From positions 2,827-66,826 of the forward strand of contig CAZWDN010000001.1 of the NCBI GenBank assembly GCA_964633125.1: a stretch of DNA of 64,000 bases. The letters run 5' to 3'. Shown one piece after another: positions 1-64,000 of the stretch. A program made the position numbers and the translations under genes. The notes beneath the pieces were generated by a model. The model saw only the letters and a list, made by a program, of their open reading frames with translations, was not told where the DNA came from and did not search any database. Every line of letters starts with the position of its first letter. Position 1 is the stretch's first letter. The stretch comes from an uncultured Pirellula sp. Its GTDB lineage: Bacteria > Planctomycetota > Planctomycetia > Pirellulales > PNKZ01.

Positions 1-439
1 GAAATGTGGAGAACTGCGCCGTGCCGTCGGGATCCTCCAACCGGCTGCCGACCATGGCGGCTTCAGGATGTTGTTCTAAGAAGTCGACCAGCGTTTGGAG
101 AGCACCCGGATAGACCTGCGTATCGGAATTGAGCAGCAGTACGAATTCCGGCTTGTCGGCTCCGGCGAGGGCCGGGCGAATCACTTCGTTATTGCCGTAG
201 GCAAAGCCGCCGTTGCGTGCGAGCGGCATCAACTGCGCCCACGCTTGCCACCCGCGCTCTTCGATGGCCGCGCCGATGCGGCGCACGGAATCGTCTCCCG
301 ATAAATTGTCGGTGACGACGACGCGCGAGTCGGCGGGCAGGCCCCCTTCCGCTGCCAGCGACCCTAGGCAGTCGATGGTGAGGGCCGGCGTGCGGTAGTT
401 GACGATAACGACGAGCAGCTTCAAGGACGAATCTCCCAC
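1..439 (-). CDS. Family 2 (GT-A fold) glycosyltransferase, N-terminal part only; the gene runs off the left edge
   Basis: Absent from the ORF track because it has no stop in the window. My reverse-strand translation from GTG at 439 reads VGDSSLKLLVVIVNYRTPALTIDCLGSLAAEGGLPADSRVVVTDNLSGDDSVRRIGAAIEERGWQAWAQLMPLARNGGFAYGNNEVIRPAL..FVLLLNSDT. VIVNYR, D-N-x-S-x-D and N-G-GFA-x-GNN are typical GT2 N-terminal motifs. The gene starts 13 nt after the stop of the 453..2357 gene on the same strand. Confidence 0.7.
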   Translation of the reverse strand, partial: MGDSSLKLLVVIVNYRTPALTIDCLGSLAAEGGLPADSRVVVTDNLSGDDSVRRIGAAIEERGWQAWAQLMPLARNGGFAYGNNEVIRPALAGADKPEFVLLLNSDTQVYPGALQTLVDFLEQHPEAAMVGSRLEDPDGTAQFSTF

Positions 440-452
440 GGCATTGCTTGGC

Positions 453-2357
453 TTACGAAGTGCTCGACGCCGGCACCAAATAGCGGGTCAGCAAATAACC
501 GGTTAGGGCTTGAAGCAAGGCGGTCCGGGGCGCGCGGCGCGAAAACGTGTGGTCCCCTTGCGGAATCGTCTCCAGATGCAGTTCGCCGCTACGCAGCCAT
601 TGCTTGGTTTCTCGCGGTGCATGGTACGCCATCACCGCGTGCCCGGGATCGTTCTCGGCGAGAAACATCGCGAGCCTGCGCCCCGCCGCCGCCGTGCGCG
701 CGAGGTCGGCCGCGAGGTTGTTGTCGGTCGGGTGACCGAGCACGGTCGGAGGAAACTGCGAGCGTTCGGTCGGCGATTGCTCGCGCTTCTGCACGAGATG
801 TCGCAGCCGACGCCCCAGCAATTTCACGGCGTCTATGTAACCGATGTCGGTCTTGCCGCGGAGAAACTTCCAAAGCTTACGAGCATTCGTGGCCCGCGCC
901 ATGCGGCAATGGTCCTGCATGAGCTTTTCCGCGCCGGAGGCGTCGAACGGCATGCCGGCTTCCCAATGGAACGTGAGCGGATTGATCAGCACGCTTTCGA
1001 TGAGCGTCGGGTCGGAAAGTTGGGCCGCCGATTGGAACGCGGCGTACGCTCCCGAGCAGAGCCCGACCAGCACGCAGCGCGTGACGCCGAATTGCTCGCG
1101 AAGTTCCCGAATCGCACGTTGTATGTCGTGAAATGCCGTGCTCGGATACGGATCGTTTTCTTGCTCAGGGTCGCGACACACGCTGTCGCCGAGGCCGTTG
1201 ACGTCGAGACGCAGGCAGCGGAATCCTTGGCTTGCCAAGTGGCGCGTGAGTTCGACGTAGATGCGTCCGGGCCCGACGTGGTTGGCCGCTCCGGCGTTGA
1301 GCACGATGACGGCCGGCAAATCTCCGTCGGTGTTCGTCGGTTCGACCAGAACGCCGAACAACTGCTCCGGGCCGATGCGCAGTACGCGCTCGTGGAGCGT
1401 GCGAATCTTTTCCGGATCGGCCGCCGGTGCGTACGAAACGATCGCTTGTGCCGGGCCGGCTTTCGCGACATCCGACTCCAGCGTGCCGGCACTCGGCACG
1501 AGGATATGCTCGCCAAGCCATTGAGCAATATCGCCGACGGCCTGCCGCGGAACGCGGCTAAAGTGCGGTTCGGCCATCATCTCCGCATAGCCCGGCGGCG
1601 AAAGATGCGTGACCGGAATTTCAAATTGTGCAAAACGCTCGACGAGGCGCTTGTCCGTGGGACCGACGACGAGCGCTTGCAAGCAGCTCAGTTGCTTCTG
1701 CAGCAGGTTGAGCTTCGTGAATTGCTCGGCGGTCTCTTCGCTCACGAGAAAGCCCGCGGCTTCGATGTCGCCGGCGGCGGCATCCGTCGGGCGCGGCCGG
1801 AGTTCGGTCATTTGCTCGATGGTCTGCATCTGTCGCATGAACGACTTACCGCATGTGACCGGCGCCCAGAGCACGAGATTGTCGCACTCGTCGGGCCCGA
1901 TCGCTTCGACGGCGAGCATCGCCCCCATGCGTAGACCGACGATACTGATGCGCCGGCAGCCGAGCGTGTTGCGCATCCATGCGATCGCGTCGCGAACGTT
2001 TTGATGCCAGGCGGCCCGGCGCGACGGATCGGCGTCGCTGCCGGCGGAATCGCCGGTGCCGTGCCAGTCGAAGCGCAGTGTGGGAATGCCCTGCCGTGCG
2101 ACGGCATCGGCCAGATGCCGCAAGCTGCGGTTGGCGTGCAGTTGTTCGAACCCGACCGGTGCGCAGATCAGAACGCCGTGGTCTACATGGCTCGCTTGCG
2201 GCGACATATGCAACCACGCGAGCAGCGGTTCGTTGCGGCTGGTCAGATAGAACGCCGTGCGCGCAACGTCGGATTGCTGCGAAGTGGTCCCCTTCGCAGC
2301 GGCGGACGTCAGCAAATGCTCCGTCGGCTCGGTAATGGTCAGCGACATACAGTGCAC
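453..2357 (-). CDS. Tandem alpha/beta-hydrolase-fold protein (two hydrolase halves, non-serine nucleophile elbows)
   Basis: The 634-aa ORF has two alpha/beta-hydrolase-like halves. The elbow positions read IVGLRMGAMLA (G141-L-R-M-G145) and LVGLCSGAYAAF (G432-L-C-S-G436). There is a 3-nt gap to the upstream GH2 gene. GTG at 2357 or ATG at 2348 are both possible starts. Confidence 0.7.
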   Translation of the reverse strand: MHCMSLTITEPTEHLLTSAAAKGTTSQQSDVARTAFYLTSRNEPLLAWLHMSPQASHVDHGVLICAPVGFEQLHANRSLRHLADAVARQGIPTLRFDWHGTGDSAGSDADPSRRAAWHQNVRDAIAWMRNTLGCRRISIVGLRMGAMLAVEAIGPDECDNLVLWAPVTCGKSFMRQMQTIEQMTELRPRPTDAAAGDIEAAGFLVSEETAEQFTKLNLLQKQLSCLQALVVGPTDKRLVERFAQFEIPVTHLSPPGYAEMMAEPHFSRVPRQAVGDIAQWLGEHILVPSAGTLESDVAKAGPAQAIVSYAPAADPEKIRTLHERVLRIGPEQLFGVLVEPTNTDGDLPAVIVLNAGAANHVGPGRIYVELTRHLASQGFRCLRLDVNGLGDSVCRDPEQENDPYPSTAFHDIQRAIRELREQFGVTRCVLVGLCSGAYAAFQSAAQLSDPTLIESVLINPLTFHWEAGMPFDASGAEKLMQDHCRMARATNARKLWKFLRGKTDIGYIDAVKLLGRRLRHLVQKREQSPTERSQFPPTVLGHPTDNNLAADLARTAAAGRRLAMFLAENDPGHAVMAYHAPRETKQWLRSGELHLETIPQGDHTFSRRAPRTALLQALTGYLLTRYLVPASSTS

Positions 2358-2360
2358 GTC

Positions 2361-4889
2361 CTAGGTCTGGTCGACGTCTACGGGAATGGTTAGTTCGGAG
2401 TCGAGATTCAAGGCTTCCAAGGTCGGGCGGAAAGCGCGGGCGACGTCGTCGCGAGGTGTGAACGTCACGACTTTCGTGCGAGTTGGGGCGAGGTGGAAGT
2501 AGTTGTCGTCCGGAAGGTATCCGTCGGCGTGCAGGCGGACCGTGTCGAGCAATACTTCGGTGTTCATGGTGACTTGATACGTGCACTCCATGCTGCGGAC
2601 GGCGGATGCCCGAACTGCAGGAGCCGAAACGCGGCCGGACGTAAGATGTCGCAAGAAGTGCACGGCTTCGCTGAGCACTTGGCCGTCGGATGCGTGCCAC
2701 CGGGCGACGACCACTTCGTGCTGCGGCGGACCGAAACGGTAGGCGTAGGCGGAATCGGTAAAACATCCGAGAAGGGCGTCGCCGCCGATCCGTTGCCGCG
2801 AGCGAGGGGCGAGCCGCACGGGGCTGCACGCACGCGCAATCATCGTGTTCGGCGACTTGAGCAGTTCGAACTCGATCATACCTTCGCAGAGTTGATCGGT
2901 TTCATTCGTGAGGTGCAGGTCGAAGCCGTTGAGGCCTTCGTCGGTGAGCGTGAGCTGCCGCGTTTGCCACGAGCGCTTGAGGTAGTAGTACGCGGCCTTC
3001 GGCAAACCGGTGGAATCGACGACGCCCCAGCCGGCTCCCGGCCAAAGGTCTTTATAGAACCACGTAAGCGCCCCGCCGCAACGCGAATGCGTACTTCGCC
3101 ACTCCGAGAAGGCCGCGGCCATCATTTCGCCCGTGACGGCTCGGCTCAATTCGAGGTAGCGCGGCATATCGAACGAGCGCAGTTGCGCCGGGTCGACGCC
3201 GAACGTCGCCCGGAGATAGTGATCGCGAACGTCTTCGAAGTCCCACCCTGCTCCGCCGTCGCGCGGCACTCGCTGCTTCCAGGTCGGATCGTGCAGCACG
3301 GGATGGCCGCCTCGCGTCACGGCGTAGATCGTTTCCGGCTCCGGAAGGTTCGCAAAGCCGAGGCACTCCGGCGTGAACTTGACATCGGCGCGGCGCAGAT
3401 CGGTCGTCTGTCGCAAATAGGCGCCGACTCCGTAGTAGTGCGTGATGCCGGTGTGTGTATGGAACGGCAGCACGCCGCCCGTCGGCGTCGACGGAACGTA
3501 AACCGTGCCCGGGTGCAACTCCGCGCAGAGTTCCGGCAGTTCGCGAGAGAACCAGTCGTTCGTCCATCGTTCGCGCGGCATCCCGAGCATTGCCGCTTGT
3601 TGCTCGATTTCGCTGTTGCCGCAGTATGCGACGACCGACGGATGCCGAGCGAGCCGCGTGAGTTGTTCGGTCGCTTCGGCGCGGATGTTCTCACGGAAGC
3701 CGGCGTCGTCGACCGGGTAATCCATGTTGGCGAACATGAAGTCCTGCCAAACGAGCAAGCCGAGTTCGTCGCAGAGTCGATAGAACGCTTCGCTCTCGTA
3801 TTGCATCGTGCCGCCGACGCGGAGCATGTTCGCTCCCGCGTCGCGGGCCAGCACTAGGTCGCGACGGAGCGCCCGTTCATCGCCCCCGCGCGACAGGAGA
3901 TCGCCGATGGTCCAGCACGCCCCGCGGCAGAAGACCTCCGCATCGTTGATGAATAGCGCAAAGCCGTCTTCGGTGCAGACTTCGACCTTGCGGAATCCGA
4001 GCGGCGTTTGCGGGTACTCGATGGTTTCGCCGTCGACTTCGAGCGTAAGCCGACAAGCGAGCAGATTCGGTGTGCCGTGCGTGTGCGGCGACCAAAGCGG
4101 AGCGTTCGGGATCTGCATTTCGCCCGTGATGTTCCAGCCGTCGGCGGTGGGCGTGATTGCTAGCGGCGCTTCGTGTTCGCCGACAAATATTGCCGCGATC
4201 TCCGGTGCGATCGGGCTGTACAACTTAGCGCTGATCATGACGATGCCGGTGGTGCCTTCAAGCGTCGGCGTGATCCGAAGACCATCGAGCAGTGCCGGGC
4301 CCGATTCAATGCGAACAACACGCCAAGGTCCGATAGCCGGAGCACAGGGCGCCCAGCCGGGAATGCGACCGACAAGCGATGTGCGATGCCATCGCAACTG
4401 CTGGTTGCGTACGAGGTTCGTTTTCCACCGCGGCCGCGGGCGTTTTTGCTTGAGCAACTCCGTGAGTGAGTGGAAGCAAAGCAGCAGCTCGTTTTCATCC
4501 TCCAACAGCGAGCCGACGCCGACTGAATACGCACGAAACATGTTGTCCGTGCTAAGAATCTTTCGGCCGTTCAGCCAGATGTCGGTCGAGGTCGCGAGGC
4601 CGTCGAAGCAAATGCGATAAGGCCGGCTGTCGTCGATGCTCGGGCCTGCGAACGTCGTACGGTACCACCACTCTTGAGCGTCGATGTCGGTCGGCTGAGC
4701 GAAATCCCACTCTCCCACTGCGTGGAGGGCTTGTGCAACGGTGCCCGGCACCAGCGCCGGCAACATGCGTCCGTCGCCCTCGGTAAAGCTTGGCGGCGTC
4801 GCTGCCCCCGGCAATCGCCCGAGCAAAGACCAGGGGCCGAGGGTCAATGCTTCGGCCCAAGCGGCCATGACGCTGAGTGACGTGTTCAT
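2361..4889 (-). CDS. Glycoside hydrolase family 2 protein (beta-mannosidase-like architecture)
   Basis: 842 aa. The N-terminal sugar-binding region contains WWYRTTF and DIWLNG. The TIM-barrel region contains VVAYCGNSEIEQ (acid/base-type N-x-E) and KFTPECLGFANLP (candidate nucleophile Glu). Amino-acid composition is balanced, unlike the overlapping Arg-rich shadow ORFs. Confidence 0.7.
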   Translation of the reverse strand: MNTSLSVMAAWAEALTLGPWSLLGRLPGAATPPSFTEGDGRMLPALVPGTVAQALHAVGEWDFAQPTDIDAQEWWYRTTFAGPSIDDSRPYRICFDGLATSTDIWLNGRKILSTDNMFRAYSVGVGSLLEDENELLLCFHSLTELLKQKRPRPRWKTNLVRNQQLRWHRTSLVGRIPGWAPCAPAIGPWRVVRIESGPALLDGLRITPTLEGTTGIVMISAKLYSPIAPEIAAIFVGEHEAPLAITPTADGWNITGEMQIPNAPLWSPHTHGTPNLLACRLTLEVDGETIEYPQTPLGFRKVEVCTEDGFALFINDAEVFCRGACWTIGDLLSRGGDERALRRDLVLARDAGANMLRVGGTMQYESEAFYRLCDELGLLVWQDFMFANMDYPVDDAGFRENIRAEATEQLTRLARHPSVVAYCGNSEIEQQAAMLGMPRERWTNDWFSRELPELCAELHPGTVYVPSTPTGGVLPFHTHTGITHYYGVGAYLRQTTDLRRADVKFTPECLGFANLPEPETIYAVTRGGHPVLHDPTWKQRVPRDGGAGWDFEDVRDHYLRATFGVDPAQLRSFDMPRYLELSRAVTGEMMAAAFSEWRSTHSRCGGALTWFYKDLWPGAGWGVVDSTGLPKAAYYYLKRSWQTRQLTLTDEGLNGFDLHLTNETDQLCEGMIEFELLKSPNTMIARACSPVRLAPRSRQRIGGDALLGCFTDSAYAYRFGPPQHEVVVARWHASDGQVLSEAVHFLRHLTSGRVSAPAVRASAVRSMECTYQVTMNTEVLLDTVRLHADGYLPDDNYFHLAPTRTKVVTFTPRDDVARAFRPTLEALNLDSELTIPVDVDQT

Positions 4890-4916
4890 CGGTTACGACT
4901 CCTCCACGTGTCGGTA

Positions 4917-5888
4917 TTAGAGGAATCGCTTCGCAAGACCGTCAGTCGTCGCTTGCCAGGTGCCGGCGAGTTCGTCGACCGGCGCGAGATCCAGCGGCTT
5001 TCTGCGCGCGATGGCCCGAGCCAGCTGAAACTGCAGCGTCTTCGCACCGATGGAAAGTGCAATAAATCCCGACGTGGCGTTTTCTAGGCCGTCGACGTGG
5101 TGTTCTTCAAGCCACTTTAGGTACGTTGCGGCACATTCAAAGCTTGCGCCGAATTGCCGAAGCGTGGCGAACGAGTATTGATGGAACATTTCTAGCGACG
5201 CGCCGGCGAGCCATTGCAGATCGGCGGCGAACCGTGCTTTAAACTTGTTGAACGGGTTTTCCGTCGGCAACCGGCACAGATGGCGACGCAGCACTTCGAG
5301 CGATGCGGCGATCAATCGCTCGCCGATCGGCGGCGCAGGGTTACGGCGTTTGACGATTTCCGCGTAAGGCGGCAGGACGTCCGGTGAGAAGTTCCCTGTC
5401 ATGCGGAAGACGTTGAGAAAATCGTCACCGGCGAGTTCGTAATAGCCCTGGCCATGAAAATAGCCGAGCCTTCGGGCGGCGACGTCGATCTCCATCGCGG
5501 CGACCGTCGATTTGACGTGCGCCGTGTGATAGGCCGTGCCTGCCGTATCGGGCAAGTAGTACGAATCGAGTTCGACCAGCATCGGCCGGCCAAGTCCAAG
5601 TTGCTCGTCGACATGAACTTCCAGCGGACGCCAAATCGCCAGCTCTTGCACGTCGAGCCCGAAGAGTTCTTCGAGATCGGCATGCGGAAACTTGAAGAAG
5701 GTCCACTGGTCCCCCTCAAAGTCGATGGTCGTCGTGAACGGCATCGCCGCGATCGGCTCGAAGCCCCACGCGTGAAGCAGTTCGATCCAAACGTCGACGT
5801 AGCAGTTCGTTTCGGCCCAACTCCGCTCCTGTGTGTGGAGCCGATGCCGTTGATGGTCGGTCGGGCTAAGAGTGAGTTCGCCGAGCAT
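4917..5888 (-). CDS. DUF1839-like protein (partner family of amino acid:carrier-protein ligases)
   Basis: I chose the start at the internal ATG (M61 of the 383-aa track ORF; MLGELTLSPTDHQ...). The upstream extension is Arg-rich and lies inside the ligase gene. The ATG overlaps the ligase stop by 1 nt (TAATG). The sequence ETNCYVDVWIELLHAWGFEP..DFEGDQWTFFKFP matches my memory of PF08893; this needs an HMM check. Confidence 0.6.
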   Translation of the reverse strand: MLGELTLSPTDHQRHRLHTQERSWAETNCYVDVWIELLHAWGFEPIAAMPFTTTIDFEGDQWTFFKFPHADLEELFGLDVQELAIWRPLEVHVDEQLGLGRPMLVELDSYYLPDTAGTAYHTAHVKSTVAAMEIDVAARRLGYFHGQGYYELAGDDFLNVFRMTGNFSPDVLPPYAEIVKRRNPAPPIGERLIAASLEVLRRHLCRLPTENPFNKFKARFAADLQWLAGASLEMFHQYSFATLRQFGASFECAATYLKWLEEHHVDGLENATSGFIALSIGAKTLQFQLARAIARRKPLDLAPVDELAGTWQATTDGLAKRFL

Positions 5889-6817
5889 TAGAGACCGAGC
5901 GTGTTCTTGACGTCGTGAGGCCAAAGGTCCGGATCGAAGCCGTGCTTCATGAAGAGCGCCAAAGCGATGCGCTCCAGGCCGAAGCCGATGCACGAAGTGT
6001 GGGCATCTTCGCCGTCGGGCGTGCGAATGCCGAACTTGTGGCCGAAGTGATTTTGGTGGTAGTTGCAAGAGGTGATCGCCGTCGGCTTCTCGGCCGAGGC
6101 AACTTCGTGTACGAGTTCGAACTTGAGGACCTGCTCAATTTGCGCTGCCGCCATCACCTTGCCGCCCCGGCCGAAGAATGGATCGTTGGCGACGACCGCT
6201 TCCGCTTCGAGGCCGACGTGGTTGAGGATTTCGGTGCCGAGCTTGAGCCAATATTCGCGATGCGCGAGCGCCTGTTCGGCCGTGCCGAGGCGAACAAACT
6301 CCCGTTGCCGGAAAATCTGCAGCCGGGCCGGATCGAGCGACGGCTCATGTCGAAACACGAACGAACGCAAGTCGACCGTGCGCCCTTCGGCCGGCAGGGT
6401 GCCTTTGGCCGTCGGATAGAGCGGGTAGCAGGCTGCGGGGGTGAGCATGATCTGGGTCGGGGTCAGGTGCTCGGTCCAGTCTTCCCCCCTCTTTTTCTTA
6501 TCGAGCATCTTCAAATGGTCGCGCTCGCCGCCGGTGAACGAATGCACCGACCCCAAGAGATCGGGGAAGTTGTCGATGTGCGTCATCTGCAGGTAGTGCG
6601 CCCGATTCATAATCGCCGGAAAGCGCATCACCTCGGCCTGCAAATGGCTGCCGCGCACGGTGACGTACCGCTCGAAGCGTTCGATCACGTCTTCAAACGC
6701 GCCGCTGAAGCCGTAGAGCCCGTCGACTTCCATCGAAATGAGAAGTCCGGCCTCGACGAGTCGGTCGCGGCAGCGGCGGTACGTTTCCGTCAGCGATTCG
6801 GTGGCGATGCACGACAT
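5888..6817 (-). CDS. Amino acid--[acyl-carrier-protein] ligase (tRNA-domain-less class II aaRS / methanogen-type SerRS homologue)
   Basis: 309 aa, consisting of the catalytic core only. It has a class II motif 2-like SFVFRHEPSLDPARLQIFRQREFVRLG and a motif 3-like SCIGFGLERIALALF. Cys residues in TPAACYPLY and TSCNYH/HTSCIGFG are compatible with a Zn site. It sits between the ACAD-like and DUF1839 genes and close to a small carrier protein. Confidence 0.8.
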   Translation of the reverse strand: MSCIATESLTETYRRCRDRLVEAGLLISMEVDGLYGFSGAFEDVIERFERYVTVRGSHLQAEVMRFPAIMNRAHYLQMTHIDNFPDLLGSVHSFTGGERDHLKMLDKKKRGEDWTEHLTPTQIMLTPAACYPLYPTAKGTLPAEGRTVDLRSFVFRHEPSLDPARLQIFRQREFVRLGTAEQALAHREYWLKLGTEILNHVGLEAEAVVANDPFFGRGGKVMAAAQIEQVLKFELVHEVASAEKPTAITSCNYHQNHFGHKFGIRTPDGEDAHTSCIGFGLERIALALFMKHGFDPDLWPHDVKNTLGL

Positions 6818-6822
6818 AAGCG

Positions 6823-8022
6823 TTAGTGTCCTTCTCGGTGCGCGAGCAACATCGTGGCGTTAAGTTTCGTAATGCGGTCGTTATTTACCATCAGCGCGGC
6901 TCCGTAGGCGTCGCGCAGGTGACGGGCCAAGCTGAATTTCGAATCGTTGCGGTAGCCGGAGATGCCGTTGATCAGTAGGGCCTTGCCCACGATTTCGACG
7001 ATCTTCTGCGAGCAGGACAACTTCAGGTTGTTGGTACGAATCGGAAAACCGAAGCCTTCGAAAGCCGCGTCGCAAGTCGACGTGAGTTTCTCGTGATACT
7101 CGCGAGCGAGCGAATAGACGTTGTGCCGCATCTCTTGCAGCATCAAGTCGACCTCGGCCAAGCGAACGGCTGACAGCGGTGTTTCACCGGGCGTCTTGCG
7201 AGCTTCCACCCGTACGAACGCCCGCGAGCGATTGACGGCGTCGGCGGCAATGCCGGACCAGAGCGCTCCCCAGACGATATGCGAATAGGGGTGCATAGTC
7301 TCGGCGAGAATCTCGTTGAACGACGTCGGCAGAATCTGCTCGACGTTTCCTTGAGCGGTCAGCGTGAAGCCGGAGCTGCACGTGCCGCGGAAGCCCATGG
7401 TGTCCCAGGTCGAGAGGGGCTCGGCCTGATATTCGCCCCGGCGCACCAGGAGGTGGACTTGATCGGTGGCCGGAGATTCCGGCGAGCGGCGGGCCGTCAC
7501 GAGGATGTCGTCGGCATGCTCGCCGTACGAAATAACGGGGGCCTTCTTCGTGACCTTGAACGTCTCGCCGTCGACCTCCACGGCGCAGATGCTGGAGAGC
7601 AAATCGCCGCCGGTGCCGACTTCCGTGGTCGCCGAGGCCATGAGCCGTTGCTCTTCGACGAGCTGCCGTAGGTAGCGGCGGAAGTAGTCGGATTCTTGCG
7701 CATGATGGACGACGCACGCGACTTGGATGCAGTGCATCGCGTAGATCATCGCGGTCGAACCGCAATAGTGGCCGAGCGTCTCGCAAATCTTGGTGGTCTC
7801 GACGATGTTCAGTCCGAAGCCGCCGTATTCCACGGGGACATAAGCGCTCAAGAACTTCCCTTCGCGCAAGGCGGCGAACGCTTCTACGGGAAAGCGAGCG
7901 TCTTCGTCGACCGAAGCGGCATACGGCGCCAGCGCCGTTTCGCCGATGGCGTGAGCTTGCGCGAGCAAATCAGCGAACTCGGCCGGCGAAATGCGCTCGT
8001 TACGAACTATCGTCGTGATCAT
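6823..8022 (-). CDS. Acyl-CoA dehydrogenase family flavoprotein (probably acting on a carrier-protein-bound substrate)
   Basis: Start set at ATG 8022 (MITTIVRNERISPAEF...); the longer track ORF overlaps the ACP gene. It shows the three-domain ACAD pattern: PVEYGGFGLNIVETTKI, ATTEVGTGGDL..WDTMGFRGTCSSGFTL and LARHLRDAYGAALMVNNDRI. There is a 5-nt gap to the ligase gene. Confidence 0.75.
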   Translation of the reverse strand: MITTIVRNERISPAEFADLLAQAHAIGETALAPYAASVDEDARFPVEAFAALREGKFLSAYVPVEYGGFGLNIVETTKICETLGHYCGSTAMIYAMHCIQVACVVHHAQESDYFRRYLRQLVEEQRLMASATTEVGTGGDLLSSICAVEVDGETFKVTKKAPVISYGEHADDILVTARRSPESPATDQVHLLVRRGEYQAEPLSTWDTMGFRGTCSSGFTLTAQGNVEQILPTSFNEILAETMHPYSHIVWGALWSGIAADAVNRSRAFVRVEARKTPGETPLSAVRLAEVDLMLQEMRHNVYSLAREYHEKLTSTCDAAFEGFGFPIRTNNLKLSCSQKIVEIVGKALLINGISGYRNDSKFSLARHLRDAYGAALMVNNDRITKLNATMLLAHREGH

Positions 8023-8048
8023 GTATCGTGCTCGGGGAGAGTGGCGAA

Positions 8049-8315
8049 CTAGCGGGCCAGTTTGGCGACCGCTTCCGAAATCGAAGCGATGGTGCGGAAC
8101 GTTCCTCGGCTCAACATCGATTCGGGGAACTCGATGTCGAAGCGTTCTTCCAGGGCGAGCATGAGGCCGACCGTGGCGAGCGACGTGAGGCCGATCGAAT
8201 AGAGGTCGCGCTGCGGATCGAGAGCGCTCACGTCGACCGGCACGCCGATGTGCTCGGCGACGACTTCCTTCACGGATTCCAGGTCGACCGCGGCCGGCGA
8301 GTTCGTAGGAGTCAT
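8049..8315 (-). CDS. Acyl/aminoacyl carrier protein (phosphopantetheine-binding)
   Basis: 88 aa. ACP-like helix II region DLYSIGLTSLATVGLMLALEERFDIEF, with Ser in G-L-T-S-L as the likely 4'-phosphopantetheine site. It is the first gene of the operon, 26 nt upstream of the ACAD-like gene. Confidence 0.8.
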   Translation of the reverse strand: MTPTNSPAAVDLESVKEVVAEHIGVPVDVSALDPQRDLYSIGLTSLATVGLMLALEERFDIEFPESMLSRGTFRTIASISEAVAKLAR

Positions 8316-8555
8316 ACGGTAGATCTTCCGGTGAAAAATTGGCGGTGAAAAAGGCGTGGAAACGTTCGCTCGGGCACCGCGCCAAAGGGCGTGGTGAGCA
8401 GCGCGCGCGGTAAGACGCCTGATTGGATAAAACCTACGTCGAAAACTGCGGGATTGCGTAGTTTACGAAACCGTTAGAGTCGCCTTGTCCGGTTCGTGTC
8501 GACCGGCGCGGTCGTAGCGATCGTAGGTGCGGGCCGACGTCGCGTACGAGGCGTT

Positions 8556-8963
8556 CTAGCTACGCGGTTGCCGAGGGATGATCCAAGCGGAGTCGTGTTT
8601 GGTCATGCCGACATGCGGATAGTAGGTCTGCGCCTTCGGGGCGGCGAGTAGGATTATCGCCGTATTCAGGCCGGCTTCCAAATGCGTCAGGCGAATGAGT
8701 TCCCGGCCTATTCCCCGCCCTTGATACGCTTCATCGACGGCTAGATCGGAGAGGTACGTGCAGAACGCAAAGTCGCTGATGGCGCGAGAGATTCCGACGA
8801 GCCGCCCCGCCTCGCGCGCCGTAACGATGATATCGGCCTTTCGCAGCATCGTTTCGATGGTCGGTCGATCATCGACGGGCCTGCGCTCGGCCAACGTGGA
8901 GCGAACGAGCACGTCGATAAATTCGTCGGCGCTGAGCTGCGGTTCGGTTTGATACTCAATCAT
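8556..8963 (-). CDS. GNAT family N-acetyltransferase
   Basis: 135 aa. The acetyl-CoA binding motif A region reads [19 protein letters not shown] (Q/R-x-x-G-x-G). Size and layout are typical of a GNAT. Confidence 0.75.
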
Positions 8964-9191
8964 TGGCGGCGCAATCCAACAAGTGTTGAAGGCGTTCGTT
9001 ACAAGCGTACGTCGTGGAACGCCGTTTGTCGGGCGATTGCGCTTACGCCGGTACGCCTAAAACGCCGGTGCTGATTGGGAAAACCCCTAAAACCCGTCCC
9101 GCGCAAATTCGCCCACCCGCCTGCGAAGGCTAAGATATCGGCACTCGGGACCGTTATCAGGACGGCGACATTGAAAGAGAACATCGGCTTC

Positions 9192-9527
9192 ATGATCGGC
9201 GAACGCGGTATTCATCTAAGCTCGGCGCTCGCCTTTCGATTTCCGGTCGCCGTTTTGGCGTGCCTGTTCGGCTGCAACGCACCGAGCGACGGCGCCTTGC
9301 AGGGATATGTGGAAGGGGAATACGTCTATGTCGCTTCTTCGCTGCCGGAAACCTTGAAATCGTTGCACATTTCGCGCGGCGATCAGGTTAAAGTCGACGA
9401 ACCGCTATTCGAACTCGACGATACCCCGCAAAAGGCGGCGGTGAATGAGACGCAACGCCGACTCGCCAATGCCAAGTCGACCTGGGAAGACTTAAAGAAA
9501 GGCCGCCGCCCGTCGGAGATCGCCGCG
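9192..9527 (+). pseudogene. HlyD/membrane-fusion-protein family adaptor, N-terminal fragment only
   Basis: A lipoprotein-type signal (VAVLACLFGC) is followed by the lipoyl-like segment GYVEGEYVYVASSLPETLKSLHISRGDQVKVDEPLFELDD and the start of the coiled coil (..KKGRRPSEIAA). Similarity stops abruptly near 9527. The frame then runs into unrelated lower-GC sequence and the IS element, and the rest of the adaptor is absent. Confidence 0.6.
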
Positions 9528-9754
9528 TTCAGACGGGACAACTGCCGTCAACCTCGGAATCATGGCAGTGACTTGCAAGTTAATTCTTGCAGTAACGTTT
9601 TGAATACTCATCACGCTGTCGCGATTTCCACCTCCACTCATCGTAACCCTATGAGCATCGCCACGATTCTCGATGTCGGGCGTGACGTGCCCCCACCAAA
9701 CGAGTCCGGCCGCAAGGTGATAAACTTGCGACCCTCACTGGAAGGGAGCTTGTC

Positions 9755-10033
9755 ATGGGTCGAAAGCGATTGTCTGTAGAGCAGATCATTCAGAAGCTGC
9801 GAGAAGCGGAGTTAGAGTTGGCTCGCGGTCAGACGGTGCCGCAAGTCGTGAAGAAGCTCGGCGTGACGGAGCAGACTTACTACCGCTGGCGAAAAGAATA
9901 CGGCGGGCTGCGGACGGACCAAGCGAAGCGGTTCAAGGAGCTTGAGCAAGAGAACGCCCGCTTGAAGCGGCTGTTGGCCGACACCGAACTCGATAAGGCA
10001 ATTCTGCGTGAGGCCGCCTCGGGAAACGTCTGA
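9755..10033 (+). CDS. IS3-family transposase OrfA (HTH plus leucine zipper)
   Basis: 92 aa: MGRKRLSVEQIIQKLREAE..GVTEQTYYRWRKEYGG..LEQENARLKRLLADTELDKAILREA. This is the classic IS3 OrfA pattern. Confidence 0.85.
   Translation: MGRKRLSVEQIIQKLREAELELARGQTVPQVVKKLGVTEQTYYRWRKEYGGLRTDQAKRFKELEQENARLKRLLADTELDKAILREAASGNV
10021..10027 (+). other. Candidate programmed -1 ribosomal frameshift heptamer G_GGA_AAC joining IS3 orfA to orfB
   Basis: The X_XXY_YYZ slippery sequence GGGAAAC lies 4 nt before the orfA stop. In the -1 frame the reading continues GKRLSPIGRRRVVEHVRETLGVSERRA..., the expected OrfAB junction. Confidence 0.55.
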
Positions 10034-10479
10034 GCCCGATCGGTCGGCGACGCGTCGTCGAACATGTGCGTGAGACGCTCGGCGTGAGCGAACGTCGAGC
10101 GCGTTACATGCTGGGACAGTCGCGGGCGACACAACGTCGTCCGCGACAAGTTCCCGCCGACGAACCGCGATTGGTCGGGCGGATCACGGCGCTGGCGAGC
10201 GACTACGGTCGCTACGGCTATCGCAGAATCACGGCCCTTTTACGCCGTAAAGGCTGGCGTGTGAACCATAAACGAGTCGAACGTCTTTGGCGTCGCGAGG
10301 GCTTAAAAGTGCCGCAGCGGCAGCGGAAGCGACGGCGGCTGTGGTTCAACGACGGTTCGTGCATACGACTGCGACCGAAGCATCGCGATCACGTCTGGAG
10401 CTACGACTTCGTGCAGGCCCGAACGCACGACGGTAGGTCGTTCCGAATGTTGACGGTGATCGACGAGTTCACTCGGGAA
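10021..10479 (+). pseudogene. IS3-family transposase OrfB, truncated within the integrase (DDE) core
   Basis: -1 frame relative to orfA. It contains RITALLRRKGWRVNHKRVERLWRREGL (HTH_21-like) and the start of the rve domain with the first Asp (WSYDF). Only about 140 of the expected roughly 280-300 residues are present before the sequence becomes unrelated. Confidence 0.7.
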
Positions 10480-10707
10480 CCCGATTCGAGATCGCGAGCG
10501 AAGCGAGTCGCACCGAGAATGTTTTCTACACCACGTCGCGACGCTCTTCGAGTAAATGCGTCATTGACGCACTTGCAGTCAGAAACGATGCGAAATCCCG
10601 CGACAACGTGCGAAGCCTTGCGAGTGTGATTTGAAGGGGTAGAATTGCGCACAGCCGCGGGAAATACGGTGTTTTCGCGGGACTGTCGAAGCATTTCGAC
10701 AAGCTAG

Positions 10708-10737
10708 GGATCACAGGTTCGTGTCCTGTATCGCCCA
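10708..10737 (+). other. tRNA 3'-end-like fragment (T-arm plus 3' acceptor strand), possible integration-site remnant
   Basis: The sequence GGATC ACAGG TTCGTGT CCTGT ATCGCCC A has a 5-bp T-stem, a 7-nt TTCGTGT loop, a 7-nt acceptor strand and a discriminator. No matching 5' acceptor strand (GGGCGAT), D-arm or canonical anticodon arm lies upstream, so it is not an intact tRNA gene. Confidence 0.3.
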
Positions 10738-10857
10738 TTGATTGGATTCACCGGAACCGCGCGGGACTGCGATACAAAATCGCAACTTCCGTGCGGTTTT
10801 CGCGTTTCCGGACGTCGCCTGACGCAATCCATCGTCGTCCGACGGAGCGCGGCAGGG

Positions 10858-12543
10858 TCATTTCGGGGCGGGACGTAGCTCTAACTTCCGGCCGGACCAA
10901 TAGCCGACGAGTTCGTCGCCGCGAATCCTCAGTTTCAAGTCAGTGCCTCTGTGGGCCGTGTCCCCGTTCATGGGCTTCGTCTTGTCCGACTTGTGCCCGC
11001 CCATCAGTTGCCATTGGTAAGGACACAAATAGGGATCGTTCTCATAAACCGAGCGGACGTCGAAGTATTGCTCCTGCTCCGGCGCGTCGCCGTATTTGAG
11101 CACCGCGACGAAGAAATGGGCATGCCCGCGATCGAGAAGCGACAATTCGATCGGCGCGACGTCGTCTTCGTCGCGGTACCACCGGCCGGTCCAGCGTTTG
11201 CCGGCAACGAACGTACTTCGAACGAGAGCTTCCGTTTCTTCTCTCGGCAGAATCGTCGATCGTTCGCCCGTCTCTTGCAGCGGCGCCTTGCGCTGATCGA
11301 CGTGGAATTCGTAGCCGTCCCCCGCCGAGACGATTTTCAACCAAGGCACGTCGTCCCACCCCATGGGGCCGTCGGGATCCTCGTGTTCCTTGCCGAACAG
11401 GATCGCACCATGATGATCGGCGCTGCGGACGCCGAGGTAGAGCGCCGGGAGAGCGGGCTGCGCGCCCGCTTGACGGTCGATCGCCCTAGATTCCCGCTCG
11501 ATGAAATAATACGCGTTGCGCAGCATGGGATCGTCGGTCCGTTGCACGACGGCCACGCCTTGGTACCCATATATGTAACGTCCGAAGTCGATTTCCATCC
11601 GCCACTTTTGCGGCCGACCGGAAGCGTCGGGCATCTCGAACGACACGACTTTTTTATCGAGCCGGTGAAACCCTCGGCTTAGCGCCTGCAGATTCTTAAA
11701 GGCGATTTGCTGGGCCTCCTCTTTCCATTCAAAAGCTTTCTTCGACAGAGCGGCGTAGCGGGTCGCGTATTCGTTGAATTGCGCCGATTGCAGATCGATG
11801 AGAATCGCACCGCCGGGTACGGCGTCATATTTTCGCGTCGAGAGGTCGTACTCGTCGGCGCAGCAATAATCGTTGCTCTCGTAGTTCGTCGTTCGAAAGT
11901 GTCCGTTGAGCCGATTGGTTTGGTGCGACTTCTCGCGAATCCAAGCCCGACCGTCCCCCGACACATAGCGGAATGCATAACTGTCGGCGGGCCGCACGCC
12001 TTTCAACCGAAAATCGGAAAAGACCCAGCCGAGACCTTCGCGCCGAGCTCGGCAGGTGCCGTCGAACATGCATTCGTCGCCGGTCGAGCACGCCTTACGG
12101 AACATGCGTTGCACGGGACGAGGCGGCGGTACCTCCTTCGCAAGCTTCTCGGCCAAGTCGGGCGCCGCGTGCCTCAACTCTTCCAGCGGCCGGTCCAAGG
12201 ATCTACTGATAAACTCATCCTGCCGGGCGATCTTTTGAGGATCGATTTCATAATAGATCGTGTCGCGATATTTGCCTTTCACGACGAAGTCCAAGGTCAG
12301 GACGCCGGGGTCTTTCTCCTCGGAGCCGCGAATGTCCAAGCCGACGTACTCGAAAGGCAAGTCGGCTTGCAATTCGAGCGGCTTGATTTGATCGGCCAAA
12401 CCGTACGCGTAGAAATCGGAAGGCTGCAAAAATTGCAGAGCGAAGTGACCGCCGACTCGTAAAACCAGCCCGACAAGCACCAGCCCGCCGATAAACAGCG
12501 CACTCGGTCCACGTTTCGGCGTTGCTTCGGTGACGGTCTGCAT
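10858..12543 (-). CDS. Hypothetical N-terminally membrane-anchored protein, no family recognised
   Basis: 561-aa ORF with balanced composition, whereas the overlapping opposite-strand ORFs are Arg-rich. One N-terminal hydrophobic helix (ALFIGGLVLVGLVLRVGG). I recognise no motif. Confidence 0.6.
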   Translation of the reverse strand: MQTVTEATPKRGPSALFIGGLVLVGLVLRVGGHFALQFLQPSDFYAYGLADQIKPLELQADLPFEYVGLDIRGSEEKDPGVLTLDFVVKGKYRDTIYYEIDPQKIARQDEFISRSLDRPLEELRHAAPDLAEKLAKEVPPPRPVQRMFRKACSTGDECMFDGTCRARREGLGWVFSDFRLKGVRPADSYAFRYVSGDGRAWIREKSHQTNRLNGHFRTTNYESNDYCCADEYDLSTRKYDAVPGGAILIDLQSAQFNEYATRYAALSKKAFEWKEEAQQIAFKNLQALSRGFHRLDKKVVSFEMPDASGRPQKWRMEIDFGRYIYGYQGVAVVQRTDDPMLRNAYYFIERESRAIDRQAGAQPALPALYLGVRSADHHGAILFGKEHEDPDGPMGWDDVPWLKIVSAGDGYEFHVDQRKAPLQETGERSTILPREETEALVRSTFVAGKRWTGRWYRDEDDVAPIELSLLDRGHAHFFVAVLKYGDAPEQEQYFDVRSVYENDPYLCPYQWQLMGGHKSDKTKPMNGDTAHRGTDLKLRIRGDELVGYWSGRKLELRPAPK

Positions 12544-12777
12544 CGTCGGCTCACCGACTCGGAACAGGAAAAGAAAGCTCAGGGCACGAGTAGCTTATTT
12601 CCCGCGGGCGCTACCGTCCATGGCGCCGCTCAACCGGGACGTGGCCGGAGTTGGTCCGCGGGGCTCCTCACATCCCATCCGCCACGGTTCCCATCGTGCG
12701 TGGAGAAACGGGCTGTATACTGTCGCTCCGCGGATCTACCGATTCGCGTAACCGGGAAGCCTTTGGCCGAATTTGCG

Positions 12778-14286
12778 ATGAAACGCTTCATAGCTCTCTT
12801 GGTCGCCTTATGCTGCGCCTCGGTTTGCGCCGCCGACCAGCCCCACATACTCGTCGTCCTGGCGGATGATCTCGGTTTCGGCGACCTGGGTTGCTACGGC
12901 AACGCGGACGTGAAGACCCCGCATCTCGACGCCTTCGCGCGGCAAGGCCTGCGCTTGACGCAGTGCTATTCGGCCGGGGCCAATTGCTCGCCGTCGCGGG
13001 CCGGGCTGATGACCGGGCGCACGCCGTATCGCGTCGGCGTTCATAGTCAGATTCCGTTTCTCTCGCCGATGCATCTGCCGGCTTCGGAAACGACCGTGGC
13101 AAGCTTGTTGCGCGCGGCAGGTTACGACACGTGTCAGAGCGGCAAGTGGCACCTCAACGGAATGTTCAATCTCCCGGGTCAGCCGCAGCCGGCCGATCAC
13201 GGGTTTCGTCGTTCTTTCGCCACGCAGAACAACTGTCTGCCGAATCACCGCAACCCGTACAACTTCGTGCGCGACGGCATTCCGCAAGGCCCGCTCAAAG
13301 GTTATGCGGCGCAGCTCACGGCCGACGAAGCGATCGGTTGGTTACGCCGTGAGCGGGAAGCGACGAAGCCGTTTTTTCTCTACGTCGCGTTTCACGAACC
13401 GCATGAACCGATTCGCTCCGCGCCCGAGTACGAAGCGCTATATGACTTGCCAGACGATCCGAGTCGCCGCGCTTACTTAGCCAACATCACGCAAATGGAC
13501 GCGGCCTTCGGACGCCTGATGTCGGCGCTCGACGAACTCGGCCTGTCCGACGACACGCTCGTCTGGTTCACGAGCGACAACGGCCCGGCGCGCACCAAAT
13601 GGCACGCCTCGGGTTCGACCGGCGGTTTGCGCGGCTTCAAAGGCCAACTCTGGGAAGGGGGCATTCGCGTGCCGGGGCTGATTCGATTTCCAGGTCGCGT
13701 CGCCGCCGCCCGCGAGAGCGACGTGCCGGTTTGCGGCGTCGACCTCCTGCCGACCGTCTGCGAACTGGTCGGACTCCAGCCGCCTGCCGGCGTCACGCTC
13801 GACGGTACGAGCGTCGCCCCGCTCTGGAGAGGCGACGTCGTTCGCCGCGAGAAGCCGCTGTATTGGCAATTCAATCTTGCCTCCGGCGAAGAAAAGCTGG
13901 CGCTGCGCGACGGCGATTGGAAAATCGTCGCCCGACTTTCGCTACCGTTAGGGCCGCAACGGGCCGACATCACCGCGGAAGCGATGCATGTGCTCAAGCA
14001 CGCCGAGCCGGCGTTGCCGGAGCTTTACAATCTGGCCGACGATCCGGCGGAAACTCGCAATGTGGCCGATCGCTTTCCCGAGCGCCTCGCAACGATGCGT
14101 TCGTCGCTCATCAAGGCGTTTCACGACGTCCGCCGTGAAACACCCGTTTGGCCGCGGTTCCAAGATCCGGGCTATGAAGCCCCGCGTATTCATTGGCCCG
14201 ACTACACGGCACCCCGCGGAGGTTCCGGCCATGCTTCGGATGCTCGGCGCCGCGCGACAACGGCCGGTCAGGGAACGGGCGGGTAA
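12778..14286 (+). CDS. Sulfatase (arylsulfatase A family), secreted
   Basis: Start at MKRFIALLVALCCASVCA (signal peptide). Sulfatase signature DDLGFGDLGCYGN. Formylglycine motif CSPSRAGLMTGR (C-x-P-x-R). GKWHLNG is also present. Confidence 0.85.
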   Translation: MKRFIALLVALCCASVCAADQPHILVVLADDLGFGDLGCYGNADVKTPHLDAFARQGLRLTQCYSAGANCSPSRAGLMTGRTPYRVGVHSQIPFLSPMHLPASETTVASLLRAAGYDTCQSGKWHLNGMFNLPGQPQPADHGFRRSFATQNNCLPNHRNPYNFVRDGIPQGPLKGYAAQLTADEAIGWLRREREATKPFFLYVAFHEPHEPIRSAPEYEALYDLPDDPSRRAYLANITQMDAAFGRLMSALDELGLSDDTLVWFTSDNGPARTKWHASGSTGGLRGFKGQLWEGGIRVPGLIRFPGRVAAARESDVPVCGVDLLPTVCELVGLQPPAGVTLDGTSVAPLWRGDVVRREKPLYWQFNLASGEEKLALRDGDWKIVARLSLPLGPQRADITAEAMHVLKHAEPALPELYNLADDPAETRNVADRFPERLATMRSSLIKAFHDVRRETPVWPRFQDPGYEAPRIHWPDYTAPRGGSGHASDARRRATTAGQGTGG

Positions 14287-14749
14287 TCACAACCGACGGC
14301 GGCGCTTCCGAGCAGGCGACGTTTTTACGGCTTCAACAACGAATCCTTTGCTCGCCGGCGTCCCCTCGCTTTATGATAGGAGCGGCCGCCGTTCTTTGCG
14401 ATCTTTTCGCGTAATCACTGATGAAGCCATGGGAGAGCGACTGCTCGAAATCATTTCCTCTGCGAGTTATTTTTGAGAGATCGGGTCGCATGTCGGTGCG
14501 ATGTTCATTGTTCGAAGATTCGCCCCCACACGCGTTGCCCGGCCCGGCGATTGAAACGCACAGAGACCGAATCCCAAAGACCGCATTGCGCGGGCTGGTT
14601 GCGCCGCATCGCACCTGAGCGGGCGATCCCAATCACCGCATTCATCCACGACATTACGAACTTGGTCGTTCTCACTCTTGGCAACGTGACTGATGACTCC
14701 GACTTTTGCCGCCTTCCTTGCGGCCCACTAGTTAACCCCGGTTAAACGC

Positions 14750-16018
14750 ATGATCTTACGCCGCACGTTTCTCCAAATTGCCGGTTTCGCACTTGGTGCA
14801 GGCTCCTTGCCCGCCGTCGCGAAGAACTCTCGGCCGCAGAAAACCGTTTTGCTGCAGTGCGCCTGGGCCGTCAAGAACATCGGCGACATCGGCCACACGC
14901 CCGGCACATTGCGCTTCCTCGAGCGCTACCTGCCCGAGGTGAAGGTCGTTCTTTGGGCCGCCAATACGAACGAGCAAGTCGACGCCATGCTCATGAAGCG
15001 GTTCCCGAAATTGGAGATTGTGAAGGGCTCGCTTTCACAGAAGAACGGTCCCGTGCAGGAAGCGATCCGTCGGTCTGACTTCTTCCTCCGCGGCCCCGGC
15101 ATGGGCCAGTCCACGGATTTCATGAAGTACTGCAATCAAATCGGGAAGCCCTGGGGGCTGCAGGGGCAGTCGTACTTCCCCGACATGGTCACGGGCCCCG
15201 GCGCGGAGGAACGCATCGCCCTGCTCAACAGCGCGGCTTTCATCTATTGTCGCGACTCCAAGACGCTCAAGACTCTCCAGGACGCCGGGGTGAAGCCGCC
15301 CGTGCTTGAGTTCGGCCCCGACGGTTGTTTCGGGATCGACGTTCGCGATGAAGCGAAGGCGCTTGCTCGGATGCAGAAGCACGGCCTCGAAGAAAAGAAG
15401 TTCATTACCTTGCAGCTTCGGACCCATTCGCCGAGCAGCCCCGGTGTCGACGACAAGCGTCCGCAGAAACTGAACCCGCTTCATCCCACGCCGGAAAATA
15501 TTGCTGACGACAAGCGCCGGGCGAAGGTCTATCAGGATCTCATCGCGTTGTGGGTGAGGAACACCGGCTGGAAGGTCGTCATCGCGCCGGAGGTCTACAA
15601 AGAAATGGAGTACAACAAGAAGTTCGTCTACGACCCGCTACCGGACGAGCTCAAGAAGTACGTGGTCAATTTCGACGAGTTCTGGAACGTGGACGAGGCC
15701 TGCTCCTTCTATGCGCGGGCCCACACCGTAATCTGCCACGAGCCGCACACGCCGATCATGGCATTGGCGGTCGGCACGCCGATGATGCACACTTTTTCCG
15801 AGTTTCACTCGCCGAAATGCTGGATGTTTAAGGACATCGGCCTCGAAGAGTGGGCCCCCGAGTTCGACGCCACTCCCGCCGAGAAGATGTTCGAGATCCT
15901 GGCGAGCATTCACGGCGACTATCCGGCCGCCGAAGCCAAAGTGAAAACGGCCATGGCTTACGTCGAACAGCGCGCCGCCTCCCAGATGAGCGTGCTCAAG
16001 AGCATCGTGAATGCCTGA
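14750..16018 (+). CDS. Polysaccharide pyruvyl transferase family protein with Tat-type signal
   Basis: 422 aa. N-terminal RRTFLQIAGFALGAGSLPAVA. Pyruvyl-transferase-like blocks are KNIGDIGH, FIYCRDSKTLKTLQDAGV..EFGPDGCFG and ARAHTVICHEPHTPIMALAVGTPMM. Confidence 0.55.
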   Translation: MILRRTFLQIAGFALGAGSLPAVAKNSRPQKTVLLQCAWAVKNIGDIGHTPGTLRFLERYLPEVKVVLWAANTNEQVDAMLMKRFPKLEIVKGSLSQKNGPVQEAIRRSDFFLRGPGMGQSTDFMKYCNQIGKPWGLQGQSYFPDMVTGPGAEERIALLNSAAFIYCRDSKTLKTLQDAGVKPPVLEFGPDGCFGIDVRDEAKALARMQKHGLEEKKFITLQLRTHSPSSPGVDDKRPQKLNPLHPTPENIADDKRRAKVYQDLIALWVRNTGWKVVIAPEVYKEMEYNKKFVYDPLPDELKKYVVNFDEFWNVDEACSFYARAHTVICHEPHTPIMALAVGTPMMHTFSEFHSPKCWMFKDIGLEEWAPEFDATPAEKMFEILASIHGDYPAAEAKVKTAMAYVEQRAASQMSVLKSIVNA

Positions 16019-16289
16019 AGTCGACTGACCTCGGACTTCTCCCCGCATCGAACCTCGCGACGGCGAGATCCCCCAAGGTCCATCGGGAGTTGCAGGCAAT
16101 CCGGCTGCGCGCTGCTTTGCCGGAGCCGATTACTACGCAGACATCAACGTCGTCGATGCTATTTCTGCGCCGGGAGCGAAAGTACAGTTCGTTTCTAGCA
16201 TGAAACTGGACCCGACAAGTTATGAGGGATTAGAATGGGAGGCTGCAGAATATAGTCCCCCCATGTTCCTTTTCGTCACGGAGTCGCCC

Positions 16290-16955
16290 ATGTTCCGAAC
16301 GTCGGCGTTCTTGTCAGCGGCGTTGTTCGCCGCGGTTTCCGCTGCTGCTGAGGTCGACTCCATCGACGGCTTCTATCTCGAGTCGCGCACCTGCCAGGTC
16401 TACACCGGCCCTTGCTTTGCGAATGCCGAGTTCGGCCTGACCGGCAACGACGCGATCATGGCCTGGCATATCGAAAACGGGCGGCATGTCGGAACCGATC
16501 TCGCCGGCCTGAGCGTGGTCGTCGTCGTGCATGCCGATCGGACGCTGGCTTCGGCGGGCATCGGGGACGCCGGTCAGGTGAAGTCGGTGATTTTCGTGAA
16601 CGACAAGGCCGACGCGGCGCAGCGGGAGGCGCTCGTCGATTTCGCGAAGTCGCAGATCGGCAAGGCAGGCTTGGCCGTCGTGCGCGTCGAGAGCATGCCG
16701 ATCCACATGTCGCTTGACAGGTCGACGCTCGAAGGTCGCCTCGAAGCGGGCCGAGCCGTAAAGATGGTCACGCGCAAGGCGCGTCCGGGAGATTGCATTT
16801 GCTCGAACGAGGTCGCATATTACCCGCCGCTGGCGAGCGTAACGAATTTCGTACCCGGCGTCGCGAGAGAAGCGGAGTTTTCCGGTCGCGGCCTGGGGAC
16901 TCAGTGGTCGATGCCTGACTCGCGCAGCTCCTATATGGGATTGTTCTCGTTCTAA
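16290..16955 (+). CDS. DUF1326-like protein with signal peptide
   Basis: Start set at MFRTSAFLSAALFAAVSAAA. The block YLESRTCQVYTGPCFANAEFG..AIMAWHIENG and the C-terminal ARPGDCICSNEVAYYPP fit my memory of DUF1326 (PF07040). Confidence 0.55.
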   Translation: MFRTSAFLSAALFAAVSAAAEVDSIDGFYLESRTCQVYTGPCFANAEFGLTGNDAIMAWHIENGRHVGTDLAGLSVVVVVHADRTLASAGIGDAGQVKSVIFVNDKADAAQREALVDFAKSQIGKAGLAVVRVESMPIHMSLDRSTLEGRLEAGRAVKMVTRKARPGDCICSNEVAYYPPLASVTNFVPGVAREAEFSGRGLGTQWSMPDSRSSYMGLFSF

Positions 16956-16974
16956 AGTCGGAGTTCGCACACCC

Positions 16975-17640
16975 ATGAAGACGCACCTCGGATGTTTCCT
17001 GATTGTCGCCGCGCTATCGTTCGATGGAGGCCGGGTCTCGGCGGCCGACCATCGCGTCGAACCGCTCAACGAAGCGCTTCCCGCCGACGCGGTCGCGCCT
17101 GCGATTGCGGAATTACTGAACCCGACCGGCTTCAAGGTGGTACGCGGCGAAACGCGCACGGTTTGCGACATTTGGCTCTGTAAACAGTGGGACACCGCGG
17201 CCGGCGAGCGCGCGGCGGCGGTCAACTATCCGTTTCAGCCCGGAGCGCTGATCGGCGTGGCTCGATTCACGAAAAAGGGTAGCGATTTCCGCGATCAAGA
17301 CATCGCCGAGGGCGTTTACACGCTGCGCTACGGCCAACAGCCCGTCGACGGCGCTCATGTCGGCACCTCGCCGACGCGCGACTTTCTGCTTCTTTTGCCC
17401 GCCGACCAAGACACCGCCCCCGCCGCGCCCGACTACCGCACGATGGTGACGAAGAGCGCCGAGGCGGCCGGTTCGAGCCACCCGCTGCTGCTCTCCCTGC
17501 AGCAAACAGACAGCACCGGCGGAACACTGGCCGTCCGGCATGTCGAAGAACCCGATTGGTGGATCGTCCGATTCGCCGGAAAAACGAAAGCGGCCGCGGT
17601 GGCGGTCGATTTAGTTGTCGTCGGGCACGCCGTGGAATAA
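16975..17640 (+). CDS. Hypothetical secreted protein
   Basis: 221 aa with signal peptide MKTHLGCFLIVAALSFDGGRVSA. It starts 19 nt after the DUF1326 gene, and its stop overlaps the next start (TAATG). No family recognised. Confidence 0.55.
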   Translation: MKTHLGCFLIVAALSFDGGRVSAADHRVEPLNEALPADAVAPAIAELLNPTGFKVVRGETRTVCDIWLCKQWDTAAGERAAAVNYPFQPGALIGVARFTKKGSDFRDQDIAEGVYTLRYGQQPVDGAHVGTSPTRDFLLLLPADQDTAPAAPDYRTMVTKSAEAAGSSHPLLLSLQQTDSTGGTLAVRHVEEPDWWIVRFAGKTKAAAVAVDLVVVGHAVE

Positions 17641-18203
17641 TGCGCCGCGCCAAGTACTTATCGCCGCCCGCAGGAAGTCTCGTGAATTGCAGCTTCGCGA
17701 CGATGTTCTTAGCAAGCATCGTCGCGCTAGCGATTGCCTTTCCACCAAGCGGCGAAGATTCCCGTTTGCGCGCCGCCGAAGCTTCAGCCGAAAAGTTTAC
17801 CACCGAATCGCTCCGAGGCCGGGTGGTGTTTACGGCCGAAGCGATGGCTCGACGACATGGAGCCAAATCGGTTGTCGAAGCGGCGGAGCGCGGGCTGGCC
17901 CTAGAAACGCCTGATGGCCGGCTAGTGCCGCTGCTGGAGGATGTGCGCGGTCGCGCTTTTCGCGCCGACGAGCGTTTACGGCACATGAACGTGGAACTGC
18001 TGGTCCGCCGATATCCGAACACGCCGGTCGTCCAAATCGTCACTTTGTATGAAATTTCGGCCGACGGGAAGTTCGAAATCGATTACTGGTGCGACGTTTG
18101 CGCCATCGCGATGTTCGAACTCAAGACCTGCGAATGCTGCCAAGGCGACATCGAACTCCGTCGCCGTCGGGTCGTCGAAGCAAGCAAGCCGGCGAGTCCT
18201 TAG
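17640..18203 (+). CDS. Hypothetical membrane-anchored/secreted protein with C-terminal CxxC..CxCC motif
   Basis: Start at the ATG overlapping the upstream stop. It has a hydrophobic segment MFLASIVALAIAF and a C-terminal YWCDVCAIAMFELKTCECCQGD. A later start at MFLASIV is possible. Confidence 0.5.
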   Translation: MRRAKYLSPPAGSLVNCSFATMFLASIVALAIAFPPSGEDSRLRAAEASAEKFTTESLRGRVVFTAEAMARRHGAKSVVEAAERGLALETPDGRLVPLLEDVRGRAFRADERLRHMNVELLVRRYPNTPVVQIVTLYEISADGKFEIDYWCDVCAIAMFELKTCECCQGDIELRRRRVVEASKPASP

Positions 18204-18373
18204 CCGCAGGTCGGGGCATTGAGAGTTTCTCGGCGATTTGATTGTTTCGCGCCGTGTGCATCGTATAATCAGCCGCGCCACGATGAGCCCGAGCGCCGCG
18301 CGCAGCCGCAGGTCGTCGCGCGACGTTCGGTCCGTCACGATTTTTTCTCCACGTCGAACGGGAGCAAGCTCGC

Positions 18374-18985
18374 ATGACGACGTTCAACAGGTCGGACTCA
18401 CGCTCCGGATTCACCCGGCGCGACTTTCTTCGCGGCTCCGGCGCCGCGGCGGCCGCCACGGCGCTGCATGCCGACGCCGATGCACGGGGAGCGGATCAAG
18501 CCGGTCCAAAAGTCATCAGCGGCGCGACGCCCATTACGCTCAACGTGAACGGCGAAAACCGCGAGGTCGCCGTCGAGCCGCGTACGACGCTCCTCGAAGC
18601 GCTCCGCTACCAGTTGGACCTCACGGGCGCCAAGCCGGTTTGCAACGACGGCAGCAGCGGTGCGGCGACCGTGCTCGTCGACGGCAAGCCGCTGCAAGCC
18701 AACTTGCTCTTGGCGGTCGCCTGCACGGGCAAGTCCATTCGCACGGTTGAAAGCCTCGGCGGCGCATCACCCGACCCCGTGCCCGTCGCCTTCGTCGAGC
18801 ATGACGCCGAACAATGCGGCTTCTGCACGCCCGGCTTCGTCATTGCCGTGCGCGCCTTCCTCGATAAATACCCTCAGGCGACTGAAGAGGAGATTCGCGG
18901 CGGCCTCAACGGCAATATTTGCCGCTGCGGAACCTACGCCAACATCATTCAGGCCGCCATCGCGCTCGTGAAGGGAGGCAAATAA
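18374..18985 (+). CDS. Mo-hydroxylase small subunit ([2Fe-2S]-binding, PaoA/CoxS-like) with Tat signal; first cluster site degenerate
   Basis: Tat motif SGFTRRDFLRGSG. The C-terminal cluster motifs are intact (QCGFCTPGF, NICRCGTY). The N-terminal ferredoxin-type site reads VCNDGSSGAATVLVDG...QANLLLA instead of the canonical C-x4-C-x2-C..C. Confidence 0.85.
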   Translation: MTTFNRSDSRSGFTRRDFLRGSGAAAAATALHADADARGADQAGPKVISGATPITLNVNGENREVAVEPRTTLLEALRYQLDLTGAKPVCNDGSSGAATVLVDGKPLQANLLLAVACTGKSIRTVESLGGASPDPVPVAFVEHDAEQCGFCTPGFVIAVRAFLDKYPQATEEEIRGGLNGNICRCGTYANIIQAAIALVKGGK

Positions 18986-21249
18986 TGGCCGACTCGCAAT
19001 ACTTCTGGCCACCTCGCGAAGAAACCAAGTTGCTCGGCAAACGCGTTTCGCGTTTAGACGGGATGGCTAAGGCCACGGGCACGGCCAAATACACCTACGA
19101 CATCAATCTGGATAAGCAACTCATCGCCCGGGCGCTCAGTTGCCCGCACGCCCATTGCCGAGTGAAGTCGATCGATACGAGCGCCGCCGAGAAGGTGCCG
19201 GGCGTGGTGGCCGTGATGGTCTTCGACCACGCGAACCCGAACGTGCCGGTCGATCCGGCGAGCGGCAAAAAGCCCGGCGAAATCGAATGGGCAGGCGAGA
19301 TGCTCGCCGTCGTCGCGGCCGAAAGCGAAGCCGCCGCCGACGAGGGGGTTTCCCAAATTAAAGTCGACTACGAAATACTCGACGTGTTCGTCGACGTGGA
19401 AGACCTCGCGGCGGCCGAAAAAGCCGGGCGTACGTCAAAAGGGGGCGGCAAAGTTCAGACCGAGCGCGAGCCGGGAGACGACGATGATGAAGACGAATTC
19501 GTCGCCGCCGAACTACAGCGCTTGTTCAAGGCGTCGGCCCACGTCGTCGAAGGCCGCTACGGCATCGACGCCATCACGCACTGTTGCCTGGAACCGCATG
19601 GGTCGACGGTCGTCTGGAACGGCAACAAGCTGACGGCCCACCTCAGCACCCAGAACGTCTCCGGCACCGATGAAGGCTTCGCCAAGGATTTAAAAATCAC
19701 TTCCGACGACGTCGAAGTGCATTGCGATTTCATCGGCGGCGGCTTCGGCAGTAAGTTTGCTCCCGATTATTGGGGCGTCGCGGCGGCGAAGGTCGCCAAG
19801 CAGACCGGCCGTCCCGTGAAGTTCATGCTGACGCGCGAGCAGGAACTCAAAATCGCCGGCAATCGCCCCTCGGGCTACATCAACGTGAAACTCGGCGCCG
19901 ATGCCGACGGCGTCGTAAAGGTGTGGGAATCGGAGCATTGGACGAGCGGCGGCGCGACGGGCGGCGGCGTCAGCCACGGCGTGATCCCGTACGTTTTCGC
20001 GCCGGCGAACTATCGCCGCTTCGCGACCAACATCAAGTCGAACCTCGGCCCCGCTCGAGCATGGCGCGCTCCAAACCATCCGCAGGCGTGCGCCATCACG
20101 CAAACGGCCTACGACGACTTGGCCGCGAAGATGGGGGCCGACAGCTTCGACATTTTTCTGAAGAACCTCGGTACTGACGAGAAGCCCGGCGTGGCGGGCG
20201 CAAAGCCTTCGGTGTATGCCGAAGAAATGCAAGTGGCCGCGAAGCTGATGGACTGGAAGGCCAAGTGGCATCCGCACGGCAAAGGCCCCGCCCAAGGATC
20301 GATCGTCGACGGTCTCGGCATGGCGATTCATACCTGGGGCGGAGTCGCCAACGATTCGTCGGTGATGCTGAAGATTTACCCCGACGGCGGCGTGGAAACC
20401 TTCTGCGGCACGCAGGATCTCGGCACCGGCACCCGCACCTGTTGTGCGATGCTGATCGCTGAAACGTTCGGCCTGCCGGTCGACGCGATTAAGGTCAACA
20501 TCGGCAGTTCGAAGTATCCGGTCAGCGGCCCGTCAGGCGGCAGCACGACGATCGGCGGTATTGCCGAATCGCATCGCCGCGCAGGGCAGGATGCCTTAGC
20601 GAAACTCTTCCCGCTCGCGGCGAGCAAGCTTGGCGCCGACGCGGGAAGCCTCGTTGCCGCCGACGGTCGCATCGGCGTGAAAGGCGATCCGAGTAAAAGC
20701 CTTGCTTGGAAAGAGGTCTGCGCTCTCATCGGCATGCGGCCGTTGGAAATCACGGCAAGTTACAAACGCGGCAAAGAAAAAGGAGCGCTCTCCGATCAAG
20801 GGGTCGGCGGCGTGCAGATGGCCCATGTGAGCGTCGATAAGGAAACCGGCGTCGTAAAACTCAAAAAATTCGTCGCCGTGCAAGACATGGGCCTCGTCGT
20901 CAATCACAAAACGGCTGAAAGCCAGATTTACGGCGCCGTCATCATGGGCATTGCTTACGCCCTATTCGAGCAACGTCTGGCCGACCCGAAAACCGGCCTA
21001 GTACTCAACGCCGAGTTGAAAGACTACAAACTGGCGCGATTGGGAGACACCGGTGAGATCGTCGTCGAAATCTTTGAGCCCGAGCATCAACGACAACGAG
21101 GAGTGATCGGGCTCGGCGAACCGCCGGTCATTAGTCCCGGCGCGGCGATCTCCAACGCCGTTTGCAACGCCATAGGGGTCCGCGTGCCGACCTTGCCGAT
21201 GACGCCGCAACGAGTTCTAGAAGCCATGCAGAAGGCGGGGAGAGTTTAA
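18985..21249 (+). CDS. Mo-hydroxylase large subunit (molybdopterin-binding; xanthine dehydrogenase/aldehyde oxidase family, PaoC-like)
   Basis: Start at the ATG overlapping the small-subunit stop (TAATG). Motifs: a/b-hammerhead VPGVVAVM, IGGGFGSKF, and the active-site region IGLGEPPVISPGAAISNAVCNAIG. Confidence 0.85.
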   Translation: MADSQYFWPPREETKLLGKRVSRLDGMAKATGTAKYTYDINLDKQLIARALSCPHAHCRVKSIDTSAAEKVPGVVAVMVFDHANPNVPVDPASGKKPGEIEWAGEMLAVVAAESEAAADEGVSQIKVDYEILDVFVDVEDLAAAEKAGRTSKGGGKVQTEREPGDDDDEDEFVAAELQRLFKASAHVVEGRYGIDAITHCCLEPHGSTVVWNGNKLTAHLSTQNVSGTDEGFAKDLKITSDDVEVHCDFIGGGFGSKFAPDYWGVAAAKVAKQTGRPVKFMLTREQELKIAGNRPSGYINVKLGADADGVVKVWESEHWTSGGATGGGVSHGVIPYVFAPANYRRFATNIKSNLGPARAWRAPNHPQACAITQTAYDDLAAKMGADSFDIFLKNLGTDEKPGVAGAKPSVYAEEMQVAAKLMDWKAKWHPHGKGPAQGSIVDGLGMAIHTWGGVANDSSVMLKIYPDGGVETFCGTQDLGTGTRTCCAMLIAETFGLPVDAIKVNIGSSKYPVSGPSGGSTTIGGIAESHRRAGQDALAKLFPLAASKLGADAGSLVAADGRIGVKGDPSKSLAWKEVCALIGMRPLEITASYKRGKEKGALSDQGVGGVQMAHVSVDKETGVVKLKKFVAVQDMGLVVNHKTAESQIYGAVIMGIAYALFEQRLADPKTGLVLNAELKDYKLARLGDTGEIVVEIFEPEHQRQRGVIGLGEPPVISPGAAISNAVCNAIGVRVPTLPMTPQRVLEAMQKAGRV

Positions 21250-21251
21250 CC

Positions 21252-22244
21252 ATGAAGAACTTCGAATACGCAGCGCCGCGCTACGAATCGGACGTGGTCG
21301 GGCTGTTATCGCCCGAAGAGGGGCGAACGGCCGTTATCGCCGGCGGCACCGACCTAATTCCGCTGATGAAGAAGATGATCGCGGCGCCCGATCGCGTCGT
21401 CAACGTGATGGAAGTGCCGAGCCTTAAGCAGATCGAATCGCTAGCCGAAGGCGGATTGCGAATCGGCGCAGCCGTTACGCTCGATCGCCTCCTCGACAGC
21501 GACTACCTTCGCGACTACACGGCCGTCTTGCAGGCGATCCGCGGCATCAACAGCATGCAACTGCAATGTCAGGGAACTATCGGCGGCGACATTTGCCGAC
21601 GACCGCAATGCTGGTTCTTCCGCAACGGCCGCGGACTATTGACCGACGCCGGCCGACAAACGGCCGACGGCGACAACCGCTTTCACGCGATCTTCGGCAA
21701 CTCCGGCCCGGCGAAGTTCGTCAGCGCGTCCCGTATTGCCCCGGCGCTGGTCGCCCTGGGAGCTACGTTCCGCGTGATCGGCCCCGGCACGGACGACGAG
21801 ACGCTCGTACCCGCCGGTGCGTTCTTTCGCGCTCCGAAGCGCGAGGGGCAGGGAGAGAACGTATTGCTTCCGAATCAACTGCTCGCGCACATTTACTTGC
21901 CGCCCGCCCAGGGCGTATCGAGCGCTACGTACGAAGTGCGCCACGGTGCGGGACCTGAAGATCCGTTGGCCGCGGCCTCGGCGGTATTGGAGATCGTCAA
22001 CGGCGTCGTGCGCAACGCTCGCGTGGTACTCGGACATGTCGCGCCGACGCCGTGGCAGTCAGCCGAAGCGGCGGAGGCGCTCGTCGGGCGAACGATCAAT
22101 GAAGAAACGGCGGAAGCCGCCGGCCGCGCCGCCGTGGCAAGCGCCACGCCTTTGTCGAACAACGCCTACAAGGTGCAACTGGCCAAGGTTGCCGTAAAGC
22201 GAGCCGTCTTGTCGGCCGCGGGGCTTGCCACCGGCGGACACTAG
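21252..22244 (+). CDS. Mo-hydroxylase FAD-binding subunit (PaoB/CoxM-like)
   Basis: Start MKNFEYAAP, 2 nt after the large-subunit stop. FAD-binding pattern TAVIAGGTDLIPLMKK. A CO-dehydrogenase-flavoprotein-like C-terminal domain follows. Confidence 0.8.
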   Translation: MKNFEYAAPRYESDVVGLLSPEEGRTAVIAGGTDLIPLMKKMIAAPDRVVNVMEVPSLKQIESLAEGGLRIGAAVTLDRLLDSDYLRDYTAVLQAIRGINSMQLQCQGTIGGDICRRPQCWFFRNGRGLLTDAGRQTADGDNRFHAIFGNSGPAKFVSASRIAPALVALGATFRVIGPGTDDETLVPAGAFFRAPKREGQGENVLLPNQLLAHIYLPPAQGVSSATYEVRHGAGPEDPLAAASAVLEIVNGVVRNARVVLGHVAPTPWQSAEAAEALVGRTINEETAEAAGRAAVASATPLSNNAYKVQLAKVAVKRAVLSAAGLATGGH

Positions 22245-22307
22245 CGTCGCTCGTGGATCCCATCCGTGCGTGAACGTCCGTGAAACTCGCAGCTCAAGGA
22301 ATCCGTC

Positions 22308-22544
22308 ATGCCCTTCGAAAAGTATTACGATTCGCAAGTGCCGGTCGCGGAACCCGCTTGCGCACATTTGCGCAGCAAGGCGATGTACGTCACCGGGGAA
22401 CTACGCAACCCGGACCATCCTGACGAGGCCGGTAGCCAATACTGCTGGTGCAACGTGTCGCAACACGTGCTGGGGCCCGACCAGCTCGCGGTCAATCGGC
22501 CGGCGTGCATTGCCGGCCGCGCCTGCTACCAAGCGACGCATTGA
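22308..22544 (+). CDS. Small Cys-rich hypothetical protein (78 aa)
   Basis: Six Cys (PACAHLRSK, YCWCNVS, RPACIAGRACY), non-Arg-rich composition, 63 nt downstream of the FAD subunit. I think similar small proteins exist in planctomycetes, but I cannot verify this. Confidence 0.45.
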   Translation: MPFEKYYDSQVPVAEPACAHLRSKAMYVTGELRNPDHPDEAGSQYCWCNVSQHVLGPDQLAVNRPACIAGRACYQATH

Positions 22545-22744
22545 GCCCGACGCCCGTAGGAATTTGCCTCCTGATCGACGCCGGGTATTCCGGGCGGGCT
22601 TGCATGCCGAGATAACACCGCCGAAGTACATGAGGCCGACTGTGTTTGACGGCACAGACGACGCGAACGAACAATTGAGCAATGCTTCGTTACTCGCCAC
22701 TTCGCGACCAAGACAAAACTAAACGAGCTACATTCTGTCTAAAC

Positions 22745-23746
22745 TCAGGTGTTTTTCGTATTCACCGGCGTGCCGATTCCAAGTCGTCGGGCGTTTTCCA
22801 GAGCTCTTGCCGCGGCATAAAGGTCTTGGACTGCAATACCGACGGATTTGAATAAGGTAATCTCGTCGTCGCGACGACGGCCCAGGGATCGATCAAGTAC
22901 GACGGCCCCTAATTCCGTGTCGAAGTGCGATTCGTGAAGCAAGCCTTTTCGCAACGGGATCAGCAAATCACCGGCTTCCTGCAGCGCGGACATCCGGTGA
23001 TCAACCACGACGCGCGCACGGCATACCGTTGCGATGGGGATCTCGGCGACGTCAGGCTGATACGACCCTACGGCATTGATGTGCGCGCCGGCCGACACGT
23101 CACGATCCTCAAAGACCGGAACCGCGGAACTCGTAGCCGTACAGATGACATTCGCGTGACGCAGCGCTTCGGCGGGGGTACGTACCGGCTCGACGGGAAT
23201 GCCCAGTTTCTGTGATGAATCCGCGGCAAATTCTTGGGCGGCCGCGGCATTGCGTCCGTAAACTAGCGCCCGACGAATCGCACGAACGCAACAAACGGCT
23301 TCCAGTTGCGTCTGAGCTTGCACGCCCGTTCCGATAATTGCCGCCACCTCGGCCGACGGCTGCGACAGGACTTCCGTGGCCAACCCCGAGGCCGCTCCGG
23401 TTCGTATGGCCGTCAAAACGTCTGCTTCCATGACCGCCAAGGGTGATCCGGTGGTTCCGTCCGTCAAGAGTAGAGTAGCTTGAATCCGGGGAAGGCCGTG
23501 CCGACGGTTATCATCAAAAACCGAAACATTCTTGAGCGAAAAAAGCCTCGCTTCCGAAGCGTGGCACGGCATGATCAAAACAGTACCACGCGCATCCGTC
23601 GTCGCCAACTGCTGGCGCACCGGCAAGACAATTCGGCCGCGCGACAATTGAACGAACGCCTCGCGCATCGCGGCCACGGCGTCTGCCATGGGTAATGCGC
23701 GGCGAATATCGCTATCAGATAGAAACAGGAGCGGTTGATTGCTCAT
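22745..23746 (-). CDS. Ornithine cyclodeaminase / mu-crystallin family protein
   Basis: 333 aa. The N-terminal region is LSDSDIRRALPMADAVAAMREAF, the Rossmann motif is VAAIIGTGVQAQTQLEAV, and the length is typical of the family. Confidence 0.8.
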   Translation of the reverse strand: MSNQPLLFLSDSDIRRALPMADAVAAMREAFVQLSRGRIVLPVRQQLATTDARGTVLIMPCHASEARLFSLKNVSVFDDNRRHGLPRIQATLLLTDGTTGSPLAVMEADVLTAIRTGAASGLATEVLSQPSAEVAAIIGTGVQAQTQLEAVCCVRAIRRALVYGRNAAAAQEFAADSSQKLGIPVEPVRTPAEALRHANVICTATSSAVPVFEDRDVSAGAHINAVGSYQPDVAEIPIATVCRARVVVDHRMSALQEAGDLLIPLRKGLLHESHFDTELGAVVLDRSLGRRRDDEITLFKSVGIAVQDLYAAARALENARRLGIGTPVNTKNT

Positions 23747-23822
23747 GGAGCGGCCGGAATTCTCCCTGGGGCTACGCCCGCGAATGACTTGAGATCGTCC
23801 CCGAGCATTGCGCTAGCGACAA

Positions 23823-26681
23823 TCAAGGGCTCGACGACGCATTAGGCTCGGCCAACTTCACAATCTCTTCGGGCATCAGCGCTCGATCATAAAGGCGAAC
23901 GTCGAACATGCGGCCGCGAAAATCGTCGTTCATGCCGCGGCCGATGTAGAGTGGGCTATCGAGATCGAGGTCGAATCGCTTTGCGTCGAAAGACTCCGAT
24001 CGCGCGACTTCGCGCCCGTCGACATAAAGCGTTAGTACGTTGCGCTTCTTGATCGCCGCAATATGATGCAGTTTGTCCGGGAATTCTTGCTCCCAGGCGA
24101 CGCCGGCACCGGCTTGAAATGCGTAGACGCGACCGGAAGGAAGCGTGCTGCAGAATAGCCGGCCTTGGTGTTCGGCCATCGTCCAAGCGCGACGATATTT
24201 CACGTCCGGCGTCGTGTCCAATCGCGTCAAACGGCTCCAAGCGGCTTCTCCGTCGTATTCGTACGTTTCAGCCAAGGGAAGCGTCCCGCCGATCAAGCGT
24301 CCGTTGTGTACGATCATGCCCATCACTTCGAGTTCGGCCCCTAATCGCCCGACGTCGGTCCACCGTCCGACGTCGTCGAAGCGATAAACGCGACCGCTGG
24401 GCCAGGTGCCGACGAACAACTTTCGCCGATAAACGGCGAAGGAATAGGTTTGCGTATTGTCGCCGAGCAGGCCGCAATCGGTCCACGTTTCTCCATCGAA
24501 CCGATAAACGCGGCCGCCGTCGTAGCTCGAAGCATACAAATGACCGTCGAAGACGCTCAAAGCCTCGACGCGCTTCCCGTCGGGCGCCGCTAGTGCGGTC
24601 CAGCGGTCCTTCGGCTCGTAGCGATAAAAGGCGGCCGGCTTGTAGAGCGACGAGGCATAGAGGCGACCGCGAAACTCGACAAGTCCGCCGACGGCTTCGG
24701 CGCCGTCGAGTCGACCACAATTCGTCCAGGTCGTTCCCCCTTCGTAACGAAAGATCCCGCCCCCTAGATTGGCGTTCTCCGATTCGGCGAGCGCCGATCC
24801 GGCGACACGATACTTCCCCGTGCCTGCATAGAGCCGCCCTGCGTGAACGGCAAGCGCCGTGACGGCGTTCGCCGCGTCGGGAGCGCCGCAATCGACCCAC
24901 CGCCGGTCGCCCGCGTAGCGATATACGCGTCCGCTCCGATCCTTGGCGGGTTCGCAAGTGCCGGCATAGAGTGCGCCATCGTGAACCGCGAGCGCGAAAG
25001 CGAGCAAAGCATCGCCGGGACGCCCACAATCCGTCCACTGCGATGAAACGTCGTCGTCAATGCCGAACTGCAAGTGTCTCTGATTCGCCTGACTGAACGT
25101 TACGCCGGCGCTGCTTTTCAACGACAACTGGAAGCCGCGCTTTCGCTTCAAGTCGTAGCAGCTGAGAAGATCGCCGGGCAAGTCGTCCGCATTACTTGGC
25201 GATTCGACCTGCAGCGAAATGCTGAAATCTCCCTTGCCGAACTTCGGTGCGACGGCTGCAGGCACCTCAAGATAAGAATCGCGGCCGGTGAATCGGGCCG
25301 ACCCGCGGGGAACAACGCCGCTCGGCTCGGTCGCAAACTCCACCCCGTGCGTTTGCGCGTGGCGTTGCTTTCCCGAAACATCACGCCCGTCTTGCTCCAA
25401 CGGCCAATGGGCGACCAATCCGTCGTCGAGGCGGCGATTCGCCTCCCGTCCTCGGCCGACGGACTCCGCGCCTTTCCAATCTCCGCGCAACCAATCCGAG
25501 AACAACTCCGCTGCGGGCGAAGAATCGCCTCTCTTGCGATCGACGAGATGCAAATGCTGTGCGCGCACCAACCGGCGAACAAGGTCGTCGCGAGGATGCG
25601 TCGTCTGCGGCGAGGCGACGGAAGGATGGACGACGAGACAATCCCATTCTTGTAAGCCGAAGCTGAGCGACCAATTCATAACCCAGGCGAACGAACGCAC
25701 AAACTGTTCGTCGTCGACGGTCGTCGCTTCGCGCGGAACGGCGAGCAGCACCAAGTCGGGCTTCATTGAGCGCACCTTGGACTTTGCCGCCTCCTCGATC
25801 TGCGGCGACGTTTTGCCGGTGACGTCCCATGATGTTACCTCGACCGCGGCCTGCGGAAACCGCGAGCGTAAAGCGTCAGTAATCAGTTTGTCGTACGGCG
25901 GCATCGCCAACACGCGTACGGGCTTTCCCGCGCGTAACAGGCTCCAGGTTTTTGCAAGCGCCGGCGTCGGCGGATCCACGTCGTCGAGCGAGATTTGTCG
26001 CCCGGAGATGCACTGACAAAGCTGTTCGGCCAGATGTTTATGGCCTGCCATGTTCGGGTGGATCTCGTCGCTCATCGTCAGCCGCCAAGCGAAGGGATCA
26101 CGCTTGCGGGCGGCCTCGCCCGCCGCATAGAAATCGCAGACCGGTACCTTTAGCTCGCTTCCCACGGATCGGATCGTTTCGCAATATTCCTCTAAGCGAG
26201 CAATCGGCCGGGCCGTCGTTTCGATTACGGCATTGGGCGTACACAACAACACGCCGCTGCCGGCGGAACGACAACGACGCACTAGCTCGACGAGGTTGTC
26301 GCGAAACCTGGCGGCGGGAATCCGAGCGACGTCGTTCAGCCCGAAGCAGATCGTAACCAAGTTCGGACGCTTGCCGAGGGCGTCGCGGTCGAGGCGATCC
26401 AAACCGTTTTGCGTCGTATTACCGCTGATTCCCGCATTGACGACTGTAATCGGCTGTTGCGGATAAAGTTGCTGGAGAGCGATCGCAAGCATTTCGGAAT
26501 ACGCTCGCTGCCCGCCGGTGTGGTAGTACACGCCGGTGACGCTATCGCCGAGGCAGACGATCTTGATCTCTTCTTTTCCCAAGCCGGGCAACAGGCCCGC
26601 CGGTTCCGCGGCATCGGCGAAGCACGAGCGGCTTAAGCTGAAGAGCGTGAAAGTGAATAGCGTCAGAAGATCGCGAATCAT
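23823..26681 (-). CDS. Secreted SGNH/GDSL hydrolase fused to a repeat (beta-propeller-like) region and LamG/concanavalin-type domain
   Basis: 952 aa with a signal peptide. SGNH blocks: CLGDSVTG, GISGNTT, FGLNDV and DEIHPNMAGH. The central region has about 7 repeats ending G(R)VYR(Y/F). The C-terminal LamG pattern is LTLYVDGREVA..LYIGRG..FRGRMFDVRLYDRALMPEEI. Confidence 0.7.
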   Translation of the reverse strand: MIRDLLTLFTFTLFSLSRSCFADAAEPAGLLPGLGKEEIKIVCLGDSVTGVYYHTGGQRAYSEMLAIALQQLYPQQPITVVNAGISGNTTQNGLDRLDRDALGKRPNLVTICFGLNDVARIPAARFRDNLVELVRRCRSAGSGVLLCTPNAVIETTARPIARLEEYCETIRSVGSELKVPVCDFYAAGEAARKRDPFAWRLTMSDEIHPNMAGHKHLAEQLCQCISGRQISLDDVDPPTPALAKTWSLLRAGKPVRVLAMPPYDKLITDALRSRFPQAAVEVTSWDVTGKTSPQIEEAAKSKVRSMKPDLVLLAVPREATTVDDEQFVRSFAWVMNWSLSFGLQEWDCLVVHPSVASPQTTHPRDDLVRRLVRAQHLHLVDRKRGDSSPAAELFSDWLRGDWKGAESVGRGREANRRLDDGLVAHWPLEQDGRDVSGKQRHAQTHGVEFATEPSGVVPRGSARFTGRDSYLEVPAAVAPKFGKGDFSISLQVESPSNADDLPGDLLSCYDLKRKRGFQLSLKSSAGVTFSQANQRHLQFGIDDDVSSQWTDCGRPGDALLAFALAVHDGALYAGTCEPAKDRSGRVYRYAGDRRWVDCGAPDAANAVTALAVHAGRLYAGTGKYRVAGSALAESENANLGGGIFRYEGGTTWTNCGRLDGAEAVGGLVEFRGRLYASSLYKPAAFYRYEPKDRWTALAAPDGKRVEALSVFDGHLYASSYDGGRVYRFDGETWTDCGLLGDNTQTYSFAVYRRKLFVGTWPSGRVYRFDDVGRWTDVGRLGAELEVMGMIVHNGRLIGGTLPLAETYEYDGEAAWSRLTRLDTTPDVKYRRAWTMAEHQGRLFCSTLPSGRVYAFQAGAGVAWEQEFPDKLHHIAAIKKRNVLTLYVDGREVARSESFDAKRFDLDLDSPLYIGRGMNDDFRGRMFDVRLYDRALMPEEIVKLAEPNASSSP

Positions 26682-26773
26682 GAGCGGGCCTCGGTGGTGA
26701 TCAAATCGGCGGGAATGCTAAGCGAGGGAGGCGAGCAGATCACAACAAGTCCCGCGACACGACGAGTAGGAAC

Positions 26774-27688
26774 TCACTTCGGCCGCGGTGTCGGCGTCTT
26801 GCGATTACTCCAGTTGTACTGCGACTGATTTCGGAAGCCGTTCACTCGAATCGTGCCGTCGGCCAGCACGTCCATTGTCGAGTAGCCGCTGTTGTCCGGA
26901 CCGGCCCCCTCGACCATCGCGACGAGCGTGCAGTAATGCACGCCTGCAATCTCCTGATGCTCGTTTTTGTGGCTATGCCCTTGAAAGACGGCCCTAACGT
27001 TTCCGGACGACTCCAAGGTTTTCCGGACCTCGGAAGCGTTCTTCACCGCGTGCTGTCCGGCAAGATCGAGTCGCTGATGGGCGAAGACGATAGTCGGCTT
27101 GTCGGTTGCTCGCAGATCAGCTCGCAACCAGTCGAGCTCATGAGCCGGGATATTGGCATCGAACCACACGGAGTTCTTACGACCGTAAGGCTTCCCGTCA
27201 GCCCGAAAACATGAATCCAGCACGACGAAGTGCAGGCCGCCCTCGTCGAACGAATAGTACGAGTCCTTCTTTCCAATCTCACCGAGGAACTCTTCCTTCG
27301 TCAACGTATCCACACAGTGATTTCCCAGCACGTAGTGCTTTCGACCGGGGAGCATATTAAACTTCGCGCTGACCTGCCGTAGATAGTTCATCTCGGCTTC
27401 GACCGAATCGGCCGCATCGACAAAGTCGCCCAACTCGACGACGAAATCCGGCTTGTCGATCATGAATTGCCGAGCCGCTTCCGCCAGCTTCGATAACGTG
27501 TCGCGATAGTGGCGAGTACCACGTTCAGGCTTATCGGCATGGTGCAAGTCGGTAACGAGCCCGACTCGCAGATTTGGTCGCGTTCGTTCAATCGCAAATA
27601 GATCAACCGCGGGCGAAACTCCCAGCAGAACTAGTGAACCATTACGAACAAAGGCACGACGGCCGAGCAGAGATCGGTTATCTTTCAT
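26774..27688 (-). CDS. Metallophosphoesterase with Tat-like signal
   Basis: Start at MKDNRSLLGRRAFVRNGS. Motifs: VGLVTDLHHAD, ELGDFVD, VLGNHC and FQGHSHKNEH. The ATG overlaps the stop of the upstream gene by 4 nt. Confidence 0.75.
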   Translation of the reverse strand: MKDNRSLLGRRAFVRNGSLVLLGVSPAVDLFAIERTRPNLRVGLVTDLHHADKPERGTRHYRDTLSKLAEAARQFMIDKPDFVVELGDFVDAADSVEAEMNYLRQVSAKFNMLPGRKHYVLGNHCVDTLTKEEFLGEIGKKDSYYSFDEGGLHFVVLDSCFRADGKPYGRKNSVWFDANIPAHELDWLRADLRATDKPTIVFAHQRLDLAGQHAVKNASEVRKTLESSGNVRAVFQGHSHKNEHQEIAGVHYCTLVAMVEGAGPDNSGYSTMDVLADGTIRVNGFRNQSQYNWSNRKTPTPRPK

Positions 27689-28158
27689 TCGGATCGTTCT
27701 CGCTTGAAAGTCACGAGAACGATGTCGCTGCCGGCGGACGACGAAAAATCGGCCGGCCGCCCTCGCTCCTTCGGCGCAAAGCACAGCTTGCGAGTCTTCT
27801 CGCCAAGCATGTAGATCCCGAGAAACTGTTTCCCGCTTCCCGCCCCATCCGTCGGCGTGAAGTCGATCGTCTTCGGGGTCGTCGTCGGATCAATACTGCT
27901 GGTTCCCTTGCTGATCTCCTTACCTTCGGAAAAAAGCGTCCATGTGCCGTCGGAACCGTTCAGCACGAGAAGTTGCCGGGCATCCTCTTCTTTGGCCGCC
28001 TTGCCTTGGATTTCCAAGCCCACAACGCGCCACGTGCCGTGAATTTGTTGCCGGTCGTTCTTGATTGCCGCATCCTTGGCGTCCTCGGCAATCGTTGTTT
28101 GGGCGGATAACGTCAGCGCGACTGCAACAATTAGTAATGCGTCCAAGCGACTCTTCAT
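27685..28158 (-). CDS. TIGR03067-like (planctomycete lipocalin-like) secreted protein
   Basis: 157 aa with a signal peptide. The pattern IHGTWRVVGLEIQGK..GTWTLFSEGKE..PKTIDFTPTDG..FLGIYMLGEKTRKLCF matches my memory of TIGR03067. Confidence 0.6.
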   Translation of the reverse strand: MKSRLDALLIVAVALTLSAQTTIAEDAKDAAIKNDRQQIHGTWRVVGLEIQGKAAKEEDARQLLVLNGSDGTWTLFSEGKEISKGTSSIDPTTTPKTIDFTPTDGAGSGKQFLGIYMLGEKTRKLCFAPKERGRPADFSSSAGSDIVLVTFKRERSE

Positions 28159-28471
28159 GACAATACTCCCCTATCGAGGACACGGGGACGATACGACCAT
28201 CCGAAGCGCCCTAATTCTATCTCGGCAAGTTTCCGGTAGATAGAATCGCGCTATTACGATTGCCGAGACCCTTCTCTGCGAAGCGCTTTGTATTTAATCT
28301 CCGCCGCGTGCATCGGCGATCCTTCGACAAAGCCGTCGCTTGGCAACGAGAAGCCCGGCTCGCAACCCGAAGCTGACGACCTATCTCGAAGCGAGGCGAA
28401 CGAAGCTGCCGACGAAGAAATGACTTCGGTCACACCTGAGATAGACGGCTTCACAACCTGACCGGCCACAG

Positions 28472-30211
28472 TCAGCGGATTCCATAAATCTCGCCGTCGT
28501 CATCAACGCCGATCTGCAATGCCGCCGGCACGGCCGGTAGCCCCGGCATAGTTGAGATGTTTCCAGCGAGGGCATACACAAAACCGGCGCCTGCCGCGAG
28601 CCTTACCTCGCGAATCGGAAGGCGAAAGCCCTGGGGCCGCCCGAGCCGCTTGGGATCGTGTGAGAAGGAGTACTGGGTTTTGGCGATGCAGACCGGCAAA
28701 TCGCCGAATCCGCCGCCTTGAAACGCTTCCAACTGTCGATGTGCGACGGGGTCGATATCCAAGCCACCGGCCCCGTAAATCTCCCGGGCGACCACCTCGA
28801 GCTTTTCCACAAGGGGCAGATCGTTCGGATACAGAAAGCGAAACTGACCGGGGAGTTTCGCAGCCGAGATCACGGCGCGAGCGAGTTCTTCGGCGCCCTC
28901 CCCGCCGCGAGCGAAGGCATCGCTGACGGCGACGTCCACGGCCCCGGCATCCAACGCCATCCGGCGCACGGCGTCCAATTCTCGATCGGTATCGGACGGA
29001 AATCGATTGACGGCCACGACCACGGGAATTCCAAACTTGCGCAAGATACTTATGTGGCCTTCGACGTTGCCCCGGCCGGCCTGCAAGGCGTCGCAATCTT
29101 CACTAAGAAGATTTGGCGGCAGCGTCTTTCCGGGTCGAACGATAAAGCGCCCGCTTTGATACTTCAGCGCGCGAACGGTACAAACCAAGACTTCGACGTC
29201 GGGAATGATGCCGCCGGCTCGGCACTTGATGTTGAAAAGCTTTTCGGCGCCGCAATCGGCTCCGAAACCGCTTTCGGTCACGACAAAGTCTGCTAAACGG
29301 ATCGCCGCCAAGTCGGCGAGTATGGAACTGTTTCCATGCGCGATGTTTCCAAAGGGTCCGGCGTGCACCAGCGCGGGAGTCTGTTCGCAAGTTTGAACGA
29401 GATTCGGACGAACGGCATCCCGCAATAAAGCCGTCATGGCGCCCGTGCAGCCGATGTCGCACGCATGAACTAGCTTACCGCTCTCATCTCGGCCGACGAC
29501 GATTCGGCTGATCCGCTTTTGAAGATCGGCGAAACTCGTCGCCAGCGCCAAGATCGCCATCACTTCCGAAGCGGCGGTGAGGTCGAACCCCGTCTCACGC
29601 CTTGCTACGTGGGGAACGTCGCCGGTTCCCGTGATGATTTGCGATAGAGCCTTATCGTTGAGATCGATGACGCGCCGCCAACAGATACTTGTCGGATCGA
29701 TTCGCGGTTCACACCCTCTGGCCAGGTGATTATCGACCATCGCGGCCAATAGATTATGGGCCGAGGTCACGGCATGCAGGTCGCCGGTGAAGTGCAGATT
29801 GAGGTCGTTCGTCGGCAGCAGACAAGCCCTACCGCCTCCCGCGCCGCCGCCTTTGTTTCCAAACACCGGCCCCATGGATGGTTGACGGAGCGTGGCGACG
29901 GCGCGTCGTCCTAGACGGCACAACCCCATGGCCAAGCCGATTGCAGTAACCGTCTTACCCTCTCCGAGCGGCGTCGGGCTGACTGCGGTTACGCCGACGT
30001 ACTTTCCGCGCGGCCGATCCGCCAATCGATTCTCAAGGCCCAAAGCCAGCTTGCCTTGGAACCAGCCCCTCGGTTCCACGTCGTCGGCGCCCAATCCTAA
30101 ATGGGCGGTAAGCGTCGCAATTCGCAGCGGTTCGATAGGATTCCTCGTTTCGTACGTCGGTGATGTAGATACCGTCGGAGATTCGCTCGGCGGCAGTGCA
30201 CTTAGTGCCAC
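28472..30211 (-). CDS. fhs: Formate--tetrahydrofolate ligase
   Basis: 579 aa with a GTG start. Hallmark VSPTPLGEGKTVTAIGLAMGL, plus collinear FTHFS-like sequence over the full length (..GPFGNIAHGNSS.., ..CIAKTQYSFSHDP..). Confidence 0.9.
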   Translation of the reverse strand: MALSALPPSESPTVSTSPTYETRNPIEPLRIATLTAHLGLGADDVEPRGWFQGKLALGLENRLADRPRGKYVGVTAVSPTPLGEGKTVTAIGLAMGLCRLGRRAVATLRQPSMGPVFGNKGGGAGGGRACLLPTNDLNLHFTGDLHAVTSAHNLLAAMVDNHLARGCEPRIDPTSICWRRVIDLNDKALSQIITGTGDVPHVARRETGFDLTAASEVMAILALATSFADLQKRISRIVVGRDESGKLVHACDIGCTGAMTALLRDAVRPNLVQTCEQTPALVHAGPFGNIAHGNSSILADLAAIRLADFVVTESGFGADCGAEKLFNIKCRAGGIIPDVEVLVCTVRALKYQSGRFIVRPGKTLPPNLLSEDCDALQAGRGNVEGHISILRKFGIPVVVAVNRFPSDTDRELDAVRRMALDAGAVDVAVSDAFARGGEGAEELARAVISAAKLPGQFRFLYPNDLPLVEKLEVVAREIYGAGGLDIDPVAHRQLEAFQGGGFGDLPVCIAKTQYSFSHDPKRLGRPQGFRLPIREVRLAAGAGFVYALAGNISTMPGLPAVPAALQIGVDDDGEIYGIR

Positions 30212-30644
30212 GGAGAAACGCCCAACCTTCGGCCGTTGCGGAACAATATTTAATCCGCTCCGACAGCGCCGCGATTAAACATTCAGCCGCCGACCACGTT
30301 ATCTCAATTGGCGCATCAAGCAAGGCGACGGGCCATGGTTCGATACCGCTTTAAGTGTGCGTAACACAACGACGAAGTGCAAACATGGACGTTGCTAGAA
30401 ATGTGCCGGCGATGATTCCGTCCATCGATAAAGCCCACACTGCTCGGCCAGTCGATCGGCAAGCTTGCGTTCCGCACCGACCGCCCGTGAACGCGCCGAG
30501 ACGACGACCGTGTCGAGTAACATGATGGCTGCTCCCGATGGGTTCCGATATGTTATTAGGAGCGTGCGCCCTCCCTCGGAGAAGTCCAGGCGTTTCGCCG
30601 AGCGCGCCCGCATCCCGCCAAATCTCACGCCGTCAGGTATTTCC

Positions 30645-32048
30645 ATGAACCCTATTGAACTGAACCGACGCCAGGCGCTCATCGCGGCCGGCATGGGTGC
30701 GCTGTCGCTGGGCATGCCGGGAACGGTCATGGGGAGCGACAAGCTGAACGCGCGCGGCGAAGCCGTCGCCGCCGAGAAGTCGTGCATCTTCGTGTTGCTC
30801 TGCGGCGGTCCGAGTCATATCGATACCTGGGACATGAAACCGCTGGCGCCCACTTCCATCCGCGGGCCGTATCAGCCGATCGCCACCAAAGTGCCCGGCA
30901 TGCGCATCAATGAGATGCACACGGAATTGGCGAAACTTACCGACCAGTTCACGTTGATCAATTCGATGACGCATCCCGGCGCCATCAGCAACCACTTCGA
31001 TGCAATGCACAACCTGCTCAGCGGTCAGTCGGCGAAGCGCGTCGAGCAGGGGGTGACGGACGACCAACCGTACATCGGTTCGTTCGTCGCTAAAGCCAAG
31101 CCGAGCAAGCGGAACATCGTCTCCAACGCATGGCTCATCAAGTGCGTGGGGCCGCCGGTATTCTGCGCGCCGAATCTCGGCATCGGCGGCTATATCGGTT
31201 CGGCCTACGCGCCGGTGTTCGTCGGTTCGGAAAAGAATCACCCCGCGCTCGACAATTTCTCCCCGCCCGAAATCTACGACCCGGTCGACCACGATCGGCT
31301 CGGTAAACGCCGTGCGTTGCTCTCCGATATCGAGAGCGACGTACTTGCCAAAGACGCTCGCGGGGCCGATTGGGGACAATTGCGCGAGAAGGGCTACGAC
31401 GCCTTGACTCGGAGAGAAGGGCGAGAGGCATTTGAACTGAATCGCGAGCCTGCAAAGGTGCGCGATCGGTACGGCCGCCATCCGCTGGGGCAAAACCTGC
31501 TGCTGGCCCGTCGCATGGTCGAAGCCGGCGTGCGGTTCGTCACCGTCAACGGCTGGGCCGGCCAAGCGCCGCACGATACGGCGGGCCCGCCCAGCAGTAG
31601 CTGGGATATGCACGGCGGCAACATGGGGATGGGCGACGCCTTCGGCAACGGCTCCTACGGCATGGGCTTCTGCCTACCGCGACTCGACCAAGCGCTGTCC
31701 GCGCTGTTTTCCGATCTCAAAGATCGCGGCATGATGGACAACACGCTGGTCGTCGTGACGGGAGAATTCGGCCGCACGCCGAACGTCCTGACGCAATCGC
31801 CCCCCGGACGTCAACATTGGCCGGGATGCTTTTCGGCCATCATGGCAGGCGCGGGAATCGCCGGCGGTCGGGTGTACGGCATGTCCGACAAACATGGCGC
31901 GTACGTCACGAACAATCCCATTCGTCCCGAAGAATTCGCGGCGACGATTTACCACGCTCTCGACGTGCCGATCAGCGATCCGCAGACGAATAGCGGTATT
32001 TTCCGCCCGCTCACGACCGGAAAGCCGGTGCTGGATTTGTTCGGGTAA
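30645..32048 (+). CDS. DUF1501 domain protein (sulfatase-fold, Tat signal)
   Basis: Start MNPIELNRRQALIAAGMGALSLG. Contains CGGPSHIDTWDMKP, VVVTGEFGRTPNV and RQHWPGCFSAIMAGAG. Confidence 0.85.
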   Translation: MNPIELNRRQALIAAGMGALSLGMPGTVMGSDKLNARGEAVAAEKSCIFVLLCGGPSHIDTWDMKPLAPTSIRGPYQPIATKVPGMRINEMHTELAKLTDQFTLINSMTHPGAISNHFDAMHNLLSGQSAKRVEQGVTDDQPYIGSFVAKAKPSKRNIVSNAWLIKCVGPPVFCAPNLGIGGYIGSAYAPVFVGSEKNHPALDNFSPPEIYDPVDHDRLGKRRALLSDIESDVLAKDARGADWGQLREKGYDALTRREGREAFELNREPAKVRDRYGRHPLGQNLLLARRMVEAGVRFVTVNGWAGQAPHDTAGPPSSSWDMHGGNMGMGDAFGNGSYGMGFCLPRLDQALSALFSDLKDRGMMDNTLVVVTGEFGRTPNVLTQSPPGRQHWPGCFSAIMAGAGIAGGRVYGMSDKHGAYVTNNPIRPEEFAATIYHALDVPISDPQTNSGIFRPLTTGKPVLDLFG

Positions 32049-32058
32049 GCCGCGAAAA

Positions 32059-32096
32059 CGCCGGGCATCCGCTCAAACACTTGCGGACGCCCGGCG
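32059..32096 (-). terminator. Hairpin between convergent genes; plausible intrinsic terminator for the minus-strand cytochrome gene
   Basis: CGCCGGGCATCCGC / GCGGACGCCCGGCG forms 13 bp with one mismatch and a 10-nt loop. On the minus strand the hairpin is followed by TTTTCGCG. It lies 20 nt past the stop at 32116 and 11 nt past the plus-strand stop at 32048. Confidence 0.5.
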
Positions 32097-32115
32097 AGAA
32101 TCGTCGCGCGGCGAG

Positions 32116-32550
32116 CTACTTCTTGTGCGCTTTGTGGCAGGCGGCGCACGCGGCCGTCATCGCCTTGAACGCGGTCTGTGCTTCTTCGGCGTTCTTAGCC
32201 TTCGCGGCCGCCAATACCTTCGCGCTTTCCTCCTTCAGCGTCTTGTTCGCCTCGGCCCACGTTTTGTCCGGACAACGACCGTCGTCCATCAAAACATGCC
32301 CCATTTCGTTCAGCAAACTGGCATGACACGCGAGCGTGTCCCACGCCTTGTCGTCAGCAGGCGCGCCTTCCTTCAGCATCTTCCCGATCGCGGCGCAGTT
32401 GGGCTGTACGACTCCGCGCATCAAATACTTGGTTTCCGCCGGCCGGCTCTTGCCTTGCGTTACTGCGCCTCCGGCAGAATCGAATACGACGGCCGTCGCG
32501 ACCAATGCGACCACACATAGCGACGCGCGCCCTGCAATTCGTTGAAGCAT
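32116..32550 (-). CDS. Class II c-type cytochrome (cytochrome c'/c556-like four-helix bundle)
   Basis: 144 aa with a signal peptide. A single heme motif CAACH lies close to the C-terminus (..MTAACAACHKAHKK). The body is helical and Ala/Lys-rich. Confidence 0.65.
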   Translation of the reverse strand: MLQRIAGRASLCVVALVATAVVFDSAGGAVTQGKSRPAETKYLMRGVVQPNCAAIGKMLKEGAPADDKAWDTLACHASLLNEMGHVLMDDGRCPDKTWAEANKTLKEESAKVLAAAKAKNAEEAQTAFKAMTAACAACHKAHKK

Positions 32551-33090
32551 GAAGATTCCTCCGAAACAAAACTAGGAGTGATTATGCGTGCGCAACTGAA
32601 ACAGACGACGCACGGCGTCGGCAAACGCGTCGTCATAATCAAAGCGCCGCTCGCGTCTGTCAAAACGATAGTCGTTGAACTGTTCGGCGACGTGTGCGAC
32701 ATCGAGACGAACCGGCGCGCATGCGCGACCAAGGCGGCACACCTGCGCCGTATCGGCACGATTCTGAAGCGGTGTCGGTGAAAAACAATGTCGGCAAGCG
32801 AACTCCATTTGATGCGGCGAATGCTCGATACCGACGGCCGCGCCGTGCGCAACTCCCTTCCATCGGCTTCTAACAACCGCGCCCCGTCGGTCCGTCATGC
32901 CGCGGAATTGCCGTTACCGTGGGGAAAACTCGGGCGCGATCGACCATGATCGATAACGCCGCGCGACGACCACTCGGAATTGGATGGCCGCGCGATCCGG
33001 CGCACCGTAAAATCGCCGCGTTGTTCGAGAGCCGTTGAAAGTTTGGCGGCTCGGCATTTCGATGCGGGGCGGATGCAGGAGAGATCGACG

Positions 33091-34095
33091 ATGAATCGCA
33101 GAGCCTTTCTAGCGGCGGGCGCCGTTTACTCCGCACTGGCCTGGACGCAACGCAGCCGCGCGGAATGGCAACCTAGCGAGCGTTATCCCGACCCGGCCGT
33201 CAGGATCATCGACCCCAGTTTCACGAAGTACCGTTTGAATCTCGCCAAGATTGAAAAGATCGCCTCGGGCATGCGGTGGAGCGAAGGGCCGGTCTGGTTC
33301 GGCGACGGTCGTTATCTGTTGTGGAGCGATATCCCCAACAATCGCCTGATGAAGTGGGAGGAGGAAACCGGGGCCGTAAGCGTGTTTCGCAAGCCTTCAA
33401 ACAACGCCAACGGCAACACGCGCGATCGTCAGGGGCGCCTCGTCACTTGCGAGCATGACGCGCGCCGCGTTACCCGCACCGAGTACGACGGCGCCATTAC
33501 GGTGATCGCGGACAACTTCGCGGGGAAACCTCTCAATTCGCCGAACGACGTCGTTTGCAAGTCCGACGGCTCGCTCTGGTTTACCGATCCGCCGTTCGGC
33601 ATTCTCGGCTTCTATGAGGGGCATGTGGCGAAGCCCGAACTGCCGACGAACGTGTATCGTTGGGACCCTCATACCAAACAACTTGCCGTCGTTGCGGGAG
33701 ACGTCCAGCGTCCCAACGGCCTCGCGTTCTCTCCGGACGAATCCAAGCTTTATATCGTCGAAGGGGGAGCCGCCCCGCGCGTGATTCGCGCATACGATGT
33801 GACGAACGACGGCGCCGGATTGTCGCGAGGGCGGATCCTCATCACGGCGGAACCCGACGGCACTCCCGACGGGCTGCGCGTCGACGTCGACGGCAACCTG
33901 TGGGTCGGCTGGGGCATGGGCAAAGCGGGGCTCGACGGCGTGTCGGTATTCAATCCGCAAGGGACGCTGATCGGCAGAATCGACCTTCCCGAACGATGCG
34001 CGAACCTTTGCTTCGGCGGCCGGCATCGAAACCGGTTGTTGATGTGCGGCAGCACCTCCGTGTTTTCACTTTTTGTGAACACGCAAGGCGCATGA
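33091..34095 (+). CDS. SMP-30/gluconolactonase/LRE family protein, Tat signal
   Basis: Start MNRRAFLAAGAVYSALA. Contains SEGPVWFGDGRYLLWSDIPNNR, NGNTRDRQGRLVTCEH, NSPNDVV and RPNGLAFSPDE. Confidence 0.8.
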   Translation: MNRRAFLAAGAVYSALAWTQRSRAEWQPSERYPDPAVRIIDPSFTKYRLNLAKIEKIASGMRWSEGPVWFGDGRYLLWSDIPNNRLMKWEEETGAVSVFRKPSNNANGNTRDRQGRLVTCEHDARRVTRTEYDGAITVIADNFAGKPLNSPNDVVCKSDGSLWFTDPPFGILGFYEGHVAKPELPTNVYRWDPHTKQLAVVAGDVQRPNGLAFSPDESKLYIVEGGAAPRVIRAYDVTNDGAGLSRGRILITAEPDGTPDGLRVDVDGNLWVGWGMGKAGLDGVSVFNPQGTLIGRIDLPERCANLCFGGRHRNRLLMCGSTSVFSLFVNTQGA

Positions 34096-34115
34096 TTCGC
34101 CGCCGCACCATAGGA

Positions 34116-35564
<1,449 letters not shown>

Positions 35565-35569
35565 CGCAG

Positions 35570-37921
35570 TCACTCGCGCGTGAAGGTTTCGTCGAGATTT
35601 AGTAATGTGCGGGCGGCGGTCAGCGTATCGAGTTCTTTCAGAACCGCGAGTTCGTCGGGCTTGGGCGAGCGGGTCGTGCAGCGACGAAAGGCGACGGCGA
35701 GTCCGTCTTTTTGAATGATTCGCTCCAATGCCTCGGCAAATTCGAAGAACCCGGCGTCGTTCATCAGCGTAAGCGCCTGCAGCGGCGTATTGCTGCGGAC
35801 GCGGCGAGTGCACGTACTAAACCCTTCGGGCGCATCAAACACGGTGAGCGAGGGAGGCGGCGAGGCGCGATAGACGAACGTGTACAGACCGCGACGATAT
35901 TTGTCGGCGCCCGGGCTCACGGCCCACACGCGCTTCACTTGTCCCTGGCCCATCACGCCGTCGGGGATCGGCGGATAGACCGACGGCCCGCCGATTTTGG
36001 GCGACAATAAGCCGCTCGCGGCCAGTGCGACGTCGCGCACCACTTCGGCGTCGAGCCGCAAGCGCTGCTGCCGCGCGAGAAGATAATTGTTCGGGTCCTT
36101 AGCGTGAACCTCCGGCCGGTTCGCGGAACTTTGTCGGTAAGTGCGCGACGTGACGATGAGCCGGTGCATCTCCTTGAGGCTCCATCGCTTCGCCATCAAC
36201 TCCACGGCGAGCCAGTCGAGCAATTCCGGATGCGAAGGAGCCGTTCCCTGCATGCCGAAATCGTTCTCCGTTTCGACGATGCCGCGCCCGAAGTATTGCT
36301 GCCACACGCGATTCATGATGACGCGGGCCGTCAGCGGATTTCGCGGGCTGACGAGCCACTTCGCGAGGTCCAGGCGATTCGGCCGGCCGCTCGGTTGATC
36401 CATGGGATGCAAGACGGCCGGAGTGCCCGGCGCGACCTCGTCGCCGGGCCGAGTAAAGTCCCCTTTAATAAGCACCGTCGTTTTGCGCGGCGTCGTCAGC
36501 TCGCGCAGCACCATCGTACTGGCGCCCTGATTGAGCACCACGTCGAGTTCGGTGTAGCGATCGTTCAGTTGCCGGAACGGCCCCACGCCGCCGATGCCTC
36601 CGGCGAAGAGCGTTCTTAGTTGCGCGAAGCTCCGCTTCTCCTTGGGAACGGCGAGAGTTTTCACAATGGCCGACGACATGCTCTTCTTGATTTCCGGAGT
36701 GAGGCCCGACTCCCATTCGGCGAGTTCGTCCGAGTGCTCCTTCATGAATGCGGCAATTTCGGTCTCCAGCTTTTTGAACTCGGCGGTCAGGCCGCTCACA
36801 TCAATGCTGGAGTCGAACACTTTCAGCGTCGGCTCGTCTTGGTTGTTCAGAAAGGCGAATAGACGGTAATACTCTTTTTGCTCGATCGGATCGAATTTGT
36901 GATCGTGGCACTGCGCACAACCAATCGTGAGGCCGAGCCAGACCGTTCCGGTCGTCGCGACGCGATCGAAGACGCTATCGATGCGAAACTGCTCCTTGTC
37001 GATGCCGCCTTCTTGGTTGATCTGCGTATTGCGATGGAAACCAGTGGCGATCTTCTGACTTTCAGCGGCGTCGGGCAGCAGATCGCCTGCGAGTTGTTCG
37101 ATCGTGAATCGATCGAACGGCATATCGGCGTTGAGAGCGTCGATGACCCAGTCGCGGTACTTCCAAATTTGCCGCGGCGCGTCGATCGAATAGCCGTTGC
37201 TGTCGGCGTAACGCGCCTGATCGAGCCACCAGCGGCCCCAGCGTTCGCCGTAGTGAGGACTCTCGAGCAACCGGTCCACCAACTCGCGGTACGCCGCGTC
37301 GGCGTCCTTGCGCCAATCTTTCAGGAACGCATCGGCTTCCGCGGGAGTCGGCGGCAGCCCGGTCAAGTCGAGCGACACGCGGCGGATCAACTGTTCCGGA
37401 CCGGCCTCGGGCGACATGGTGAGGCCCGCTTCGTCGAGCTTCCGCGTGATAAAATGATCGATCGCCGCGCCCCCTTCCGCTTTCACCGACGGGCGCACCG
37501 GCGCAATAAACGCCCAATGGGTTTCGTACTTGGCGCCTTGTTCGATCCACTGCTTGATCCGCGATCGCTGTACCGCGGAAAGGGCCGGCTTATGCGAACT
37601 CGGCGGCGGCATCATCACATCGGGATCGTCACTTTGGATGCGCGCCCAGAGTTCTGATTTCTCAACATCGCCCGGCACGACGGCCCGAATTCCGTCGCGA
37701 TCGCTCGTCGCGCCTGCAAACGTATCGAGTCGAAGGCCGGCCTCGCGATGTTTCGAATCGAAGCCGTGACACGCGAAACAGTTCTCCGAAAGAATCGGGC
37801 GGATGTGGCGATTGAACGATATGGTTTCGTCCGCCGCTACTGCAGCGGCGCTTGAGAGGCATATCGCCAAGATAGAGTAGACGCGTATCATGATCGGCTT
37901 CGGATTTCGAGAAGGCAACAT
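35570..37921 (-). CDS. PSCyt1/DUF1549/DUF1553 protein (planctomycete cytochrome-C-domain family)
   Basis: 783 aa with a signal peptide. It has the N-terminal NCFACHG (C-x-x-C-H), a DUF1549-like LIRRVSLDLTGLPPT and a DUF1553-like GCAQCHDHKFDPIEQKEYYRLFAFL. Confidence 0.85.
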   Translation of the reverse strand: MLPSRNPKPIMIRVYSILAICLSSAAAVAADETISFNRHIRPILSENCFACHGFDSKHREAGLRLDTFAGATSDRDGIRAVVPGDVEKSELWARIQSDDPDVMMPPPSSHKPALSAVQRSRIKQWIEQGAKYETHWAFIAPVRPSVKAEGGAAIDHFITRKLDEAGLTMSPEAGPEQLIRRVSLDLTGLPPTPAEADAFLKDWRKDADAAYRELVDRLLESPHYGERWGRWWLDQARYADSNGYSIDAPRQIWKYRDWVIDALNADMPFDRFTIEQLAGDLLPDAAESQKIATGFHRNTQINQEGGIDKEQFRIDSVFDRVATTGTVWLGLTIGCAQCHDHKFDPIEQKEYYRLFAFLNNQDEPTLKVFDSSIDVSGLTAEFKKLETEIAAFMKEHSDELAEWESGLTPEIKKSMSSAIVKTLAVPKEKRSFAQLRTLFAGGIGGVGPFRQLNDRYTELDVVLNQGASTMVLRELTTPRKTTVLIKGDFTRPGDEVAPGTPAVLHPMDQPSGRPNRLDLAKWLVSPRNPLTARVIMNRVWQQYFGRGIVETENDFGMQGTAPSHPELLDWLAVELMAKRWSLKEMHRLIVTSRTYRQSSANRPEVHAKDPNNYLLARQQRLRLDAEVVRDVALAASGLLSPKIGGPSVYPPIPDGVMGQGQVKRVWAVSPGADKYRRGLYTFVYRASPPPSLTVFDAPEGFSTCTRRVRSNTPLQALTLMNDAGFFEFAEALERIIQKDGLAVAFRRCTTRSPKPDELAVLKELDTLTAARTLLNLDETFTRE

Positions 37922-37970
37922 GTGGACGCAGCCGCAGCCGCAGGACGGACGGCTCGCGGCGACTTATGAC

Positions 37971-38972
37971 CTATTTGACGCGAACGAGCTTCATGATGCG
38001 GCCGTCGACGTTCCAGTCTTGGACGTAGAGATTGCCGTCTTTGTCCCAATAGGAACCGTGCGTGCCGCTAAACACGCCTTCGATCCACTGCGGTTGGGGA
38101 ACATTGAAGTTCGCCCGGGTCGCGGGATCGGAGTTGTGTCCGAGCACGGCGATGATCGTGTTGCTCTTGTCCAAAATGACGAGTCGTCCGTGCAGGTCCG
38201 GCACCGAGACGTAATCGCCTTGCACGGCCGCGGAAGTCGGCATGCCGAGACCGGTCGCCACTTCTTGCAGAAAGTTGCCTTCGAGATCGTAGTGCAATAG
38301 ACGGCCCTTCGGCGTATGGTTGCGATCGCAGATCAGCAATCGCGGCGGTTCGTAACGCGTATCGAGCGTCATGCCGTGCGCCGTATTGAACTGCTTGAGT
38401 TCGTTCCCCTTGGTTCCGAAATGCATCAGGTACTTGCCCGATTTGTCGAACTTGAAGATGTGGTTACTGGCGTAACCGTCGGAGAGGAAGATGTCGCCGT
38501 TGGGAGCGACGGTAATGGCCGTCGGGTTGAACTTCTTCAGATCGAGGCCGGATTCCTTCGGGAAGGGAAGACGCAAGGCAATCTCGCCGGTGCGGGCATT
38601 GAACTTGATGCCTTCGGCGCTGTTATTGCGAGCGCCGTAAATGAACTCGGCGTCCCCTTCGGCTCGGATTTCCATGTCGTGCAACATGGTGTAGTCGGGA
38701 CCGATGTATTCGCGAAGCACCTTCCCCTCCGGTGAGAAGACGACGACCCCCTTATTCGCGCTCACGTACACGCTGCCGTCGTTATCAATGACGACGGCGC
38801 CGTGAGTCGGGCCGAGAGCGGAGCGGCCGTCGGGGCGGAGCCCCCAGCCGGGCACGGTGTCGAACGTCATGAGTCCGCAACCCATGCGAACCGGTGCAAC
38901 CCTTTCGGCGGCCAAGGTAGGTACGGCGCAAAGTACGACGACGGCGGCAACAAATCGCAAGCCGAGGACCAT
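37971..38972 (-). CDS. NHL-repeat six-bladed beta-propeller protein (peptidyl-alpha-hydroxyglycine lyase-like)
   Basis: 333 aa with a signal peptide. The repeated pattern is ..HGAVVIDNDGSVYVS.., ..PNGDIFLSDGYASNHIFKFD.., ..AHGMTLD.. and ..DKDGNLYVQDW.. Confidence 0.65.
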   Translation of the reverse strand: MVLGLRFVAAVVVLCAVPTLAAERVAPVRMGCGLMTFDTVPGWGLRPDGRSALGPTHGAVVIDNDGSVYVSANKGVVVFSPEGKVLREYIGPDYTMLHDMEIRAEGDAEFIYGARNNSAEGIKFNARTGEIALRLPFPKESGLDLKKFNPTAITVAPNGDIFLSDGYASNHIFKFDKSGKYLMHFGTKGNELKQFNTAHGMTLDTRYEPPRLLICDRNHTPKGRLLHYDLEGNFLQEVATGLGMPTSAAVQGDYVSVPDLHGRLVILDKSNTIIAVLGHNSDPATRANFNVPQPQWIEGVFSGTHGSYWDKDGNLYVQDWNVDGRIMKLVRVK

Positions 38973-39234
38973 AAGAACGTTCCTTAAGGATGTATTTAGG
39001 GAGTGGTTATTCTAACATGCCGTTGCGGCGAGACTCACGGGATGCAATTAGATTCGCGCACCCCGGCGTCGACACTTCAACGCCGGTAGATATCTCCATG
39101 AGCTACGCCGCTCGCATCTAGCGAGACGCCTTTGCAAAGATTATTCAATGAGCGAGTCGGCGGCGCGGAGTGCCGCCGTCGTCCGACGGTTTGTCGACAT
39201 GATGATTTCCGAAACCACGAAAAGGCGATCTCGG

Positions 39235-40521
39235 ATGTTGCGAGTCTTCTGCATCTGCTTGACGGCGTTCTCCTCATTAACGCCGGCCGTTCAGGCCGCG
39301 ACGATCATTCACGCCGCCCGACTCATCGACGGTCGTCGTGACGAGCCGCGCGAGAAAGTGTCGATCGTCGTCGCCGAAGGGCGTATTCAAAGCGTCGTCG
39401 ACGGCTACACGGAACCCGGCCCCGACGACAAGGTGATCCGTCTAACCGAGCACACCGTCATGCCGGGCCTGATGGATATGCACACACATTTGCAGTCGCA
39501 ACACTCGAAAGAAGCGTACACCGAGCGTTTCTTCATGGACGACGCCGACTACGCGCTGCGAGCCACGGTGTATGCTCGCGCCACGCTCATGGCCGGCTTC
39601 ACGACGGTGCGCGATCTGGGGGACAACGGCGCCACGACGATCGCCCTGCGCAGCGCAATCGAAAAGAAGTGGATTCCCGGACCGCGCATTTTCACCGCGG
39701 GCAAGTCGCTAGCGACGACCGGCGGCCATGCCGATCCGACGAATTCACTTAAAGGAGACTTTCGGCGAACGCCCGGTCCCGATGAAGGGGTCGTCAACGG
39801 CCCCGACGAGGCCCGCGCGGCGGTTCGCCAACGTTACAAAGACGGCGCCGACCTGATTAAAATCACCGCGACGGGCGGCGTGCTCAGCTTGGCCGCCAAT
39901 GGGCAAAACCCGCAGTTCAACGACGAAGAACTCCGCGCGATCGTGGAGACCGCCCACGACTACAAAATGATCGTCGCCGTGCATGCTCACGGCAGCGAAG
40001 GAATGAAGCGGGCCGTGTTGGCCGGGGTCGATACGATCGAGCACGGCACCTTCATGACCGACGAAATCATGACGCTCATGAAAGAGCGCGGCACGTACTG
40101 GGTGCCGACGAACATGGCCGGCGAATGGGTGGCGAAAAAGGCCGAAGAAGCCGGCTACTTCCCCGAGATCGTGCGCCCGAAGGCCGCGGCCATCGGCCCG
40201 CAAATGGCGGCGACCTTCGCGAAAGGTTACGCCGCGGGAGTGAAGATCGCGTTCGGCACCGATTCCGGCGTATCTCCCCATGGTGAGAATGCCCGCGAGT
40301 TCGAGTTGATGGTCGCCGGCGGCATGCCGCCGATGAAGGCGATTCAAGCGGCCACGCTCGAATGCGCACGACTGCTCAAGATCGACGACCGCCTCGGCAC
40401 GGTCGAAGAGAAGAAGATCGCCGATCTCGTCGCCGTAAAAGACGACCCGCTAGCCGACATTCGCCGCATGAAAGACGTCGTGTTCGTCATGAAAGACGGC
40501 GTCGTTTACAAAGGTCCGTAA
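39235..40521 (+). CDS. Amidohydrolase family metallo-hydrolase, secreted
   Basis: Start [21 protein letters not shown] (signal peptide). Metal ligands: LMDMHTHLQ (H-x-H), [16 protein letters not shown] and AFGTDSGV. Confidence 0.8.
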
Positions 40522-40610
40522 AGCAAACGTGCTCGGCGGATTGCCGTCCCCATTCCGGTCGTCATCCCCGGGCCTCGAATTCACGCCCCTCTTTCCAGAA
40601 GCTTGGATCC

Positions 40611-42740
40611 GTGATTCCATCAACTCGCTTCGTGATATCCTGCGTGGTCGCGTTGACGTTCCCGCTATATAGCGCCCGGGCGCCGGCGGAGTCGCTGCGA
40701 TTGCAATTGCGCGACCAAACACCCGTGGATCCGAACTCCGGCGCCTTTCGCATGCGATTACGCGACGAACAATGGGACCCGAAGTCGACCGCCGTCATCG
40801 TTTGCGACGTGTGGGACTATCACCATTGCCGCAATGCAGTCGACCGGTTGGAAGAATTCGGGCCGAGGCTGAACGAGGTCGTACGCCGCGCGCGCCAACT
40901 CGGCGCGACGATCATCCACGCCCCCAGCGATTGCATGCCGGCCTACGTCGATCATCCGGCACGGAAGCGAACTTTGTCCGTGCCGCGTGCGTCCAACCTG
41001 CCGGAAAACATCGACCTCTGGTGTTCGCTCGTGCCGGCGGAGCGAAACGCCGTGTACCCGATTGATCAGTCCGACGGCGGAGAAGACGACGATCCGGAAG
41101 TGCATGCGCGCTGGGCCGCGAAGCTGACGTCGCTCGGCCGCAATCCCGCGATGCCGTGGCAACGACAATCGGACCTGATCGAGATCGACGGCGCCGTCGA
41201 CTTCCTCAGCGACGACGGCGAAGAAGTGTGGGGCATTCTCGAAGCCCGCGGCATTCGCCACGTCGTTCTCACCGGCGTGCATCTCAACATGTGCGTGCTC
41301 GGACGTCCTTTCGGTCTGCGGCGCATGGTGCTCGGCGGCAAGCAGGTGGTGCTCATGCGCGACCTGACCGACACGATGTACGATCCGACCAGTTGGCCGT
41401 ACATTCATCATTTCACGGCAAACGATCGCCTGGTCGATCATGTCGAACGGCACGTCTGCCCGACGATCACCAGCGATCAATTGCTCGGGGGCAAACCGTT
41501 TCACTATGCCGCCGACCAGCGACCGCACTTGGCGATCGTCGTCGCCGAAGAGGGGTACGGCACGAAGGACACGCTGACGAAGTTCGCCGCCGATCAGCTC
41601 GGCCGCGACTTCCGTGTAAGCTTCGTCTACGGCGCCGCAAACGACGCACGCGAGTTGCCGGGCTTGGAACTGCTCGAAGAAGCCGACCTGGCGCTATTCA
41701 GCGTACGGCGGCACGTCCTCAAGCCGGAGAGAATGGCGATCGTACGGCGATTCATCGCGGCAGGCAAACCGGTGCTCGGCATCCGCACGGCGAGCCATGC
41801 GTTCGCACTGAACAAGCAATCGCCGCCGGCCGGTTACGAAGCGTGGCCGGAGTTCGACGTCGATGTTTTTGGCGGGCGATACGAAGGACATTCTACGACT
41901 AAGTCGGAGGCGGTCATGAGCCTCGCTCCGCAGGCGACCGACGACCCGCTGCTGAACGGCGTTCGTCGCGAGCCGCAACGTCGCCCCGGCGGACTTTACG
42001 GCTTCACCGCTCTATCTCCAGGCGCCAAGTTGCTCGTCGGCGGCGAACAAGACGGCGTCCGACAACCGATCGCTTGGACCTTCACGCGCCCCGACGGCGG
42101 CCGCTCCTTCTACACGTCGCTCGGCGAGCGACAGGACTTTGCAAACCAGGGCTTCGTGCAACTCTTGCGCAACGCCGTGTACGGGTCGGCGGGCCTGACG
42201 ATTCCCGCCGCGATTCCGACTCCATCGCCGCGACAAACGCTCGAGCGACATTGGGCCGCCGTCGCCGTGCCGGGAGCATTCGCCGCCGAAACGAAACAAG
42301 CTTTGCACGATTACCACGGCCCGATTTGGTTTCGTTGCGTCGTACGGGTGCCGAAAGCTTGGCGCGGCCAAACTGCCAAACTCGCGATCAGCAGCGCCGG
42401 TCGCGATGTTCGCGTCTGGTGGAACGGCGCACCAATAGGGGGCGAAACTGTAGCCGGCGACGGAGCAACGTTCCGCCACACGCACGGCGTGGACGCCGCG
42501 ACGCTCATAGCCGGCGACGCCAACCTCATCGTCGTGCGCGTCGGCGCGGCGACGGAGTCGGTCTTTCCGTCGGCTCCCCAACTCTCAGGGTCGCGGAATG
42601 ACGCCTCGATTTCGCTCGCAGGCCGTTGGCAATTCCGTATCGGTGACGATCCCACCTGGACGAACATGCCGCTCCCGGCGAAGTTCGGGACGTCGACCGA
42701 CATCGTCTTCGATCCGCAATTGGACGGTACACCTCGTTGA
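40611..42740 (+). CDS. Three-module secreted protein: isochorismatase-like + ThuA-like + galactose-binding-like domain
   Basis: GTG start gives the signal peptide (V)IPSTRFVISCVVALTFPLYSARA. The isochorismatase-like part has AVIVCDVWDYHHC and HVVLTGVHLNMCVLGRPF. The ThuA-like part has HLAIVVAEEGYG..ADLALFSVRR..PVLGIRTASHAF. The C-terminal jelly-roll-like part has IWFRCVVRVPKAWRGQ..VRVWWNGAPIGG. Confidence 0.6.
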   Translation: MIPSTRFVISCVVALTFPLYSARAPAESLRLQLRDQTPVDPNSGAFRMRLRDEQWDPKSTAVIVCDVWDYHHCRNAVDRLEEFGPRLNEVVRRARQLGATIIHAPSDCMPAYVDHPARKRTLSVPRASNLPENIDLWCSLVPAERNAVYPIDQSDGGEDDDPEVHARWAAKLTSLGRNPAMPWQRQSDLIEIDGAVDFLSDDGEEVWGILEARGIRHVVLTGVHLNMCVLGRPFGLRRMVLGGKQVVLMRDLTDTMYDPTSWPYIHHFTANDRLVDHVERHVCPTITSDQLLGGKPFHYAADQRPHLAIVVAEEGYGTKDTLTKFAADQLGRDFRVSFVYGAANDARELPGLELLEEADLALFSVRRHVLKPERMAIVRRFIAAGKPVLGIRTASHAFALNKQSPPAGYEAWPEFDVDVFGGRYEGHSTTKSEAVMSLAPQATDDPLLNGVRREPQRRPGGLYGFTALSPGAKLLVGGEQDGVRQPIAWTFTRPDGGRSFYTSLGERQDFANQGFVQLLRNAVYGSAGLTIPAAIPTPSPRQTLERHWAAVAVPGAFAAETKQALHDYHGPIWFRCVVRVPKAWRGQTAKLAISSAGRDVRVWWNGAPIGGETVAGDGATFRHTHGVDAATLIAGDANLIVVRVGAATESVFPSAPQLSGSRNDASISLAGRWQFRIGDDPTWTNMPLPAKFGTSTDIVFDPQLDGTPR

Positions 42741-42825
42741 TCGATGCGTGGTTGGATTGCAGATCCGATGCGATGCTTATGACGACCGATATCCGAAGGT
42801 TCACCTTCACTTCAGAATTACTGTT

Positions 42826-43923
42826 ATGAATCAGTCTCGTCGAACTATCGCGGAATGGCCCGCTATGCATCGGGCATTGATGTTCATCGTTTGCATCGCA
42901 ATCACCGATCCCGTATCGAACGCGGCGGAACCGGCGTCGCGAACCGGAGGGCCTGAACAAAGCGCGACGAAGCTCCCTAGAATTCGCGACCCGAGGCTCG
43001 TGCCGCTTCCCGATGTTGCGCCGGCTCCGGCGGACAACCCGACGACTCCGGAAAAGGCGGCGCTCGGCAAGCAATTGTTTTTCGATCCACGGTTGTCGGG
43101 CAACAACACGATGAGCTGCGCTTCGTGTCACAAGCCGGACCGCTGGTTCGCCGACGGCGTCGAATGGAACAAGGGAGAAACCGGAATCACCCTGGTCCGT
43201 AATACCCAGTCGTGCCTGAACACCGGCTTTTACTCAAGCCTGTTTTGGGACGGCCGGGCCGCGACGTTGGAAGACCAGGCCCTCGGACCGATTGAATCGG
43301 AAATCGAGATGAATCAGAGTCTCGATCAATTGGAAGAGGAGCTCCGACGCATTCCGGGATACGTTCTTCAGTTTCAGAGCGTGTTCGGAGCCAAGCCGAA
43401 TCGTCGAGATATTGCGAAAGCTTTGGCGGCGTACCAGCGAACGCTGATCACGGGACCATCGCCCTACGATCGATACCTTCGCGGCGACGACGATGCGCTT
43501 TCCGAGGATGCGAAGCGGGGGTTGGCGCTGTTCGCGGGCGAAGCGAAATGCATCCAATGTCACAACGGCCCGAACTTGAGCGACGGCAAATACTATCGCA
43601 CGGGCGCCTCCGAAGTAGACGAAGGGCGGTTCAAGCTCACCGGCAAATCGGACGATCGATTCCGATTTAGAACGCCGTCGTTGCGAAACGTCGCAGAGAC
43701 GGGCCCGTACATGCATCACGGATTCTTCGTCTCGCTCGACGTCGTATTGGCCTTCTACTACAACAGCGGCGCCGCGACTACGTCGTACAACTTACCGCTC
43801 GATGCGCCGGACCTTAGCGCGCGACCGATTTCCGACGTCAAATATTTGGCGGCCTTCCTCGAATCGCTTACCGGCACGCCGCCGGACTTCACGCCGCCTG
43901 AATTGCCGCCGTCGGCGCCGTAG
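42826..43923 (+). CDS. Di-heme cytochrome c peroxidase (CCP/MauG family)
   Basis: Start MNQSRRTI. Two heme motifs, CASCH and CIQCH. Contains LGKQLFFDPRLSGN, FWDGRA and TPSLRNVAETGPYMHHG. Confidence 0.85.
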   Translation: MNQSRRTIAEWPAMHRALMFIVCIAITDPVSNAAEPASRTGGPEQSATKLPRIRDPRLVPLPDVAPAPADNPTTPEKAALGKQLFFDPRLSGNNTMSCASCHKPDRWFADGVEWNKGETGITLVRNTQSCLNTGFYSSLFWDGRAATLEDQALGPIESEIEMNQSLDQLEEELRRIPGYVLQFQSVFGAKPNRRDIAKALAAYQRTLITGPSPYDRYLRGDDDALSEDAKRGLALFAGEAKCIQCHNGPNLSDGKYYRTGASEVDEGRFKLTGKSDDRFRFRTPSLRNVAETGPYMHHGFFVSLDVVLAFYYNSGAATTSYNLPLDAPDLSARPISDVKYLAAFLESLTGTPPDFTPPELPPSAP

Positions 43924-43958
43924 CCCCGACAGCCGCGCAACCCGCGGTCGGTCGGGGG

Positions 43959-44825
43959 TCAACCGCCGGCTAGTTCGAGTTCGGCGAAGACCGGTCGATG
44001 GTCCGAAGCCGTCTCTTCGGGAACGACGCGCGCTTCCTTGAGGCGGAAGTCCGCGGCGCCCCGATAGAAGATGTAGTCGATCCGCGAGGTTGGGTTCACG
44101 ACGGGCACGGTCGGCGACGGCGGATCGTCGCCCGCATAGACCCAATGCCGCCGCAGGATGCGGATGGGCTCCTCGTCGGGCTTCGCATTCATGTCGCCGG
44201 CGAGAATCGTACGCAGGCCGTCTCCGTCGGCGGCAAAAAGTCCGTTGATCGCTTCGGCTTCGGCCGTTCGATCCTCGGGCACGTTGTGCTGGAAGTGCGT
44301 GCTGACGAAGCGCAGCGGCTTTCCGTCGGGTCCGACAACGGTGACGGCGATGGCGCCGCGCGGATAGGTCTGTAATTTCGGCGCGGCCTCGGTGTAGGGA
44401 AGAGGATGAATCTCCACATCGAGAATCGGCAAGCCGGTCAGTACGGCGTTCCCGAACAAGCCTCCTTCGTAGTGTTGAGTGGGGCCGAAGCGGCCGGCCA
44501 TGCCGGTTAGCTCCGCGAGGCGGCGCACTTCATGGACGCGGGCCGAACGCTTCACGCCGACGTCGACTTCCTGGAGGGCGACAAGATCGGGCTTCGCGGC
44601 CTTGATGACTTCGGCGATGCGGCCGACGTCGTATTTTCCGTCCATTCCCAGCGCCCAATGGATGTTGTAGCAGAGCACGCGAACCGAGGCGGCGTGGCCT
44701 CCCGCCGAGTGAACCGCCGAGCGGGCGACCGAGGTCGATGGAACGGCCGCGGCGACGAGCGCGGCACGAGTTAAGAAGCGACGACGGGACAACGGATGCG
44801 GCGCGGGAGCGGTGCGCTCGGTCAT
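43959..44825 (-). CDS. Endonuclease/exonuclease/phosphatase (EEP) family protein, Tat signal
   Basis: Start MTERTAPAPHPLSRRRFLTRAAL. Contains RVLCYNIHW, VALQEVD, LAGDMNA and ASDHRPV. Confidence 0.75.
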   Translation of the reverse strand: MTERTAPAPHPLSRRRFLTRAALVAAAVPSTSVARSAVHSAGGHAASVRVLCYNIHWALGMDGKYDVGRIAEVIKAAKPDLVALQEVDVGVKRSARVHEVRRLAELTGMAGRFGPTQHYEGGLFGNAVLTGLPILDVEIHPLPYTEAAPKLQTYPRGAIAVTVVGPDGKPLRFVSTHFQHNVPEDRTAEAEAINGLFAADGDGLRTILAGDMNAKPDEEPIRILRRHWVYAGDDPPSPTVPVVNPTSRIDYIFYRGAADFRLKEARVVPEETASDHRPVFAELELAGG

Positions 44826-45063
44826 GGCAATGATTTCTTCACGGGGACAAGGTCGTAAGTCACAGGGGCGCATCACCGGGCATGATCGCTCACTTTAGTT
44901 TCTATCGTGAGGTGCGGCGCGGCTCAACGCGATTGCTCAAAAAAGTCGGCTGAACGTTTGTGAGTTTACCCAAGCCTTCCGCCTGTTTACACTCGACCTC
45001 GCTGCAACCGGTCTGCCGTCCGGTCGAGAAGGTCTTCACACTCCGAATACTCCAGGTAGTCCG

Positions 45064-46428
45064 ATGAAATACCTCGCCACGTTGTTCACGGGGTTACTTT
45101 TTACGTTCACGGCGTCGACCGCGTCGGCCGAGCCGGGGCCTTACGACGTCTTTCCGCCGGCGGATCCGCCGTATTACCGGGTTCGATACGCGGCTTCGAC
45201 GACGCCCGGCGAACTCATCTTCCCCGTCAACTACACGATTTGGATTCCCGAGGGCGTGAAGTCGCTACGCGGCGTGATCGTGCATCAACACGGCTGCGGA
45301 GAGGGATCGTGCAAGTCCGGCCTGACCGGCGCTTACGACCTGCATTGGCAGGCGCTGGCGAAGAAGCACGATTGCGCGCTGTTGGCTCCGTCGTACGAAC
45401 AACCGCAAGCGGCCGATTGCCAAATGTGGTGCGACCCGCGCAACGGCTCCAGTGCCGCGTTTCAGAAATGCTTGGTCGACCTCGGCGCGAAATCGGGCCA
45501 TCCGGAATTGGCCAAGGTACCGTGGGCGTTGTGGGGACACAGCGGCGGCGGTCATTGGGCCGGCGGCATGGTGCTGCTGCACCCGGAGCGCGTCGCCGCC
45601 GCGTGGTTGCGTTCGGGCGTGCCGTTGTTGAAGCCGAACCCGGAGCGTCCCACGATCAAGGCGCACACCCTATCTGAAGCAGCGCTGCTGGTGCCGATCA
45701 TGTGCAACCCAGGTACGAAAGAAGGGGTCACCGTCAAAGACGGTCGCTTCGCGGGAGTTTGGCCGGCGAATGAAGAGTTCTTCACCGAAGTGCGTTCTAA
45801 GGGGGGCCTCGTCAGCGTGGCCGTCGATCCGCTGACGGCCCACGAGTGCGGCAACCAGCGTTACTTCGCCATTCCTTGGCTCGACGCCTGCCTGAGCGCG
45901 CGGTTACCGAAGATTGCCGGTGATTCGCTGACCGCGATGCCCACCGACGACGTTTGGCTCGCGCCCATCACCGGAACCGAAGCCGTCGCCGCCGGGAAGT
46001 TTTCCGCCGATCCGCTCAAGGCCGCCTGGCTGCCGAACGAAGCCGTCGCTCGGCTGTGGATGCAATACGTCCGCGATACCGCGGTCGCCGACGTCACGCC
46101 GCCCCCCGCGCCGACGAACGTGCGTCTGAGCGGCAATGAACTGAGTTGGAAAGTCGAAGCCGATCTGGAGAGCGGCCTCGCCGGCTTCGTCATCGAGCGC
46201 GACGGCGAGTTCCTGGCGAACATTCCCGAACAAGGCAAGAACCCGTTCGGTCGCCCGCTCTTTCAGAACCTGCAATACAGCGACACGCCGACGCAACCGC
46301 TCGTGCCGCTCCAATTCACCGACGCGCAAGCCCGGTCCGGCGCGAAGCACGTCTATCGCGTGATCGCCGTGAATACCGCGGGCCTGAAATCGCAGCCTAG
46401 CGACAACTCCGTCGCCGGGGAGAAGTGA
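45064..46428 (+). CDS. Secreted alpha/beta-hydrolase-like esterase with C-terminal FN3-like domain
   Basis: Signal peptide [22 protein letters not shown]. Nucleophile elbow [11 protein letters not shown]. The C-terminal region is [32 protein letters not shown]. Confidence 0.6.
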
Positions 46429-46429
46429 C

Positions 46430-47011
46430 CTACGCCGATGCGACCGCGGCGGCTTGAGCCTCGTCGACCGGCACGGCCGCCGTCGATTCGTCGACCGGCC
46501 GGGCGTTCTCCGCGGCGGCGCCGCCGTCTACCGTCGTTTGCGTTGCAGGCCGGGAAACTTCCACGAGCCCCACTTGAACGCACACCGGCCCGATTTCGGA
46601 TTCGAACGGAATTCCGATCGGCGGTGCGCCCGAGGGAAACGTGATGGTTTGGCATTTCCCGGTGATCACCGTCGGCAGGCCGACGGCAAGCGAATACTGC
46701 TCCAACTGCGCCTTGGCGGCGCCGGCGATCATGTTGGTGATTTCTCCGATGGCGTCCATGACGTCGGCATTAAGACCGTCGGGCCGGCAACTGAGCATGA
46801 TTTCCGCGGCGCGAATCGCCGTTTCGCGCCCGACGCTGACGACGACCATGCCGCGGCAGGTACCGCTGAGCCCGATCAGACCGCTGACTTCGTGCATCGG
46901 GGTATGCTCGCGCTTGACCACGAGCGGCCGGCGCACGAGTTCGCACGAAAGCATCACGCGAAACACGTCGAGCGTCGCCGACACGAACGGATTGATGAAC
47001 TCCACGCGCAT
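46430..47011 (-). CDS. cheX: CheX/CheC-family CheY-P phosphatase with disordered C-terminal tail
   Basis: 193 aa. Contains INPFVSATLDVFRVML and the phosphatase-type D-x3-E-x2-N motif DAIGEITNMIAGAAK followed by ..GLPTV. It is the last gene of the che operon. Confidence 0.7.
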   Translation of the reverse strand: MRVEFINPFVSATLDVFRVMLSCELVRRPLVVKREHTPMHEVSGLIGLSGTCRGMVVVSVGRETAIRAAEIMLSCRPDGLNADVMDAIGEITNMIAGAAKAQLEQYSLAVGLPTVITGKCQTITFPSGAPPIGIPFESEIGPVCVQVGLVEVSRPATQTTVDGGAAAENARPVDESTAAVPVDEAQAAAVASA

Positions 47012-47041
47012 TTCCGGTCCTCACAAGACAAGACACGGCCG

Positions 47042-47407
47042 CTATACGGCGACGAACTTACCGAGCTTTTCCCGCAGCGTATCGGCCGTAAACGGCTTCA
47101 CCAGGTAGTCCGACACGCCGGCTTGGATCGCCTCGACGACGCGCGACTTCTCCGCCTCGGTGGTGACCATGAAGATCGGCGTCGAGGAGCCGCCGGCGCG
47201 GATGTCGCGCGTGAGGTCGATGCCCGACTTGTTGGGCATGTTCCAGTCGGTGAGCACCAAATCAAACGCCTGCTGTTGGAAGGCGGCGAGTCCTTCCGCG
47301 CCGTCGCCCGCTTCCACGATGTCGGTGAAGCCGGCGCCGTTCAAGGCGCGACAAATGATCTTGCGCATGGTGCCCGAATCGTCGACCACCAGTACTTTGC
47401 CGCTCAT
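47042..47407 (-). CDS. cheY: Chemotaxis response regulator CheY
   Basis: Start MSGKVLVVDDSGTMRK. Phospho-acceptor region DLVLTDWNMPNKSG, plus MVTTE and YLVKPF. 121 aa, single REC domain. Confidence 0.85.
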   Translation of the reverse strand: MSGKVLVVDDSGTMRKIICRALNGAGFTDIVEAGDGAEGLAAFQQQAFDLVLTDWNMPNKSGIDLTRDIRAGGSSTPIFMVTTEAEKSRVVEAIQAGVSDYLVKPFTADTLREKLGKFVAV

Positions 47408-47483
47408 AATCCGTCTCCATCGTTCGCGGATAAAAATTCCCAGGACTTCAAAAGTCGCCTTGCGCGTGAAGCGCGTCCGACCG

Positions 47484-47936
47484 CTATTCGACTCGGCGCG
47501 CGAAGAGGCGCGTACGCAGTAATCCCGCTTCACACGCCATGACGACGTCTTCCGATAATTCGGCGTCGCGCACCTGCAGGTAAAACTCGCGGCCGGCGAC
47601 GATCGTGGGGAGCGACAAGTACGACGGGGCCGGGAGCAGGCTCTTCAGGTTGCCGCCGATCATATTGGCGAGTTCCACGGCCACTTCCTGGCGATCGGTT
47701 TCCGTGACCTCGGATTCGGCGATCCCCAGCATCGCGGCGGTCGCTTGCAGGGCGACTTCCGGCGACAAGCTCAACACGACGCTCCCGGTCCAAGCTCCGG
47801 CAATATGCACCGTGGCGAACAGCGACTCATGATCGGGGCCCGGCGAAGCCTCGGTGCGAAACAAGTCGAGATTCAGCATGGTCGAGAAAACCGATTGAAC
47901 GATTTGCTCGATTACGTTTTCGTAGGTCGTGGTCAT
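47484..47936 (-). CDS. cheX: CheX-like CheY-P phosphatase
   Basis: 150 aa. Contains VIEQIVQSVFSTML and an E-x2-N motif in QEVAVELANMIGGNLK followed by ..SLPTIVAG. Confidence 0.65.
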   Translation of the reverse strand: MTTTYENVIEQIVQSVFSTMLNLDLFRTEASPGPDHESLFATVHIAGAWTGSVVLSLSPEVALQATAAMLGIAESEVTETDRQEVAVELANMIGGNLKSLLPAPSYLSLPTIVAGREFYLQVRDAELSEDVVMACEAGLLRTRLFARRVE

Positions 47937-47951
47937 CGGGGATCCTCGCCG

Positions 47952-48782
47952 TTACTTGAGACGGTAAAAGACGCTGTTGTTGATTTGAATGCGTTCGAAC
48001 ATCGCATCGAGGCCCATCGTCGTCTCGGCGGCGCCGAGAAACAGCACCGCATGGGGCGCCATGTTTTTGCGGATCTTCTCCAAGATCATCTTCTTCACGG
48101 CGGGGTTGAAGTAGATCAGCACGTTGCGCAGAAACACGACGTCCATCGTCGGCAGCGCCGGCCACGGCTCGATGAGGTTGAGCTTGATGAAGCGCGCCAG
48201 ATTGCGGATTTGCGGAACCAGCTCCCAGTGCATGCCTTCGCGCCGGAAATACTTGGTCAGCAGCGCGGCGGGCAGACCGCGATTGATTTCGATCTGCGAG
48301 AACCGCGCGGCGCGCGCCTTCTCCAGCACGTCGTCCGAGAGGTCCGTGCCGAGGATTTGCGTTTTCCAACCGGCCAATTCCGGGAACTGCTCGCTCAGCA
48401 GCATGGCGATCGAGTAGGCCTCTTGCCCGGTGGAGCAAGCCGCCGACCAGATGTTGAGCGTGCGCTGCGACGCGCGGATCTTGAGCACTTCGGGAATGAT
48501 CGTCGAACGGAGCGCGTCGAAAGGATGTGCGTCGCGATAGAAGCTGGTCTCGTTCGTCGTCATCGCCTCGACGACCTGCTGCTGCACGAGCGGATCGATC
48601 TTCGCTTGCAGCTTGCCGATCAGTTCGGCGGTCGACGTCAGACCGCAGCGGCGCGCTACGGGGCTCAAGCGCGCCTCGATCAAATAGGCCTTCGCCGCGT
48701 CGAGTTCGATCGCCGAGCGTTGCCGCACGATCGTGCAGACGTACGAAATGGCCTCGGGCGTCAGGGTTGTCGCGCTCATCAT
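47952..48782 (-). CDS. cheR: Chemotaxis protein methyltransferase CheR
   Basis: 276 aa. Contains TNETSFYRDAHPF, the SAM site IWSAACSTGQEAYSIAM, and VVFLRNVLIYF. It overlaps the cheB stop by 4 nt. Confidence 0.85.
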   Translation of the reverse strand: MMSATTLTPEAISYVCTIVRQRSAIELDAAKAYLIEARLSPVARRCGLTSTAELIGKLQAKIDPLVQQQVVEAMTTNETSFYRDAHPFDALRSTIIPEVLKIRASQRTLNIWSAACSTGQEAYSIAMLLSEQFPELAGWKTQILGTDLSDDVLEKARAARFSQIEINRGLPAALLTKYFRREGMHWELVPQIRNLARFIKLNLIEPWPALPTMDVVFLRNVLIYFNPAVKKMILEKIRKNMAPHAVLFLGAAETTMGLDAMFERIQINNSVFYRLK

Positions 48783-49873
48783 GTGATTCCTTGGAGAGTG
48801 GAAGCCGGGGAGCGTCCCACGGCGACGTGGCGCATCAGCAAGCTGGGAATGGTCGACAGCGGAACGACCTCGGCGGCCAAACCGGCCTCAGCGACGGCCC
48901 GCGGCATTCCCCACACGACCGACGTGCTCGCGTCCTGGGCAATGACCTTGCCGCCGGCTTGCACGACATGCTGCGCGCCGCGCAGGCCGTCTTGCCCCAT
49001 GCCGGTGAGCACGACGGCCAAGCAGCCGGTGCCGTAGACCTCGGCGGCCGAACGAAACAGAACGTCGACGGCCGGACGGCACGAGTTTTCCGGCGGACCT
49101 TGCTGCACGCCGGTTTTGATCGCAAGTCCTTGGCGACGAATCTCCAGGTGAAAATTGCCGGGGGCGATCAGCACCCGGCCGGGCTGCAACGTTTCGTCGC
49201 CGGCCGCTTCGCACACCGCGAGCGCACACTCCTGATTGAGCCGCACGGCTAAGTGATGCGTAAACACCGGCGGCATATGCTGCACGACGACGATCGGCGT
49301 CGGAAACGAGGCCGGCAACTTCGTCAGCACGGCCGCCAGCGCTTGCGGACCGCCGGTCGACGACCCGATGACGACCACGTCGCAACGTTGAGGAAATCGC
49401 GCGACGGCGCGCGGCGGATTCGCCGGCGACGCGGTGACGGGCACACGCGTCGCCGGCGGGGGAGCCGTCGGACAGAGCGCTTTGATCTTCGGGATCAACT
49501 GGTCGCGGACGCTCTGGATCGCCGCCGCCACGCTGCCGACGTTCGCCGGCTTCGTGACGTAATCGGTCGCCCCGCGAGCCAAGGCGTCGAGCGTCGAGAG
49601 CGCGCCCCGTTCGGTGAGCGTGCTGAACATGATGACCGGTAGCTTCGGATAGATCTTGCGCAGCTCGGGGAGCGTGCCGAGTCCGTCGAGCTCGGGCATC
49701 TCGATATCGAGCGTTACGATGTCGGGATTGAGTTGCGGCAACTTGGCGAGCGCAATGCGTCCGTTCGGAGCCGTGCCCGCCAGCTCGATATCGGGATCGG
49801 CGCCGAGAACGTCGGTCAGTAGGCGTCGGATGACGACGGAATCGTCGACGACGAGGACGCGGATCTTGCGCAT
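48779..49873 (-). CDS. cheB: Protein-glutamate methylesterase/deamidase CheB (REC + methylesterase)
   Basis: 364 aa. The REC domain has VLVVDDS and VTLDIEMPELDG. The catalytic triad context is VIGSSTGGPQAL, VVQHMPP and LTGMGQDG. Confidence 0.9.
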   Translation of the reverse strand: MRKIRVLVVDDSVVIRRLLTDVLGADPDIELAGTAPNGRIALAKLPQLNPDIVTLDIEMPELDGLGTLPELRKIYPKLPVIMFSTLTERGALSTLDALARGATDYVTKPANVGSVAAAIQSVRDQLIPKIKALCPTAPPPATRVPVTASPANPPRAVARFPQRCDVVVIGSSTGGPQALAAVLTKLPASFPTPIVVVQHMPPVFTHHLAVRLNQECALAVCEAAGDETLQPGRVLIAPGNFHLEIRRQGLAIKTGVQQGPPENSCRPAVDVLFRSAAEVYGTGCLAVVLTGMGQDGLRGAQHVVQAGGKVIAQDASTSVVWGMPRAVAEAGLAAEVVPLSTIPSLLMRHVAVGRSPASTLQGIT

Positions 49874-49874
49874 G

Positions 49875-50243
49875 CTAGTTCACCACTCCGACCAAGCGCA
49901 GTTTGTCGACGAGACCTTCCTTCTGAAAAGGCTTCATCAAGTACTCGTCGGCGCCGGCGCTCAACGCGCGGAGCATCTGGTCCGTCTCGGTCTCCGTGGT
50001 GACCATCAGAACGACCATCTCCGAATAGCGGTCGTCGCCGCGCACCGAACGAATGAACTCCAACCCGTCCATCTCCGGCATGTTCCAATCGACCAGGACG
50101 ACGTCGGGCACGGGCGAGGCTTGCAGCATTTCCCAGGCCTGCTTGCCGTTCGCCGCGTCGGCCGTGTCGAAGCCGAGTTCGTTGAGAATGTCCGACTCGA
50201 TGCGACGAATCGGCCGCGAGTCGTCGATGATGAGAGCTTGCAT
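49875..50243 (-). CDS. cheY: CheY-like single-domain response regulator
   Basis: Start MQALIIDDSRPIRR. Contains VVLVDWNMPEMDG, MVTTE and YLMKPF. There is a 1-nt gap to the cheB start. Confidence 0.85.
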   Translation of the reverse strand: MQALIIDDSRPIRRIESDILNELGFDTADAANGKQAWEMLQASPVPDVVLVDWNMPEMDGLEFIRSVRGDDRYSEMVVLMVTTETETDQMLRALSAGADEYLMKPFQKEGLVDKLRLVGVVN

Positions 50244-50376
50244 GGTTCGTTTCCTAAGAGCGGTAAAGAGGAACTTCCTTCGGCTCCGTCGATGTGCGGC
50301 ACTGTGACGAGCGAAGCACCGCGACGGACCGAACCCCATCCGCAGGCCCGGCCCGTCGCGGCGTGTACGACTTCGC

Positions 50377-52038
50377 TTACCGAGCGGCCGGCTTGGCGTC
50401 GGCGTCTTGCCCGGCGCCGAGTCGTTGCAGCTCCGCGGCCATGCGGGCCAGTTCGCCGGCGGCTTGTTGCGAGTTGGTCGCGCCTTGGGTCGTATTCTGG
50501 GCCGCTTGAGCGACCGCCGTGATGTTCTGCGCGATCTCCGCAGTTCCCTTCGCGGCTTCGCTGACGTTGCGGCTCATCTCGTTGGCCGTGGCCGTTTGTT
50601 CTTCGACGGCGCTGGCGATCGTGGTCGAGATATCGTTGATCTGGGCGATCACCTTGCCGATCTGTTGGATCGAGTCGACGGCGCCGCGCGTGTCGGCTTG
50701 GATCGCTTCGATCTTGTGGCCGATATCTTCCGTGGCCTTGGCGGTCTCCTTCGCCAGTTCCTTCACCTCGTTGGCGACGACGGCGAAACCCTTGCCCGCT
50801 TCGCCGGCTCGCGCCGCTTCAATCGTGGCGTTGAGGGCCAGGAGGTTGGTTTGCTCGGCGATCGACGTGATGACCTTGATCACCTTGCCGATCTCCAAGC
50901 TGCTTTCACCCAGTTTGGAGATCGTCTTGTTGGCGACGTCGGCCGCCGTGACGGCCTGACCCGCGACGCGAGCGGATTCGGTCGCGTTTTTGGCGATCTC
51001 GCGAATGCTGCTGTTCATCTCTTCGACGCCGGTGCTCACGGTCTGAACGTTCTTGCTGACTTGCTCGCTGGCGGCCGACACGACGTTGGCTTGCGCCGAG
51101 GTCTCTTCGGCGTTCGCCGCCATTTGCGTGCTGACGGCCGTCAGTTCTTCGGCCGAGGAGCCGAGCGTCGTGGCGCTGGCGTTCACCTGATCGAGAATGC
51201 GCGCCATCTCGGCGGCCTTCTGCTTTTCGTTCTCGGCGTTGTCTTTGATTTCTTGCTCGATCTTGAGCTTTTGGGTGATGACTTCCCAGGTGACCATCGC
51301 ACCGAGGTAGTTCTTCTTGTCGTCGTAGATCGGGCTCACCAACAGGTCGAGCGTTTCCGGTCCGACCTGGATGTTCGTGCGATGCGGCAAGTTGGTCGGA
51401 TCGCCGATGAGCTTCCGTTGATGCTCCGGGCGCTTGTGGAAGATGTCGATCGATTGGCCGATCAGTTGATCGGCCTTGATCGGCAGCAGATGCTCGAGCG
51501 ATTTGAGCGTCTTCACCGAAGCCGGATTGGCGTAGCGGATCTTAAACTCGCGATCGGCGAACATCACGTTGATCGGCGCTTGTTCCATCATCGACTGCAC
51601 GCGGGCCGCTTCCGTCCGTGCAAACGCCATCTCGGTGACGTCGGAGGCGAACTTCACGACCTTCACGAGCTTGCCGGACTTGTCGGCGATGGGATTGTAC
51701 GAAGCCTGAATGACGACGAGCTTGCCCCCCTTGCCGACGCGGCGGTATTCGCCGGGAAGGTTTTCGCCGCGATTGAGGCGGGCCCAGAAGTCGCGGTATT
51801 CGCCGGAGTTGCGATACGCATCCTCTACGAACATGCCGTGGTGTCGCCCGCGGATTTCGTCGAGAGAATAGCCGACCGCATTCAGAAAATTCTCGTTCGC
51901 GGCGACGATCGTTCCGTCCATCGTGAATTCGATCACCGCTTGCGCTTTGCCGATGGCGGCCAACAGCGCCGCGTTCTCGTGATGTTGCTTGTCGGCGGGG
52001 GCGGCATTCTTCATCGTCTTCGTAAGAGTCGCGGCCAT
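50377..52038 (-). CDS. Soluble methyl-accepting chemotaxis protein with N-terminal PAS domains
   Basis: 553 aa with no hydrophobic segment. PAS region [38 protein letters not shown] and a second PAS-like region. The MA domain has the hairpin [35 protein letters not shown]. Confidence 0.85.
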
Positions 52039-52124
52039 GAGAAAGTCTCCGGATAGAATTTGAGTTTCGGTGAAAATGAATCAGAGATGAACAAGGAATG
52101 AGTTGGGTACGGACGCTTTGCGAA

Positions 52125-52592
52125 TCAACCGACAAGCCGCCCTTCGGCCGGATTACGACTTTCGTTTTCCGATAACACTCGGTCCGTATCGAGAACGAGC
52201 AGCAATCGTTCGGGAAGCTTATAGGCGCCGACGATCAGCTCTCGAATCGGCGCTCGGACCGTCGAGGGCGGAGTCTCGAACAAGTCCTCGCCTACTTCCA
52301 AAACGTCGCCGATGCGATCGACCAGCAAACTAACGGCGTTTTCCCCGTCGCGGACGACGACGTTCATGGGCGGGCCCTCCGCCGTTGAGACGGGCAGACC
52401 GAGGCGACATCGCAAGTCGATCGCCGTCACGATTTGGCCGCGCAAATTGATCAGCCCTCGGATCGACGAAGCGGCCAGAGGTACGCGCGTCATGCTTTGG
52501 TAACGGATCACTTCTTGAATCTGCTGAACGTCGATGCCGAGGAACATGTCGTCGACGTAGAACGTGCAGAATTGCTGCGTGCGTTGAGTCAT
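52125..52592 (-). CDS. cheW: Chemotaxis coupling protein CheW
   Basis: Start MTQRTQQFCTFYVDDMFLGIDV (155 aa), and its ATG overlaps the cheA stop (ATGA). CheW pattern: GLINLRGQIVTAIDLR..VVVRDG..LLVDRIGDV. The upstream part of the 582-aa track ORF is an Arg-rich shadow of cheA. Confidence 0.85.
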   Translation of the reverse strand: MTQRTQQFCTFYVDDMFLGIDVQQIQEVIRYQSMTRVPLAASSIRGLINLRGQIVTAIDLRCRLGLPVSTAEGPPMNVVVRDGENAVSLLVDRIGDVLEVGEDLFETPPSTVRAPIRELIVGAYKLPERLLLVLDTDRVLSENESRNPAEGRLVG

Positions 52593-55378
52593 GAGAAGCT
52601 CTTGTTGGTAATAAATTTCTGTTGGATCGGACGACGCGCCAGTCGATGAAGATTGAGCACGTCGGTCACGCGCTGCTGGATAACCGCCGTTCCGAGCAAG
52701 TCGTTCTCGGGATTCCGCGACGAGAATTGCAATTCGGTCTCCACGATGTCGACGATGCGGTTCACGACCAATCCGTATCGACGATCCCCTTCGGCATAGA
52801 CGACGATCTGGAGTTCGGTTTGCGAGACCTCGACTTGCGACGGAGCCCCGAAGGCATCGCCCAGTCGCACGAGCGGCATGATGGCGCCGCGGTACTGGAT
52901 GACTTCGCGTCCGTCGGCGTACTCGATGTCCGAGCAAGCAATCTTCTCCAAGCGCGAGATCATCGACGTGGGGAGGGCGAAGCGTCGGCTGTCGCCCAAG
53001 TCGACGACCAGCAACGTTTCGATGCGGCGGTCCGAGTTCGCGTCGGCCTTGGCGGCGACGACGGCGGGAGCATCGCGCATTTCGGCGGCCAAGCCCGCGG
53101 CGAGCGCCAGGCCCATCACGTCGAGAATTAGTGCCACGGTGCCGTCTCCCATGATCGTAGCCCCGGCAAGTTCCGAAAGACCTTTGAGTTGTCGGCTCAG
53201 GGGCTTCACGACGATTTCTTCCGTGTCGTTGACCTTGTCGACGATGAGGCCGAACTTGCGATCGTTGGCGCGCAAGACCACGATATTGACGACGCCTTCT
53301 TTGACGGCAGCGGCGCGCGTTTCCGGGCGCCGGTCGATCCCCAGCCGCTCGGAGAGATAGACCAAGGGGAGCAGCTTTCCTCGCAGTCGATAGACGGGCG
53401 AACCGTGGACGTACTCGATGTTTTGCTTCGCTTCGTCGCCGTCGAGGCGGACAAGTTCCAGCAGGCTCACTTGCGGAATGGCGTACCGGTCGCCGTCGTT
53501 CGTTACGACCAATGCGGGGATGATGGCGAGCGTCAGCGGAATCTTGATCTTGATCGTCGTTCCGTGACCGGGCCGACTCTGCACGTCGATCGTGCCGCTG
53601 ATCCGCTCGATGTTGGTTTTCACGACGTCCATGCCGACGCCGCGCCCCGACACGCTCGTCACCTTTTCCGCCGTGGAGAAGCCGGGCGCGAAAATCAGCT
53701 GCGCAGCGTCGCGCTCCGACATACGGGCCGCCTGATCCGCCGACACCAAGCCGCGCTCGATCGCTTTGCGACGAATCCGCTCCAGGTTCAAGCCGGCGCC
53801 GTCGTCGATGATCTCGATATTGACCTGGCCCCCTTCGTGGTAGGCCCGGAGAAGCAGTTGCCCTTCCGCACATTTTCCGGCCGCAACGCGAACTTCCGGC
53901 GATTCGATCCCGTGATCGATCGAGTTGCGAACCAAGTGGGTGAGCGGGTCTTTAATGGCTTCGACGATCGTCTTGTCGAGCTCGGTTTCCTTCCCTTCCA
54001 TTTCGATGCGAACTTGTTTGCCGAGTTGCGACGATAAGTCGCGCACCACGCGAGGGAACTTAGCCCACACGTTGCCGATGGGCTGCATGCGCGTCTTCAT
54101 CACGCTTTCTTGCAGTTCCGTCGTAATCAGATTCAATCGTTGAGCGGTGCTGATGAAGCCGGCGTCTTCGAGACGACTCGTGAATTGCACGATCTGATTT
54201 CGCGCCAGCACGAGTTCGCCGACGCGCGTCATGAGCTTGTCGAGCAAGGCGACGTCGACGCGGATATTCCCCTCGGATACGGGACACCCGCGACCGTCGG
54301 CCGGCGATTTCTGCGGCGCGGCTTCTTCGAACTTCGCGACATGGCCCGACGGGGCGGCGTCCGACGGGGGCGCGTCCGTGGCTACCGTCGCTTCCGCAAC
54401 CGTCGCCGGCGCCGGACATTCGGCGACAGCGCTTTCCGGCGCCGCGGGCGGCTCCCGGCCGTCGGCGGCGAGCAACACCCGGATGAGCGGTTCGGAATCG
54501 AACCCCGCTTCTCCGCCGCTCGATTCGAGCAGTTTCATCGCCTCACGACATTGATCCACCGTCGCAAGGAGCGCTTCGATAATGGCCGGCGTCAGCGAGC
54601 TGCGACCGTCTCGCAGTTTCACCAAAATCGTTTCCGCGGCATGCGCGAGCTTTTCCAATTGCACGAGGCCCAGAAATCCGGCGCCCCCCTTGATCGTGTG
54701 CATCGTGCGAAAGATGCTGCGAACCAGCTTGTCGGGGGCCGCTCCTTGCTCCAGGGCGAGCAGGTCTTGATCCATTTGCTCGAGGTTCTCGCAACACTCG
54801 ACCACGAACTCGAGAGCCGCCGCGCTGGGCGGAGTCGCCTGGGATGAGTTCGAAACGTGATCCGGCCGACTGGGTTGCGTCGCAATCAGCGCGGCCGTCG
54901 CTTCACGGTGCGTTTGGATTGCGACGTTTAAGTCGATGCCGTGATCCTTCGCCGATTCACCGGCGTTGCGGAGCCGACACAGTTTCTCCACGTGCGCGGA
55001 AATATCCGCTTCGTTCGAAGCGTCGACGGCGTCGATGAGCCCTTTCATGTAGTCCGCGGCCTGGAGCACGGTCGTCACGAGCTCGGAACTCGTCACGATC
55101 GCCCGGTTGCGCATATCGTCGAGCACTTCTTCCAAGCCGTGCGCCAACGAACCGATGCGATCGAGACCCAGGAACCCCGCGGTCCCTTTGATGGTGTGCA
55201 TCGTGCGGAATACGGCGTTGACCAACTCGAGATCGACGTCGGCTCCGCCGCTTTCGATGGCCAGCATCTGTTGTTCGATATTCGCCAAGCCTTCCTGCGA
55301 TTCCACGACAAACTCGGCGATCAGACCGTCGTCGGCAATTTCCATGGTTTGAGCCTTCAGCAATGGGGCGGCGTGCAT
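52589..55378 (-). CDS. cheA: Chemotaxis histidine kinase CheA with two HPt (P1) domains and two CheW-like (P5) domains
   Basis: 929 aa. Two phospho-His motifs (FRTMHTIKGTAGFLG and FRTMHTIKGGAGFLG). Kinase boxes are HLVRNSIDHG, IIDDGAGL, GFSTAE and GRGVGMDVV. Two CheW-like modules follow (..RYAIPQVSLLELV..FGLIVDKVNDTEEIV.. and ..RFALPTSMISRLE..YGLVVNRIVDIVE..). An alternative start lies at MEIADDG (55345). Confidence 0.9.
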   Translation of the reverse strand: MHAAPLLKAQTMEIADDGLIAEFVVESQEGLANIEQQMLAIESGGADVDLELVNAVFRTMHTIKGTAGFLGLDRIGSLAHGLEEVLDDMRNRAIVTSSELVTTVLQAADYMKGLIDAVDASNEADISAHVEKLCRLRNAGESAKDHGIDLNVAIQTHREATAALIATQPSRPDHVSNSSQATPPSAAALEFVVECCENLEQMDQDLLALEQGAAPDKLVRSIFRTMHTIKGGAGFLGLVQLEKLAHAAETILVKLRDGRSSLTPAIIEALLATVDQCREAMKLLESSGGEAGFDSEPLIRVLLAADGREPPAAPESAVAECPAPATVAEATVATDAPPSDAAPSGHVAKFEEAAPQKSPADGRGCPVSEGNIRVDVALLDKLMTRVGELVLARNQIVQFTSRLEDAGFISTAQRLNLITTELQESVMKTRMQPIGNVWAKFPRVVRDLSSQLGKQVRIEMEGKETELDKTIVEAIKDPLTHLVRNSIDHGIESPEVRVAAGKCAEGQLLLRAYHEGGQVNIEIIDDGAGLNLERIRRKAIERGLVSADQAARMSERDAAQLIFAPGFSTAEKVTSVSGRGVGMDVVKTNIERISGTIDVQSRPGHGTTIKIKIPLTLAIIPALVVTNDGDRYAIPQVSLLELVRLDGDEAKQNIEYVHGSPVYRLRGKLLPLVYLSERLGIDRRPETRAAAVKEGVVNIVVLRANDRKFGLIVDKVNDTEEIVVKPLSRQLKGLSELAGATIMGDGTVALILDVMGLALAAGLAAEMRDAPAVVAAKADANSDRRIETLLVVDLGDSRRFALPTSMISRLEKIACSDIEYADGREVIQYRGAIMPLVRLGDAFGAPSQVEVSQTELQIVVYAEGDRRYGLVVNRIVDIVETELQFSSRNPENDLLGTAVIQQRVTDVLNLHRLARRPIQQKFITNKSFS

Positions 55379-55405
55379 TAAGCGGGAATACCGCGGTATT
55401 TCGGA

Positions 55406-55840
55406 TTAAACGACCGTAGACGGACGGGAGGCGCGCAGGTGAAAACTTCGCTCCAGCGCGCGGTTTACCTGCGACAACAAGTCTCGCAGCGGAACGGGCT
55501 TGAGCAGGTATCCCCAAGCTCCGTACGTCAGCGCCTTAGTGGCGAAGCGCGGATCGTTGCAGCTCGTCAACACCAAGACCGGAAGTTCGGGAAGTTTCGC
55601 TTGGAGCTGCAACAGTAGATCGAAATCGCAATACCCGGGCATGCAGACGTCGGTAATCACGAGATCGAAGGAGCGGCGATCCAAGGCCGCCGCCGCGGCG
55701 TTTCTATCGAGAGCGCACTCGCATTGTCGGCCCGCGGCTCGCAGCCAACGAACGATCATCTCTTGCACGGGGCGTTCCTCCTCGACGAGCAGGATTCGTC
55801 CGTTGTCGTCAGGCTCGTAGCGTCGTTCGCCGAGGTTCAT
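55406..55840 (-). CDS. Single-domain response regulator receiver, first gene of the che operon
   Basis: 144 aa. It has an acidic pocket LLVEEE, the phospho-acceptor context DLVITDVCMPG, plus VLTS and LLKPV. Confidence 0.75.
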   Translation of the reverse strand: MNLGERRYEPDDNGRILLVEEERPVQEMIVRWLRAAGRQCECALDRNAAAAALDRRSFDLVITDVCMPGYCDFDLLLQLQAKLPELPVLVLTSCNDPRFATKALTYGAWGYLLKPVPLRDLLSQVNRALERSFHLRASRPSTVV

Positions 55841-56194
55841 CGACTTTCCGTTTCACACGAGGGCAGGGAGTTACAATCGCCGCCTGGTCGCTCCAGTTTG
55901 CCGAGCCGTTAAGGTCGGCTTGAATGTATTCCTCACGAGAGTGGTGAAGTCAAAGCGCGGCTCTTCCGAGGGGCGGCCACGTAGTTTCTTTAAGCCCGCC
56001 GCGAGTCTTGTCACGTTCTCGCAATCGAGTGATTGCCGCGGCGCGTAGCGACGAAGAGCAAGCTAGTAACGCTTGCGAGCGCAATCGAATGCGTGAGAGA
56101 GTCGACGCCGAGAGCGCTTCGATCATTCCGAGAAGCGCGATTCCAAGCGTCCAACGACGCGTACAACCGAGTTCGTGAAAGCCGAGTTCAAATC

Positions 56195-56470
56195 ATGTCA
56201 TCCAATCCGCGCCGGCCCGAAGCGAATGCAGTATCGCCGAAATCGGAAGACCTTCGCCGGCGAGAATGGCAACGCCGAATCGATGCGCTCGACGATTCCG
56301 AGCGGTTCGTGTTGCAAATGATGCTGATCGGCATGCGAAACCGCGAAATCAGCCTGCAACAGGGCGTTTCCGCCGGGGCCATTGCCGCGCGTCGCAGGCG
56401 GCTCATCAAGAAGCTCGGCGTGAACTGCGCCGTCGGCTCGCCGGGCATGGCGGCGAGCGCCGACGGTTGA
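56195..56470 (+). CDS. Small LuxR/GerE-type HTH protein
   Basis: Start MSSNPRRPE (91 aa). HTH region LDDSERFVLQMMLIGMRNREISLQQGVSAGAIAARRRRLIKKLGV. The longer track ORF start is not supported by its composition. Confidence 0.5.
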   Translation: MSSNPRRPEANAVSPKSEDLRRREWQRRIDALDDSERFVLQMMLIGMRNREISLQQGVSAGAIAARRRRLIKKLGVNCAVGSPGMAASADG

Positions 56471-56505
56471 TCGCGGCACCACCGCCGCCGCCGCGCGCGC
56501 CGCGC

Positions 56506-57228
56506 TTAAGAGGGGTCGTTCAACAGGAAGCTTTCGTAGACGTCGCGAATTCTGCCGTAGCATTCACAACAATTCTTCTTAAGACGAACCCGATCAACGA
56601 TGATGACCTTTCCGCGACTGAATTGGATGATTCCTTCGTCTTGGAGTTGACGCGCGACTTCGGCGACGCTCATGCGGCGCACCCCGAGACTTTCGGCCGC
56701 GGTCGCCTGCGTCAGAATGAACTCGGACGTCGCCAAGCGATCAACGCTCATCAACAACAAACGACAATACTGTGCGCGAACCGAGTGTAACCGCTTGCAG
56801 GCGGCGGCGAGAGACACCTGCGCCATGAACGCCGCGGCGAAGCGCAGCAGGACTTTGTAGAGCGGACCTCCCGAATTCACGTTGGCGAGAAACGCACTCG
56901 CGGTCATGCGCAACGACTGACCGGAATTCTGCACGACCCCCTCAAACGGAGTCGCGCGCAGACCCAACAGGACGCAGAGCGGCACCATGCCGTCGTTGCC
57001 GACGATGCCGGCGTTCACCTTACTTCCGTCCAACATGATCACTTGCTTCGTGACGATGCCGCTCAACGGGAAAAAGACGAATTCGGTTTTGCCGCGCTCA
57101 AACAAAAGTTGGCCGGGCTCGAGTGAAACGAGCTGCAAGTGAGGAGACAGACGCTTGAACTCGCTCGTCGACAACATAGCCAACAACTTGTTGTTGCTCC
57201 TGATGTCCGGCGAAATACTCCCCACCAA
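56506..57228 (-). CDS. Crp/Fnr family transcriptional regulator
   Basis: 240 aa. The cNMP-binding-like barrel has LEPGQLLFERGKTEFVFFPLSGIV. The C-terminal HTH is ESLGVRRMSVAEVARQLQDEGII. There is no N-terminal Fnr Cys cluster. Confidence 0.75.
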   Translation of the reverse strand: MVGSISPDIRSNNKLLAMLSTSEFKRLSPHLQLVSLEPGQLLFERGKTEFVFFPLSGIVTKQVIMLDGSKVNAGIVGNDGMVPLCVLLGLRATPFEGVVQNSGQSLRMTASAFLANVNSGGPLYKVLLRFAAAFMAQVSLAAACKRLHSVRAQYCRLLLMSVDRLATSEFILTQATAAESLGVRRMSVAEVARQLQDEGIIQFSRGKVIIVDRVRLKKNCCECYGRIRDVYESFLLNDPS

Positions 57229-57534
57229 CCGCCCCCCCTTAATGCATGGTCAAATTCGTTGCGCTTTACCGCAGAAAAACCTAGCGTCGCGCTATGTTCG
57301 CTACCGATCTTATAGCTTAGCGGGTTCCCGTCATGAAGCTACGGGAAGCCGCGCTGCCCCGCCGCGGCTGCGGCGCTGAAGTTTCGCGAAAGTCCTTTAA
57401 CGCTAGCTGTCGGATCGTCGTAAATCAATTGCAAGGAGCGTGCGGAAAGCCCCTTTTTCTCGCGAGACGTTGTTCAGATCGCAAAAGCGTCGACGAACCG
57501 GCGTTCGGTCCAATAGATACTTGAGAGTTCGAAT

Positions 57535-58191
57535 ATGGCGACGGAACTGGTTAAAAATCGGACAGACTGCGTCTACGTCGTCGACGACGACGCCGACGTC
57601 GGGCGCTCCATCGCCGTCACACTGAGTTCCGTCGGCTACGCCGTCGAGCGTTTTACGACTGCCGTGGAGTTTCTCGATCAAGCCTCGGCGTCCGGCCCCT
57701 GCGTCGCCATCGTCGACATGATGCTTCCCGGAATGACCGGTTTGAATCTCTGCCGCGAAATCAATCTGCGCCGGATGCCTTGCTCGTTCTTGGTCATTTC
57801 AGGGCATGCCGACGTCCCTTCGTCCGTCGAAGCCATGCGGATGGGCGCCATCGATCTGCTCGAAAAGCCCTTTAGCCGTCAACGCATGCTGGAGATGGTG
57901 AACAAGGCGGTGCGAGTCGCGCAGCTCAACTACGAGCGCCGGCTCGAAGAAGAGGAAGCGACGCGGCAACTCGAGGCGCTATCACCGCGCGAGCGCGTCG
58001 TGTTCGAGGCGCTTGCTTCCGGCCTCATCACCAAGGAAATCTCCAAACGGCTGGACATCAGTCCGCGCACCGTCGACGTGCATCGCTCGCGAATTCTGCA
58101 AAAGCTCGAAATCGACTCGCCGTCGCGCCTCGCCAAGTTTCTCGCGATTCATGAACGAAAGGCGTTTTTCTCTTTATCCGCCACGGCCTGA
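57535..58191 (+). CDS. FixJ/NarL-type response regulator (REC + LuxR HTH)
   Basis: 218 aa. Contains VYVVDDDADV, VAIVDMMLPGMTG and LEKPF. HTH region LSPRERVVFEALASGLITKEISKRLDISPRTVDVHRSRILQKL. Confidence 0.85.
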   Translation: MATELVKNRTDCVYVVDDDADVGRSIAVTLSSVGYAVERFTTAVEFLDQASASGPCVAIVDMMLPGMTGLNLCREINLRRMPCSFLVISGHADVPSSVEAMRMGAIDLLEKPFSRQRMLEMVNKAVRVAQLNYERRLEEEEATRQLEALSPRERVVFEALASGLITKEISKRLDISPRTVDVHRSRILQKLEIDSPSRLAKFLAIHERKAFFSLSATA

Positions 58192-58221
58192 CTTCCTCCC
58201 GCGACGACAACCTAGGGTGCC

Positions 58222-60885
58222 GTGTTGAAATGTTCGGGATGTCATTCGGCGTTTAGCGCTACGGCGAAGTTTTGCAGCGAATGCGGTCGCCGACGCGAGA
58301 CGGATCACACCGCGCCGCGAAACCCCGCCGCGCCGTCCACCGCTTCGACGAGCTCCGCGCTCCCGAAGAACGCGTCGGGCACGGAAGCGACGCCTCCCGA
58401 TCGCGAGCGCCTTTCCGATGCCTCCAGCGCCTCGGTCATTTTACGACGACTGCGTGAGCGGCTGAAGGACCTACCGTACGCGGCGGATCCCGCGGCGCCG
58501 GAACCCGATCGCCAGGCGACGGAGTGCTTCATCGCGGCGATGAAGGTCGCCGGGATAGCGCTCTGGGATTGGAACATCGCCACGGGACACTTGACCTTCT
58601 TGAACAACTTCGAAGGCCTCTACGGGCCTCCGATGATGCAAGGTCCGTTGAATCCGGAGCAGGCGATCAAACTCGTCCACGCCGACGACCACGAATCGGT
58701 CGCCGCCGCCGGGAGCCGGACGATTCATTCCGGCGCGGACTTTCATTGCGAGTTCCGCGGCCGCTCGCCGAATGAGGACGGGTCGCCGCGATGGTTCGTC
58801 AGCCACGGACATTTCCGACCGGAAGCCGAGGGACGTTCGAGCCATATCGTCGGCGTCACTTGGGAAATCACCGACCGAGTGCGAACGGAGCATGCGCTGC
58901 GCCGCAGCGAAGCCGAAGCGCGCAAGCTCAGCATGGTCGCCAATCGCACGCACAATGCCGTCATCCTGACCGACGCGACCGGGCGGATCGAGTGGGTGAA
59001 CGACGGCTTTACGCGCCTGACGGGCTACTCGCTCTCGGAAGTCGTCGGACGCAAGCCGGGCTCCGTGCTGCAAGGCCCGGAATCCGATCGGCGCGTCTGC
59101 GCCGGCATGAGCGCCGCGATTCGTAGGGGCGAGGGATTCGAAGTCGAGCTCATCAACTACCATAAGTCCGGGCGGGCCTACTGGGTCGCCGTGGAAGCGC
59201 GGCCGATCTACGACGAGGCCGGGCGCGTCACGCAATTCATGGCGATCGAAAGCGATATTTCGGAGCGGAAGCGCGCGGAACAGGCGTTGCAGCAACTGAA
59301 TGAAGAACTCGAACGGCGCGTCGAGCGGCGCACCGAAGAACTGCAGCAACTCAACGCCGACTTACGAGTTCAGATCTCGGAGCGCGTCCAGGCCGAGGCC
59401 TCGCTACGAGCCAGCGAGCAACGCTTGCGAGAAATCGCCGACACGATCCACGAGGCGTTCTGGATCGCAACGCCGGAGTTCGATCGGGTTCTCTACGTGA
59501 GTCCCGGCTATGAGCGCGTTTGGGGGCGAAGCTGCGAAGGCCTATACGCGGCGCCTCGAGAGCTGCTCGAAAGCATTCCTGCCGACGACGCCGCGTACAT
59601 GCTGGAGCAACGGCGGCAGGGACGCTTGTATGATCGCGAATATCGCCTCGTTCGACGAGACGGGACGGTTCGTTGGGTTTGGAATCGGGGCTTTCCTATT
59701 CGCGACGAAGCCGGAGAAATCAGCCGCTACATCGACGTCGCGCTCGACATCACGGACCGCAGAAAAACCAAAGACGCCTTGCGAATGCATTCGCAGGTTT
59801 TGCTTTCCATGAACGAAGCCGTGTCCTTCGTCGACGAGCGAGGACTGATTCTCTTCACCAATCCGGCTTGCGAGGCGATGTTCGGCTATGAGCCCGGCGA
59901 GCTCGTCGGGCTCCCGGTGACGATCTGCAACGCGGCGACGCCGGAGGAGAACGAGCGCATCGTTCACGAAGTCATGACGACCGTCGCCGAACGGGGAGTT
60001 TGGGCGGGAGAGTTTCGCAACCTCAAGAAAGACGGCACAATCTTCTGGACCAACGCGCACATTTCCAAAGTCGCCGACGACGGAGTCGTTCGCTTTGTTT
60101 CGATTCAACAAGATATCACGGAGCGCAAGAAGGCGGACGAACAACTGACTTCGTTGAAGACCCAACTCGCTCACGCCTCGCGTCTCGGCACGCTCGGCGA
60201 AATGTCGGCCGGGTTGGCGCACGAATTAAACCAGCCGCTGACGGCGCTTTGCCTCTACGCGGCCGCCGCCCGCGACGCCGGAGCGTCGTTGAATTCGCCG
60301 CAACTTCAGGAGCATCTGCGGTATATCGATGAGCAAGCGCATCGCGCGGGAGAGATCATTCGCCGGATGCGGGCCTTCGCTTCACGACAGGCTTCGCGCC
60401 GCGAGCCGGCCGATATCAATCAATTGCTGCTCGAGGTCGCGGCAATTCTGCAAGGCGAATTGCGACAATCGCGCGTGCAAACCGTTTGGCGACTCGCGGA
60501 CGATCTCCCCTCGATATCCGTGGATCGCATTCAGATCCAGCAGGTGGTAGTTAATATAATTCGCAACGCCGTCGAAGCCATGCTACAACTCGGCGGCGAC
60601 GTCCGGCGATTGACGATTGGTTCGAAAATGGAAGGGAGCGCGATTCGAGTGAGCATCTCCGATACCGGCGCCGGACTTTCTCCGTCGGCCATGAGTACGC
60701 TTTTCGCCCCCTTTGAAAGCACGAAGTCGACCGGCCTCGGTCTTGGTTTGGCGATCTGTCGTACGCTCATCGAAGCGCACGGCGGTTCGATCGGCGTGAT
60801 TCCGGACAAGGCGCCCGGCGCCACGTTTTCCTTTGTGCTGCCCGTCGCTTCCGGCGCCGCGCCCGGACCCGAACAGCCTGCGTAG
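58222..60885 (+). CDS. Soluble multi-PAS sensor histidine kinase with N-terminal zinc-ribbon
   Basis: 887 aa. The N-terminus is MLKCSGCHSAFSATAKFCSECGRR (CxxC..CxxC). Roughly four PAS/PAC modules and coiled-coil linkers follow. The H-box is SAGLAHELNQPL. The HATPase has NAVEAM, DTGAGL and GLGLGLAICR. No hydrophobic segment. Confidence 0.85.
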   Translation: MLKCSGCHSAFSATAKFCSECGRRRETDHTAPRNPAAPSTASTSSALPKNASGTEATPPDRERLSDASSASVILRRLRERLKDLPYAADPAAPEPDRQATECFIAAMKVAGIALWDWNIATGHLTFLNNFEGLYGPPMMQGPLNPEQAIKLVHADDHESVAAAGSRTIHSGADFHCEFRGRSPNEDGSPRWFVSHGHFRPEAEGRSSHIVGVTWEITDRVRTEHALRRSEAEARKLSMVANRTHNAVILTDATGRIEWVNDGFTRLTGYSLSEVVGRKPGSVLQGPESDRRVCAGMSAAIRRGEGFEVELINYHKSGRAYWVAVEARPIYDEAGRVTQFMAIESDISERKRAEQALQQLNEELERRVERRTEELQQLNADLRVQISERVQAEASLRASEQRLREIADTIHEAFWIATPEFDRVLYVSPGYERVWGRSCEGLYAAPRELLESIPADDAAYMLEQRRQGRLYDREYRLVRRDGTVRWVWNRGFPIRDEAGEISRYIDVALDITDRRKTKDALRMHSQVLLSMNEAVSFVDERGLILFTNPACEAMFGYEPGELVGLPVTICNAATPEENERIVHEVMTTVAERGVWAGEFRNLKKDGTIFWTNAHISKVADDGVVRFVSIQQDITERKKADEQLTSLKTQLAHASRLGTLGEMSAGLAHELNQPLTALCLYAAAARDAGASLNSPQLQEHLRYIDEQAHRAGEIIRRMRAFASRQASRREPADINQLLLEVAAILQGELRQSRVQTVWRLADDLPSISVDRIQIQQVVVNIIRNAVEAMLQLGGDVRRLTIGSKMEGSAIRVSISDTGAGLSPSAMSTLFAPFESTKSTGLGLGLAICRTLIEAHGGSIGVIPDKAPGATFSFVLPVASGAAPGPEQPA

Positions 60886-60901
60886 CGGCCGACTATTGAC
60901 G

Positions 60902-61279
60902 ATGAAACAAGTCGCCACCGTCTACGTCGTCGATGATGAGGAGCCGATTCGCAACGCATTCGAGGTGTTGCTGCGCGGTCGAGCAATGGAAGTCCGCACA
61001 TTCTCCTCCGCCGAAGCGTTCTTGCACGCGTATGCGGACGACTGGGTCGGCGTGCTGCTCGTCGATGCAAGAATGCCGGATATGGACGGCTCGGCTCTGT
61101 GCCGGGAGTTGGAGCGGCGCAACAGCTCGCTGCGAATCATCCTCATGACCGGCGACGAAGACGCCGACTCGCTGACGGCGGCTTTGGGCGGCGGAGTCCG
61201 GATGCTGGAGAAGCCTTTTAAGGCCGAAGAGGTCGTGAACTCCTTGCTGGCGAGCGGGATGTTTTCTCGGCAGACGTGA
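60902..61279 (+). CDS. Single-domain response regulator receiver
   Basis: Start MKQVATVYVVDDEEPIR. Contains VLLVDARMPDMDG, LMTG and LEKPF. It has no output domain and starts 16 nt after the kinase stop. Confidence 0.8.
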   Translation: MKQVATVYVVDDEEPIRNAFEVLLRGRAMEVRTFSSAEAFLHAYADDWVGVLLVDARMPDMDGSALCRELERRNSSLRIILMTGDEDADSLTAALGGGVRMLEKPFKAEEVVNSLLASGMFSRQT

Positions 61280-61441
61280 GTCGCGAACGGAGCCGCGTCA
61301 ACCGCTGATTTGGCCGGCCAAAACCGCTCTGGAATTTGGGCCGGCGATTCGGGGACAATGCGGAGTGAGGCGCGGCATCGTCGTGGCCCCGGATGAGTCG
61401 TCGGGGGGCCAAGTAAGAAGGGGAGATGCCGCGCGGCGAAA

Positions 61442-61650
61442 TCGACGTAAGTCTTTCGATTTGCGACGCGCTTTCGCCGGACTTACGTCGACGGTCGAAA
61501 ACGACCTGCGCACATAAGTCGAGTTATGTGCGCACAACCCCAAAACCCACAAGGGGTGCGCACATAACTCGACTTATGTGCGCACCCTATCACCGAGAGT
61601 CGACTTAAGTCGCGCAGCGGCGAGTCGAAACCGGCAGAACTTACGTCGAC
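61442..61650. repeat. About 209-bp structured unit bounded by 11-bp terminal inverted repeats (MITE/REP-like or multi-hairpin terminator)
   Basis: TCGACGTAAGT at 61442-61452 matches the reverse complement of ACTTACGTCGA at 61639-61649. An internal copy, GACTTACGTCGACGG, lies at 61480-61494, and ACTTACGTCGACGG is repeated at 61639-61652. Also present are the GGTCG-AAAA-CGACC hairpin (61493-61506), the 28-bp pair, and the 12-bp palindrome CGACTTAAGTCG (61601-61612). The unit lies between convergent genes. I see no target-site duplication. Confidence 0.55.
61507..61584. repeat. Perfect 28-bp inverted repeat pair (each copy itself an 11-6-11 palindrome) separated by 22 bp
   Basis: Copy 1 (61507-61534) is TGCGCACATAAGTCGAGTTATGTGCGCA. 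Copy 2 (61557-61584) is TGCGCACATAACTCGACTTATGTGCGCA, the exact reverse complement of copy 1. Within each copy, TGCGCACATAA pairs with TTATGTGCGCA. The spacer is CAACCCCAAAACCCACAAGGGG. Confidence 0.95.
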
Positions 61651-61740
61651 GGGAGTGCGCGAATGAGCGTCGAACATTTAGCCCCCGGTCGCCGACGGCG
61701 GGTCCCCTGCGCGAAGCGCCGGCTCAAGGAGAGCATGACG

Positions 61741-62157
61741 CTACGACTCCAGAAACTTTTTGATCCGCTCAGCCGTGCGATCCAGAGCTTGCGGCTTCAG
61801 TCGGCATTCCCAAACGACGAGGGCGCGCCAGCCTTCGCGGCGCAGAAGTTTGCGAACTTCGGCGTCGCGGGCCTGATTGCGGGCAAACTTTGCGAGCCAG
61901 AACTTCTTGTTGGCGGCGGGCGTCGACCGGCCGCGCGGGCAGCGGTGGCGGTGCCAGAAGCAGCCGTGAACAAAAATGACTTTGCGCCGACCGGCAAACA
62001 CCAAGTCGGGGCTGCCGGGAACGTGGCGGCCGTGGAGCCGATAGCGATAGCCGAGACTCGACACGATGCGGCGGACCGTCAACTCCGGCGACGTGTGGCG
62101 CGAGCGGACGGCTTGCATCACGCGACTACGCTCAGCGACGGTAAACACATCGGTCAT
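61741..62157 (-). CDS. vsr: Very short patch repair endonuclease (Vsr)
   Basis: Start MTDVFTVAERSRVMQAVRSRHTSPE (138 aa). Vsr hallmarks: RYRLHGRHVPGSPDLVF, IFVHGCFWHRHRC, NKKFWLAKFARNQARD and GWRALVVWEC. Confidence 0.8.
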   Translation of the reverse strand: MTDVFTVAERSRVMQAVRSRHTSPELTVRRIVSSLGYRYRLHGRHVPGSPDLVFAGRRKVIFVHGCFWHRHRCPRGRSTPAANKKFWLAKFARNQARDAEVRKLLRREGWRALVVWECRLKPQALDRTAERIKKFLES

Positions 62158-62450
62158 GCGGCGGCGACGCGGCGAAGGGGAGCAGTGAGCGTTCGTAAGG
62201 AAACAATCAGCAACACGGCCGCCACGACGCCCGGATGCGGCGGGATGTCTTGGTCGCACGGGATGCCGCGGCGGAGCCCTTCATGATAACGTTGCCACGC
62301 TTCGGCGACATGAATCGGCGCCGCTCGATGAGCGACGGCGGTCGGCGGGGAACCGGCGGGGTTCGAGTCGCCGCCGATTTGTTGAATGATCTGCCAACCG
62401 CAGAGCACCGCCGTGGTGAAGAGCACCAAATGAACGAAGTAACGCAGCAT
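62154..62450 (-). CDS. Possible small two-helix membrane protein translationally coupled to vsr
   Basis: Start MLRYFVHLVLFTTAVLCGWQII (98 aa), with a C-terminal hydrophobic stretch GVVAAVLLIVSL. G/C dominates at third codon positions. The stop overlaps the vsr ATG (ATGA). No family recognised, so it could be spurious. Confidence 0.35.
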   Translation of the reverse strand: MLRYFVHLVLFTTAVLCGWQIIQQIGGDSNPAGSPPTAVAHRAAPIHVAEAWQRYHEGLRRGIPCDQDIPPHPGVVAAVLLIVSLRTLTAPLRRVAAA

Positions 62451-62844
62451 GAAGGGGTGTCCTCGGCCGGAAGCGTTTTCGATTTCGCACGGAGTTCGCC
62501 GGGCACGCGGGGCTCGGACGACGGAGTGCGGTTGCTTCGGGAAAAGCAAAGCAAGGGCCGCTCCCGACGGCCGACGATGTTGCGCGCGTCTAACGCTTAC
62601 GCGGCAGGAGAGTTGCGCCGTTTTCCCACGCCGGCGCGAACCGCGCCGGAAGCGGCGGGAACGTTGCCGACGGTCAACGTCGTGTGGTGTTTGGGCAACA
62701 CGCCGTCTGCGGATGTGCGAAAACGGGCGGTGTGGTTTGCCGCGTGCCGCGTAATGACCTACGTTTTCGATGCTGAACGCATGCGCCTGAGCAAGTGCGT
62801 ATCGGTCCCGCCTGATGCACCTTCCGCCCTCACGAGGACGCGTA

Positions 62845-63771
62845 ATGTCCGCCAACGCTCCTGTTCAACCGATCAACCTTGCGAAACTACTCGCCGGGCA
62901 ACAACTTCCCGCGCTCCCGCAAAGCGCGCTGGCGGTGATGGAAGTGGCCAAGAACGCGCAAAACGGCCCGGCCGAGTATGCCGCGCCGATCGAGGCGGAC
63001 CCCGGCCTGACGGCGCAGGTTCTCAAGTTCGTGAACTCTTCGTACTTCGGCTTCGGCCGCGAGGTGCGGAGCGTGAAGCACGCCGTGGGATTGGTCGGCG
63101 GACGAACGATCAAGAACTTCGTGCTCTGGACGGCCGTCTTCAACGTGATGCCGAATCCCAAGTCGGGACCGTTCGATCTGAAGAGCTTGCGGCAGGATTC
63201 GCTCCGCCGCGGATTGCTGGCACGGGCGCTCGGCAAACGTCTGACGCCGAAGGACTCGGAAGAACTCTTCGCGGCCGCGCTCTTGCAGGATATGGGAATT
63301 CCGATTTTGGCCAAGGTGTTGCCGCGCGAATACGGAGCACTGATGGAAGCCCGCAAGCAACGCGGTTTCGCGTTGAGCAGGCTGGAACGGGCCGCGTTCG
63401 GCTGGGACCACGCCGAGGCTGCGGCGTGCTTGGCCGACAATTGGAACCTGCCGCCGCAACTCGGCGAACTGATCCGCCGGCATACGTCGATCGACGCCGT
63501 GTTCGCCGAAACTCCGTTGCCGGTGCAAGCGGCGATCGTGGCGACGACGACGCTATTGCCGTCGGTGCTCGACGCGAACTGGACCGAGGCGGCGCGGTTC
63601 AACGAGTTTTTCGCACGGCTGGTCGGCGGCGCTACCGACATCTCCATCGAAGAAATCCTGACGGAAGTGGATGCGACCTTCGCGGAATTCGGCCCGACGC
63701 TGCAACTGGAGATCCCGGCCACGCGGCTGTCGGAGCGATTTGCCGTCGAGGCGGCGACTTCGGCCGCCTAG
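62845..63771 (+). CDS. HDOD domain-containing signalling protein
   Basis: Start MSANAPVQPINL. HDOD pattern: LPALPQSALAVMEV.., DPGLTAQVLKFVNSSYFGFGREVRSVKHAVGLVG and ..LLQDMGIPILA.. . Confidence 0.8.
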   Translation: MSANAPVQPINLAKLLAGQQLPALPQSALAVMEVAKNAQNGPAEYAAPIEADPGLTAQVLKFVNSSYFGFGREVRSVKHAVGLVGGRTIKNFVLWTAVFNVMPNPKSGPFDLKSLRQDSLRRGLLARALGKRLTPKDSEELFAAALLQDMGIPILAKVLPREYGALMEARKQRGFALSRLERAAFGWDHAEAAACLADNWNLPPQLGELIRRHTSIDAVFAETPLPVQAAIVATTTLLPSVLDANWTEAARFNEFFARLVGGATDISIEEILTEVDATFAEFGPTLQLEIPATRLSERFAVEAATSAA

Positions 63772-64000
63772 GCTGCGGGCTCATGCGGCCGTGCCGCCGG
63801 GCACAGGCGCACTGGGGCACCGGCGCACTGGGGCAGGGACGCGAGGTCGGACACTTTGCCGGCAGTGGTCGACGTCCGGCGTTCGTACGACGTTTCGGCG
63901 CGGACGTTTCCGGGGGCGTCGTTCCGGAGCACCCCCTGCGGACATTTTCAGCGGCGGGACAAATTCCGCCGCTCCGGCACGGTTCACGGTAGTTTTCACT

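Follow-up and report, generated by a model that had tools for sequence, protein, structure and literature searches.

On balance, and with modest confidence, we read the region described here, which lies at one end of the 64,000-nucleotide stretch of DNA analysed (the window), as the Pirellulaceae version of a conserved cytoplasmic cassette, widespread in bacteria, accompanied by a lineage-specific glycosyltransferase gene (GT2). Its enzymes are predicted to charge a carrier protein with a small amino acid, an oxidised form of which is then probably attached to a sugar. The planctomycete copy is an ordinary member of a bacterial cassette family with a predicted function. The best-supported reading is that the tethered amino acid is passed to a sugar, as the earlier note had suggested, and it draws on the modelled fold of the DUF1839 protein and on the recurrence of glycan genes beside the cassette.

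The same note knew of no described pathway with this combination of genes, but the neighbourhood is already in print. Aravind et al. 2010 (PMC2922099) reported the neighbourhood and predicted ligation of an amino acid to a cell-surface amino sugar, and Ozhelvaci and Steczkiewicz 2023 (PMC10318531) list the same neighbour genes. The 2010 prediction of the same mechanism stands as independent support.

Organization and conservation of the cassette

Seven ORFs, all on the minus strand, were recovered at the coordinates first proposed, in the 5' to 3' order ACP, ACAD-like protein, amino acid:[carrier protein] ligase, DUF1839, GH2, tandem a/b-hydrolase and GT2, with intergenic distances of 26, 5, -1, 27, 12 and 28 nt. 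The description of seven close-packed, same-strand genes behind a 240-bp leader is thus confirmed in both coordinates and families, as the suggested Pfam and NCBIfam HMM searches assigned a family to all seven proteins (Table 1). All seven are predicted to be soluble and cytoplasmic, and therefore a surface glycan, if one is involved, would be modified before export.

Table 1. Features of the cassette and its upstream region
Feature	Length	Coordinates	Strand	Assignment
GNAT N-acetyltransferase gene		8556..8963	-	Pfam Acetyltransf_10/_7/_1
Non-coding leader before ACP gene	240 bp	8316..8555	-	No ORF of its own
Leader motif TTTTCGACGTAGGTTTTA		8428..8445	-	Conserved; candidate promoter or operator
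Carrier protein ACP	88 aa	8049..8315	-	PF00550 PP-binding; NF005480
ACAD-fold flavoprotein	399 aa	6823..8022	-	Acyl-CoA_dh_N + Acyl-CoA_dh_1, above thresholds
Amino acid:[carrier protein] ligase	309 aa	5888..6817	-	NF005479; aaRS class II core without tRNA-binding domain
DUF1839	323 aa	4917..5888	-	PF08893, E = 3e-121; predicted carrier-protein-dependent papain-fold transacylase
GH2 beta-mannosidase-like glycosidase	842 aa	2361..4889	-	Glyco_hydro_2_N2 + Ig_mannosidase (Pfam)
Tandem a/b-hydrolase	631 aa	453..2348	-	TIGR03101-like N half + TIGR03100-like C half, both below cutoff
GT2 glycosyltransferase	5' part, rest cut by window edge	1..424	-	PF00535 Glycos_transf_2

Relatives of the ligase are encoded in at least 590 species from eight or more phyla, and the neighbourhood counts given here refer to the 80 best loci among them. 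The order ACP-ACAD-ligase-DUF1839-GH2 is colinear in essentially all 80. The ACAD-like and DUF1839 genes are present in 79/80, and GH2 in 77 of the 78 loci with room for it. Of 70 loci, 51 have the tandem hydrolase gene no more than 10 kb away, and in 21 it directly adjoins the cassette in the same orientation. Identity across phyla is 50-60%, and annotation of Azospirillum and Mycetohabitans plasmids shows the same six genes. Because conservation and colinearity are no less strict for GH2 than for the ligase, and the GH2 catalytic glutamates are kept, GH2 is a core component, and the four-gene core of the earlier note grows to five or six genes, with GH2 universal and the hydrolase frequent. 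Of the three genes suspected of co-varying with that core, GH2 does so and the hydrolase frequently does, but GT2 is confined to the closest relative.

That relative, locus L007, carries a 320-aa GT2 that is 89% identical to the one here; no homologue was found at the other 80+ loci. The start of the present gene is more likely TTG 424 than position 439. The proposal that the operon runs past the window edge holds to the extent that GT2 is cut by the edge, but in L007 the operon ends with GT2, beyond which lies a kinase gene in convergent orientation.

The leader begins after the stop codon of the GNAT gene, a possible accessory outside the conserved cassette. A homologue of that gene precedes ACP at just two loci, L007 (93% identity) and L016 (77%). 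An Rfam search of the leader gave no match at E <= 1. The motif TTTTCGACGTAGGTTTTA is common to the window, L007, L009 and L014, the remaining leader being poorly conserved, and is a candidate promoter or operator.

Proposed loading and modification of the amino acid

The carrier protein exceeds the NF005480 cutoff (83.5 bits against 72), also matches DltC models weakly in profile searches, and has an invariant G42-x-x-S45 (82/82 homologues), with Ser45 the predicted phosphopantetheine site. Its adjacent partner in the cassette is, as proposed, a tRNA-domain-less relative of methanogen-type SerRS, and about half of its residues are identical to those of the crystallised Bll0957 across the aligned region. 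By score the ligase fits the amino acid:[carrier protein] ligases better than SerRS: it reaches 428 bits against NF005479 (cutoff 357) but 54-69 bits against SerRS models (cutoffs 490-611), and matches PDB 4H2W/3MEY (Bll0957) at E = 1e-69 versus 1.6e-12 for SerRS 3W3S. The three candidate zinc ligands are kept; C130, E158 and C276 are invariant in 84/84 homologues. Characterised homologues have been shown biochemically to load glycine or alanine. By analogy with them, the ligase would adenylate a small amino acid and thioesterify the Ser45-phosphopantetheine of the adjacent carrier protein.

The best PDB matches of the ACAD-like protein are ACADs (E ~1e-16), but its top NCBIfam matches reach 45-95 bits against cutoffs of 430-650. 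The position of the glutamate in the Y-E-G-T motif is V/I379 in 82/82 homologues. The absence of the canonical catalytic glutamate, as read from the alignment, is a new point of the present analysis. This flavoprotein is predicted to modify the tethered aminoacyl group, and might oxidise or oxygenate it, for example at C-alpha or N.

An ACP and an ACAD-like protein are also typical of lipid metabolism, and Ozhelvaci and Steczkiewicz have tabulated "fatty acid/phospholipid protein processing" for the cassette. The hydrolase fold resembles lipases, esterases and an acyl-ACP thioesterase, and the normal role of GH2 enzymes is catabolic. Action on lipids or proteins, or the breakdown or salvage of an imported glycoconjugate in place of biosynthetic sugar acylation, is nevertheless the least probable of the readings weighed here: members of the ligase family load amino acids rather than fatty acids, beta-oxidation-type chemistry needs a catalytic base that is missing from the ACAD-like protein, the core has no transporter, lipid-synthesis or beta-oxidation partners, and an ATP-consuming loading step fits catabolism poorly.

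Predicted off-loading and the associated glycan genes

The resemblance of DUF1839 to carrier-protein-dependent papain-fold transacylases, together with its invariant Cys29, is a further new point. DUF1839 itself was the sole match in a Pfam search, and a sequence-profile search against PDB chains returned nothing at E <= 10. In a Foldseek search with the AF2 model (pLDDT 85.3, pTM 0.86), the sole significant PDB neighbours were AziU2/U3, CtaG and CcbD (E = 7e-8 to 6e-4, TM 0.5-0.64), the next tier being cathepsins at E > 0.2; among the CcbD entries are structures of the enzyme bound to its carrier protein and to its amino sugar. The link to CcbD and CtaG is structural only. C29 and H145 are kept in 85/85 homologues and H124 in 82/85, and in a published model the site is given as non-canonical C-(T/S)-H (PMC10318531). 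Carrier-protein-dependent ping-pong chemistry is documented for AziU2/U3, CtaG and CcbD-type enzymes (PMC12865890, PMC12945683), and CcbD acylates an amino sugar. On the strength of the modelled fold, we predict that DUF1839 is the off-loading enzyme, a transacylase of the BtrH/CtaG/CcbD kind. Fold and context suggest that Cys29 would accept the acyl group and pass it, in a ping-pong step for which CcbD, BtrH and AsbE are models, to an amino or hydroxyl group on an acceptor that contains a sugar. BtrH moves an ACP-bound aminoacyl chain to an aminoglycoside, and the butirosin analogy drawn earlier holds because DUF1839 is, in its predicted structure, a carrier-protein-dependent transacylase like BtrH.

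CtaG makes amide bonds between two carrier-protein-bound substrates, and ligase homologues also yield aminoacyl-Cys dipeptides in vitro, according to a review. These observations accord with the original proposal of Mocibob et al., a minimal thiotemplated peptide line in which a CtaG-like DUF1839 joins carrier-bound amino acids into a short Gly/Ala-derived peptide and the sugar enzymes are loose neighbours. We consider this improbable, as each cassette has a single carrier protein and as GH2 matches the ligase in conservation and colinearity with its catalytic glutamates kept; the same reasoning led Aravind et al. (PMC2922099) to argue that the product is not a peptide.

GH2 matches the beta-mannosidase 5N6U (PDB) at E = 7e-66, and E427 and E508 are invariant in 78/78 homologues. 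No TM segment or signal peptide was predicted for it. A cytoplasmic GH2 with both catalytic glutamates intact, as its sequence predicts, is another new point. For the hydrolase, gene callers choose ATG 2348 (GTG 2357 gives 634 aa), and the AF2 model (pLDDT 80.6) has two a/b domains. The Cys elbow noted earlier is real, with G-x-C431-x-G in 55/55 homologues, D567 in 51/55 and H600 in 54/55, and the elbow residue of the N-domain is R, G or S. The protein is therefore an N-terminal pseudo-enzyme domain joined to a C-terminal Cys431-Asp567-His600 domain, an organization newly described here. We hypothesize that GH2 and this C-terminal domain act on the acyl-glycoside, whether by trimming it, proof-reading it or transferring it onward.

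A minority of loci are flanked by glycan genes, and most cassettes stand alone. Glycan genes do recur beside it in unrelated lineages. Among 98 downstream ORFs from 33 loci, the commonest accessory Pfam families are GT4 (5 matches), flippase, GT2 and polysaccharide deacetylase. In Rhizobium, two GT4 genes flank a gene for a Wzx(Polysacc_synt_3)-hydrolase fusion that has ~12 TM segments. The B. cenocepacia cassette lies between BerA-like and BerB-like regulators, adjoining ManC, a beta-helix protein and a priming transferase of the Bep EPS locus. These neighbours, and GT2 here, may connect the product to an exported glycan.

Several observations count against sugar acylation, namely the two Cys enzymes (DUF1839 and the hydrolase), which blur the division of labour, the 19/70 loci without a nearby hydrolase, the scarcity of flanking glycan genes, and the purely structural link of DUF1839 to CcbD and CtaG together with its reported non-canonical site. 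In addition, the characterised structural relatives of DUF1839 all belong to secondary-metabolite pathways (azinomycin, closthioamide, lincosamides, butirosin, petrobactin) and make small-molecule natural products, not envelope glycans. A less likely alternative is a soluble aminoacyl-glycoside or -amine natural product (antibiotic-, siderophore- or signal-like) instead of an envelope or matrix glycan: DUF1839 would acylate a free amino sugar or amine, GH2 would remove a protecting or carrier sugar or give self-resistance, and an exporter would release the product. The soluble, cytoplasmic prediction for every cassette protein fits, as do the solitary cassettes, the fused ABC exporter directly after GH2 in A. 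tumefaciens (L049), and a Priestia plasmid on which the ACP-ACAD-ligase trio is coupled instead to a DMT exporter, an ATP-grasp ligase and a type II thioesterase-like protein. However, the Rhizobium flippase fusion with its GT4s, the position within the Bep regulon region, and GT2 here with the recurrent deacetylases all point to a glycan, and so wide and vertical a distribution is atypical of a specialised metabolite cluster.

Comparison with known systems

DltABCD, which D-alanylates teichoic acids, and AlmEFG, which adds glycine to Vibrio cholerae lipid A, likewise spend ATP on charging a dedicated carrier protein with a small amino acid, which then passes to an envelope glycopolymer or glycolipid. 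Their loaders are ANL-family adenylating enzymes and their transferases membrane MBOAT or LPLAT-type proteins; the present locus has no DltB, DltD or AlmG homologues, and we know of no redox enzyme or glycosidase in either system. In the aminomalonyl- and hydroxymalonyl-ACP extender-unit pathways (ZmaD/J/G/I, FkbH-K), an amino or hydroxy acid on a stand-alone ACP is oxidised by an ACAD-like flavoenzyme, as may occur here, but the product feeds a PKS/NRPS, neither of which is present, and our ACAD-like protein is no close relative. TIGR03100 and TIGR03101 are the exosortase-A (EpsH1) system-associated hydrolases 1 and 2, which are not known to occur unpaired and sit beside an ACP-loading enzyme in EPS loci. 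The suggested likeness to that set is borne out, the N half of our hydrolase being most like hydrolase 2 and the C half most like hydrolase 1, although scores fall under the trusted cutoffs (113 < 203, 120 < 168), the two are fused in one polypeptide, and the exosortase-A loader is an acyl-CoA ligase rather than aaRS-like. Neither exosortase nor PEP-CTERM genes turned up in the annotated part of the window (positions 1-16018).

Among the closest systems are the ligases Bll0957/Bll6282 with carrier protein Bsr0959 in Bradyrhizobium and Atu2573 with Atu2571 in Agrobacterium (Mocibob et al. 2010, 2013), which share the family, truncated architecture, candidate zinc ligands and adjacent carrier protein. 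The A. tumefaciens neighbourhood is the same from ACP to GH2 but has the exporter and no nearby hydrolase, whereas the planctomycete locus has a co-directional hydrolase and an appended GT2.

CcbD/LmbD (PDB 7YN1, 7YN2, 9DKR) match the DUF1839 model over its full length (E 5e-5 to 6e-4, TM 0.5-0.6), have an N-terminal catalytic Cys, and amidate an amino sugar with a carrier-protein-tethered amino acid by a ping-pong route. DUF1839 is only 12-15% identical to them, with no detectable sequence-profile relation; the CcbD site is Cys-His-Glu rather than the reported C-(T/S)-H (PMC10318531), and an NRPS A-domain takes the place of the aaRS-like ligase in loading their donor. The CtaG/AsbE/BtrH/MllDE class and AziU2/U3, which give the best Foldseek matches (AziU2/U3 E = 7e-8, CtaG E = 2e-6), share the bipartite papain-like N-domain and C-terminal helical bundle. 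DUF1839 forms a Pfam family of its own, far more conserved and more widely distributed, and goes unmentioned in the paper of Gude et al. (Chem 2026) on papain-like ligases that depend on a carrier protein. Where the CtaG class has ATP-grasp or NRPS-like partners, DUF1839 is partnered with an aaRS-like loader, an ACAD-like enzyme and GH2.

A widely conserved gene neighbourhood

The gene combination in the Pirellula operon is a known, widely conserved neighbourhood for which the same function was predicted in 2010. A pattern scan with the ligase alignment, taking one genome per species, showed that at least 590 species (590 of the 600 stretches listed) encode a protein related to the ligase, and on this count the cassette of ACP, ACAD-like protein, amino acid:[carrier protein] ligase, DUF1839 and GH2 would be carried by at least as many species, in eight or more phyla. 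The best 80 loci belong to Planctomycetota, Acidobacteriota, Gemmatimonadota, Chloroflexota, Myxococcota and the Gamma-, Beta- and Alphaproteobacteria; the closest named relatives among the matches listed are Pirellula or Pirellulaceae MAGs. When the window proteins were compared with these 80 loci by tblastn, the order ACP-ACAD-ligase-DUF1839-GH2 and its strand were kept throughout, ACAD and DUF1839 were present in 79 of 80, and GH2 was missing from a single locus with room for it. In RefSeq, plasmids of Azospirillum and Mycetohabitans are annotated with the same six genes (these five and the tandem hydrolase), and the DUF1839 family itself comprises more than 7,000 cluster representatives.

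The genes beyond GH2 are less constant. Across the 80 loci, the tandem a/b-hydrolase is adjacent on the same strand in 21, adjacent on the opposite strand in 13, further downstream within 10 kb in 15 and upstream in two; it was not detected in 19, and ten are undecidable for lack of room, since GH2 is absent or the contig ends at or before it. This tally places the hydrolase in 51 of 70 informative loci. GT2 occurs only in L007, the nearest non-identical relative of the window, and in one other of these loci, L008. The proposal that GH2, hydrolase and GT2 co-vary with the core therefore has a split outcome: GH2 belongs to the core and the hydrolase is a frequent companion, whereas GT2 is lineage-specific. 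GT2 is the sole window-specific feature and is confined to the closest relatives.

The earlier note knew of no described pathway with this combination, but the combination has been described. Aravind, de Souza and Iyer (Biol Direct 2010, note added in proof; PMC2922099) reported the same neighbourhood around the Mocibob ligase, with an ACP, a redox enzyme, a highly conserved uncharacterised protein such as Atu2574, a glycosidase and liposaccharide genes, and proposed that Atu2574 forms an amide bond and that the redox enzyme modifies the aminoacyl group. Ozhelvaci and Steczkiewicz (J Biol Chem 2023; PMC10318531) named GH2, aa-ACP ligase, ACAD and ACP as the genes that consistently surround DUF1839, whose fold they called papain-like, with a C-(T/S)-H site and a distant kinship to DUF6005. 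With these two accounts in print, the functional inference drawn from the window is an already published prediction. It remains reasonable and is strengthened by structure and comparative context. A literature search on the A. tumefaciens and Bradyrhizobium locus tags returned one relevant result, that 2010 note, and a 2022 review still gives the biological role as unknown. The window's own contribution is small: it shows the cassette to be present in Planctomycetota and able to take up a GT2.

Operon layout and flanking genes

All seven minus-strand genes described from the sequence were recovered in the ORF list, and every assignment was upheld by Pfam and NCBIfam scans. From ACP to GT2 the intergenic spacing is 26, 5, -1, 27, 12 and 28 nt. 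On identical metagenome contigs, gene callers place the hydrolase start at ATG 2348 and the GT2 start at TTG 424; an exact-protein look-up using the GTG-start hydrolase gave no match. No terminator-like site lies at any gene boundary, and their total is below the shuffled-sequence count.

Features of the operon and its upstream flank, in window coordinates
Feature	Position	Strand	Basis of assignment
GT2	<1-439	-	Glycos_transf_2
Tandem a/b-hydrolase	453-2357	-	N half TIGR03101-like, C half TIGR03100-like, both sub-cutoff
GH2	2361-4889	-	Glyco_hydro_2_N2, Ig_mannosidase
DUF1839	4917-5888	-	PF08893, E = 3e-121
aa:[ACP] ligase	5888-6817	-	NF005479, 428 bits (cutoff 357)
ACAD-like	6823-8022	-	N- and C-terminal ACAD domains
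ACP	8049-8315	-	PP-binding; NF005480, 83.5 bits (cutoff 72)
Leader	8316-8555		
Leader motif	8428-8445	-	
GNAT gene	8556-8963	-	
IS3-type transposase remnants	9755-10629	+	HTH_Tnp_1 (9755-10033), HTH_21 (10066-10629)
561-aa ORF	10858-12543	-	no Pfam match
Sulfatase	12700-14286	+	
Polysaccharide pyruvyl transferase	14750-16018	+	

The earlier note also had the operon continuing past the window edge, which is true of GT2 itself and very probably of nothing beyond it. DNA identical to the window is found in six independent assemblies from one study (Logan contigs L001-L006), and all of them end about 300 nt into GT2, a sign, perhaps, that strains differ here or that a repeat lies just past the left edge. 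Because these contigs break inside GT2, the end of the operon must be read from L007, in which DUF1839 is 87% identical. L007 carries the same seven genes, the last a 320-aa GT2 (89% identical to the window's fragment), after which comes a Ser/Thr kinase gene in convergent orientation. In L009, a 74%-identical relative, the first six genes are present and GT2 is not. Since L007 ends with GT2 and L009 has six genes without it, the operon very probably consists of seven genes with no further continuation.

The 240-bp leader is present as described, 3' of the stop codon of the GNAT gene. An Rfam search of positions 1-10000 gave no match at E <= 1, and a riboswitch or leader RNA was rejected. The leader is poorly conserved except for one short motif, TTTT(C/T)GACGTAGG(T/A)TTT, shared with the leaders upstream of the ACP gene in the Planctomycetota loci L007, L009 and L014, which is a candidate promoter or operator.

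Upstream, the small GNAT gene directly precedes the cassette in three Pirellulales loci: the window, L007 (6930-7337) and L016 (7691-8107). A GNAT gene also lies 2 kb downstream on an Azospirillum plasmid, and Bcam1341, a gene of the Bep exopolysaccharide locus adjoining BerB, is likewise annotated as a predicted acyltransferase; this recurrence may be chance. The IS3-type remnants, in which no integrase core was found, lie just upstream of the GNAT gene, and since an ABC-2 transporter operon takes their place in L007, the flank has been rearranged. The sulfatase and the pyruvyl transferase, 4-8 kb upstream of the operon, could provide extra glycan-modifying capacity nearby or be a coincidence. 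As for an anti-phage defence system, PADLOC gave a generic GH2 match alone and the idea was rejected.

Predicted activities of the encoded proteins

The ligase is a class II aaRS catalytic core that most resembles SerRS of the methanogen type, yet it lies outside SerRS, as had been proposed. While it exceeds the NF005479 cutoff, SerRS models score it at only 69 and 54 bits against cutoffs of 611 and 490. In a PDB search it matches Bll0957, the crystallised Bradyrhizobium homologue, at E = 1e-69 with identity at about half of the aligned positions, whereas the archaeal SerRS 3W3S is matched at only 1.6e-12. The 309-aa protein is without the N-terminal tRNA-binding domain, its match beginning at SerRS residue ~305 of ~520, and on HMM scores and domain architecture we reject a bona fide SerRS. 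Residues C130, E158 and C276, which we take to be the active-site zinc ligands, align with identical residues of Bll0957 and are invariant in 84/84 homologues. By sequence, then, the protein is assigned to the amino acid:[carrier protein] ligase family, whose characterised members load Gly or Ala according to a review's summary. The ACP gene stands two genes upstream, and the predicted phosphopantetheine serine of its product, Ser45 in G-x-x-S, is invariant (82/82).

The ACAD-like protein appears from its sequence to have the ACAD fold without being a canonical ACAD. In the PDB, nothing matches it better than ordinary ACADs, and these reach only E ~1e-16. The glutamate position of Y-E-G-T is Val/Ile379 in 82/82 homologues, in the context R370-D-A-...-M-[IV]379-[SN]-N-D, and the alternative helix-G base position of IVD/LCAD, aligned by eye, is S246/H247. 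Replacement of the catalytic glutamate points to an ACAD-fold flavoprotein with different chemistry; plausibly this would be Calpha/N oxidation to a 2-imino and then a 2-oxoacyl thioester, or N-oxygenation.

For DUF1839 the evidence is structural. The AlphaFold2 model (pLDDT 85.3, pTM 0.86) is bipartite, with strands at 78-181 forming a papain-like N-domain and helices at 189-322 a C-terminal bundle. Foldseek against the PDB gave 18 matches at E <= 0.001 and one at 1.8e-3, all of them AziU2/U3, CtaG or CcbD and all full-length (304-364 columns, TM 0.5-0.64): AziU2/U3 at E = 7e-8 (TM 0.62), CtaG at 2e-6 (TM about 0.6) and CcbD at 5e-5, the last including complexes with methylthiolincosamide and with the CcbZ carrier-protein domain. 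Cathepsins form the next tier, at E > 0.2. Cys29, which starts the first core helix (29-40), is invariant in 85/85 homologues within W-x-E-T-N-C-Y-x-D; H145 is found in 85/85 and H124 in 82/85, and D108 and D114 are conserved, all as sequence conservation irrespective of triad geometry. The published model has a shifted, non-canonical C-(T/S)-H arrangement (PMC10318531). At the sequence level, a Pfam search at E <= 10 matched PF08893 alone, with neither BtrH_N (PF14399) nor DUF6005 (PF19468), and a profile of 36 DUF1839 sequences matched no PDB chain at E <= 10. No sequence-level bridge to the solved structures, BtrH_N or DUF6005 was found; DUF1839 is thus a separate family within the fold class. 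CtaG defines a papain-like, carrier-protein-dependent ligase class that includes AsbE and BtrH (PMC12865890), while CcbD/LmbD pass a carrier-protein-tethered amino acid via Cys to the amine of an amino sugar (PMC12945683). On this structural assignment we predict that DUF1839 is a carrier-protein-dependent transacylase; it is linked to ACP and ligase in 79/80 loci, and a carrier-protein thioester is its predicted donor.

Two further enzymes are predicted hydrolases. Architecture and catalytic residues place GH2 in a beta-mannosidase-like subgroup: its closest solved relatives are beta-mannosidases (5N6U, E = 7e-66), and the putative catalytic glutamates E427 (G-[GN]-S-E) and E508 (F-x-x-E) are invariant in 78/78. 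The predicted structure of the tandem hydrolase has two a/b-hydrolase domains. In the C-terminal domain the Cys elbow noted earlier is real, with G-x-C431-x-G kept in 55/55 homologues, D567 in 51/55 and H600 in 54/55. In the N-terminal domain the nucleophile position is R, G or S, which makes that domain a pseudo-enzyme. A fold search with the model returned generic esterases and lipases only, plus the LuxD acyl-ACP thioesterase at rank 21, and so says little about function. A 968-aa Pirellula sp. MAG protein (P0123), considered as a hydrolase-GT2 fusion, was rejected as such; it has instead a ~336-aa N-terminal extension, probably because the GH2 stop codon was lost, the frame shifted or the gene was miscalled.

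Glycan context, a proposed pathway and known systems

A glycan theme near the cassette is recurrent, not universal. The commonest Pfam families in 98 ORFs lying downstream, drawn from 33 dereplicated loci, are GT4, flippase, GT2, polysaccharide deacetylase and ABC-2 transporters, each in only a few loci. In A. tumefaciens a fused ABC exporter follows GH2. In Rhizobium (L064, 15663-18974; also L053) GH2 is followed by a GT4, a flippase-hydrolase fusion and another GT4; the 1103-1115-aa fusion joins an N-terminal Wzx/MOP-type flippase (Polysacc_synt_3, ~12 TM) to the tandem Cys-hydrolase and, read from its domains, would tie the hydrolase to the export of lipid-linked glycans in the Rosetta-stone manner. 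In B. cenocepacia NCTC13227 (L073, 4395-20870) the five-gene cassette is flanked by two regulators, with a Crp/FNR regulator and a priming sugar transferase on one side and a VpsR-type sigma-54 activator, then ManC and a beta-helix protein, on the other. The arrangement corresponds to that of BerA, BerB and Bcam1340/1339 in the Bep exopolysaccharide locus, and the locus tags are presumably equivalent; a literature search on Bcam1343-1348, between the BerA-like and BerB-like regulators, found nothing. For the published structure of Bep, the polymer was extracted with 0.3 M NaOH and NMR was run in NaOD, conditions under which base-labile acyl groups would have been lost.

The best-supported reading is a four-step model, with biochemical precedent in direct homologues for the first step only; the later three we infer. 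Gly, Ala or a similar amino acid would be loaded onto the carrier protein by the ligase, and the ACAD-fold flavoprotein would modify it there. DUF1839 would then hand the modified amino acid on through Cys29 to a sugar-containing acceptor, at an amine or hydroxyl group. Finally, GH2 and the Cys-hydrolase would process the acyl-glycoside, and glycosyltransferases and flippases would join the product to an exported glycan.

The main rival holds that the product is a soluble aminoacyl-glycoside natural product. Every characterised structural relative of DUF1839 is a secondary-metabolite enzyme, and a Priestia aryabhattai plasmid (p-LAD4; L013, 8154-16713) carries a variant operon, AcpS-ACP-ACAD-ligase, without DUF1839 and without GH2. 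There the ligase is followed by a DMT exporter, an ATP-grasp enzyme, a type II thioesterase-like protein, the alanine permease AlaP and alanine racemase, and this pairing of the trio with ATP-grasp, thioesterase-like, exporter and alanine transport and racemase genes favours a soluble product. It also suggests that ACP-ACAD-ligase can move as a unit and that the substrate of that operon is alanine. A role in peptide synthesis, lipid processing or catabolism is less probable.

We tentatively extend the four-step model to a widespread sugar decoration, an extension that we consider rather doubtful as a whole: Gly or Ala, loaded by an aaRS relic, would be oxidised on the carrier protein by a base-less ACAD-fold flavoenzyme, and DUF1839 would attach to an amino sugar of a lipid-linked or matrix glycan an unusual N- or O-acyl group, such as glyoxylyl, pyruvoyl or N-hydroxy-aminoacyl. 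If true, this would answer what aa:CP ligases are for, a question since 2010, and the unusual acyl group would be one that standard alkaline polysaccharide work-ups miss. The cassette is found in symbionts and pathogens of plants and, beside a biofilm polysaccharide locus, in the cystic-fibrosis pathogen B. cenocepacia, and the role of these ligases is better attacked in tractable Agrobacterium, Azospirillum or Burkholderia.

Three known systems bear comparison. The exosortase-A hydrolases 1 and 2 (TIGR03100/TIGR03101) are a separate gene pair in the EpsH1/PEP-CTERM locus, whereas here there is one fused protein, scoring 119.8 and 113.2 bits against trusted cutoffs of 168.45 and 202.75; the annotated neighbours hold no exosortase context, and by these scores the tandem hydrolase would be a relative of that pair, not a member. 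Dlt and Alm systems use an ANL-type loader, a DltC or AlmF carrier and a membrane transferase, DltB or AlmG. Here the loader is aaRS-like, the ACP scores 30 bits against a DltC cutoff of 68, and, unlike the Dlt/Alm transferases, no protein of the operon is a membrane protein, with neither a TM segment nor a signal peptide predicted in any of the seven; the likeness is analogy only. With CtaG, AsbE and BtrH, and with CcbD/LmbD, DUF1839 shares in its predicted structure a bipartite fold and a helix-capping nucleophilic Cys, a kinship that is structural only.

Follow-up and report, generated by a model that had tools for sequence, protein, structure and literature searches.

A Palindrome Cluster between Two Convergent Genes

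The question raised by this locus is whether a dense cluster of palindromes in an intergenic gap is a device of that gap, a member of a repeat family or a product of chance. In the window, i.e., the whole stretch of 64,000 nucleotides that was analysed, the cluster lies between a receiver gene (Response_reg) ending at 61279 and a gene for a Vsr endonuclease on the minus strand (61741–62259), and the convergent setting described in an earlier note on this sequence was confirmed with Pfam. All palindromic features listed in that note were found at the positions it gave. The arms at 61507–61535 and 61556–61584 (29 nt, with 20 nt between them) showed 100% complementarity, and the 28-bp stem with a 22-nt loop that had been described holds when the arms are read as two 28-mers. 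Each 28-mer was also shown to be a near-palindrome in itself (93–94%), as had been claimed, and the pair represents direct copies 50 bp apart. Furthermore, the 12-mer TCGACGTAAGTC (61442–61453) is perfectly complementary to GACTTACGTCGA (61480–61491), GCNGNACTTACGTCGACGG was found at 61476–61494 and again at 61634–61652, and the proposed 209-bp cassette, bounded by 11-bp terminal inverted repeats, was confirmed. Both the mini-hairpin GGTCGAAAACGACC (61493–61506) and the 12-bp palindrome CGACTTAAGTCG (61601–61612) were seen in the sequence.

The cluster is far beyond chance. Shuffling of the window gave zero expected matches to the 28-mer with ≤3 mismatches, and the 12-mer box was observed five times compared to 0.32 times expected. 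Folding of both strands, which the earlier note had proposed as a check, showed extreme predicted stability: the plus-strand RNA of 61375–61665 folds at −153 kcal/mol (z = −10), the corresponding value for the minus strand is z = −11, and either strand folds into one long hairpin.

Structure of the Unit

The real unit extends from approximately 61297 to 61652, has a fixed direction and is larger than the region flagged before. The features of the cassette stood as described, whereas the left edge was found further to the left and the symmetry was not upheld, the complete unit being asymmetric. It contains a promoter-like head, four 11-bp TCGACGTAAGT boxes in two inverted pairs and two 28-nt palindromes, with an invariant 21-nt C/A-rich linker sitting between the palindromes. 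The features of the unit in the window are as follows:

61297–61359, plus strand: promoter-like head ("P module"), with GTCAAC at 61297–61302 and the core GGCCGGCCAAAA at 61312–61323
61330–61335 and 61354–61359, plus strand: boxes of the head, −35-like TGGAAT and −10-like GACAAT, respectively
61360–61441, plus strand: variable leader from head to cassette, 39% identity between orthologous copies
61442–61453, plus strand: box F1 (TCGACGTAAGTC), outer left, family consensus, 90% identity between orthologues
61454–61479, plus strand: F1–R1 spacer, 26 nt, not conserved, 66% identity between orthologues
61480–61491, plus strand: box R1 (GACTTACGTCGA), inverted copy of F1 with 100% complementarity, 94% identity between orthologues
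61493–61506, plus strand: mini-hairpin GGTCG-AAAA-CGACC of link 1, kept as GGYCGAAAACGRCC in the main subfamily of the genome
61507–61534, plus strand: left 28-nt palindrome, half-sites a and b, which co-vary across copies and species
61535–61556, plus strand: linker, C+AACCCCAAAACCCACAAGGGG, the 21-mer being exact in 64 copies of the genome, 97% identity between orthologues
61557–61584, plus strand: right 28-nt palindrome, half-sites c and d, which co-vary across copies and species
61600–61612, plus strand: box F2, degenerate here (TCGACTTAAGTCG; family consensus in an alignment of 65 copies, TCGACGTAAGTCG)
61639–61650, plus strand: box R2 (ACTTACGTCGAC), outer right end of the cassette, 99% identity between orthologues

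The alignment of 65 copies gave the order F1, spacer, R1, link 1, left palindrome, linker, right palindrome, link 2, F2, spacer and R2, with an F1–R1 spacer of variable length (about 17 or 28 nt). The degenerate F2 box explains the separate palindrome CGACTTAAGTCG. In other copies the leader is often broken by GTAG-type REP hairpins, and in other subfamilies the position of link 1 holds an extra palindrome half-site. Minimal copies comprise R1, the core and F2 only, corresponding to about 130 bp with 12-bp inverted ends. Within the linker, the CCCC and GGGG tracts can pair, leaving AAAACCCACAA as an apical loop. The head, which gives the unit its direction, lies outside the range of the earlier note.

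Copy Number, Genomic Setting and Distribution

The genome to which the window belongs is a Pirellula-like metagenome-assembled genome (MAG) of 5.9 Mb in 682 contigs (95% complete), and all genomes used for comparison were MAGs as well. A BLAST search of this assembly, the first check set for the element, found it at approximately 80 places. The 21-nt linker AACCCCAAAACCCACAAGGGG was exact in 64 copies; searching with an 18-mer (≤2 mismatches) gave 77 copies, and a profile search added about eight diverged or truncated ones, giving a total of about 85. The element is thus a dispersed repeat family and not specific to the locus, and the suspicion that it might be a one-off oddity is ruled out by this copy number. 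Next to no probability is therefore left for a terminator specific to this gap, or for palindromes that came to lie together by chance between the receiver gene and vsr. Such a terminator would fit the site between convergent genes, and the left palindrome followed by GGTCGTTTTC on the minus strand scores as terminator-like. Against it stand the copies in all kinds of intergenic regions, the absence of any expected chance match and the conservation of the family across species. The bidirectional terminator suggested earlier was likewise not borne out, since a scan for intrinsic terminators found no plus-strand hairpin with a T-run within the cassette, and its sole site was the weak one on the minus strand at the left palindrome. 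A directional terminator at the right end was also considered and rejected, T-richness being no higher there than at the mirror position.

None of the 64 copies with an exact linker overlapped a predicted gene, gene positions being those from a rough ORF caller based on codon usage. Downstream of the unit lay a co-directional gene in 26 cases and a convergent one in 33, i.e., the orientation of the unit is random relative to neighbouring genes. Convergent gaps were over-represented (17 of 48 copies compared to 601 of 3254 gaps genome-wide), and copies were found in divergent and tandem gaps as well. Many copies are situated at contig ends, and the family breaks assemblies.

This dispersed, intergenic and randomly oriented occurrence, together with the enrichment in convergent gaps, is what would be expected from a selfish non-autonomous repeat of the MITE, BIME or BOX kind, which we regard as a possible though rather unlikely account of the family. 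Its terminal inverted repeats and palindromes would then be recognised by a putative trans-acting recombinase, probably as single-stranded hairpins, and the head would be a passenger. A phage small-terminase-like (terS-like) gene found within some units (see below) would serve only as an origin or landing site. The existence of modular variants, from minimal R-core-F to full F-R-core-F-R and including copies with additional half-sites, points in the same direction, and so does a patchy distribution limited to one genus. Among 41 related genomes, the family was present in three of six from the same genus and in none of 35 from other genera. In a search of 185,579 species genomes, the 19-mer AAACCCACAAGGGGTGCGC was found in only two others, the MAGs "Pirellula sp. 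PB1.007" and "Pirellulales bacterium 5N533", and about 24 metagenome contigs carried the family. A more general box hairpin, GACGTAAGT-N10-30-ACTTACGTC, gave 86 and 7 matches in two further congeners and was absent from the 35 genomes of other genera. These two congeners (G001 and G004) contain a sister type that is alike in architecture and differs in the central palindromes and in the linker (ACATACTTAGGAATTAAAGG).

BLAST searches of phage and plasmid collections with the unit gave no match, and a 16-mer scan of viral contigs gave chance matches only, without the hairpin. Rfam searches returned only noise (E > 4) for 61200–61900 and nothing for look-alike metagenome loci, and no description of the hairpin repeat family was found in the literature. 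The family is an undescribed non-coding element, in kind with BIMEs, BOX and Correia elements.

Comparison with Known Repeat Families

The earlier proposal of a MITE- or REP-like mobile repeat was right as far as a dispersed repeat family is concerned, whereas neither of the two classes fits. MITEs and the Correia elements (CREE) of Neisseria resemble the present family in size (about 130–350 bp), in being non-coding with 11–12-bp terminal inverted repeats and long hairpins, and in occurring in dozens of copies. Terminal inverted repeats were found as an outer pair (TCGACGTAAGT...ACTTACGTCGA) and, in minimal copies, as an inner pair (ACTTACGTCGAC...GTCGACGTAAGT). Promoters can be present in Correia elements, which are also RNase III substrates. 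In contrast to these elements, no target-site duplication was seen, as no repeated flank was found beside either the outer or the minimal ends. Nor was there a transposase-encoding relative sharing the ends, or any copy split around an ORF other than the terS-like unit, which is the only ORF enclosed by such ends in the genome. Both observations speak against a selfish repeat. The gene of the "autonomous" form is small, HTH and terminase-like instead of a transposase, great age and synteny characterise most copies, and the unit is asymmetric with a head at one end only.

BIMEs and RIP elements of enterobacteria are built as mosaics, with fixed linkers joining inverted REP palindromes, and they are bound by IHF or gyrase. 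The present family is similar to them in its dispersed, strictly intergenic and non-coding mosaics, in palindromic modules of alternating orientation with conserved linkers, in subfamilies that differ in module combination and in being common at the 3′ ends of genes. Unlike them, it shows no sequence relation, its palindromes do not carry a GTAG tag, and the unit has a fixed direction, a promoter-like head and a gene-bearing TerS-like master copy. Two Y1_Tnp (RAYT-like) genes of the genome, located on contigs C119 and C49, were found to be flanked by other hairpins (CCCGGGGC..GCCCCGGG and CCCAGGTTGC..GCAACCTGGG), which also counts against a selfish repeat served by them. The Y1_Tnp gene on C49 has a cassette 400 bp downstream, on one side only.

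REPs have been defined by an unpaired 4-nt tag, stems of 8–9 bp and loops of 4–5 nt (Di Nocera et al., 2013; PMC3733652). Like GTAG/CGTC REPs, the present family has short palindromic repeats, often as head-to-head pairs and mostly downstream of genes, and like CGTC REPs it is without a dedicated transposase and has CGTC within its box. Unlike them, it has CGTC in a paired box, loops of 13–28 nt and untagged 28-mers, which are preceded by GGGG, GTTG, GGCC etc. and never by GTAG. A REP/REPIN-RAYT system was rejected based on the missing tag and the different hairpins at the RAYT genes, and a CGTC-tagged REP was rejected on the definition cited above.

Conservation between Species and Covariation of the Palindromes

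Flanks of 56 copies from the PB1.007 and 5N533 MAGs were mapped back onto the genome of the window. Most PB1.007 (G005) copies were found at sites that are orthologous to, and occupied in, this genome (G000), and this age and synteny weigh against a recently active selfish repeat. A few sites carried a copy in only one of the two species compared, and there the entire unit, including the head, was present or absent. This gain and loss of whole units favours a selfish repeat. The comparison of filled and empty orthologous loci, proposed earlier, was made at other loci because the histidine kinase of the window locus has no clear orthologue in the congeners. At three filled versus empty sites no duplication was visible, the flanks being too diverged for boundaries at the level of single bases.

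Comparison of 14 orthologous pairs showed very different degrees of conservation along the unit. Identity was 98% in the head core, 97% in the linker and 90–99% in the boxes, 83–84% in the arms, and as low as 66–72% in the spacers and 39% in the leader. That boxes, linker and head core are held at 90–99% while the spacers drift is not what a selfish repeat would predict. Some orthologous pairs, e.g., C168/L062, were nearly identical in the head and in the first part of the leader.

The arms vary between species in a compensatory way, and the four half-sites of a copy are usually of one variant: CAG in all four in PB1.007; TAC, CAC or CAG in all four in the genome of the window; and CCC in all four in 5N533. 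Since orthologous copies carry the arm variant of their own species, correction from copy to copy within genomes must operate, and such homogenisation is also in line with a selfish repeat. In an alignment of 56 sequences, 90.3% of cells were paired under a two-hairpin model and 91.5% under a long-hairpin model. None of 500 shuffles matched the observed pairing, and slid controls dropped to 19–43%. The covariation represents about three lineage-wide events, and it fits two self-hairpins or one long hairpin, in RNA or DNA alike. With three variants present in the same genome, the constraint on the palindromes is on pairing rather than on sequence, and the arms cannot be read base-specifically by one protein. 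Palindrome symmetry can also be maintained by template switching without selection.

The Promoter-Like Head

When copies from three genomes were oriented by the linker, 108 of 133 had the head on the upstream side, pointing the same way. Conservation from copy to copy was strong in the core and the −35-like box and moderate in the −10-like box, with a variable spacer of 17 nt; the two boxes and the spacer showed this grading across 85 copies. The −35-like box that follows GGCCGGCCAAAA reads CTGGAG, or TTTGAA in 5N533, and the −10-like box reads TAnnnT. Three promoter layouts were seen at the same position, with an extended −10 in some copies (TGTTATAAT, TGGTAGAAT) and TGnTAnAAT in some. Exact GGCCGGCCAAA[AT] sites followed by a cassette numbered 57 in the genome of the window. 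There were 29 solo heads with sufficient flanking sequence, 21 of them intergenic, and 12 of these lay 79–200 nt 5′ of a co-directional gene. This pattern of conservation suggests that the head may have promoter activity.

The fixed polarity from head to cassette, the three layouts at one position and the solo heads in front of co-directional genes could mean that the unit is a small autonomous transcription unit. The head would be a working promoter, and transcription from it through the cassette would give a long hairpin RNA of great stability, its apical loop C/A-rich, that acts as an sRNA, an antisense RNA, an RNase III substrate or a leader or stabiliser for neighbouring genes. The compensatory changes in the stem, the extreme predicted stability (z ~ −10) and the near identity of head and leader start in pairs such as C168/L062 are in agreement with this. 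We nevertheless consider an RNA product an unlikely explanation of the family. In a strict sigma-70 scan, no promoter was found at the head in the window (TGGAAT-18-GACAAT), and no Rfam family matched. A directional terminator is lacking, the T content of the right end being equal to that of the left end on the opposite strand. Furthermore, 33 of 59 units are directed into a convergent gene from its 3′ end, and the boxes are conserved in sequence beyond what pairing calls for. Mismatches also gave no consistent bias for a sense strand: G.T versus A.C counts, which do not represent independent events, were 43 versus 2 in the right hairpin and 16 versus 67 in the left. Determination of the sense strand from these mismatches was rejected, the two hairpins being contradictory.

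A Gene-Bearing Master Copy

The terS-like gene was located by means of a metagenome contig, L093, in which a head of the same subtype as that in the window is followed by a ribosome-binding site, a 132-aa ORF, a palindrome, the linker, a palindrome and an R box. The ORF lies at L093:415–810 on the minus strand, and its last codons (TCG ACG TAA) are an F box, with the TAA stop inside the box. The same master arrangement was found in PB1.007 (G005), in 5N533 (G002) and at C75:9211–9576 in the genome of the window, which has no second copy of the terS-like gene. In both congeners with the sister type, a terS-like orthologue is followed by their own type of hairpin-linker-hairpin cassette. The solo unit is the gene-less form of the master unit, made of both flanks of the orphan terS-like gene. 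In keeping both ends of the gene-bearing unit without the gene, it resembles a MITE compared to its IS.

The 132-aa ORF matched PHROG families labelled "terminase small subunit" (E 3e-12). The match of the TerS-like protein to Pfam Sf6_terminase was weak and below the cut-off, no match to Pfam Terminase_2 (PF03592) was found in the genome of the window, and a sequence search of the PDB with the protein gave none. TerS-like homologues were present in 32 of 41 Pirellulales genomes, and the gene is not specific to carriers of the repeat. In a congener without the repeat (G003), the sole homologue (34% identity) abuts a gene for a terminase large subunit (PHROG E 4e-52). Five of the six genomes of the genus encode the large subunit TerL (phrog_38) beside a paralogous terS; searches of the assembly of the window (95% complete) gave no terminase large subunit. 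In a genome of another genus (G007), the cassette behind the orphan gene is a different one, with boxes GAGTTTGTACCC and a 22-nt linker, GTTACCCCGGGGTCCATGGTGG. Cassettes of this type were likewise found scattered, 13 in one genome and two in another. This analogous combination of gene and dispersed cassette, unrelated in sequence, speaks against a selfish repeat. The adjacency of gene and cassette, and their co-distribution in the six genomes of one genus and in one other genus, suggest a link between the two.

A Candidate Recognition Site for a TerS-Like Protein

Small terminases are oligomeric HTH proteins that read several short boxes spread over 100–300 bp in or beside their own gene. These boxes sometimes overlap the promoter of the gene, as established for SPP1, lambda and P22. 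Judged from sequence comparison, we give about an even chance to the reading that the cassette is a solo pac-like recognition site for the orphan TerS-like protein. It is based on the fact that solo units keep the head and the box-rich cassette, and that boxes and head core are held at 90–99% while the spacers drift. Against this reading weigh the wide spread of TerS-like genes beyond carriers of the repeat, the lack of a TerL match in this assembly, the arm variants that occur together in one genome, the outcome of the strict sigma-70 scan at the head of the window, the small number of covariation events and the possible upkeep of symmetry by template switching. The boxes, and possibly also the GGCCGGCC head, would be binding sites of an oligomeric TerS-like protein, and the platform so formed would be similar to the pac/cos regions of phages, which are likewise recognised through several boxes. 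The palindromes may act as base-paired DNA (hairpin or cruciform, extruded or single-stranded) or, once transcribed from the head, as RNA. In the master unit the head would drive the orphan TerS-like gene, with the cassette following the stop codon. Copies would be inherited mostly vertically, with whole units occasionally gained or lost, and correction from copy to copy would maintain their similarity within each genome. The paired operators for a DNA-binding protein that had been suggested before may be near the truth, except that the candidate protein is an orphan small-terminase-like one and not a classical repressor. A recognition cassette, a selfish repeat and an RNA unit are not fully exclusive.

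A wider and quite unlikely possibility, likewise drawn from sequence comparison, is that the orphan TerS-like protein and its approximately 85 cognate cassettes form one host system with lineage-specific versions across Pirellulales. If so, the cassettes would be chromosome-wide pac-like entry sites at which TerL, supplied by the conserved terS-terL module of the genus or by an infecting phage, would be recruited to package or cut host DNA. This could serve site-directed gene transfer, GTA-like or SaPI-like and chromosome-wide, or a decoy defence against phage packaging.

Dispersed palindromic repeats such as REP, BIME, BOX and Correia elements are common, and for most of them, to our knowledge, the partner protein and the origin are not known. 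The present family can clearly be traced to the two flanks of a single small gene, and the TerS-like DNA-binding protein is a candidate partner. The TerS-like gene is conserved across a planctomycete order, and a second genus has a different, also dispersed cassette, so the question of what recognises and maintains such repeats is made directly testable here. We know of no earlier case of a domesticated terminase subunit with a chromosome-wide set of sites. If the TerS-like protein binds the cassette, this would be the first known such case, with implications for gene transfer and for defence against phages in a phylum that has received little study. Even without such binding, the family stands as a new and well-defined non-coding element that marks putative promoters.

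Like the phage pac and cos regions (pacL-pacC-pacR of SPP1, the R sites of lambda cosB), the present unit has short boxes over approximately 200 bp that adjoin or overlap a terS gene and its promoter. Unlike them, the terS-like gene here is an orphan without an adjacent terL, and the candidate sites contain long palindromes. A position in or next to the terS gene, as in pac-type sites, was found for the master copy only, with the stop codon in the F box and the cassette after it. Small terminases can use look-alike sites on chromosomes. Such pseudo-pac sites have been described (PMC10996546, PMC6687093), and compared to those of P22 and SaPI, which are weak chance look-alikes, the present sites are about 85 exact members of one family.

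Variants and partial copies of the repeat unit

Many copies of the unit in the congeners 5N533 and PB1.007 were found to contain a fifth palindrome half-site, located at links 1 and 2 of the cassette. In PB1.007 the extra half-site lies 5′ of the left palindrome (GGTTATCTACGCAC) and in 5N533 3′ of the right palindrome (CTGCGCCCATAAC). The additional half-site turns these copies into chains of alternately complementary segments, which could fold into alternative hairpins.

In the genome containing the window, the promoter-like head GGCCGGCCAAAA was also present without a cassette upstream of ordinary genes (e.g., C106:8102 and C164:2806), and 12 of the 21 intergenic solo sites were situated 79–200 nt upstream of a gene. 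Solo heads were often mirrored (TTGAC...TTTTGGCCGGCCAAAA...CTGGAG), as if they were a common core of divergent promoters.

Other hairpin repeats and RAYT-like genes

Two further hairpin repeat families with GTAG heads were found in the same genome, where they lie within the leaders of many units or immediately 3′ of them; both were absent from the window copy. Example sites are:

C2:64950–65245, GTAG-headed hairpin repeat
C79:12749–13154, GTAG-headed hairpin repeat
C9:5591–5946, GTAG-headed hairpin repeat

The first family, GTAGGGAACGCC...GGCGTTCCCTAC, gave 112 hits and frequently occurred as inverted doublets, and the second consists of GGCACACGGAGTGTGCC followed by TAC. Both look like classical REP/REPIN elements, and at orthologous sites GTAG-headed repeats were present in one species and absent from the other.

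Two genes encoding RAYT-like Y1 transposases (Pfam Y1_Tnp) were detected in this genome:

C49:9974–10672, RAYT-like Y1 transposase gene
C119:316–645, RAYT-like Y1 transposase gene

Each is bordered by inverted hairpins of its own (CCCAGGTTGC..GCAACCTGGG and CCCGGGGC..GCCCCGGG), the former with 12 matches genome-wide when both strands are counted. A head module with cassette lies just downstream of the C49 gene.

Large-terminase genes in the genus

No large-terminase gene was detected in the assembly that contains the window; five of the genus's six genomes carry one:

G005 (PB1.007), C18:9139–11153
G004, C166:222–2304
G002 (5N533), C26:266236–268306
G003, C21:55703–57780
G001, C346:25745–27379

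In G005, G004, G002, and G003 the gene lies immediately downstream of a small-terminase paralogue; for G001 no adjoining terS was among the matches listed. Among the five best large-subunit matches, four extend across in-frame stop codons (one or two each). The locus could represent a prophage in decay or, alternatively, a GTA-like remnant.

A similar hairpin in metagenome contigs

The perfect hairpin CCGCACCC(C/T)TGAAA(A)CCCACAAGGGGTGCGG was found on unrelated soil-type metagenome contigs, without a match in an Rfam search:

L089, perfect hairpin
L091, perfect hairpin
L100/L110, perfect hairpin
L092/L104/L120/L122, perfect hairpin

Upstream of the hairpin lie AGAGTCAA and some 300 nt of purine-rich sequence, and nearby genes are HTH/ImmA-like and DUF262-like. 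The loop and inner stem of the hairpin are shared with the linker of the dispersed repeat unit, a likeness that could reflect convergence or a common protein-binding loop.
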